Source: Phycisphaera mikurensis NBRC 102666 (GTDB lineage Bacteria; Planctomycetota; Phycisphaerae; Phycisphaerales; Phycisphaeraceae). Taken from it: 32,000 nucleotides of DNA. A model generated the notes under the pieces. It was not told the origin of the DNA and made no database searches. It saw nothing but the letters and a program-made list of their open reading frames with translations. This document shows positions 1 to 32,000 of the stretch, in pieces. Position 1 is the first letter of the stretch, and the number at the start of each line of letters is the position of its first letter. A program made the translations under genes and the position numbers. Location: assembly GCF_000284115.1 (NCBI RefSeq), contig NC_017080.1:1080001-1112000 (forward strand), given 5' to 3'.

Positions 1-108
1 ATGAGCAGGAGTCCGGGGTTGGGGGGCAGACGCATGGGAGGCGGCTCGGTGGTGGCTTGCGCAATCGACGTGCCCGGAGATCCGCCGGGCGGGCTGGGGC
101 GGAGAGCG

Positions 109-2754
109 TCAGGTCGCGAGGGCCGCGGCGCGCTCGCGGTAGAGCGACGGATCGATGGCCGCGGTCATGGCGTCGGCGGCTTCGGGCCGGCCGAGGAAGG
201 CGGCGACGGCTTCCAGCGTCGCGGGGTCCCGCTCGACCAACGCTCGGTGCGGGACCCGGATCCAGCGGGTGTCGGCCCGCCGGGCGAGGGCGTTCTGGGC
301 GCGGCGGGTGCCGGCCTCGTAGGCGAGTCGGAGCGCGGTCGGGTCGCCCGCACGCCGGCCCTGCCGGCGGAGCATCGTCCGCTGGGAGGCGATCACCTCG
401 TCGAGGTCCCGCTCCATCCAGAGCACGCGGTACGCGTGGCCGACCGGGAGGCGGTCGACCAGCGCGTGGATCACCTTGATGGCCCTGCCGGCCGCGTCGG
501 CGACCACGCCCGCGTCCTCGGCCAGCCGGGTGACCGCCTCGTGCTCGAAGTAGCCGCGGCGGTTGCTCTCGTCGGCTTGGCGGCGGCCATCGGTGAGCGG
601 CGGGACGCCCGCCGCCGCCAGCATCTGCATCGCGAGGCTGGTGCCCGCACGCGGCAGCCCGCTCACCACCCAGACGGTGCCGGCGTCCGGCGGCGGGAGG
701 TCGTCGGGATCGTCGCTGCGGGCCTCGGCGGGAGCCGTCGGGTCCGGGCGATCCGCGGGAGCCGGTTGCCCGATGCCCCGGAGCGCGAGGCGGTGACGCA
801 CGGCCTCGTCCTGGCGGCCGTTGCGGGCGTGCAGACATTCCAGCAGGCGGTGGGCTCGCGCGAAGCCGGGGTGCTGGTGGAGGGCGACGTTCAGCGCCGC
901 GATGGCCTCGTCGTCGCGCCCGAGGTTCGCCAGCGCCATCCCCAGGTGCAGGTGGGCCCGCGGCAGGAAGAAGGCGCATCCGATCGCGTCCAGCGCTGCC
1001 TCGGCGGCGGCCTCCCAATCCCGACGGTGCAGGTGGACCTGAGCGAGGCCGTCGTGAGCCGCGGGGTCGGCGTCGTCGATCGCGAGGACCGCGCGGAAGG
1101 CGGATTCGGCGGCACCGGCATCGGTGCGGCGGAGCGCGAGCTGCGCCCGCAGGCGGTGGACCTCCGCCGCCTGCGCCGGGTCCGCGGGCAGCTCGGCGGC
1201 CCGCCGCTCCATCTCCCGCTCGTCACCTTCTGCGAAGGCCACCTGCGCCCGCAGCGCCTCCACCTGCTCGGCGACCTCCGCTTCCTCGGTCGCGATCCCG
1301 TCGAGCACGCGCACCGCCGCGTCCGCATCGCCTCGCTTCAGGTGGCAGGCCGCGACCGAGAGCCAGCTCCGCGGCTCGTCGGGGAACTCGGCCGCCATCG
1401 CCTCCGCCACGCGCATCGCGTCGTCGAAGCGCTCCGCGTCGAAGTAGGAGGTCATCTCGCGGTGCGTGTTCGCGATGCGCGTGTCGCGGATCGCCTCCGC
1501 GGCGTCCTCGCCCGGATCGGCGATGTAGCCCAACTCGACCAGCTGCCGCAACGCCTGCCGCTCCTGCTCGGGGTCGCCGCGGTGATCCGCGGGGTGCATC
1601 CCGCTGCCCTCGACGGCGGTCGCCTCCCAGTCCACCGGCAGCACCGGCGGCGTGCCCTCCGGCAGCGTGTCCAGCAGCGGCCGGCCGTCGAAGCCCAGCC
1701 CCGGCGGCAGGCCCAGCAGCGCCAGCACGGTGGGCGCGACGTCCAGCAGCGAAGCGCCGTAGACGCCGCGGCCGGGCCGCACCCCGGGGCCGCTCATCGC
1801 GAGGATCCCCAGCGGACGGTGCCAGCTGACCGGGTTGCTTCTCTCCGCGGGCCCCGGCGGGCGCAGGTCACCGTCCTGGTACCCGTGATCGGAGCACAGG
1901 ACGATGGTGGTCTCCTCGCCCACCGTCTGCATCAAGGCGTGCAGCATCATGTCGAAGAAGCGGTACACGCCGGTCATCACGCCGCTGTACATCTCGAAGA
2001 AGCGCGGCCCCACGTGCTCCATCCGGGGCGGGTGGAACTCCATGAAGGCGTGGGCGAAGCGGTCGATCCCCTCGAAGTAGACGCAGCCGAGGTCCCAGTC
2101 GTCCTCCTTCAGGAGGTGCGTGGCGAGGGCCTGCGTGGTCAGCGTCTCGGCCATCGCCTCGAGGAAGTGGCCCAGCCGGCGGTGGTTCGTGGGGTCGAGC
2201 TGATGGCCTTTCAGCGTCGGCATGAAGGGCGTGACCACGCCGGCGTCAAGCTCGCCGGGGTGGACCCGCAGCGCCGCCAACTCCCCGGCCCGCGCCGGCG
2301 GGTGCACCGCGTGCGCGGGCACCGGCCAGTCGTCCCCGACCTTCCCGGCGAGATCCGCGAAGCGGTTGCTCACGACGGTGCCGGTCACCGGCTCGGCCGG
2401 ATGGCTGGCGAACCAGTTGACGACGTGCGATCGCAAACCGCTCTCGCTGGCGATGTTCCAGAGCGCCTTGCAGCGCCGGCTGGTGCTGGCGACGGGCCGC
2501 ACGCCCGTGCCGTCGGGCCGGGGCTCGGTGAAGCCGAAGATGCCGTGGCCGAAGGGACGCTTCCCCGTGGCGATGCTGTTCCAGAGCATCGGCGAGAGGA
2601 TCGGTCGGAGCGTCGCGAGGTTCCCGCTGACGCCGCCGCTCACCAGCCGGGTGAGGGCGGGCATCTCGCCGCGCTCCATCATCGGCCGGGCGAACTTCCA
2701 GTCCGCGGCGTCCCAGCCGAGAAGCAGAACCCGCTGGGCGAGGCGTTGCGGCAA
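109..2754 (-). CDS. Three-module protein: alkaline-phosphatase-superfamily (type I phosphodiesterase/nucleotide pyrophosphatase-like) domain + TPR repeats + C-terminal sulfotransferase domain
   Basis: 881-aa ORF. TTG start at 2754 with AGGAGG (complement of 2763..2768) 8 nt upstream. N-terminal ~400 aa carry AlkP/NPP-type metal and nucleophile motifs: LLLGWDAADW, TLRPILSPMLWNSIATGKRPFGHGI, LCSDHGY. Residues ~430-640 are TPR-like helical repeats. C-terminal ~190 aa carry VVSGLPRAGTSL (PAPS 5'-phosphosulfate loop) and WMERDLDEVIAS (3'-phosphate-type motif). The 977-aa + strand ORF over it is an Arg/Gly-rich shadow. Confidence 0.85.
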   Translation of the reverse strand: MPQRLAQRVLLLGWDAADWKFARPMMERGEMPALTRLVSGGVSGNLATLRPILSPMLWNSIATGKRPFGHGIFGFTEPRPDGTGVRPVASTSRRCKALWNIASESGLRSHVVNWFASHPAEPVTGTVVSNRFADLAGKVGDDWPVPAHAVHPPARAGELAALRVHPGELDAGVVTPFMPTLKGHQLDPTNHRRLGHFLEAMAETLTTQALATHLLKEDDWDLGCVYFEGIDRFAHAFMEFHPPRMEHVGPRFFEMYSGVMTGVYRFFDMMLHALMQTVGEETTIVLCSDHGYQDGDLRPPGPAERSNPVSWHRPLGILAMSGPGVRPGRGVYGASLLDVAPTVLALLGLPPGLGFDGRPLLDTLPEGTPPVLPVDWEATAVEGSGMHPADHRGDPEQERQALRQLVELGYIADPGEDAAEAIRDTRIANTHREMTSYFDAERFDDAMRVAEAMAAEFPDEPRSWLSVAACHLKRGDADAAVRVLDGIATEEAEVAEQVEALRAQVAFAEGDEREMERRAAELPADPAQAAEVHRLRAQLALRRTDAGAAESAFRAVLAIDDADPAAHDGLAQVHLHRRDWEAAAEAALDAIGCAFFLPRAHLHLGMALANLGRDDEAIAALNVALHQHPGFARAHRLLECLHARNGRQDEAVRHRLALRGIGQPAPADRPDPTAPAEARSDDPDDLPPPDAGTVWVVSGLPRAGTSLAMQMLAAAGVPPLTDGRRQADESNRRGYFEHEAVTRLAEDAGVVADAAGRAIKVIHALVDRLPVGHAYRVLWMERDLDEVIASQRTMLRRQGRRAGDPTALRLAYEAGTRRAQNALARRADTRWIRVPHRALVERDPATLEAVAAFLGRPEAADAMTAAIDPSLYRERAAALAT

Positions 2755-2770
2755 CGGGTGAACCTCCTGC

Positions 2771-2807
2771 GAAACGCGAAACCCCGCCCGCCGCGTTGGC
2801 GGCGGGC
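2771..2807 (-). terminator. Candidate intrinsic terminator downstream of the PEP-CTERM gene
   Basis: GCCCGCCGC (2786..2794) pairs with GCGGCGGGC (2799..2807): a 9-bp GC stem with a 4-nt loop, ~36 nt past the stop at 2843. On the - strand it is followed by GGGGTTTCGCGTTTC. Confidence 0.4.
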
Positions 2808-2842
2808 AGGAACAAGCGGTGCGGTGCCCGCGGCGTCGCCGC

Positions 2843-3601
2843 TTAGGCCGCGCGGCGGTTGCGGTAGCCGGCGAGGCCCGCCACGCCGGCGGCGAGCAGC
2901 GCCAGCGAGCCGGGCTCGGGGATCGGGACGGTGATCGCCGTGTCGGGCGTGCTCTCGAAGAAGAGCCCCTCCAGCGTGATCGGCGTCTTGTTGCCGTCCG
3001 CGTAGGAGATCACGGCGTAGCCGAAGTGGTTGGTGGCGGTGCCGCCGGCGTCGGCGGTGAAGGAGAAGCCGAGGATGCCGGAATCCAGCGACGGGTTGGG
3101 CCGCGCGGACGCGTCGTTGTTCACGTAGTAGCCGGCGAAGTCGTCGAGCTGGACGAGAAGGTTCTGCGAGCCGTCGTCGGCCTGGAAGCCGACGTCGCCG
3201 GTGGCCGTGGCCGGCCCGATGACGTCACCGGGGCTGAACACCTTCGCGTACTGCCGCGACGGCTCGTTGAAGCTGTTGATCCGGAGGCTCGCCAGCAGGC
3301 CGGGGTCCTGATCTGTGAAGATGCCGCCGCCGCTCCCGCCGGGAGGGATCTGGAAGATCTTCTCGTTGTAATCGCCGCCGAAGTCGGCGAGGTTGAACGC
3401 GATGTCCGCCGTGAGGTCGCCGTCGAGGTCGAACGCGTACTCCAGCGAGTCCACACCGGGAACGAAGGGCAGCGTCGTGGTGCCGGTGATGGGCACGCTC
3501 ACCACCGCTGCGGAGGCGCTGCCGGCGACGCCGACGGCGGCCAGGCCGTACGCCGAGAGCCGGCCGAGGGGGGAGGACGTTTCGTCGCGAGGGAATGGCA
3601 T
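2843..3601 (-). CDS. PEP-CTERM sorting-domain protein (secreted/cell-surface, function unknown)
   Basis: Internal ATG at 3601 with AGGAG ~11 nt upstream; the longer ORF to 3703 adds only Arg-rich residues. Signal-peptide-like N-terminus (LSAYGLAAVGVAGSASAAV). C-terminus VPIPEPGSLALLAAGVAGLAGYRNRRAA gives the PEP motif, a TM helix and a basic tail. Confidence 0.85.
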   Translation of the reverse strand: MPFPRDETSSPLGRLSAYGLAAVGVAGSASAAVVSVPITGTTTLPFVPGVDSLEYAFDLDGDLTADIAFNLADFGGDYNEKIFQIPPGGSGGGIFTDQDPGLLASLRINSFNEPSRQYAKVFSPGDVIGPATATGDVGFQADDGSQNLLVQLDDFAGYYVNNDASARPNPSLDSGILGFSFTADAGGTATNHFGYAVISYADGNKTPITLEGLFFESTPDTAITVPIPEPGSLALLAAGVAGLAGYRNRRAA

Positions 3602-4111
3602 GTCTGCTCGTCTCCTGGGAAGGGGCTGCGGGCGGTCGCTCCGACCGCTCCAAGGGGCGCACCGCCGCGACACACGGCGGCGCTCGGGAAAGAGGGAAAG
3701 CAAGAAAGGGATGAGGGAGGCTGCAGGCCACGGGACGCGGACGGGTTTTGGCCCGCATTACGTTCCATTCCACAAAGGTACCACCCGCGCGACCCGTGTC
3801 AAGCGTCGCCGCGGCCGGAGGCTGCGGCTCTCGGGCGGCGGGTTCGGCGTCAGGACCGCTTGACGCGAGACCAACACGCCCCGGAACCGGCTCCGCGAGC
3901 GTGATCCGGCGTCCGCTCCGCCGCCCGCGAGATCTTCAGCATCGTGGACTTGACCGTTCCTCTAATCTGCGGATCGCGTCCGCGTACCCGCCGGAGACGG
4001 AGCCTCCGCGGCTCCGCCGGAAATGCCGCGGCTCGAATTCCGGGGCCCGCGACGCCCCAACGCATCCGTCGGCGGGACCGACCCGCTCGCCCTGACCCCA
4101 GACGCCGTGCC

Positions 4112-5257
4112 ATGGAGAACCGGATCGGCCTCAACCCCGACGAGCGATCGCTGCTGCTGGAGCTGACTTCGCTGCCGTCGGTGCCGGGGCGCGAGGCGGT
4201 GGCGATCGCGGCGGTGCGTCGGTGGGCGGCGGCGCGTCCGCGTGTCGTCGTCGACGGCGACTCTTTCGGCAACCTGCTCGTCCGCCGAGCGGGGCCGAGC
4301 GTCGGCGAGCTCATCGTTCTGCAGGCGCACCTGGATCACCCCGGCTTCGTCGTCGAGGCGGTCGACGGTCGCGACGTGGAGGCGAGTTTCCGCGGCGAGG
4401 TCGAGGCCCGCTTCTTCGAGAACGCCCGCGTGAGGCGCTGGAGCGGCGTGTCGGCGCTCGATGGCGGATCCGTCACGGCTTGCCAGCCCGGCTTCGGCGA
4501 GGGCCTCGCGAGGGTCCGCTTGCGCCTGGACGCGGGATCATCGGCCGCGGCGGGCGACGTGCTGACCTGGGACCTGCCCGGGGCCGAAGTGGTCGGCCCG
4601 CACCTGCTCGCCCCCGCCGTGGACGACCTTGCCGGCGTCGCGCTGGCGCTGATCGCCTTCGATCGGGAGCAACGCCAGCCGGATCGGAACGCGGACCTGC
4701 GGTTGCTGCTGACCCGCGCCGAAGAGATCGGCTTTCTGGGGGCTCTCGCGGCCCTCGAGGAGGAAACCCTTCCACCCGGTACGCCCGTGCTCGTGCTCGA
4801 GAACGCGCGGGCGCTGCCCGATGCGCCCGTCGGCGGCGGGCCGATCATCCGCGTGGGCGACGCCGCGATGAGCTTCGACCCGCAGATGACGCGGCGGCTC
4901 GTGGAGACCGCGCGGGGCCTCGGCGAGGCCGACTCCGCCTTCCGCTGGCAGCGCCGGCTGATGGACGGGGGCGCATGCGAGGCGACGGCGTGGCAGGCCC
5001 ACGGCCACCCCGCGGCGTGCCTGTGCAACCCGATGGAGAACTACCACAACATGGACCCGCAAACCGGCCGGATCGAGCGGGAGCGGATCGACCTCCGCGA
5101 CGCCGGCGGCCTTCTCGTGCTTCTCGGGGCCTTCCTGCGCGGGCTCGGCTCGCCGATCGATCCGCGGCGCGAGCTGCGGGCCCGCCTCCGCAGCCAGTGC
5201 CTCCAGCGGAGGCGGGAGCTTTCTCTAGACGAAGGCCCGGCGGGAAGGGCGAGCTGA
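4112..5257 (+). CDS. Co-catalytic metallopeptidase-fold protein, M42 (FrvX/CelM-like) or related M20/M28 clan
   Basis: ATG at 4112; the upstream in-frame part of the ORF is Arg-rich junk. Motifs LQAHLDHPGF, VDDLAGVA, RAEEIGFLGA and the N-terminal LLLELTSLPSVPGRE resemble M42-type aminopeptidase/deacylase families. No Shine-Dalgarno seen. Confidence 0.65.
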   Translation: MENRIGLNPDERSLLLELTSLPSVPGREAVAIAAVRRWAAARPRVVVDGDSFGNLLVRRAGPSVGELIVLQAHLDHPGFVVEAVDGRDVEASFRGEVEARFFENARVRRWSGVSALDGGSVTACQPGFGEGLARVRLRLDAGSSAAAGDVLTWDLPGAEVVGPHLLAPAVDDLAGVALALIAFDREQRQPDRNADLRLLLTRAEEIGFLGALAALEEETLPPGTPVLVLENARALPDAPVGGGPIIRVGDAAMSFDPQMTRRLVETARGLGEADSAFRWQRRLMDGGACEATAWQAHGHPAACLCNPMENYHNMDPQTGRIERERIDLRDAGGLLVLLGAFLRGLGSPIDPRRELRARLRSQCLQRRRELSLDEGPAGRAS

Positions 5258-5576
5258 TGCGTCCCACCCGCCAAGAGATCGGCCGCAGGAAGCGGATGCG
5301 GTTGGGGTCCGCGTGCCGGCCGGAACGCGCCGGCGACGCGTTGCCGCTCCCGCTCGGTCTGGCTCGCGCCTGCGGGCGTCGGGCCCAAGCGGCGGCGGCC
5401 TCGGATCCAGCGGCCGCGGGCCGTCATCCACGCTTGGGCTCGACGCCGGCGGGGCCGACGCGTCGGGCGGGCACGGGAAGCGTCGGCGGCCGGTGGTGAA
5501 GCCCGGGCTCCCGAGGCTCCCGAGGCTCGCGCGGAGCTGGCGATGCCGGCCCGGCGCCCCCTTTTACGGGCCCGTG

Positions 5577-6914
5577 ATGCTGGGCCTGGCGGCCGCGCTG
5601 GTCGTGGGGACCTGCGTCGGGCAGTCGTTCCTGCTCGGGCAATTCAAGGAGCCGATGCAGGCCTCGCTGGGGATCGACGGCACGCGGATGGCGCTGCTCT
5701 ACTTCGTGGCCACGCTGGCCGGCGGCTTGTCGCTGTGGCCGGCGGGTTTGGCCGTGGACCGCCTCGGCCTGCGGCGGGTGTGCCTCCTCGTGCTGCCGGC
5801 GCTCGCGTTGTCGTGCTGGACGACGGCGCTGGCCCCGAGCGTCGCCGTGCTGCTGGCGGGGATCCTGTGCCTGCGGATGCTCGGCCAGGGGGTGATGGAG
5901 CTGCTGAGCGGGAACACGGTGGCGATGTGGTACCACCGGCGGCTGGGCATCGCGTCGACCGTCACCAGCGTCGCCTTCGCGCTGAGCCTGCTCGTGCTCC
6001 CGCCGCTGGTGCAGGCGTCAATCGCCGCCGTCGGGTGGCGGTGGACCTACGGGATCTGCGGCGGCGCGATCTTGGCCTGCTGGCCGATCGTGTGGCTCGC
6101 TTTCGTGGGTCGGCCCGAGGAGATGGGGCAGGCGCCCGATGGCGTGCGGAGGCCCCCAGCCGCCCCGACCGCGGACGCGCAGCGAGCGGCCGGGCTGCGA
6201 GGAGAGAGCCTGAACGTCCGGCAGGCCCTGCGGACGCGGAGCTTCTGGATCCTGACGGTGGCGCTCGCCCATTACGCGCTGGCGCTGACCGCCGCGGTCT
6301 TCTGCGTCAACTCGGTGGTGAAGGAGCGCGGCCTGCCCGAAGAGCAGGGAGCCTGGGTGATCAGCGCGCTCGGCGGGGCGATGGCGGCGAGCTACCCGGT
6401 GCTCGGCCCGCTGGCCGACCGGCTGCACGCGCGCTGGCTGCAGGCGTTCGCGACGCTCGCGCTCTGCGGTGCGATGATCGGGCTCGCCGCGACCTCGCGG
6501 CCGAGGCACCTGGTGCTCGTCGGGGCGGCGCTGGGCGTGTGCATCAGCGCCCAGGCCGCCGTCGGCGCCACCGCCTGGGTCCGCCGGTACGGACGGGACC
6601 ACCTCGGCTCCATCCGGGGCGTCGTGCAGACCACGGCGGTCGCGGGCAGCAGCGTCGGCCCGCTCGTGCTCGAGGCGCTCGCCGACGGCCTCGCCTCGGT
6701 CCCCTCGGTCCACGCCGCGGCCGGGGGCCGCTACACGGCCGCGTTGTGGATCCTCGCCGGCGTCGGGGTGCCGGTCGCGGCGATGGCGATGCTGCTGCGC
6801 GGCGGGGAGGCGGGTGTCCAGACGGATCCCCAGGATCCGAATGCGGGTTCGCGTCCGCGGGCACCACGAACCCGGCCCGACACCGAGCAAGCCGCGGACC
6901 GTCGGCCTCTCTGA
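5577..6914 (+). CDS. MFS transporter
   Basis: About 12 hydrophobic helices. MFS motif-A-like loop GLAVDRLGLRR lies after TM2. Start uncertain: ATG 5577 begins directly in TM1, and in-frame GTG 5493/5496 would add a basic cytoplasmic N-terminus. Confidence 0.8.
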   Translation: MLGLAAALVVGTCVGQSFLLGQFKEPMQASLGIDGTRMALLYFVATLAGGLSLWPAGLAVDRLGLRRVCLLVLPALALSCWTTALAPSVAVLLAGILCLRMLGQGVMELLSGNTVAMWYHRRLGIASTVTSVAFALSLLVLPPLVQASIAAVGWRWTYGICGGAILACWPIVWLAFVGRPEEMGQAPDGVRRPPAAPTADAQRAAGLRGESLNVRQALRTRSFWILTVALAHYALALTAAVFCVNSVVKERGLPEEQGAWVISALGGAMAASYPVLGPLADRLHARWLQAFATLALCGAMIGLAATSRPRHLVLVGAALGVCISAQAAVGATAWVRRYGRDHLGSIRGVVQTTAVAGSSVGPLVLEALADGLASVPSVHAAAGGRYTAALWILAGVGVPVAAMAMLLRGGEAGVQTDPQDPNAGSRPRAPRTRPDTEQAADRRPL

Positions 6915-6937
6915 TCCGCCGGGCCGACGGTCCGCGG
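6892..6937. repeat. CCGCGGACC-type palindromic element (REP-like / terminator-like hairpin) spanning the MFS stop codon
   Basis: CCGCGGACCGTCGGCC (6892..6907) is the perfect reverse complement of GGCCGACGGTCCGCGG (6922..6937). The 14-nt loop contains the TGA at 6912..6914. Confidence 0.6.
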
Positions 6938-7035
6938 ATCCGCCGGTCGCCCGTCCACCGCGTGGATCCCCAAGCCGATGCGCGGCGAAGCCAAAGCGTG
7001 CGACGCCGCCTGTCCGGGCACCCCGGCCGCTCGCG

Positions 7036-7752
7036 TCAGTCCTGCACCGACCACAGGTGATCGGAATCGGCAACGGTCAGCCCCAGCGCGGTGAAGCCGA
7101 CGTGGCCGTCGGCGAAGGCCATGTTCCCGCTGTCGCCGTGCCACTCGCCGCGGGCCTTGTGCAGCGTGGTGTCGAAGTACACCGGCGTGCGCGTCGTCTC
7201 GCGGATCTGGCCGCTCCGCCGCCCCGCGAGTCCAGCGCCGGGCTTCGGGTCGTCGGGGTGGCCCAGCGCGTTGAAGGTGTAGCTGTTGCCGACCCAGTCG
7301 AAGTGTGATCGGTCCCCGGAAAACGCGAAGCTGCCGCTGTCGTGCGGGCAGCGGAGCACCTCGACCTCGTCCCCGAGGTAGCGGTTCAGCGGCCGGGGCA
7401 CCCGGGCGTTGAAGAACGTCCCCTGGGGGCCGGCGTACAGGTTTCCGCTCTCGCGGCCGGCCCAGGTGTACCAATCCATCGCCAGCGAACCCGCCGGTGC
7501 GGGCGGGGGCCCGGTGTGGCTGAAACCGCCGCCACGCTGGTAGAAGGTGTCCCGCGCGTCGGCCAGGTAGGCCATGGTGGCGAGCCCGCTCTGGCGGACC
7601 TGGCCAGCGCAGCCGACGCGGCGGGCGGTGTTGCGGGCGGCGGCGAGCGCCGGCAGCAGGATCCCGATCAGCAGCGCGACGATCGAGATCACGACCAGCA
7701 GCTCCACGATCGTGAAGCCGCGGCGGCGGGGGGCGTTGGTGCGGCGGGGCAT
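7036..7752 (-). CDS. Prepilin-type N-terminal cleavage/methylation protein, DUF1559 family with H-X9-DG motif
   Basis: ATG 7752 with GGAGAA 5 nt upstream. [27 protein letters not shown] is the type IV pilin-like leader plus hydrophobic helix. C-terminal HGDSGNMAFADGH is an H-X9-DG motif. Confidence 0.9.
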   Translation of the reverse strand: MPRRTNAPRRRGFTIVELLVVISIVALLIGILLPALAAARNTARRVGCAGQVRQSGLATMAYLADARDTFYQRGGGFSHTGPPPAPAGSLAMDWYTWAGRESGNLYAGPQGTFFNARVPRPLNRYLGDEVEVLRCPHDSGSFAFSGDRSHFDWVGNSYTFNALGHPDDPKPGAGLAGRRSGQIRETTRTPVYFDTTLHKARGEWHGDSGNMAFADGHVGFTALGLTVADSDHLWSVQD

Positions 7753-7867
7753 GGCTTCTCCAAGGGGGGCAGGGGGGGGCCGGGCAGCGAGGGCGGGAGC
7801 GTTCCGAACGCGACGGCGGCGGCCGCGCGGCCACGTCTTCAACGGGTGCCCGGTCCCGGGAACGGCG

Positions 7868-8881
7868 TCACGGCGGCGGCTCCTGCGCGGCGCGGTCCGC
7901 CGAAACCACAGCCGACGCGATCTGCAGGTCCTGGACGGCGAGCCCGGTCAGGTCGGCGACGGTGACGCTTCGCTCGTCGATGCGGCCCGGCCGCGTGCCG
8001 GCCGCGACCTCGCCGATCTCCACGACCCGCTCCATCGACAGCGTCCCCGCGGCGACCGCGCGGTGGACCTCCCCCCGCAGCGCCGCCTGCGCGCGGCTGT
8101 CGACAACGACCGCGTCGGCCTCCGCCAGCACACCGGCGTGCAGCTCCTGCTTGTGGGCCGCGTCGGACCCGATCGCGGTGACGTGCAGCCCGGGGTGGAG
8201 GTGCTCGGGCAGGATCAGCGGGTCTTCGGCGTTGGTGGTCGTGACCACCAGCGAGCTGGCGGCCATCATCTCGCCGAGGTCCGGCGACGCCGCGGCGTCG
8301 AAACCGATTCCCCGCAGCTCCTCCGCGAGCCGCTGGGCCTTCGCCGCCGAGCGGCCCCAGCAGCGGAGGCGGCGCTCTGAGGTCACGCCGAGCAGCCACC
8401 GCGCCTGGAAGCGGGCCTGGGCGCCCGTGCCCACGATGCCGATCGCGCCGGAGCCGTCCGGCCGGTCGGGAGCGAGCAGCCGGGCCGCCAGCGCACCCGC
8501 CGCCGCCGTCCGCGCGTCGGTGAGCAAGCCCCGATCGAGCAGGACCGCCACGGCGGCGCCGGTCGACGCGTCGAAAAGCAGCATCAGCCCGTTGGCCGCG
8601 GGCAGGCCGAGCGCCGGGTTCCCCGGGAAGCCGGAGGCGACCTTCACCACGTAGTGCGGGTGGCCGCGGATCGTGCCGTGCTTGATGTGGCACTCGCCGC
8701 CGGGCAGCAGCAGCTCGCCCACCGGAGGAACGTTGGCGTCGCCCCGCGAGTAGGCGACGAAGCCGGCCTCCATGGCGTCGACCAGCGGCAGGCCCTCCAG
8801 CAGCGCCGCGATGGCGTCGAACCCGAGCACGCGGGGCGCCCCGCCGGCGGCCGGGGTGGCGGTGGGGGCGGCGTGGGCCAT
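7868..8881 (-). CDS. Ornithine cyclodeaminase / mu-crystallin family protein (cyclodeaminase or ketimine reductase)
   Basis: ATG 8881, 1 nt after the stop of the upstream aminotransferase (translational coupling). Rossmann motif AIGIVGTGAQARFQARW. Length (337 aa) and overall pattern are typical of the OCD/CRYM family. Confidence 0.8.
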   Translation of the reverse strand: MAHAAPTATPAAGGAPRVLGFDAIAALLEGLPLVDAMEAGFVAYSRGDANVPPVGELLLPGGECHIKHGTIRGHPHYVVKVASGFPGNPALGLPAANGLMLLFDASTGAAVAVLLDRGLLTDARTAAAGALAARLLAPDRPDGSGAIGIVGTGAQARFQARWLLGVTSERRLRCWGRSAAKAQRLAEELRGIGFDAAASPDLGEMMAASSLVVTTTNAEDPLILPEHLHPGLHVTAIGSDAAHKQELHAGVLAEADAVVVDSRAQAALRGEVHRAVAAGTLSMERVVEIGEVAAGTRPGRIDERSVTVADLTGLAVQDLQIASAVVSADRAAQEPPP

Positions 8882-8882
8882 G

Positions 8883-10022
8883 TCAACCCACCGCGGCGGG
8901 TTCGAGCGACCGGAGGACCGTCGCGACGCGATCGAGCCCGGCCCGCAGGTACTCCTCCGGCAGGCCGTAGCTGATCCGCACGAAGCCCTCCGCGTTGAAG
9001 TGGGCGCCCGGCACCAGCAGCACGCTCTGCTCCTCACGGATGCGCTCGCACAGCTCGACCGAGCCAATGCCGTGGTGGTACTTGCAGAAGGCGACCGCCG
9101 CGGCGTCGGGCTCGGTCAGCCGCAGCGTGTCGCCCTGCTCGGCGACCCACTGCTGGAGCACCGGGAAGCCGCGGCGGACGAAGCCGCGGGTCCGCTCGAT
9201 GATCCGCGGGCGGACCTCCGGCGAGAGCGCGAAGGCCGCAAGCTTGTTGCTGATCATCGAGGCGCTGATCGTCGTGTACTCGTGGCGGGCCCAGATCTCG
9301 TCGAGCATGGCCTGCGGGCCCAGCACCCAGCCCAGCCGCAGGCCCGGCAGGCCGTAGGCCTTCGACAGCGAGCCGGTTGCGAGCACCTTGTCGTAGCGGC
9401 CGAAGAAGGTGGGGGCGTAGTCGTCCCGCACCCGCTCGGCCCCGCGGTAGACCTCGTCGGCGAGCAGCCAGGCCCCGACGCCGTCGGCGATCTCCACGAT
9501 CGTTTCCATCTCCTCCTCGGTGAGGATCCGGCCGGTCGGGTTGTTCGGGTTGCAGACCGCGATCATCTTCGTCCGCGGCGAGACCGTCTCGCGGAGCGCG
9601 TCCAGGTCGGGCGCCCAGCCCCGCTCCTCCACCAGCGGGAAGGTCTTGACGTCGAGGCCCAGGTTCACGGCGCTGCCCCACGCCTGGAGGTAGTTGGGCA
9701 TCATCACGACGATCTCGTCGCCGGGTTCGCAGACCGAGTGGATCGCGTTGTAGTTCGCCTCGACGGTTCCCACCGTGATCAGCACGTCGTCCGCGCTCGA
9801 GCCGGGGTACAGGCGCGAGACGTTCTCGCGGAGCGACCGGAGCCCGTTGGCGTGCGTGTAGTCCAGCCGCGTGTCCAGCAGCGTCTCCAGGAGTTCGGGG
9901 TCGTCGCCGACGAGCTCGCGGAGGCTGATGGGGTGCGAGCCGCTCTCGGAGAGGTTGTAATCCACCTCGAACTCGAACTTGCTCATCACCCGCTCCTGTT
10001 CGAAGGGCTGAAACGTGGGCAT
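8883..10022 (-). CDS. PLP-dependent aminotransferase, class I/II (fold type I)
   Basis: ATG 10022 with GGAGA 5 nt upstream. Motifs CNPNNPTG and SLSKAYGLPGLRLGW (PLP-binding Lys). The longer ORF to 10205 adds only low-complexity residues. Confidence 0.85.
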   Translation of the reverse strand: MPTFQPFEQERVMSKFEFEVDYNLSESGSHPISLRELVGDDPELLETLLDTRLDYTHANGLRSLRENVSRLYPGSSADDVLITVGTVEANYNAIHSVCEPGDEIVVMMPNYLQAWGSAVNLGLDVKTFPLVEERGWAPDLDALRETVSPRTKMIAVCNPNNPTGRILTEEEMETIVEIADGVGAWLLADEVYRGAERVRDDYAPTFFGRYDKVLATGSLSKAYGLPGLRLGWVLGPQAMLDEIWARHEYTTISASMISNKLAAFALSPEVRPRIIERTRGFVRRGFPVLQQWVAEQGDTLRLTEPDAAAVAFCKYHHGIGSVELCERIREEQSVLLVPGAHFNAEGFVRISYGLPEEYLRAGLDRVATVLRSLEPAAVG

Positions 10023-10122
10023 GGGGTCTCCGGGAGCTTTGGGGGTGGCGGCGGGGCGGCTGCCGTGCGGGCGCCCGTCGCGTTGCCGGAACCTCCGCAG
10101 TTCCGGCATGACGACGAGATGG

Positions 10123-10147
10123 TATCGTATTCCGGAACATTCCGCAC
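10123..10147. promoter_or_regulatory. Candidate operator in the divergent promoter region: TATCGTA-N10-TTCCGCAC, containing the inverted repeat CGGAACATTCCG (10133..10144)
   Basis: Local AT-richer island between divergent starts 10022 (-) and 10204 (+). The exact 12-mer recurs at 12483..12494. The bipartite motif recurs with identical spacing at 17299..17323. Confidence 0.5.
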
Positions 10148-10203
10148 CCCCGGCCCTGGCCTCCCTGTCCGAGGCGGGCGGCCGCAGACCCGGAGGATCC
10201 CGC

Positions 10204-11226
10204 ATGAGACGCCCCTACCTGCTCTTCCTCGGCGCGGCCACCGATCCCTCCGACGCCAAGACCGCCTTCGGGCTGCGGGACTGGTGCCGGGACGACGTGG
10301 CCGGTCAGCACCGCCTGCCCGGGTGCGCCGTCGATCTGGGCCTGCCGGAGCTGGACCCCGCGGCCGCCGCCGAGGCGGGCGTGGGGTCGATGCTCATCGG
10401 CGTGGCGCCGGTCGGCGGCCGCGTGGAGGAAGCCTGGATCGCGCCGCTGGTCTCGGCGCTGCGTTGCGGGCTCGACCTCGTGAGCGGCCTCCACCAGCGG
10501 CTTGAGGAGGTGCCGGAAATCGCCGAAGCCGCGAAGGAGACCGGCCGCGACCTCCACAACGTGCGGCACGCGACGCGGAGCTTCCCGGTGGGCACCGGGC
10601 GGAAGCGGCCGGGCAAGCGGCTGCTGACCGTCGGCACCGATTGCGCGCTGGGCAAGAAGTACACGGCGTTGGCGATTGCCGCCGAGCTGAAGCGGCGGGG
10701 CGTCGACGCGGACTTCCGGGCCACCGGCCAGACGGGCCTCATGATCGCGGGCCGGGGTGTGGCGATCGACGCCGTCGTCGCCGACTTCATCGCCGGCGCC
10801 GCCGAGTGGCTGAGCCCGGCCGCCGATCCCGACCACTGGGACGTGATCGAGGGGCAGGGTTCGCTGCACAGCCCCGCCTACGCCGGGGTGTCGCTGGGGC
10901 TCCTGCACGGCTCGCAGCCCGACGCGCTGGTGGTCTGCCACGATCCCGGCCGCGAGCACATGGTCGACCTCCCGCACGTCCCGATGCCCGGCGTCAACGA
11001 AGCGGCCGAGCTCGCGGTCATGCTGGCGAAGCGGACCAACCCCGCGGCGCGGGTGGTCGGCGTGAGCGTCAACACCTCCGGCCTCGCCGAGGGTCGCCGC
11101 GGGCCGGTGCTCGCGGCGCTCCGCCAGGAGACGAAGCTGCCGGTGGTCGACCCGATGGTGGAGGGTGTGGCGGAGCTGTGCGACGCGCTGAGCGTCCCGC
11201 ACCACGCGGCGGCGGGGGCCGCGTGA
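10204..11226 (+). CDS. dgcN: DUF1611-family protein (DgcN-like N-acetyltransferase)
   Basis: ATG 10204 with GGAGGA 7 nt upstream. Motifs LLTVGTDCALGKKYTA and VIEGQGSLHSPAYAGVSLGLLHGSQPD are typical of DUF1611. It is followed directly by an enolase-superfamily epimerase, the canonical partner. Confidence 0.7.
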   Translation: MRRPYLLFLGAATDPSDAKTAFGLRDWCRDDVAGQHRLPGCAVDLGLPELDPAAAAEAGVGSMLIGVAPVGGRVEEAWIAPLVSALRCGLDLVSGLHQRLEEVPEIAEAAKETGRDLHNVRHATRSFPVGTGRKRPGKRLLTVGTDCALGKKYTALAIAAELKRRGVDADFRATGQTGLMIAGRGVAIDAVVADFIAGAAEWLSPAADPDHWDVIEGQGSLHSPAYAGVSLGLLHGSQPDALVVCHDPGREHMVDLPHVPMPGVNEAAELAVMLAKRTNPAARVVGVSVNTSGLAEGRRGPVLAALRQETKLPVVDPMVEGVAELCDALSVPHHAAAGAA

Positions 11227-11237
11227 GCGGGCTGTCG

Positions 11238-12212
11238 ATGCGGCTCGCGCCGGTGTCCTGGCCTCTGGTGCGGCCTTTCCGGATCGCCCGGGCCGAGTAC
11301 CGGACGGTCGAGGCGCTGCGGCTGGAACTTCACGACGGGCGGGGCAACCGCGGCCGGTCCGAGGCGCTCGGCGACGACTACCACGGCGAAAGCGTGGCGT
11401 CGATGCGCCGGCAGCTGGAGGATTCCCGGGCGCGGGTGGAAGCGGGCATCCAGCGGGTCCCGCTGATCGAGGACTTCCCCCGCGGCGGCGCCCGGCACCT
11501 GCTCGACGCGGCCCTCTGGGACCTGGAGGCGAAGCGGTCGGGCGTGCCCGCTTGGCGGGCGGCCGGCATCGGCGAGCCGCGCCGACGGGTGACCGCGTTC
11601 ACCGTCGGTCTCGGGGACGGCGAAGAGCTCGCCGCCGAGCTGCGGCGGGTCGCGGGCTTCCCGCTGCTGAAGCTCAAGGTCGGCGGGGACGACCCCCGGC
11701 CGCTGATCGAGCGGGTCCGTCGGACGCACCCCGACGCCGAGCTGATCCTCGACGCCAACGCCGCCTGGAGCATCGCCCAGCTGCGGAGCTGGCTCCCGGC
11801 GCTGCCCGGCCTCGGGGTGAGCCTGCTGGAGCAGCCGCTGCCGCCCGGGGAGGACGAGGCGCTCGCCGACCTCGACCACGCCGTGCCCATCGCGGCCGAC
11901 GAGTCGGTCGACGACACCGCGACGCTGCCGCCGCTGATCGGCCGCTACGACGCGGTGAACATCAAGCTGGACAAGGCCGGCGGGCTCACCGAGGCGCTGC
12001 GGCTTGCCGACGCGGCCGGGGCCGCCGGGCTGGCGGTCATGGTCGGCTGCATGGGGGGCAGCTCGCTGGCGATGGCGCCCGCCGCCGTGCTCGCGCAGCG
12101 GGCCCGGTGGATCGACCTGGACGGGCCGCTGCTCCAGCGAGAGGACGTCTCGCCGCCGATCCGCTACGAGGCCGGCTGGATGGGCTTCCCCGAGCCGGAG
12201 CTGTGGGGCTGA
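11238..12212 (+). CDS. dgcA: Enolase-superfamily dipeptide-epimerase-like protein (DgcA-like N-acetyl-D-Glu racemase / L-Ala-D/L-Glu epimerase family)
   Basis: Motifs LLKLKVGG (KxK), LILDANAAW, LLEQPLP, IAADES and VNIKLDKAGG give the metal ligands and catalytic lysines of the MLE subgroup. Alternative GTG start at 11223 overlaps the upstream TGA (GTGA). Confidence 0.75.
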   Translation: MRLAPVSWPLVRPFRIARAEYRTVEALRLELHDGRGNRGRSEALGDDYHGESVASMRRQLEDSRARVEAGIQRVPLIEDFPRGGARHLLDAALWDLEAKRSGVPAWRAAGIGEPRRRVTAFTVGLGDGEELAAELRRVAGFPLLKLKVGGDDPRPLIERVRRTHPDAELILDANAAWSIAQLRSWLPALPGLGVSLLEQPLPPGEDEALADLDHAVPIAADESVDDTATLPPLIGRYDAVNIKLDKAGGLTEALRLADAAGAAGLAVMVGCMGGSSLAMAPAAVLAQRARWIDLDGPLLQREDVSPPIRYEAGWMGFPEPELWG

Positions 12213-12224
12213 TGCGGGTCCGTT

Positions 12225-12259
12225 TCCCGGCGGTGCCGCTTCCCGGGGGGCCGCCGGGA
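12225..12259 (+). terminator. Candidate stem-loop after the epimerase gene
   Basis: TCCCGGCGG (12225..12233) pairs with CCGCCGGGA (12251..12259): a 9-bp stem with a 17-nt loop, 13 nt after the stop. No U-tract. Confidence 0.3.
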
Positions 12260-12482
12260 GCTCCGACGCAGAAGGGCTCGCACGCCCCGACGCCGGCGGC
12301 CCACCGGTGCACAACCGACCCGCGAAACCCCGGTCCGGGCCCGCTCGGGGGGGACGCGGGTGGGGGTTGCCGCCCCGGCACGCGGCCGGGCGGGCCACGC
12401 CGCAGCCGCCGGCGTGCGCGGCGACGGCTGCCCTTGTGGCGCGGCGTTGATTCAGCTATAAAGAACATCTACTTCAGCAAAA

Positions 12483-12494
12483 CGGAACATTCCG
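12483..12494. promoter_or_regulatory. Second exact copy of CGGAACATTCCG, about 20 nt upstream of the ATG at 12513
   Basis: Lies in the most AT-rich stretch of the window (TTCAGCTATAAAGAACATCTACTTCAGCAAAACGGAACATTCCGG, 12451..12496). Confidence 0.5.
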
Positions 12495-12512
12495 GACCTG
12501 CAGGAACCCCTC

Positions 12513-13880
12513 ATGCCCCGACCCGACTGCCCGCCCGATTTTCTCTGGACGCCGCAGCCCGCCGCGCAGGCCGTCGTCGACCGCCTCATCGCCCGGTTCG
12601 TGAGCCGCCACCCCTTCGCCGCCACGCTCGCCGACCGCCTCGCCTCCGAGGCCGGGGTCCGCCTGGGGGACCTCGTGGAGTCGATCCAGCTCGAGCCGGT
12701 GGGCCCGCACGACGGCCTGGAGGCGGAGCTGCGGGGCGTCGGATTCGAGGGCGCGGCGGACCGGCTCGTCCACCCCGGCGGGATCTTCCCAACGCTGCGG
12801 CTGATGCCCGGCGGGACCGTGCTCGGCTTCCGGGTCGAGTCGGTCGAGGCCTTCGCCGAGACGCACGCCCTGCGGGCGGAGCCGACCGGTCGGGAGGGCG
12901 ATCGGCTGCGGACCGTGGCGGCGGAGGCTGGCTCCGAGCCGGGCCGGCACACGCTGCTCGCGGTGGAGCGGCACGGCTGGGCGGGCTTCGAAGCGCCCGA
13001 CGATCCGGCTCCGATCCGCGACGCGACCGCCCGATGGCGGGAGGCCTTCCGGGCCCGCCCCCGCGGCGGCGCCGCGGACGGCGAGCTTTTCGAAGCCCTG
13101 GAGGCGGCGGTCCGCGGCGCCCTCGAAGAACTGCCGCGGGACCTGGCCTGCGACCTCTTCTTCGAGGCCGAGCGCGACTTCTGGACGGCCCGCAACCGCG
13201 CCGCCGGGGCGCAGCTCCGCCGGCAGCGGGCGCTGGGCATCGGCTGGGCGAACCACGACCACCACACCTACCGCAGCAGCCGCGGGAGCTTCGCGCGGAT
13301 GATCGCCGTCTTCGAATCGCTGGGGCTGGCCTGCCGCGAGAGCTTCACGCCGGGGCCCGACGCGGGCTGGGGGGCGCAGGTGCTCGAGCAACCGGTGACG
13401 CGGATCGTGATCTTCGCCGACGTGGACATGACGCCCGAGGAGCTACTCGGAGACTTCGCCCACGAGGGGCTGACGCCACGCCAGGAGCTCGGCACCGTCG
13501 GGCTCTGGTGCGGGCTGCACGGGGAGTCGATCCTCGGCGCCGGGATGCACCACCTCGAGTGCGTCTTCGGGTTCGACCTGCTCCGCGAGCAGCTGCTCGC
13601 CGGCGACGGCATCGGCATGATGGATCCGTTCTCCTCCTTCGACCACCTCAAGCAGCAGTTCACCGAGGGCGAGGTCTGGCCCGTGCAGCCGCACCGGATC
13701 CGGGCGCTGCTCGAGGGCGGCCGCATCACCGCGGAGCAGGCGGAACGCTTCGCCCGCGAGGGCGCGATCGGTTCGCACCTGGAGAACCTCGAACGCAACG
13801 ACGGATTCAAAGGCTTCAACCAGGAGGGCGTCACCGACATCATCCAGCGGACCGACGCCCGCGCGGCGGCCCGGGCCTGA
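12513..13880 (+). CDS. Hypothetical protein, possibly a DUF1338/VOC-fold metalloenzyme (HglS/YdcJ-like)
   Basis: 455-aa ORF starting at ATG, with clean codon bias and a non-repetitive sequence. WANHDHHTYRSS, GMHHLECVFG and the C-terminal LENLERNDGFKGFNQEGVTDIIQRTD resemble, from memory, the His/His/Glu pattern and GF-x-GF...IF-x-ST tail of DUF1338 proteins. CDS confidence is high; functional assignment is low. Confidence 0.5.
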   Translation: MPRPDCPPDFLWTPQPAAQAVVDRLIARFVSRHPFAATLADRLASEAGVRLGDLVESIQLEPVGPHDGLEAELRGVGFEGAADRLVHPGGIFPTLRLMPGGTVLGFRVESVEAFAETHALRAEPTGREGDRLRTVAAEAGSEPGRHTLLAVERHGWAGFEAPDDPAPIRDATARWREAFRARPRGGAADGELFEALEAAVRGALEELPRDLACDLFFEAERDFWTARNRAAGAQLRRQRALGIGWANHDHHTYRSSRGSFARMIAVFESLGLACRESFTPGPDAGWGAQVLEQPVTRIVIFADVDMTPEELLGDFAHEGLTPRQELGTVGLWCGLHGESILGAGMHHLECVFGFDLLREQLLAGDGIGMMDPFSSFDHLKQQFTEGEVWPVQPHRIRALLEGGRITAEQAERFAREGAIGSHLENLERNDGFKGFNQEGVTDIIQRTDARAAARA

Positions 13881-13902
13881 GCCCGGATGCGTGGACGCGC
13901 TC

Positions 13903-13954
13903 CCGCCGCGGACCGCGGCCCCTTCGGCTCGTTTCGGGCCGCGGTCCGCGGCGG
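13903..13954. repeat. CCGCGGACC-type palindromic element, best copy
   Basis: CCGCCGCGGACCGCGGCC (13903..13920) is the perfect reverse complement of GGCCGCGGTCCGCGGCGG (13937..13954). 18-bp stem, 16-nt loop, 23 nt after the stop at 13880. Confidence 0.65.
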
Positions 13955-14014
13955 CTCCGCCCGGGCGGCCGGGCGGCCGGGCGACGCTCCGCGCGGGGGC
14001 GGAAACCGGAAGAC

Positions 14015-14064
14015 CCGCGGACCGCGGGCCCGGACGCCGCAAACGCTCGACGGTCCGCGGCGTC
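14015..14064. repeat. Second, less regular CCGCGGACC-type element
   Basis: CCGCGGACCG (14015..14024) pairs with CGGTCCGCGG (14051..14060). An alternative, mutually exclusive pairing is GACGCCGC (14033..14040) with GCGGCGTC (14057..14064). Confidence 0.45.
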
Positions 14065-14093
14065 GGTCCCGGGCCGCTGCTACCTTCCGGATC

Positions 14094-14828
14094 ATGGAAT
14101 CCACGGTCCTCGTCAAAGCCTTCGGCATCCTGGAGACGCTCGCCCACGAGCAGAAGGCGATGTCGCTGGCGGAGCTGACCGAGGTGCTCTCGCTCAACAA
14201 GCCGACGATCCACCGGATCCTGCAGGACCTCATCGGCCTGGGCTACGTGGAGCGGGTGGGCGGTGGGGTGTACGTGCTCACGCACAAGCTGCGGCGGCTC
14301 TCGCAGGACGAGGGCACGGCGCGGCTGATCGAGGTGGGCGAGCCGCTGCTGGCGGGGCTGCACGAGGCGACCGAGGAGACGACCAACCTGGGGGTTTTGC
14401 GTCAGGACAAGGTGGCGTACCTGATGGTGCTGGAGAGCCCCCAGCCGCTGCGTCGGGTGGAGGGCCCCGGCTCGCTGGACCCGTTCCACTCCACGGCGTT
14501 GGGGCGTGCGATCGTGAGCCACCTGCCCGAGGAGCGTTGGCCGCGGCTGATGAAGGGGGTGCGTCTGCGGAAGCAGACGGCCAACACGATCACGGACAAG
14601 GACGCTCTGGTGGAGACGCTGCGGACGGCGAAGGCGCAGGGCTACGCCGACGAGTGGGAGGAGAACGACGTGGGGGTGATGTGCGTGGCGGTGCCGGTGC
14701 TGGTGGACGGCGAGCCGCTGGCGGCGGTGAGCCTGACGGTGCCGCTGCCGCGGATCGACCGCGCCCGCGAGCGGGAGCTGGTGACGCGGCTCCGCGAGAC
14801 GGCGGCGGCGTTCGGCGGAGCGCTCTGA
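14094..14828 (+). CDS. IclR-family transcriptional regulator
   Basis: ATG 14094. N-terminal winged HTH (LVKAFGILETLAHEQKAMSLAELTEVLSLNKPTIHRILQDLIGLGYV) followed by an IclR-type effector domain. Upstream in-frame residues are Arg/Gly junk that covers the hairpin elements. Confidence 0.9.
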   Translation: MESTVLVKAFGILETLAHEQKAMSLAELTEVLSLNKPTIHRILQDLIGLGYVERVGGGVYVLTHKLRRLSQDEGTARLIEVGEPLLAGLHEATEETTNLGVLRQDKVAYLMVLESPQPLRRVEGPGSLDPFHSTALGRAIVSHLPEERWPRLMKGVRLRKQTANTITDKDALVETLRTAKAQGYADEWEENDVGVMCVAVPVLVDGEPLAAVSLTVPLPRIDRARERELVTRLRETAAAFGGAL

Positions 14829-14842
14829 CGCCGCGGAGCTTG

Positions 14843-15682
14843 TCACCGCGGACGGCAGGCCCGCGATTGCCGGATGCCCGGCACCGGCCAGCGGGTCTTC
14901 CAGACGCCGGGAGTCTCGTGCTCGGTGAGGATCAGGTCGCGGCCGTCGGGGCCGCCCAGGTGCAGGTTGGTGACCTCGCCGAAGGGCAGCTCCACGCGGT
15001 CGAGGAGGCCCCCGTCCGCGTCGAAGACGTCCAGCTCGCCCTCGCCGTAGTTGGCGACCACCAGGCGGCCCTCGGCGTCGAAGTCGATGCCGTCGGCGCC
15101 GATCTCGTTGCCGCCCGGGAGCGTCGCGAAGTCCCGGCGGTTGGCGAGCACGCCCGGCTCGGGGAGGTCGAAGGCGATCAGCTTGCGGGTCATCGTCTCG
15201 GCCACGATGAGCGTCCGGTTGTCGGGGCCGACGGCCAGGCCGTTGCAGAAGGCGAAGCCCTCGGCGACGGTGCGGACGGTGCCGTCGAGCAGCCGGCAGC
15301 AGACCCGGCCGTGGCGTGCGTCGAGCCCGGAGCCGTCGGGCACGGTGAAGTAAAGGTTGCCGTCGTCGTCGAGCGCCCCGTCGTTGCACCCCTTCAGCGG
15401 CCGGCCGTCCTGCTCGGTGACGACCGGCTCGACCGAGCCGTCGGGGTCGATCCGCAGGACCCCCAGCTTGGAGTCGATCAGCCAGAGGCGGTTGTCCGCG
15501 TCGACCTGCATGCCCGCGGGGCCGCCGTCGGTGCGCGCGTGCTCGCGGGTGCCGCCGCCGTCGAGCAGCTCGAGGATCGGCCCGGCCGAGGACACCACGA
15601 ACCAGCGGCCGTCGTGGTCCTGGATCGGCCCCTCGGCTCCGGGCACGGGGGCGGCGAGTCTCCGGGGCGGTGTCGTCAGCAT
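14843..15682 (-). CDS. SMP-30/gluconolactonase/LRE-family beta-propeller protein (probable lactonase)
   Basis: ATG 15682 with AAGGA 7 nt upstream. Repeated blade motifs DADNRLWLID, DDDGNLYFT, GPDNRTLIVAE, DAEGRLVVANY. Confidence 0.85.
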   Translation of the reverse strand: MLTTPPRRLAAPVPGAEGPIQDHDGRWFVVSSAGPILELLDGGGTREHARTDGGPAGMQVDADNRLWLIDSKLGVLRIDPDGSVEPVVTEQDGRPLKGCNDGALDDDGNLYFTVPDGSGLDARHGRVCCRLLDGTVRTVAEGFAFCNGLAVGPDNRTLIVAETMTRKLIAFDLPEPGVLANRRDFATLPGGNEIGADGIDFDAEGRLVVANYGEGELDVFDADGGLLDRVELPFGEVTNLHLGGPDGRDLILTEHETPGVWKTRWPVPGIRQSRACRPR

Positions 15683-15704
15683 GGTGCGTCCTTCGGGGAG
15701 CGGG

Positions 15705-16778
15705 TCAGGCGGCGGGGCCGAGGAACTCGGCGAGGAAGGCGAGGTCGGGGCCGGGGTTCCAGGTGTGGCCGCCGCGGAAGCGATCGACGCGGAGGTTCTC
15801 CGGGGTCCCCGCGAGCTGGTAGCCGCGGCGGATGACCGGCAGCGCGGCGTCCAGGCCCGCGGACGGGAAGATCGGATCGTCGCCGCCAGCCGAGACGAGC
15901 AGCGGCCGGGGCGCGAGCAGGGCGGCGATGTCGGGGATGTCCAGCTCCGCGGCCAGGCCGGGGATGAAGTTGCACAGGCAGTGCGGCATCGCCAGCACGG
16001 AATCGGCGAAGCGGTTGACGTAGCCGCTGACGATGGCCGCGGCGATCCGCTCGTCGAGCGCGGCGGTCAGCAGCGTCACCGTGCCCCCGCCGCTGATGCC
16101 GGCCATGCCGATCCGCTCCGGGTCGACGCCCGGCAGCCCCGCGAGCACGGTCAGCAGCACGCGGGCCTCGTGCACGCGGAGCGCGGCGAGCGTGGTGCCG
16201 TACGCGAGCGCGAGCTCGGCGGCGGGGCGGCAGCCCGCGGTGGCGTCGTCGGGCGGGGCCGCGGCGGCCGCGGCGGGGTCGCGTCGGTGGCCCATGCCCA
16301 GCGGCTCCAGCGTGAGGGTGGTGCAGCCGGCGCGGAGGAAGCCCAGGCCGAAGCCGCGCTGGTAGCCGCCGTCCGCGGAACCCGGCACCGCGTCGGCGGG
16401 TCCATCGGCGGGGCGGTCGTCCGGGGAGAAGTGCCCGGGGTGAACGAGGACGGCCGGCCCGGGCGCGTCGCGACGCTCCGGCTCGCCGATCCACGCGACG
16501 GCCCGCACGCCCGGCAGCGTCTCCACCACGACCCGGCGGAGCGGGACGCCATGAGGCGTGTCCGTGCCGACCTCTTCCACCGCCACCGGCTCCCGCGGGT
16601 CCGCCGCGTCGGGGATCGGCCCCAGCCGCTCGCGGAGCGTTGCACGCGCTTGCGCCTGCCACGCGGCGAACCCGCGGCCGTCGGGATCCCGTCGCAGCAG
16701 CCCGGCGGCCGGCTCGCGGTGGAGCAGCGCGTGCAGGGCCCGCCGGTCCGGCGGCGGCGGCCACGAGCCGCCGGCCAT
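15705..16778 (-). CDS. Alpha/beta hydrolase (dienelactone-hydrolase / esterase-like)
   Basis: Internal ATG 16778, 17 nt after the RidA stop. Nucleophile elbow GMAGISGGG and C-terminal FRGGHTW. The ORF portion upstream of 16778 overlaps the RidA gene out of frame and is Arg-rich. Confidence 0.8.
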   Translation of the reverse strand: MAGGSWPPPPDRRALHALLHREPAAGLLRRDPDGRGFAAWQAQARATLRERLGPIPDAADPREPVAVEEVGTDTPHGVPLRRVVVETLPGVRAVAWIGEPERRDAPGPAVLVHPGHFSPDDRPADGPADAVPGSADGGYQRGFGLGFLRAGCTTLTLEPLGMGHRRDPAAAAAAPPDDATAGCRPAAELALAYGTTLAALRVHEARVLLTVLAGLPGVDPERIGMAGISGGGTVTLLTAALDERIAAAIVSGYVNRFADSVLAMPHCLCNFIPGLAAELDIPDIAALLAPRPLLVSAGGDDPIFPSAGLDAALPVIRRGYQLAGTPENLRVDRFRGGHTWNPGPDLAFLAEFLGPAA

Positions 16779-16795
16779 GGGATGCGGCCGATCGC

Positions 16796-17191
16796 TCAAC
16801 CCGCCTCCGCCGGCATGGCCACCACCGCGTCGATCTCGATCAGCAGGCCCGGCACCGCGAGCGAGGAACCGACGGTGGTCCGAGCCGGGCGGTGGTCGCC
16901 GATCCATTCTCGGAAGACCTTGTTCATCTCGGCGAAATCGCGTTGCACCTCCGCGAGGAACACCCGCATCGTGACGATCCGGCCGCGATGGGTGCCCGCC
17001 TTCTCCATGGCGGCGTCGAGGTCCGCGAGCGTCTGCCGGGTCTGCGCCGCGAGGTCGCCGGCGATGGGGTCGGACGTGCCGGGCCAGAAGCCGACGTGGC
17101 CCGAGACGTAGAAGAGGCCGTTGTGGACGACGCCGGTGCTGATCGGCAGGTTCGGGTCGGGATCGATGACGCGGAGATCGGGCTCGGGCAT
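16796..17191 (-). CDS. RidA/YjgF/UK114-family reactive-intermediate deaminase
   Basis: 131 aa from ATG 17191. GVVHNGLFYVSGHVG, RVFLAEVQRDFAEMNKVF and RPARTTVGSSLAVPGLLIEIDAV are typical of the family. An in-frame ATG at 17287 would add 32 Pro-rich residues. Confidence 0.85.
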   Translation of the reverse strand: MPEPDLRVIDPDPNLPISTGVVHNGLFYVSGHVGFWPGTSDPIAGDLAAQTRQTLADLDAAMEKAGTHRGRIVTMRVFLAEVQRDFAEMNKVFREWIGDHRPARTTVGSSLAVPGLLIEIDAVVAMPAEAG

Positions 17192-17298
17192 GGCGGGTTC
17201 GGCGGGGTGCGGGGGCGAGACCCCCGAGGCGGGCTGGGGACCTTCCGGGAGGCTGCGGGGGAGCAGCGGCTTCCCCTCGGGCCACATCCGATGTATCC

Positions 17299-17323
17299 TA
17301 TCGTAGAATTGCCCGTTCCGCAC
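17299..17323. promoter_or_regulatory. Second copy of the bipartite motif TATCGTA-N10-TTCCGCAC
   Basis: Same 7-mer, same 8-mer and same 10-nt spacing as 10123..10147. It also lies in a divergent promoter region, between RidA operon start 17191 (-) and the RraA-like gene (+). Confidence 0.45.
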
Positions 17324-17462
17324 TTGGTCGTAAGATCGGGATCCTCCCCATCTCGCGGCGTGCCCGGTGGCACGCCCCCAGCCGCGGCCGCTCCAGGAAA
17401 TCCAGACTTTGACACCTCCCGCTCCCCCCATCGCTCCGCCCGCACCTTCCCGAAGCTCCCGC

Positions 17463-18122
17463 GTGGAGCCGCGTGACGTGGACGCTTGCGTCGATCTCGA
17501 CGAGCTCTACGTGGCCGTCGTGGCCGATGCGCTCGACATGGTCGGTCTGCGGAACCAGTGCCCCTCGGTGACGCTGACCGCCCGGACCGGCATCGCCACG
17601 CTGCACGGCCGCTGCCGCACCACCGCCTGGGAGGACTTGGACGCCGAGGACCCCAGCCCCTACGAGCTGGAGCTCGAGGCGGTGGACGGGTGCCGCCCCG
17701 GCGACGTTCTCATCGCCGCCGCCGAAGGCTCCACCGCCTCGGGCATCTGGGGCGAGCTGCTCTCGACCGCGGCCCGCAACGCGGGCTGCGCCGGCGTGCT
17801 CGTCGACGGAGCGGTCCGCGACGTGGCGAAGATGACCCGCATGGGCTTCCCCTGCTTCGCCCGCTCGGTGTGCCCGTACGACAGCCAGCACCGCCAGCGG
17901 GTGACCGAGGTGGGCGGGGCGGTCCAGGTCGGCGGCGTGACCTTCCGCGACGGCGACCTCGTGTTCGCCGACGCCGACGGCGTCGTGGTCGTGCCGCAGG
18001 AGGTCGAGGACGAGGTGCTCCGCCTCGCCACGAAGAAGATCCGCGACGAGAACCAGACGCGCGACGCGATCAAGGCGGGGATGCCGGCCACCGAGGCCTA
18101 CGCCCGCTTCGGCGTGCTCTGA
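17463..18122 (+). CDS. RraA-like protein (class II aldolase / oxaloacetate decarboxylase family, HMG/CHA-aldolase-like)
   Basis: VAVVADALDMVG and GELLSTAARNAGCAGVLVDGAVRD are family hallmarks. Start ambiguous: GTG 17463; GTG 17478, which has GGAG 9 nt upstream; or ATG 17367, which adds a Pro-rich low-complexity head. Confidence 0.75.
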   Translation: MEPRDVDACVDLDELYVAVVADALDMVGLRNQCPSVTLTARTGIATLHGRCRTTAWEDLDAEDPSPYELELEAVDGCRPGDVLIAAAEGSTASGIWGELLSTAARNAGCAGVLVDGAVRDVAKMTRMGFPCFARSVCPYDSQHRQRVTEVGGAVQVGGVTFRDGDLVFADADGVVVVPQEVEDEVLRLATKKIRDENQTRDAIKAGMPATEAYARFGVL

Positions 18123-18139
18123 GGCATCGCGGAGGCGTC

Positions 18140-18179
18140 GGCGGCCGTGAGGCCCGCCTCTTCCGGGCGGACGGCCGCC
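18140..18179 (+). terminator. Candidate stem-loop after the RraA-like gene
   Basis: GGCGGCCGT (18140..18148) pairs with ACGGCCGCC (18171..18179) as an outer stem. An inner CCGCC/GGCGG stem follows. It begins 18 nt after the stop. No U-tract. Confidence 0.35.
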
Positions 18180-18433
18180 CCGCCGGCTGCGGCTCGACCA
18201 CGCACGCGCTCGGCTCCGAGGTGCGCCGGCCGGCCCCTCCGAAGGCCGAGCGGCAGGGCTGTTCGCTCCGGAGGACCCGGCTGTGGCTGGGGGCCGGCAG
18301 CGGCATGCACGCGCTTCCGCCGGCCTCGGGAAGATCGACGGCATGCGTCGGCGGGCACGGCGATCCACCGGCGGCAGCGTCTGGCATGCTGGTCTCCCGC
18401 GGCGGCGGGCGTCTCGGGCGTCGTGCTGTATAA

Positions 18434-18445
18434 CGGAATCTTTCC
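18434..18445. promoter_or_regulatory. CGGAATCTTTCC, a GGAA-N3-TTCC inverted repeat just upstream of the FAH-family gene RBS
   Basis: Lies in the AT-richer island TGTATAACGGAATCTTTCCTGTCAAGGAGCAAAATATG. The AAGGAG Shine-Dalgarno is 6 nt before ATG 18462. Confidence 0.35.
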
Positions 18446-18461
18446 TGTCAAGGAGCAAAAT

Positions 18462-19310
18462 ATGCGTTGGTGTCGGATCGGTCCCGCGGGCCAAGAAAAA
18501 CTCGGCTGCGTCGACGCGGAGGAGCGGGTCCGCGACGCGTCCTCCCTGGGTTCGGCCGACGAGGTCGTGTCGTTCGCCGCTGCGGGACCGCCCGCGGCGG
18601 CGGCTCTCGATGCGCTGCCCAGGGCCGAGGCCGGCGTCCGCTTCGGCTCCTGCGTGCCGCGGCCGGGGAAGATCCTCTGCATCGGGCTCAACTACAGCGA
18701 CCACGCCGAGGAGGCGGGCATGGAGGTGCCCAAAGAGCCCATCCTCTTCTTCAAGGCGCCCAACACGGTGGTGGGCCCCGACGACGACATCCGCCTGCCG
18801 CGCGGCGGCGACAAGACCGACTGGGAGGTGGAGCTGGGCGTCGTGATCGGCCGCGAGGCGCGGTACCTCGAGAGCGACGAGGAGGCGCTCGCCTGCGTCG
18901 CCGGCTACTGCATCAGCCACGACGTGAGCGAGCGGGCCTTCCAGCTGGAGCGCGGCGGCCAGTGGTGCAAGGGCAAGAGCTGCGACACCTTCAACCCGCT
19001 GGGACCGTGGCTGGTGACCCCCGACGAGGTCGGCGACGTGGCCGACCTGGGCATGACGCTCGACGTGAACGGCGAGCGGATGCAGGACGGCACCACCTCC
19101 ACGATGATCTTCGGCGTGGCCGAGCTGATCCGGTACGCGTCGGCGTTCATGACGCTCGAGCCCGGCGACCTGATCACCACCGGCACCCCGCCGGGCGTGG
19201 GCATGGGCCAGAAGCCGCCGCGCTACCTGCAAGCGGGGGACGTGGTCGAGCTCGCGATCGATGGGCTCGGCCGCCAGCGGTCGGCGGTCGTCGCCGCCGA
19301 TGAGAGCTGA
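18462..19310 (+). CDS. Fumarylacetoacetate hydrolase (FAH) family protein (hydratase/decarboxylase/diketo-acid hydrolase type)
   Basis: ATG 18462 with a strong SD. Motifs KILCIGLNYSDHA, TDWEVELGVVIG and PGDLITTGTPPGVG. Confidence 0.9.
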   Translation: MRWCRIGPAGQEKLGCVDAEERVRDASSLGSADEVVSFAAAGPPAAAALDALPRAEAGVRFGSCVPRPGKILCIGLNYSDHAEEAGMEVPKEPILFFKAPNTVVGPDDDIRLPRGGDKTDWEVELGVVIGREARYLESDEEALACVAGYCISHDVSERAFQLERGGQWCKGKSCDTFNPLGPWLVTPDEVGDVADLGMTLDVNGERMQDGTTSTMIFGVAELIRYASAFMTLEPGDLITTGTPPGVGMGQKPPRYLQAGDVVELAIDGLGRQRSAVVAADES

Positions 19311-19322
19311 CGCGTGTGCCCG

Positions 19323-19338
19323 CGCCCGGGCCCGGGCG
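19323..19338. terminator. 16-bp perfect GC palindrome after the FAH-family gene
   Basis: CGCCCGGGCCCGGGCG, 13 nt after the stop at 19310. Possible terminator hairpin; no U-tract. Confidence 0.3.
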
Positions 19339-19364
19339 GGCGCGCATGGATGGCGGGCAACCGG

Positions 19365-19700
19365 CAGGTGGCTCATCGACTCCGTCGATGTGGAAGCTTC
19401 CTCGAGCCGGGACGGCCCGGAGCCGCGACTGGGGGTGGTTCCCGCTTTGCGCGGGCGCGCTTCTTCAAGCCGCTACATCCACGGAGTGGATGAGCCACCT
19501 GGCGCAGGTGGCTCATCGACTCCGTCGATGTGGATGCTTTCTCGAGCCGGGACGGCCCGGAGCCGCGACTGGGGGTGGTTCCCGCTTTGCGCGTGCGCGC
19601 TTCTTCAAGCCGCTACATCCACGGAGTGGATGAGCCACCTGGCGCAGGTGGCTCATCGACTCCGTCGATGTCGATGCTCTCCCTGGCCGGATCCGCTCGG
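19365..19700. repeat. 140-bp tandem repeat: two units with 3 differences in 140 nt (19365..19504, 19505..19644) plus a diverging third copy (19645..~19700). Each full unit is bounded by 26-nt imperfect inverted repeats.
   Basis: Period 140 read directly: CAGGTG at 19365, 19505 and 19645. Units differ at 3 positions (19395/19535, 19400/19540, 19454/19594). Left arm AGGTGGCTCATCGACTCCGTCGATGT (19366..19391); right arm ACATCCACGGAGTGGATGAGCCACCT (19475..19500). Confidence 0.9.
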
Positions 19701-19799
19701 CACCGGCTTGGGGTCCGGTCGCGCCGGCTCCGGCAGAATCGTAAGCTGCGTTGTCCGGCAGGGTTCCGCCGCCGATTCGACCGATCGCTCCGCTCCGCC

Positions 19800-20816
19800 A
19801 TGTCCCCCCGCCGCGAAGCCGCTTCCCGTGTCGTGCTCGCCGACGTGGCGGAGTTGGCGGGCGTCGCGGCCTCCACCGTCAGCCGCGTGCTCAACCGGCG
19901 GGACGAAGGCTTCTCTGTGCGGCCGGCGCTGCGGCAACGCATCCTCGACGCGGCGGCGGAGCTGGGCTACCGGCCGAACATCAACGCCCGCACCCTGCGC
20001 CGGCAGACCTCTGGCTACATCGCGGTGCTGGGCCTCCGCATGCTCGCGCGGGCGGTGCACGATCCCTCGGACAGCGTGCTCGACCGGATGGCGACGACGC
20101 TGAAGGCCAGCGGCCTGCACCTCACCAGCACGCACGTCGGCGGGGAGGGCGACCCGTTCCGGCTGCCGCCCTGGCAGGTCGACGGCGCGGTGGTGGTCCG
20201 GGCCTCGGGCGCGGCCGACTTGGCCGCCGTCGAAGCGTCGAACCTGCCGTACGCGACGATCAACGCCGCGGCCGGCCCCGGCGGTGCCTCGGTGCTCGTG
20301 GACGACCGCGGCGGGATGGAGGCGGCGCTCGAACACCTCTTCGCTCTGGGCCACCGTCGCATCGCCTATGCCTCCCACCCCGACCGCTTCGGCGACCACG
20401 CGGGCCAGCACGAGCGGGCGGAGGCGTACGCGGGGTTTCTGCAGGCCCGGGGGGTCGAGCCCGTTCACCGGGTGCTCCGAGAAGAAGCTCCGCACGCCCC
20501 GCTGGTCCGCTCCCTGCTCGAGGAGGGCGTGACGGCGGTCGTCACCTACACCCACTTCCTCGCGCTCATGCTGCTGGAAGCCGCGCGGGAGGAACGCATC
20601 GCCGTGCCCGGCCGGCTGAGCCTGGTGACCTTCAACGACGAGTACCCGATGGCCCAGGTCGGCTCCGGCGTGACCTGCGTCGCCCACCCCACCGACGCGA
20701 TGGCCGCGGCCGCCTCGGACCTCTTGCTCCGACGCATCCGCGGGCAGCCCACGCCAACCAGCGTGCGGCTGCCGATGGTGCTGGTTCCCCGCGGATCGTC
20801 GGCCGCGCCGGGCTGA
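19800..20816 (+). CDS. LacI/GalR-family transcriptional regulator
   Basis: ATG 19800. N-terminal HTH VVLADVAELAGVAASTVSRVLN...ELGYRPNINARTL followed by a periplasmic-binding-protein-like sugar-binding domain. Upstream ORF residues derive from the tandem repeat and are not credible coding sequence. Confidence 0.9.
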   Translation: MSPRREAASRVVLADVAELAGVAASTVSRVLNRRDEGFSVRPALRQRILDAAAELGYRPNINARTLRRQTSGYIAVLGLRMLARAVHDPSDSVLDRMATTLKASGLHLTSTHVGGEGDPFRLPPWQVDGAVVVRASGAADLAAVEASNLPYATINAAAGPGGASVLVDDRGGMEAALEHLFALGHRRIAYASHPDRFGDHAGQHERAEAYAGFLQARGVEPVHRVLREEAPHAPLVRSLLEEGVTAVVTYTHFLALMLLEAAREERIAVPGRLSLVTFNDEYPMAQVGSGVTCVAHPTDAMAAAASDLLLRRIRGQPTPTSVRLPMVLVPRGSSAAPG

Positions 20817-20834
20817 AAAGACCGCGGTCCGCGG
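20789..20834. repeat. CCGCGGACC-type palindromic element between the convergent LacI and BNR genes
   Basis: Left arm CCGCGGATCGTCGGCC (20789..20804) differs by 1 nt from the left arm at 6892. The right arm contains CGGTCCGCGG (20825..20834). The LacI TGA (20814..20816) lies in the loop, and the BNR stop is 3 nt beyond the right arm. Confidence 0.5.
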
Positions 20835-20836
20835 AT

Positions 20837-23653
20837 TCAATCGACCCCGCTCAGGCCCGACGCGTCGTCGAGCAGGGCGGAGCCGACGCCCTTCGCGTAG
20901 AGCACGAGCACGGCGCGGGCGTGGCCGGGGGACAGGTCGATGGTCTTCTCGAAAGCCGACCAGCCGTCGCCGCCGCCTCCCTCGTCGGAGACGGTGGCGA
21001 GGGTGGTCCACTGGACCTGCTCGCCCGCCGCGTCGAAGCACTGCACGGCGAGGTAGGCCTCCTCGAAGTCCCCGTCGAGCGCCGCCTTCCCGCTGAAGCG
21101 CACGCGCCCCAGCCCCGTCGGCAGCTCCTGCTCGGCGAAGCCGACGCCCGCGGCGGGCAGCCGCAACGCGAGCGCGGCGGGCGCCGAGGCGGCGTGGCCG
21201 GTCTCGCGCGACACTGAAGCCCCGGGCACGTCGGACCAGCGGAGCGACCAGCCGGCCGGGGCTCCGCCGTTGGGAGCGGCCTCGGTCATGTCGCCGTTGC
21301 GGACAACCTCGGTTGTCGGTGGGCCGGCGTCGGGATCCACGGTGGCCGAGGCGATCGGGTCGGCGGCCGCGTCGTCGAGCGGGTGCCAGAGCACGCCGGC
21401 GCCCGAGGTGCCGACCACCACGCGGTCGCCGGCGAAGGCGACGGGATTGGCGCGGCGGTTGGGCAGCTCGTCGCCGAGCGCCTCCCAGGCCGCGCCGCCG
21501 TCGGTGGAGACGCGGACGCCGTCGGCCGTCCCGACCGCCACCCGCCCCGGCACCGCCCGGTCGAAGGCGACGTGGTGGGCGGTGTCCACGGGGCGCGACG
21601 ACCAGGTGCGGCCGCCGTCCTCGGAGGCGAAGAGCCCGGCGTCGGGCGAAGCAATCAGGAAGCGGCCCGGCCGGAACGGGTCCGCCGCGACGTCGTTCAC
21701 CCCGGCGTCAAAGCGTGCCTCCGACCAGGCGTCCGCGTCCGCATCGCGGAAGAAGACCCGCGACTCGTGGTTGGAGATCGCGACCATGCCCCCGCCGGGA
21801 CCGACGGCCAGCTCGCGCCCCACCCGCCAGATCTCCGCCTTGAACAAGCCCGCGGCGGGCAGGCCCTGGTTGAAGGCCTCCCAATCGTCGCCGCCGTTCT
21901 CGCTCACGTACACGCCGCCCTCCTCCCCGGGCACGCCCGCGATGGCGACGAACAGGCGATCGGGATCCCGCGGGTCCAGCGCGATCGTGTTGATCCTCCG
22001 GGATTCCGCGTCCCGCGTCCCGCGCATCGCCGCGGCCCGCCAGGAGGTTCCGCGGTCGTCGGAGGCGAAGACGTGGCTGCTGTACCAGTGCCCGTTCTCG
22101 GTCGGCCCGATGGCGTACACGCGCTCGGGCCGCTCCGCGGCCACGGCCACGTCCTTGACGTTGTTGGTGATGACCTTCCAGATCTGCTTGAAGGTCTCGC
22201 CGCCGTCGAGCGAGCGGAAGTAGCCGTTGTCGGTCATCCCCATGTGCACGAGGCCGGGGTCGTCGGGGGCCTGGGCCAGGTTGTGGATGACGGTGACCTC
22301 GATGCCGTGGCTCGCGTACGCCCAGTTCCGCCCCCGGTCGTCGCTCTTCCAGAGCGTGTACCAATCGGTCAGCCACCAGCGTTCCGGGTCGTGCGGGTCG
22401 ATCGTGAGGCTGGAGATCGCCTTGCCGAAGTGCGACCAGTCCGGCTCGTCACCGGGGTTGCCGTACCAGCTCTCCGGAGCGGTCGCCGTCCCGCGGATCG
22501 GCGTCCATCGGTTCGCCCCGTACGCCCGCCGGTGTACCGTCCCGTCGCCGCCGCCCACGAGCACCGAACCCGGCCCGGCGGCGAGCGCCATGAAGGTCGA
22601 GGGGGCGATCGAGCCCCCGGGCGAGATCACGCCGTCGGCGTCGTACGCGGCGGTCGCGGCCTCGGGATCGGTCGGCAGCCCCTCGTCGAAGGCGCTCCAG
22701 CTGAGCCCGCCGTCGTCGCTTTGCTTCACCAGCGACGGCGGGAAGATCGCGACCCAGCGGTTGCCCGGCCCCGCCGCGGCCGGCAGCTGCGTCAGCTCCC
22801 AGGGCGAGGGGGAGACGGCGTCGAGCGCCTTCCACGTCCGGCCGCCGTCGAGGCTCTCGAAGAAGCCGCCGCGCAGCTCCTGGTTCGGGTTGCCGAGCAG
22901 GTAGAAGCGGTAGGGCCGCGCGGTCAACAGCACGCGTCCGGGCACCTGGGCGTCGAAGACCACGTCGGTGGGGTTGATGCCCTCGAGGCCGGTTTTCTCC
23001 CAGGTCGCGCCGAAGTCTTCGGAGCGGAAGACGCCGTCGAGCATCGAGGCGGCGACGACGACGTCGGGGTCGTGCGGGCTCACCGCCATCTCGCGGCCCC
23101 ACATCCGCTCGTTGCCGTTCCCGGCGAAGGCCGCTTCGAGCACCTTCTCGTAGCTCGCGCCGCCATCGGTGCTGCGGTAGATCCCGTCGCGGACGCTGGA
23201 CCAGTGCTGGCCGGTGGCGACCAGGAAGCGGTCCGCGTCGCGCGGGTCCACCACGATCGCCGCGGGCTCCTGGTTCCCGTCGGTCGCCGGGAGCGCGCCC
23301 TGGAGCATCCGCCAGCCCTCCCCGCCGTCGTCGCTGCGGTAGAAGCCGCCGACGTCGGTGTGCAGGTAGTAGATGCTCGGGTCGGCCGTGGGGATGACGT
23401 CGATGACGTAGCCGCCGCCGCCGATGCGGGCCTGGTGCCAGTCGCCGTAGGTCGGCGCCGCGGGCGTGGAGAAGCCGGGCTCGGGCGGCGGCGGCGGCGG
23501 GGCTTGGGCGCTCACGCCGGCCGCGAGGCAGAGCAGCCACGCGGAGGCCGCGCAGGCGCGGACGACGCGGGAGCGGAGCGACCGGCTGGGGTCAGCGGTC
23601 GCCGTCGAAGGCGTCCCAGACGGCAAGGTCGCTGTTGGCGTCGAAGAGGTCAT
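20837..23653 (-). CDS. Secreted BNR/Asp-box repeat beta-propeller protein (GH74-like / sortilin-VPS10-like) with a C-terminal CBM-like domain
   Basis: 11 Asp-box motifs (e.g. [88 protein letters not shown]). Signal peptide [26 protein letters not shown]-terminal ~170 aa ([22 protein letters not shown]...) resemble CBM4_9/galactose-binding-like folds. Start is ATG 23653 or TTG 23626; both overlap the upstream gene. Confidence 0.8.
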
Positions 23654-24356
23654 AGAGGAAGGGCTCGGCGGCGTAGGGGTTGGCGAAGCGGTCGCCGCCG
23701 TTCGCGGCGGTCGCGTCCGCAAGCGGTTCGGCGATGGCGTCCGCGGGATGGGAGGCCGCCGACCCGTCGTCGGAGCCGGCGTTGGCGTTGTCCGCGTGGA
23801 ACGCCTCGAGCTCCCCGGTGGTGGCGGTCCGGTCGGCCCAGAGCGCCCGGCGTTCGCGGAAGCGCTCGAGGTTGGGCATCGGCCCGGGGTTGGGGTTGAA
23901 GCCGTCCCACGACCAGAGCGGCCGGGTTTCGTAGCTGGTCTGCACCGAGTAGGGGGTGACCGCGTCGCGGACGAAGGGGTACTGCTGCAGCTGGAACCCC
24001 TTCACGCCGGTCAGGTCGGTCGCGTCGGAGGGGCAGTAGAAGATCTCGCCCGTGCCGGTGTACCCGCCGGTGACGAGCACGCCGAGCATCACCGGCTTGG
24101 TGGCGCTCTGGTTCATCACCGAGTTGAACGTCGGGTAGTACAGGAACCCCACCGGCACCACGCCGTCGCTGTCCGCGGCGTACGCGTTCGCGGCGATGCC
24201 GACCTGCCGCAGGTTGCTCAGGCAGGCGCTGTTGCGGGCGGCGGAGCGGGCGGCCTGCAGGGCGGGCAGCAGGATCCCGACCAGCAGCGCGACGATGCTG
24301 ATGACCACCAGCAGCTCGATGAGCGTGAAGCCGCGGCGTGGATCCGAAGAGGGCAT
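23592..24356 (-). CDS. Prepilin-type N-terminal cleavage/methylation protein, DUF1559 family with H-X9-DG motif
   Basis: ATG 24356 with GGGAG 9 nt upstream. [38 protein letters not shown], and [13 protein letters not shown] as the H-X9-DG motif. Confidence 0.9.
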
Positions 24357-24455
24357 GAGAAGAGCTCCCGCGAGGGCGACGAGCGGATCGATCGATGGGG
24401 ATCGGCGGCGAAACGCTCCGCGCCGATGCGGCAGGGGGCAGGCGGGCCCGGCCGC

Positions 24456-25193
24456 TCAGCCGCGCCGCGACCGGCGGGTCAGCAGCAGGCCGCTGAGGCC
24501 GAGCATCGCGAGCGAGGCGGGCTCGGGGATCACCGTGTCGATCCGGGTCACCGTGAACGCCTGGTTCACCGTCTGGTTGAAGTCGTAGGGCTGCGGGTCG
24601 AAGGAGAAGGTGACGTCGAGCGCATCGATCGGCCCGAAGGCCGCGAGGTTCAGCGGCGTGAGGTCGACCGCGACGCTGGAGGGGCCGCCGGTGGTGGTGG
24701 CGAAGGCGGAGGAAGTGACCGACTGCGTGAAGTTCGCGAAGCCGGCGTCGTACCGGATCGCCTGCACCGACACCTTCAGCGCCGAGGTGGTGTTGCTGAG
24801 GAAGTCCACGAAGAGCGTGTCCTCCCCCGCGAGCCCGGTGTAGTCCCAGGAGCCGTTGCCCGGAAACTCCTCGCCGGTGTACTGCAGCTGGAAGTCGGCG
24901 CTGCCGGGTCCGGGGCCCCGGACCGCAACGAGAGCGCCGCCCGTGACAGCGATGCTGTTGCCCGTGCCCTGGTCGGGGCTGAAGTTGCGGCTGACAACCG
25001 CCCGCCAGCCGCTGTCGACGACGCCCGCGAGCGGGCCCTGACGGTCGGAGACGCTCCCGTCGGCCGCGTTGAGCACGGCGTTGGTGCCGGCGCTGAAGTC
25101 GTCGATCAGCACCGCCTGGGCCGCGGGGGCGAGGGCCAGGAGAGCGAGGGAAGGGGCCGCGGTGGCGCGGCGAACGAAACGGGACGCGGGCAT
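24456..25193 (-). CDS. PEP-CTERM sorting-domain protein
   Basis: ATG 25193. Signal peptide MPASRFVRRATAAPSLALLALAPAAQA. C-terminus VIPEPASLAMLGLSGLLLTRRSRRG. Confidence 0.85.
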   Translation of the reverse strand: MPASRFVRRATAAPSLALLALAPAAQAVLIDDFSAGTNAVLNAADGSVSDRQGPLAGVVDSGWRAVVSRNFSPDQGTGNSIAVTGGALVAVRGPGPGSADFQLQYTGEEFPGNGSWDYTGLAGEDTLFVDFLSNTTSALKVSVQAIRYDAGFANFTQSVTSSAFATTTGGPSSVAVDLTPLNLAAFGPIDALDVTFSFDPQPYDFNQTVNQAFTVTRIDTVIPEPASLAMLGLSGLLLTRRSRRG

Positions 25194-25256
25194 GGGATCT
25201 CCTGAGGCTGGAAAGGGCGGGGCGCCGCGACCCGAAGAGTCACGGAGAGACAAGGA

Positions 25257-25272
25257 TAGGAAACGTTTCCTA
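25257..25272. promoter_or_regulatory. Perfect 16-bp palindrome TAGGAAACGTTTCCTA, a LacI/GalR-type operator candidate
   Basis: It is its own reverse complement and has the AAACGTTT core typical of LacI-family operators. It lies in the divergent region between the PEP-CTERM operon start (25193, -) and the GH32/68-like gene start (25385, +). Confidence 0.6.
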
Positions 25273-25384
25273 AGCTGACAAGGCGGCTGTTGCAGATATT
25301 TGAAGCGATCGCTCGGCCGCTCGTGTCCGCCGCTTTAATTCATCGTCCGAGGCGTCGCGTTCGGCTCCCGGAGCCGTCGCCACC

Positions 25385-26290
25385 ATGCTCCGCATCCCCG
25401 ACCGGCTCATCGGCGACGCCTGGTTCTTCCCCGGGCGTGAGGTCGTCCACGCCTACTTCCTCACGTGCGATGCCAGCCTGCCGCGGCACGAGCACTGGAG
25501 CATCGGGCACGCCGTCAGCGGCGACCTCGTCCGCTGGAACGACCTTGGCATCTGCCTCCGCGGCGGGGGCCCCGGATCCTGGGACCACAACCTCGCCACC
25601 GGCTCGGTGCTCCGCCACGGCGGCCGCTACTGGATGGCGTACACCGGCCACACGGCGCAGCGGGTGGGTGTCGCGGTCAGCGACGACCTGCACCGCTGGG
25701 AGCGCATCGGATCGGGTCCGGTCAGCGGCATCGACACCCGCTTCTACGAGCCGGTCGGCAGCGGCAGCCGACGCGTGCCGCACTGGCGGGATCCGTTCCT
25801 CTTCGCGTGGGAGGGCTGGGTCTACGCCGCGGTCTGCGCGAGCCGCAACGGCGGGCCGCCGGACCGCCGCGGGACGCTGGGCCTCTCCCGCTCCCGCGAC
25901 CTGCGGACCTGGATCGTGCTTCCACCTCCAGAGGTCGAGGCGGTCGGCCAGGAGCTCGAGTGCCCGCAAGTGGTGGAGCGGGGAGGCCGCTGGCACCTGC
26001 TCTTCAGCAGCGCACCGTCCTTCTTCCCGGCGGCGCACCTCGCTCGCCACCCGGCCGTCGCGGCGGGGCCGAACCTCTACGCCATGGCGGCGCCGACGCC
26101 GCTGGGCCCGTTCCGCATGTTGCGCAAGAACCCGGTGCTGCCCCCGGGCGCTCCATACGCCTGCCAGCTGGTCCGCTGGCGCGGCCGGGATGTCCTGCTC
26201 GGCACGCACCCCGAGCAAGGCGGCGACGGCGGATCGATCAGCGACCCGATCGCGGTCGTGGCCGACGCGGAGGGCATCCGGCCGAGCTGA
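25385..26290 (+). CDS. Clan GH-J (GH32/GH68-like) five-bladed beta-propeller glycoside hydrolase
   Basis: 301 aa. IGDAWFF (candidate nucleophile Asp, DxW as in GH68), HWRDPF (RDP motif) and QELECPQV (EC acid/base motif of GH32). No signal peptide seen. Confidence 0.65.
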   Translation: MLRIPDRLIGDAWFFPGREVVHAYFLTCDASLPRHEHWSIGHAVSGDLVRWNDLGICLRGGGPGSWDHNLATGSVLRHGGRYWMAYTGHTAQRVGVAVSDDLHRWERIGSGPVSGIDTRFYEPVGSGSRRVPHWRDPFLFAWEGWVYAAVCASRNGGPPDRRGTLGLSRSRDLRTWIVLPPPEVEAVGQELECPQVVERGGRWHLLFSSAPSFFPAAHLARHPAVAAGPNLYAMAAPTPLGPFRMLRKNPVLPPGAPYACQLVRWRGRDVLLGTHPEQGGDGGSISDPIAVVADAEGIRPS

Positions 26291-26299
26291 TCCCCGACC

Positions 26300-26343
26300 C
26301 GCGGACCGCGACGCGGTTCACTCTGCCGCGGCCGCGGTCCGCG
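26300..26343. repeat. CCGCGGACC-type palindromic element after the GH32/68-like gene
   Basis: CGCGGACCGCG (26300..26310) pairs with CGCGGTCCGCG (26333..26343): an 11-bp stem with a 22-nt loop, 10 nt after the stop. Confidence 0.55.
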
Positions 26344-27014
26344 CCCGCCGCTGCCGGCGTCGCGAGGGTCGGGGTGCTGGAGGATCCCCACCTCGTTCTG
26401 CATCTCGCGGATCGAATCCGGCGCCGCTTCGCCGGCGAACCGCAGGGTGAGGAACTCCAGCGGTGAGCCGATCGCCTCCAGCCGCACGCCCCGCACCGGC
26501 TGCAGCACCGAAGGGGCGGCGCCGCGCTCCGGGTCCACGCGGCGTCCCTCCCGGTGCAGCCGGAACCGGCCGCGGTCCGCGACACCTCCGGCATCCTCAT
26601 GCTCGGCGAGACCGACGGCGACCTCCCGGCGGGGGTCGCCGTCTCCAACATCGGGAGCGTCGACGGCCGGCTCGGCGCGGCGCGGAGTGGCTCCTTCACC
26701 CGCGGCAACGGACAACGCCCCGACGCTGCCGGGCTTCCGGCACGGCGGGAGCCCCGGTCCGATCCTGCCGTCGGCGCTCCACCCCGGCTGGATCACCGCC
26801 GGCTCCGCCGCAAACATGTCCATCATGGACGGCCACGGCGAAGCGACGACACCCCAGCGGCTCGTCGACGACAGCGGCCGGGGCGCCGACGAGCAGGGCT
26901 CGCCTTGGCGGTGGTGGCAGAACGCGCCCGCCCCCGCAGGATCCCGCGCCGCGGACCGCCGACGCCGCGGACCCGAGCCTTCCCCTCGCGTACCTCCGGC
27001 CTTCTGATCGCCTC

Positions 27015-28811
27015 ATGCAAGCCTTCCGCCTCTTCCGCAGCTTCCTGGTTCTTTGCACCGTCGCCGCGTCGCCGGCGCTGGCCGCGCCGCACACCGCCGA
27101 GCTGCTCGTCGCCGACGCGGACGCCACCGCCTTCGAGCTCGGCGGGGAGGCGTCGGGCTCGTCCACGGCGGTGCGGGTGGAGGCGACGGGTCAGCCGCAC
27201 GCGCAGGCGCTCCGCGTGGCGGTGCCCGAGGCGGTGAGCCCGCGCTGGGCGGTCCAGGTCACCCACACGGTCGACGCTCCGATCCGCGCGGGCGACGCCC
27301 TGCTCGCGACCTTCTGGCTGCGGTGCGTCGAGTCGACGACCGGCGAGGGGCAGGTGCGATTCGACTTCGAGATGAACGCTGAGCCGCACGAAAAATCGCT
27401 GTCGCAGGTGCTCTACGCCCCCGCCGGTTGGAAGCGGTTCCAGCTCCCCTTCGAGGCCGGCCGCGACTTCCCCGCCGGCGGCTCGCAGGCGGCCTTCCAG
27501 GTCGCCTTCCTCCGGCAGACCGTCGAGCTCGGCGGCTTCACGCTGGAGAACTTCGGGCAGGGCGTCTCGGCGGACGAGCTGCCCAGGACCCGCCGGACCT
27601 ACCCCGGCATGGCCGAGGACGCACCATGGCGGGCCGAGGCGGCTTCGCGGATCGACCGGATCCGCAAAGCCGACCTCACCGTGACCGTCGTCGACGCGGA
27701 CGGCGAACCCGTGGAGGGCGCCGCAGTCGCGGTGGAGATGACCGGCCACGCCTTCCCGTTCGGCAGCGCCGTCACCTCGGAGTGGCTCACGCGAGAGGAC
27801 GCAGAAGGCGAGCGGTACCGCGAGCTGGTCGACCGCCTTTTCAGCGAGGTCGTTCTTGAGAGCGACCTCAAGTGGACCAGCGAGGGCTGGCTCCCGCTGG
27901 GTCGGATCGACGCCGCTCTCGCCTGGTTGGCGTCCAGGGGCAAGCCCGTCCGCGGCCACTGCCTGGTCTGGCCGGGCTGGCCGTACGTGCCCGACCGGAT
28001 CGAGGCGCTCGCCGACGATCCCGCCGCGCTCGCAGCGGCGGTCGAGCAGCGGATCCGCTCGGCGGCGTCGCGCTACGCGGGCCGCGTCGTCGACTGGGAC
28101 GTCGTGAACGAGCCGCACACCAACCACGACCTCCAGGACCTCCTCGGCCCCGGAGCGCTCGCGGATTGGTTCCGCCTCGCCCGCGCGGCCGACCCCGACG
28201 CGGTGCTCTACCTCAACGACTACGGGCAGCTCACCGCCGGCGAGCGGGAGACCCCGCACCAGCAGGCCCACCTCGACCACATCGCCCACCTGCTGGAGGT
28301 CGGTGCCCCGTTGGGCGGCATCGGGCTGCAGGGCCACTTCTCGGCGGAGCTGACGGCGCCGACCACGCTCTGGAGAATCCTCGACCGCTTCGCGGGCTTC
28401 GGCTTGCCGATCAAGGTCACCGAGTTCGACCTGAACTTCGACGACCCCGAGCTGCAGGCGGCGTACCTCCGCGACTTCTTCACCGCGATGTTCAGCCACG
28501 AGGCCGTCGACGGCGTGCTGATGTGGGGCTTCTGGGAGAAGGCCCACTGGCGGCCGCAGGCGGCGCTCTACAACGCCGACTTCAGCCCGCGGCCGCTGGG
28601 CACCGCCTACGAGGAGCTGATCCTCGGCGACTGGTGGACCGACGAGGCCGCCACCACCGGCGCGGACGGGACGGCCACGGTCCGCGGCTTCCTCGGCGGG
28701 CACCGCGTCACCGCCACGCACGGCGGGGTCACGCGGACGGCGGCCGCCGAGCTGACCGCGGGTGGCGGCGGCGTCGAGATCCGGCTGCCCCGGGACGCGG
28801 CGGGCGGATGA
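27015..28811 (+). CDS. Secreted GH10 glycoside hydrolase (xylanase family) with an N-terminal CBM4_9/CBM22-like module and a C-terminal beta-sandwich tail
   Basis: ATG 27015. Signal peptide MQAFRLFRSFLVLCTVAASPALAAP. GH10 motifs RGHCLVWPGW, WDVVNEP (acid/base Glu), GIGLQGH and IKVTEFD (nucleophile Glu). The upstream part of the 782-aa ORF is Arg/Pro junk. Confidence 0.85.
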   Translation: MQAFRLFRSFLVLCTVAASPALAAPHTAELLVADADATAFELGGEASGSSTAVRVEATGQPHAQALRVAVPEAVSPRWAVQVTHTVDAPIRAGDALLATFWLRCVESTTGEGQVRFDFEMNAEPHEKSLSQVLYAPAGWKRFQLPFEAGRDFPAGGSQAAFQVAFLRQTVELGGFTLENFGQGVSADELPRTRRTYPGMAEDAPWRAEAASRIDRIRKADLTVTVVDADGEPVEGAAVAVEMTGHAFPFGSAVTSEWLTREDAEGERYRELVDRLFSEVVLESDLKWTSEGWLPLGRIDAALAWLASRGKPVRGHCLVWPGWPYVPDRIEALADDPAALAAAVEQRIRSAASRYAGRVVDWDVVNEPHTNHDLQDLLGPGALADWFRLARAADPDAVLYLNDYGQLTAGERETPHQQAHLDHIAHLLEVGAPLGGIGLQGHFSAELTAPTTLWRILDRFAGFGLPIKVTEFDLNFDDPELQAAYLRDFFTAMFSHEAVDGVLMWGFWEKAHWRPQAALYNADFSPRPLGTAYEELILGDWWTDEAATTGADGTATVRGFLGGHRVTATHGGVTRTAAAELTAGGGGVEIRLPRDAAGG

Positions 28812-28862
28812 GGCTCCGGGCGCAGCCCGTGCGTGGAGCGTCCGCGGGCCCGCCGCTGCGGG

Positions 28863-30803
28863 TCAGTCGATCTTCAGCTCCCCGTTCTCCCCGCGGACGT
28901 GGAGACGCTCGCCGCCGGCGGTGACGCGGAGGCCGCCGCTCCCGTCGGGCTCCGCGGTGTCGGCGGCGTCGCCGATCAGCCAGACGCTCAGCCACGCGAC
29001 GCCGCGCGTGCCAGCCGCCTCGAGCTGCACATACTCCTCGTGTTTCTGCTCGAGCTTCTCGCCGGTGCGGGCGGTGTCGAAGGGCGGCGCCCAGGCGTGG
29101 CGGCCGGCGGTGGCGGCGAAGGGTCCGGCCGAGAGCAGGTGGCCGGTCACCGGCTGCCCGCCGGCCTCGGTGGCGACCACGGCGTGCCGGTCGGTGCGGG
29201 TGGCGAGCCCGGCGCCGTCGGGCAGGTGCCAGCGGAGGCGGACCCGCTCGGCCCCCGGCAGCTCGGCGGCGTCGAGCACGGCGACGACACCGGGTCGGAG
29301 GTGGGCGACCTGCCGGGTGACGCGGCGGTCGCCCCCGTAGGCGGCGGAGAGGTCCAGGGCGAAGCGGGCCGCTTCGGGGGCATTCTCGAAGCTCGCGACC
29401 GATCCGGCTCCGCCGCGCCGCATCCCCCCCAGCGGGTCGTCGTCCCCGCCGAAGAACAGCAGGTTGTGGCCGCGCGGGGCGTCGGTGTAGTAGCGGGGGC
29501 GGTCCGCGGAGAAGTAGTCGCGCGGGTAGCTCGGCTTGCCGAGGTCGTGGAGGACGCGGTGCGGCCCGACGTCCAGCGTGAGGTTGCCGGCGTCGTGGTC
29601 GGCGTGGTTGCTCTCGCGGCCGGCCTTGGCGGCGACGACCACGTCGGTGGAGGCGGGCGAGAGGTCCCAGCCGGTGCGGCTGACGACGATCGCCCCCTCG
29701 TCGCGGTACGCGGTCGCCAGCGGGAGCGCCTCGCCGGGATCCTCGGGCGGGAGCGACGCGTCGAGCCAGCCGAGCTCCCGCGGGTTGACCCGCTCCCGAG
29801 GGTCGCGGAGGCGGCGGTCCGCGTGGGTGAGGTAGAGCCACTGGACCACGCCGTCACGCGCCGCCGCGGCCACGGCGGCGGCGTAGACGCTGCGGCCGGG
29901 ACGCTCCGGCCGGCTGTCCCCGAAGGCGACGAGCCGGCCGGGGGCCAGCGTCACCCAGAGGTTCCACCGGGCCGTCGCGGCGAGCCGGCCGACGGCGGCT
30001 TCCATCGCGGCGCGGCGGGCGGCGTCGGGCTCGCGCGGAGCGCAGAAGCTGATCCACCAGACCAGGGCGTCGAGGTCTTCGACGTAGCCGGGGGCCTCGT
30101 TGAAGCTGCCGTCGGCCCCGAGCTTCTCGGGGAAGGCGAGCATCTTCTCCGCGGCGTACGCCCGCACCTCCTCGCCGCGGGGGTGCTCGTCGCCCAGGGC
30201 CGCGGCGACCATGCCGGCCCCGCCGACGATGCGGAGCGTCCAGTTGGTGCCTGCGTCGAGGAACCAGCTGTCCTTCTCGACGCTGGCGAGGAAGGGCTGC
30301 ATGACCTTGCGGTCGAGCCCCTCGCGGAAGGCCGCGCGTCGCTCGGGGGAGAGGTCCGCTTCGAGGCGGACCCACGCGACGGCCAGCGCTGCCCCCAGGT
30401 CGCCGGTGCGGAGCCCGGCGGGGTCGCCTTGGTGGGCGAGGTCGCGCCAGTCGGGCCAGAGGCCCTCGTCGAAGAGGGCTTCGATCTGCCTCCAGGCCTC
30501 TTCGAGGTGAGTGGGGTCTCCCTCGGCGGCGAACAGCTCGCTGAAGACGAGGATCCGGTCGGCGACGCGGTCCACCAGCCTGCCCTCGCGGTTGCCGATC
30601 TCCGACTGCCTCGGCGTCCGCCAGGGCGCCACGGTCTGCGGCGTGTAGACCGGCTCGCCGGCGAGGCCCGCGGCCTCGGCCCGCATCGCCTCCAGCAGCG
30701 CGCCGCGGACCGCGGCCGGATCCGGCACCCCGGCGGCTTGATCCGCGGCGTGGACCAGCGAGAGCAGCGAAAGCGTCAGGGCGGCGAGCGGGCGGAGCGT
30801 CAT
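28863..30803 (-). CDS. Secreted heparinase II/III-like polysaccharide lyase family protein
   Basis: ATG 30803. Signal peptide MTLRPLAALTLSLLSLVHAAD. N-terminal alpha/alpha-toroid-like region. C-terminal NHADHDAGNLTLD and PRGHNLLFFGG are typical of the heparinase II/III (alginate-lyase-like) family. Confidence 0.75.
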   Translation of the reverse strand: MTLRPLAALTLSLLSLVHAADQAAGVPDPAAVRGALLEAMRAEAAGLAGEPVYTPQTVAPWRTPRQSEIGNREGRLVDRVADRILVFSELFAAEGDPTHLEEAWRQIEALFDEGLWPDWRDLAHQGDPAGLRTGDLGAALAVAWVRLEADLSPERRAAFREGLDRKVMQPFLASVEKDSWFLDAGTNWTLRIVGGAGMVAAALGDEHPRGEEVRAYAAEKMLAFPEKLGADGSFNEAPGYVEDLDALVWWISFCAPREPDAARRAAMEAAVGRLAATARWNLWVTLAPGRLVAFGDSRPERPGRSVYAAAVAAAARDGVVQWLYLTHADRRLRDPRERVNPRELGWLDASLPPEDPGEALPLATAYRDEGAIVVSRTGWDLSPASTDVVVAAKAGRESNHADHDAGNLTLDVGPHRVLHDLGKPSYPRDYFSADRPRYYTDAPRGHNLLFFGGDDDPLGGMRRGGAGSVASFENAPEAARFALDLSAAYGGDRRVTRQVAHLRPGVVAVLDAAELPGAERVRLRWHLPDGAGLATRTDRHAVVATEAGGQPVTGHLLSAGPFAATAGRHAWAPPFDTARTGEKLEQKHEEYVQLEAAGTRGVAWLSVWLIGDAADTAEPDGSGGLRVTAGGERLHVRGENGELKID

Positions 30804-30920
30804 GGCGGAGCGGATCCTGAGAAAGCGGGAATCTATGGGTGGTTCATCGCAACGTATCGCCGCAAGCCGCGGCGACTCGCCGCTCCCGGCGACGCCATCG
30901 GACGCGCGGGAGGGCAGCCC

Positions 30921-30967
30921 CCGCGGACCGTCCGCGGCCGGGGCGGAAGCCGCCCACGGTCCGCGGT
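30921..30967. repeat. CCGCGGACC-type palindromic element downstream of the second GH10 gene
   Basis: CCGCGGACCGT (30921..30931) pairs with ACGGTCCGCGG (30957..30967): an 11-bp stem. The loop holds a nested GGCGG-AAG-CCGCC hairpin. It lies 59 nt past the stop at 31026 on the - strand. Confidence 0.55.
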
Positions 30968-31025
30968 GCCGGCACGCGGCCGAGGACCCGCTGGCGATCG
31001 GGATCGACGCGGGCGTCCCTCGGGT

Positions 31026-32000
31026 TCAGGGGGTCGGATCCGCACGGAGGCGGAGCTTCGTCCCGCCCGCGGGCAGGTCGACCTCGCGGGTGATCCGCGT
31101 GCCGCCGGGCAGCGTCGCCTCGACGCGGTGGCGGCCGAGGAAGCCGCGGACCGTCGCGCGGCCGTCGGCGTCGGCGGCGACCCGCTCGTCGGTGTGCCAG
31201 GCTCCGTGGATGAGCGAGAGCGCGGCGCGGCCGGTGGGCGAGGGGGACCAGTCCTCCTCGAAGACGGCGGCGTCGGGCATCCAGGGCTTGCTGCCGGCGT
31301 GGAAGTTCCAGAAGATGAAGGCCTGCATCTGGGGCTTGCTGAAGGCGGCGGTCATGAAGTCGCGGACGTAGGCCTCGGTCAGCTGCGGGTCGTCGGTGAC
31401 GACGTCGAACTCGGTGACCTGGTAGCCGACGCCGAGGCCGTCGTAGGAGGAGAGGATCTCCAGCACCTTCTCCGGCGGGGTGAGCCCGCTGCCCATGTGC
31501 GACTGGAAGCCGATCGCGTCGATCGGGGCGCCGGCGGCCATCGCGTCCTGCACGAGGTCGTGGACGAATCGCTGCTTCACGGCGTTGGTGCCGTTCTGGC
31601 CCAGCAGCGCGAAGTCGTTGTAGATCAGCGTCGCGTCGGGCGCGCCGGCGCGGGCCCGCTTGAACCAGGCGGCGACCTCCTCGTCGCCGAGCAGCTTCAG
31701 GAACTCGTTCTGGTTAAACGCCTCGTTGACCACGTCCCACGTGTCCACGAGGCCGGCGGTGCGGGAGAGGATGTCGTCGATGTGGTTGTCCACGCGGCTG
31801 CGGAGCAGCTCGGGGTCGTCCTGCGCGGCGGCCCAGAGCTCCTCGGCGTCGGCCACGCGGAACTTCTCCAGCCCCGGCCACACCAGCACGTGGCCGTGGA
31901 CCCGCATCCCCATCTTGTTCAGGCCGCGCAGCGTGGTCATCGCCACCTCGGGCTCGCTCTCCCAGCGGCTCCACTTGAGCGCATTCTCGATGGATGCGGT
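31026..32000 (-). CDS. GH10 glycoside hydrolase, paralog of 27015..28811 (5' end lies beyond the window)
   Basis: The frame stays open to 32000 (..SIENALKWSRWESEPEVAMTTL..), matching ESDLKWTSEGW of the paralog. Motifs HGHVLVWPG, WDVVNEAF, IGFQSH, QVTEFD. It shares the C-terminal tail ATVRGFLGRHRVEAT. Confidence 0.85.
   Translation of the reverse strand, partial: TASIENALKWSRWESEPEVAMTTLRGLNKMGMRVHGHVLVWPGLEKFRVADAEELWAAAQDDPELLRSRVDNHIDDILSRTAGLVDTWDVVNEAFNQNEFLKLLGDEEVAAWFKRARAGAPDATLIYNDFALLGQNGTNAVKQRFVHDLVQDAMAAGAPIDAIGFQSHMGSGLTPPEKVLEILSSYDGLGVGYQVTEFDVVTDDPQLTEAYVRDFMTAAFSKPQMQAFIFWNFHAGSKPWMPDAAVFEEDWSPSPTGRAALSLIHGAWHTDERVAADADGRATVRGFLGRHRVEATLPGGTRITREVDLPAGGTKLRLRADPTP

What the first reader, a model, noticed from the sequence alone, without database searches (positions are those of the whole stretch)
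19365..19700. 140-bp structured tandem repeat with inverted-repeat arms that also self-fold, between the FAH-family and LacI genes
Two units, 19365..19504 and 19505..19644, differ at only 3 of 140 positions. A third copy from 19645 keeps the left arm and then decays over ~55 nt. The period of 140 is not a multiple of 3, so the ORFs drawn through the region change frame in every copy. Each full unit is bounded by 26-nt inverted repeats: AGGTGGCTCATCGACTCCGTCGATGT and ACATCCACGGAGTGGATGAGCCACCT. Paired with each other, they give 12+7+5 bp interrupted by G.G and C.C mismatches. Those two mismatches are exactly the substitutions that let each arm fold on its own into a 7-bp hairpin with a 3-nt loop: CATCGAC-TCC-GTCGATG at 19374..19390 and CATCCAC-GGA-GTGGATG at 19476..19492. 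The two loops are complementary to each other. This is a compensatory G:C to C:G flip, which argues for selection on the local hairpins rather than simple TIR decay. Unit junctions form a 29-nt near-palindrome, GATGAGCCACCT-GGCGC-AGGTGGCTCATC, at 19489..19517 and 19629..19657. Candidate explanations are tandem MITE-like or palindrome-associated elements, a structured ncRNA or UTR module, or a protein-recognition or recombination site array. I do not recognise it as any known class.
Basis: seen in the sequence. Interest (0 to 1): 0.72.

Follow-up and report, generated by a model that had tools for sequence, protein, structure and literature searches.

The report
Orphan palindromic tandem repeat upstream of lacI
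A real 140-bp hairpin-forming DNA repeat (two full copies and one decayed copy) lies between two genes of the planctomycete Phycisphaera mikurensis; it matches nothing in any searched collection and looks most like a local duplication of a palindromic spacer, so it is a curiosity rather than a new system.

Summary
TRF finds a 140-bp period at 19364-19678, 2.2 copies, 97% identity. Five identical 27-nt arms (3 forward, 2 inverted) occur only here in the window. Two independent assemblies of Phycisphaera mikurensis carry the same array.

What it is not:
- Not coding: no Pfam match in any frame.
- Not an Rfam family.
- Not the LacI operator: a canonical TAGGAAACGTTTCCTA lies at 25257.
- Not found elsewhere. 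Species-representative genomes, JGI metagenomes, viral contigs, plasmids, phages and about 24 kb of further P. mikurensis DNA gave only chance hits to the arm pattern or nothing.

All the structure signal comes from the arms. A right arm, GCG and the next left arm form a 73-nt hairpin of -54 kcal/mol. The 83-nt interior folds no better than shuffles. The local 7-bp hairpins are real but are outcompeted.

The compensatory G:C to C:G flip is unlikely by chance (P about 0.007). Replication template switching explains it as well as selection does. Two of the three unit-1/unit-2 differences also perfect a 10-nt palindrome.

In relatives lacI sits beside GH32, so this spacer is a synteny breakpoint.

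Best reading: a lineage-specific palindromic module with REPIN-cluster or BIME-like architecture, amplified in place. At most it acts as an RNA hairpin barrier. Genome-wide copy number could not be settled. Interest is low.

The parts
18462..19310 (+). Upstream flanking gene, FAA_hydrolase (FAH) family, 282 aa
   Evidence: Pfam PF01557, E = 2.8e-75. Called gene in L001/L014.
19313..19348 (+). GC-rich hairpin directly after the FAH stop codon. It is separate from the array and is a possible 3'-end hairpin of the FAH transcript.
   Evidence: First helix in the minimum-free-energy fold of 19311-19800. The terminator role is inferred; there is no T-run.
19365..19391 (+). Left arm, unit 1 (CAGGTGGCTCATCGACTCCGTCGATGT). 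Contains the local hairpin 19374-19390.
19392..19474 (.). Interior of unit 1. Starts with the perfect 10-nt palindrome GGAAGCTTCC (19392-19401). Otherwise not structured.
   Evidence: Fold z-scores +1.29 (+ strand) and +0.62 (- strand). Substitutions listed.
19475..19501 (-). Right arm, unit 1 (inverted copy with the G:C to C:G flip). Local hairpin at 19476-19492.
19467..19539 (+). Junction palindrome 1: right arm of unit 1, GCG, left arm of unit 2. A 35+3+35 hairpin.
   Evidence: Inverted repeat I25, 86% complementary. RNA fold -54.2 kcal/mol, z = -8.4.
19505..19644 (+). Unit 2: left arm 19505-19531, interior 19532-19614, right arm 19615-19641, GCG 19642-19644.
   Evidence: 98% identical to unit 1.
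19607..19678 (+). Junction palindrome 2: right arm of unit 2, GCG, left arm of copy 3.
   Evidence: Inverted repeat I3. Same helix in the fold of the whole spacer.
19645..19724 (+). Third, older partial copy. The arm is 27/27 identical. The next 35 nt are 66% identical in register. Similarity fades by about position 80.
19800..20816 (+). Downstream flanking gene, LacI-family regulator, 338 aa
   Evidence: Pfam PF00356 and PF13377. 100% identical to P. mikurensis LacI.

Best explanation
The array is a lineage-specific, non-coding palindromic module in the 489-bp FAH-lacI spacer of Phycisphaera mikurensis that has been amplified in place.

The unit is about 137 bp: two 27-35-nt inverted arms around an unstructured interior of about 83 nt. 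It resembles a REPIN or MITE in form.

Proposed history (inferred):
- An older tandem copy already existed. Copy 3 is its decayed remnant.
- Unequal recombination or replication slippage between directly repeated left arms then produced the two near-identical units.
- Palindromic symmetry inside the array is kept, and even perfected, by intra-strand template switching (quasipalindrome correction). Selection is not required. This applies to the 7-bp hairpin in each arm and to GGAAGCTTCC in unit 1.

Proposed effect (inferred): both flanking genes are on the + strand, so a transcript through the array would fold into one solo 7-bp hairpin and two 73-nt hairpins (right arm, GCG, next left arm). 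The most likely consequence, if any, is a hairpin barrier or insulator at the 3' end of the FAH transcript, ahead of lacI. REP/BIME and Correia elements are known to act this way (my own knowledge of those families).

Shown: the anatomy, the non-coding nature, the absence of any Rfam family, that it is not the LacI operator, the absence of homologues in everything searched, and its position at a synteny breakpoint.

Inferred: the duplication mechanism, the template-switch origin of the compensatory changes, and the RNA role.
For: Real and stable:
- Two independent assemblies are identical across the array.
- TRF score 602.

Orphan:
- The arm pattern gave only single hits in unrelated contexts, none extending beyond the bases the pattern itself forces. 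There were 4 in 185,579 species-representative genomes, 5 in JGI metagenomes and 0 in viral contigs.
- No plasmid or phage match.
- No other arm (up to 6 mismatches) or unit in the rest of the window or in about 24.5 kb of further P. mikurensis DNA.
- No tandem array in L016.
- The SPAdes draft runs straight through the locus inside a 206-kb contig.

Non-coding:
- The period is not a multiple of 3.
- No Pfam match in any frame.
- No protein in 5.8 billion clusters resembles a read-through translation.

Structure lies only in the arms:
- Junction hairpin -54.2 kcal/mol, z = -8.4. Interior z = +1.3 and +0.6.

History:
- Copy 3 is significantly homologous in register beyond the arm (23/35, P = 8e-6) and then unrelated.

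Template-switch signature:
- Unit-1-specific T31A and T36C convert GGATGCTTTC into the perfect palindrome GGAAGCTTCC. Unit 2 and copy 3 share the T at both positions.
- Published mechanism: PMC8794818.

Young spacer:
- In two relatives lacI is divergent from GH32 with the operator between them, and it heads the 245aa-DUF1559-BNR genes.
- In P. mikurensis lacI sits alone between FAH and BNR. Neither relative has any similar sequence.

Architecture precedent:
Against: - The arms are 27/27 identical in all copies while the sequence next to the arm in copy 3 is only 66% identical. At that rate P = 1e-5. This sharp step points to selection or gene conversion on the arms. A purely neutral duplication does not predict it.
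- Two Logan k=31 assemblies start the lacI contig at 19646. A de Bruijn graph of the window alone predicts 19642, while the left contig end at 19393 is predicted exactly. This implies the 30-mer 19646-19675 has a second context in the reads, which could be another genomic copy.
- The genome-contig scan did not return the source locus itself. I infer the window is masked there. I could not verify that the rest of the P. mikurensis genome was scanned.
- No transcript data exist, so the hairpin-barrier role is untested.
- The consensus scan found no terminator-like T-run.
Confidence: 0.5

Rival explanations
1. The unit is a non-autonomous mobile element of a P. mikurensis-specific family, either a MITE or a REPIN-like element moved by a transposase encoded elsewhere. 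It is seen here as a tandem cluster of two elements plus a solo end. The arm-internal hairpins would be the recognition structures of the transposase, as in REP/RAYT or IS200/IS605 ends.
For: - Terminal inverted arms of 27-35 nt around a less constrained spacer, about 137 bp, non-coding.
- The arms are perfectly conserved while the interior of copy 3 decayed.
- The compensatory flip keeps each arm's hairpin. The REPIN paper reports compensatory changes as common.
- 'N elements plus one extra REP' is the typical ordered REPIN cluster (PMC3116915).
- The Logan contig starts 4 nt later than predicted, which fits a second genomic copy of arm+CGAT.
- The locus is a synteny breakpoint.
Against: - No second copy in the other 31.5 kb of the window or in 24.5 kb of further P. 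mikurensis DNA.
- No P. mikurensis hit in the genome-contig scan.
- No hit on plasmids, phages, viral contigs or metagenomes.
- No target-site duplication: the left flank is CGG and the other flanks are GCG.
- No transposase, recombinase or Y1/RAYT gene in the window.
- The draft assembly is not broken at the element.
- The sample has little power. At about 57 copies per replicon (the RAYT group 2 figure), only about 0.8 copies are expected in 56 kb.
Confidence: 0.25
2. The arms are an array of binding sites for a dimeric DNA-binding protein, such as a regulator, nucleoid protein or site-specific recombinase. That protein would control lacI or the FAH operon, or invert or excise the 83-bp interior (inverton-like).
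For: - Five identical copies of a 17-bp dyad (CATCSAC-N3-GTSGATG). Both variants stay perfectly symmetric.
- The arms are conserved against a decayed neighbour.
- They lie 130-430 bp upstream of a regulator gene.
- lacI has lost the autoregulatory operator seen in a relative.
- Inverted repeats flanking a short segment is the inverton layout.
Against: - The dyad has an odd, non-palindromic 3-nt centre and no central CG, unlike LacI/GalR operators.
- The canonical operator TAGGAAACGTTTCCTA is at 25257, and the same motif recurs 4 times in relative L013.
- No arm-like site lies in any other promoter region of the window, including the IclR-controlled divergent region.
- No recombinase gene is nearby.
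- No sigma-70-like promoter in the region.
- The simplest inversion and excision variants predict k-mer graph breaks at 19644 or 19645, not at 19646 (reasoned).
Confidence: 0.1
3. The repeat encodes a structured regulatory RNA: a riboswitch-like 5' UTR of lacI, an sRNA, or an RNase III processing module.
For: - The whole spacer folds far better than shuffles (z = -6.3).
- The + strand junction hairpin is slightly more stable than the - strand one (-54.2 against -49.7 kcal/mol) through a G-U pair.
- Weak guanidine-II hits on an ACGG-loop hairpin.
Against: - No Rfam family at gathering score.
- Sub-threshold hits are generic miRNA-hairpin models. Guanidine-II scores 23 bits against a cutoff of 32, and only one of its two required ACGR hairpins is present.
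- All the stability comes from the perfect inverted arms. The interior is no more structured than shuffles.
- No homologues exist for a covariation test.
- Near-identical tandem copies are not how riboswitches are built.
Confidence: 0.05
4. Assembly artefact: a collapsed or mis-joined repeat.
For: Logan k=31 contigs break inside the array.
Against: - The draft GCA_014207395.1 contig carries exactly the same 2.2-copy array with the same 3 variant positions as the window, which I infer comes from the complete genome.
- The Logan breaks are those expected for any repeat longer than k.
Confidence: 0.02

Closest known systems
Ordered REPIN clusters / BIME-type REP arrays (Pseudomonas, E. coli)
   Same: - Two short inverted palindromic units around a less conserved spacer, folding into one long hairpin.
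- Each unit has its own small palindromic core.
- They occur as head-to-tail arrays of near-identical units 'plus an additional REP' (PMC3116915).
- They are extragenic, lie between co-directional genes, and show compensatory changes in stems.
   Different: - REP/REPIN families are defined by tens to hundreds of dispersed copies and a cognate RAYT gene. Here no second locus and no RAYT were found.
- The arm sequence is unrelated to any known REP.
- The host is a planctomycete.
- This genome has a different abundant palindrome family, CCGCGGACCG...CGGTCCGCGG.
Correia/NEMIS-type MITEs of Neisseria (from my own knowledge; not tested here)
   Same: - Elements of about 100-155 bp with TIRs of about 26 nt.
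- They are co-transcribed with neighbouring genes.
- The TIRs pair into long RNA hairpins that are processed or act as barriers. This is the mechanism I propose as the most likely effect here.
   Different: - Correia elements are dispersed in hundreds of copies with TA target duplications and IHF sites.
- Here there is a single locus, no target-site duplication (CGG against GCG flanks), and tandem rather than dispersed copies.
Quasipalindrome correction / template-switch mutation
   Same: - It gives paired 'compensatory' changes that keep or perfect a hairpin in one mutational step (PMC8794818).
- It fits the G:C to C:G flip in the arms.
- It fits the two unit-1 substitutions that create GGAAGCTTCC.
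   Different: It is a mutational process, not an element class. It explains the symmetry but not why the arms exist or are identical in five copies.
Intergenic minisatellites / VNTRs such as mycobacterial MIRUs (from my own knowledge)
   Same: Head-to-tail repeats of tens to about 100 bp in spacers between co-directional genes. Their copy number changes by slippage or unequal recombination.
   Different: MIRUs are not built from inverted arms and belong to dispersed families. Copy-number variation could not be tested here, because both assemblies appear to be of the same strain.

Membership tests
REPIN / REP-BIME | Two inverted REP units plus a spacer that fold into one hairpin, each unit having its own palindromic core | tested here: met
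   Arms are 84-86% complementary over 35-38 nt. The unit folds at -81.6 kcal/mol closed by the arms. Each arm has a 7-bp/3-nt hairpin.
REPIN / REP-BIME | Tens to hundreds of dispersed extragenic copies in the same genome | tested here: inconclusive
   None in the rest of the window or in 24.5 kb of other P. mikurensis DNA. No P. mikurensis hit in genome contigs, but coverage of that genome could not be verified. The sample is too small to exclude fewer than about 50 copies. The Logan break offset hints at one more copy.
REPIN / REP-BIME | Cognate RAYT (Y1 HUH transposase) gene flanked by the REPs | not testable with these tools
   No such gene among the called or Pfam-scanned genes of the 32-kb window. 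The rest of the genome could not be searched.
MITE (e.g. Correia/NEMIS) | Terminal inverted repeats, small size, non-coding | tested here: met
   27-nt TIRs with 2 mismatches, 137 bp. No Pfam match in any frame.
MITE (e.g. Correia/NEMIS) | Target-site duplication flanking the element | tested here: not met
   The left flank of unit 1 is ...ACCGG. The flanks between and after units are GCG. There is no matching direct repeat.
MITE (e.g. Correia/NEMIS) | Multiple dispersed copies and a parent IS with the same ends | tested here: inconclusive
   No other copy in any collection or locus searched. No transposase in the window.
Rfam RNA families (including guanidine-II riboswitch) | Covariance-model score at or above the family's gathering threshold | tested here: not met
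   0 hits at gathering score in the window. Guanidine-II scores 23.3 bits against 32. The rest are generic miRNA hairpin models far below threshold.
LacI/GalR operator | Even-length dyad of about 14-20 bp with a central CG, conserved upstream of regulon genes | tested here: not met
   The arm dyads are 7-3-7 and 13-3-13 with odd, asymmetric centres. A perfect TAGGAAACGTTTCCTA sits at 25257 between the 245-aa gene and GH32. The same motif recurs in relative L013.
Simple tandem duplication / VNTR | Head-to-tail copies at high identity, with the period unrelated to coding | tested here: met
   TRF: period 140, 97% matches, no indels. 140 is not a multiple of 3.
Simple tandem duplication / VNTR | Copy number varies between strains | not testable with these tools
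   Only one species genome is available. The window and the draft, which appear to be the same strain, are identical. The closest relatives have LacI only 55-60% identical and no similar sequence.
Invertible promoter (inverton) | An inverted-repeat-flanked segment found in both orientations in reads, with an invertase gene nearby | not testable with these tools
   No recombinase in the window. The simplest inversion variants do not predict the observed Logan break (and reasoning).

The most novel reading that the evidence does not exclude
The arms are the ends of a previously undescribed hairpin-ended mobile or recombination element of Phycisphaerae. It would be REPIN- or PATE-like and moved as single-stranded DNA by a Y1/HUH-type enzyme, or acted on by an unknown palindrome-binding protein. 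On this reading, the perfect conservation of five arms next to a decayed interior reflects selection for recognition of the local hairpins. So does the compensatory flip that keeps each arm self-folding. The extra k-mer context in the Logan assemblies would mark further copies.
Probability: 0.12. Interest if true: 0.5.

Novelty: new member of a known kind. Interest (0 to 1): 0.22.

Why it matters
If it is only a local palindromic duplication, it matters little. It would be a clean small example of how tandem duplication and template switching build and maintain long hairpins at a rearrangement breakpoint in a 74% GC genome. It would also be a caution that 'compensatory' changes in stems do not prove selection.

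If further copies exist, it would be the first REPIN- or MITE-like family described in Phycisphaerae. That would give a handle on single-strand transposition or hairpin-binding proteins in Planctomycetota, where such elements are essentially uncharted.

Tried and rejected
1. Rfam at gathering score and at E up to 10. Only sub-threshold generic hairpin (miRNA) hits, and guanidine-II at 23 bits against 32. Rejected.

2. Exact scans for the degenerate arm pattern in genome contigs, metagenome contigs and viral contigs.
   - 9 single hits, all limited to the 21-24 bases the pattern itself forces.
   - Several lie in coding sequence that reads W-L-I-D-P-V-D-G. I recognise this as the inositol-monophosphatase motif (not tested), whose codons are naturally palindromic.
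   - One lies in a Methanocorpusculum repeat region (also recovered from a fermentation metagenome, L009). I judged these chance matches.

3. blastn against plasmids and phages: no match.

4. Protein-space trick. I translated the read-through ORF, which covers all three + frames, and searched 5.8 billion protein clusters for ORFs called over other copies. Nothing was found. The - frames were not searched this way.

5. Pseudogene remnant. Pfam on translations covering all frames: nothing.

6. Sampling more of the P. mikurensis genome through paralogues. Only one extra locus (P0053, 20.8 kb) and 3.7 kb beyond the window were reachable. There were no copies, but the test has too little power.

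7. Comparative approach. The closest LacI relatives are 55-60% identical (apart from one 83%-identical fragment in a non-syntenic context). They have a different gene order and no similar spacer, so no covariation analysis was possible. No covariance model was built.

8. LacI operator hypothesis: rejected.

9. Sigma-70 promoter and T-run terminator scans: none found. These are uninformative for a planctomycete.

10. Explaining the 4-nt Logan contig offset. Array deletion, inversion of the GCG centre, arm-arm inversion, GTCGAT slippage and fold-back artefacts each predict a different break position. None fits. It is left unexplained.
Full report
**Source and context.**
- The window is from Phycisphaera mikurensis (Planctomycetota, Phycisphaerae; 73.5% GC). 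The LacI-family protein at 19800-20816 is 100% identical to a protein NCBI names from that species. Its longest carrying contig is 3,803,225 bp.
- Contig JACHEL010000008.1 of draft GCA_014207395.1 is 100% identical to window 14734-30816.
- The repeat lies in the 489-bp spacer between an FAA_hydrolase gene (18462-19310; Pfam E = 2.8e-75) and lacI. Both genes are on the + strand.
- Upstream lie RraA-like, RidA, an alpha/beta hydrolase, SGL and an IclR regulator.
- Downstream lie BNR/sortilin, DUF1559/N_methyl, a 245-aa gene, GH32 and GH10 genes.
- No transposase, recombinase or Y1 transposase is in the window.

- TRF reports 19364-19678, period 140, 2.2 copies, 97% matches, no indels, score 602. 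No other array in the window scores above 80.
- Units 19365-19504 and 19505-19644 differ at unit positions 31, 36 and 90 only.
- The 27-nt arm CAGGTGGCTCATCSACTCCGTSGATGT occurs five times, three forward and two inverted, and nowhere else in the window. None is expected by chance.
- The arms extend to 35-38 nt at 84-86% complementarity.
- The perfect junction palindrome is 13+3+13 (GATGAGCCACCTG-GCG-CAGGTGGCTCATC).
- The local hairpins sit at 19374-19390 and 19476-19492, as described.
- The complementarity of the two loops is not an extra feature. It follows from the arms being inverted copies.
- Copy 3 (from 19645) has the arm 27/27. The next 35 nt match 23/35 in register (binomial P = 8e-6; none of 31,466 other window 35-mers does as well). 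Nothing is recognisable beyond about position 80. Copy 3 is therefore a genuine, older, decayed copy, not a chance extension.
- The same 2.2-copy array with the same three variants is in the draft assembly. It is not an assembly artefact.

**What it is not.**
- *Coding.* 140 is not a multiple of 3. Translations covering every frame hit no Pfam family even at E up to 10. A read-through translation finds nothing among 5.8 billion protein clusters.
- *A known RNA.* No Rfam family reaches gathering score in the window. At E up to 10 the hits are generic long-hairpin miRNA models at about a third or less of their thresholds. Guanidine-II scores 23 bits against 32, with only one ACGR-loop hairpin where the family needs two.
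- *The LacI operator.* The arm dyads are 7-3-7 and 13-3-13 with asymmetric centres. A perfect 16-bp TAGGAAACGTTTCCTA with central CG lies at 25257-25272, in the divergent spacer between the 245-aa gene and GH32. The same motif occurs four times in the orthologous cluster of relative L013, including just upstream of its lacI.

**Structure.**
- Folding shows that all the signal comes from the arms.
- One unit alone closes through its two arms: -81.6 kcal/mol, z = -6.3.
- In the array, the right arm of one unit pairs with the left arm of the next across the GCG loop. This gives a 73-nt hairpin of -54.2 kcal/mol (z = -8.4) with two 1x1 mismatches at the flipped positions.
- The fold of the whole spacer contains two such hairpins plus a solo 7-bp hairpin on the first left arm.
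- The local hairpins are worth only -8.7 and -12.7 kcal/mol.
- The 83-nt interior is no better than shuffles on either strand (z = +1.3 and +0.6).
- The + strand junction hairpin is marginally more stable than the - strand one (-54.2 against -49.7 kcal/mol) through a G-U pair. This is weak evidence for an RNA-level role on the strand of both flanking genes.

**The compensatory flip.**
- The left arm and the reverse complement of the right arm differ within 27 nt only at two positions. Those two positions pair with each other in the local hairpin (G:C against C:G).
- As two independent substitutions this has probability of about 0.007, so it is not chance.
- It does not prove selection. Replication template switching within quasi-palindromes produces paired changes that keep or perfect a stem (PMC8794818).
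- The array carries a second instance of this signature. At positions 31 and 36, unit 2 and copy 3 both have T, while unit 1 has A and C. Those two changes convert GGATGCTTTC into the perfect palindrome GGAAGCTTCC at 19392-19401.
- So two of the three differences between the units are palindrome-perfecting.

**Is it a dispersed family?**
- The pattern GGTGGCTCATCSACNNNGTSGATG gave 4 single hits in 185,579 species-representative genomes, 5 in JGI metagenomes and 0 in viral contigs.
- None of these hits extends beyond the bases the pattern forces. Several are in coding sequence reading WLIDPVDG, which I recognise as the inositol-monophosphatase motif (not tested).
- blastn of the whole spacer against 72,556 plasmids and 50,697 phages found nothing.
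- In the only other P. mikurensis DNA I could reach (L016, 20.8 kb, and 3.7 kb beyond the window) there is no arm with up to 6 mismatches, no unit similarity and no comparable array.
- Two caveats apply.
  1. The genome-contig scan did not return the source locus itself, so the window is masked there or the genome is absent. For genes outside the window, the complete chromosome is visible to the look-up tool. For genes in the window it is hidden. I therefore think only the window is masked and the rest of the genome was scanned. I could not verify this.
  2. About 56 kb cannot exclude a family of fewer than about 50 copies.

**An unexplained hint.**
- Logan k=31 contigs end where exact repeats force them to. 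The left contig ends at 19393, exactly as a de Bruijn graph of the window predicts.
- The lacI contig starts at 19646 in two runs, not at the predicted 19642.
- This requires a second context in the reads for the 30-mer 19646-19675, most simply arm+CGAT followed by a base other than G.
- Simple deletion, inversion, slippage and fold-back variants predict other positions.
- It could be another genomic copy, a structural variant in the culture, or an assembler effect.

**Evolutionary context.**
- In two relatives the order is GH32 (-), operator, lacI, 245 aa, DUF1559, BNR (all +). These are L013 (LacI 60% identical) and L019 (found through a DUF1559 protein 55% identical to the window's).
- In P. 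mikurensis lacI stands alone between FAH and a convergent BNR gene. The operator stays with GH32 and the 245-aa gene.
- The spacer with the repeat is therefore a synteny breakpoint and is probably young. Neither relative has any similar sequence.
- This argues against an anciently conserved regulatory RNA. It fits a rearrangement scar or a mobile-element relic.

**Best explanation (confidence about 0.5).**
- The array is a lineage-specific palindromic module amplified in place. An older tandem copy decayed into copy 3.
- Unequal recombination or slippage between the directly repeated left arms later made the two near-identical units.
- Template switching maintains the palindromes.
- If the array does anything, the two -54 kcal/mol hairpins most likely act on the + strand transcript as a 3'-end barrier or insulator between the FAH operon and lacI. 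REP/BIME and Correia elements do this (my own knowledge).
- The main evidence against a purely neutral reading is the step from 27/27 identity in all five arms to 66% immediately beside the arm of copy 3. This implies gene conversion or selection on the arms.

**Rivals.**
- A low-copy REPIN- or MITE-like mobile family (0.25).
- A protein-binding or inverton array (0.1).
- A structured RNA (0.05).
- An assembly artefact (0.02).

**Comparison with known systems.**
- The closest architecture is the ordered REPIN cluster or BIME. [quoted passage not shown] That matches two units plus one extra arm.
- Membership is not claimed. Dispersal is inconclusive and a RAYT could not be tested.
- For MITEs, the TIR, size and non-coding criteria are met. 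A target-site duplication was tested and is not present.
- This genome's own abundant palindrome family is a different one: CCGCGGACCG...CGGTCCGCGG, found at gene 3' ends.

**Verdict.** The feature is real and accurately described, and it is an orphan at the sequence level. Its kind is known: a palindromic intergenic tandem repeat. There is no evidence of function and no comparative support. Interest is 0.22. One BLASTN against the complete genome would settle the main open question.

Noticed in passing
window 25257-25272: A perfect 16-bp palindrome, TAGGAAACGTTTCCTA, with a central CG. It lies in the divergent spacer between the 245-aa gene (24456-25193, -) and the GH32 gene (25385-26290, +). 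It is a canonical LacI/GalR-type operator and is probably the real target of the LacI at 19800-20816. The same motif occurs 4 times in the orthologous cluster of relative L013 (3957, 4026, 5938, 7066).
   Followed up: partly
window 6892-6937, 13072-13117, 13906-13951, 14015-14060, 20789-20834, 26299-26344, 30703-30750, 30921-30966: A dispersed GC-rich palindrome family, CCGCGGACCG...CGGTCCGCGG, mostly at or just after gene 3' ends. One straddles the lacI stop codon between the convergent lacI and BNR genes. There are 64 matches at up to 1 mismatch against 30.5 expected. It looks like this genome's REP-like or terminator-like element and is unrelated to the 140-bp unit.
   Followed up: partly
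window 19642-19646; loci L002, L015: The lacI contig starts at 19646 in Logan k=31 assemblies of two runs. A k-mer graph of the window predicts 19642. The left contig end at 19393 is predicted exactly. This implies a second context in the reads for the 30-mer AGGTGGCTCATCGACTCCGTCGATGTCGAT. It could be another copy, a structural variant or an assembler effect.
   Followed up: partly
window 19800-26290 compared with L013 4890-10102 and L019 7106-13528: Gene-order change. Relatives have GH32 (-), operator, then lacI, 245 aa, DUF1559 and BNR (all +). In P. mikurensis lacI is detached and sits between FAH and a convergent BNR gene, with no operator upstream of it. Both flanks of lacI are therefore rearrangement junctions.
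   Followed up: partly
window 14734-14828: The draft contig JACHEL010000008.1 starts at 14734 and the Logan contig L015 starts at 14799. Nothing inside the window explains either break. By the k-mer logic, an exact repeat ending at 14828 exists elsewhere in the genome. Position 14828 is the last base of the IclR gene's stop codon, which suggests a duplicated 3' end of that gene.
   Followed up: no
window 24294-24334; L002 and L018 ends: Logan contigs break in the N-terminal prepilin-type (N_methyl) motif of the DUF1559 gene. L018 both begins and ends with CACGCTCATCGAGCTGCTGGTGG. So 30-mers of this motif are exactly shared among paralogues in the genome.
   Followed up: no
L004 4688-4713 and 4852-4879 (Methanocorpusculum sp. 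UBA424 MAG); same sequence in L009: A non-coding repeat region with a period of about 168 nt contains the hairpin GGCTCATCGAC-TGC-GTCGATGAG twice. It is 24/25 identical to the P. mikurensis arm core. I judged it a chance match because the pattern forces 21 of the bases. The archaeal repeat array itself is unexamined.
   Followed up: partly
L005 893-916, L008 1773-1796: The arm pattern also hits coding sequence that reads W-L-I-D-P-V-D-G. I recognise this as the inositol-monophosphatase motif (not tested). ATCGAC...GTCGAT (Ile-Asp ... Val-Asp) is a natural palindrome. Pfam gave no support for the arm being a gene-fragment relic.
   Followed up: yes
L016 9868-9985 (P. mikurensis, upstream of the DUF1559 gene P0053): A purine-rich and pyrimidine-rich inverted pair, AGAGACGAAGAGACGGAGAC / GTCTTCGTCTCTTCGTCTCT, 95% complementary over 20 nt. 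It includes a short TCTTCGTC tandem run. Logan contigs break here too.
   Followed up: no
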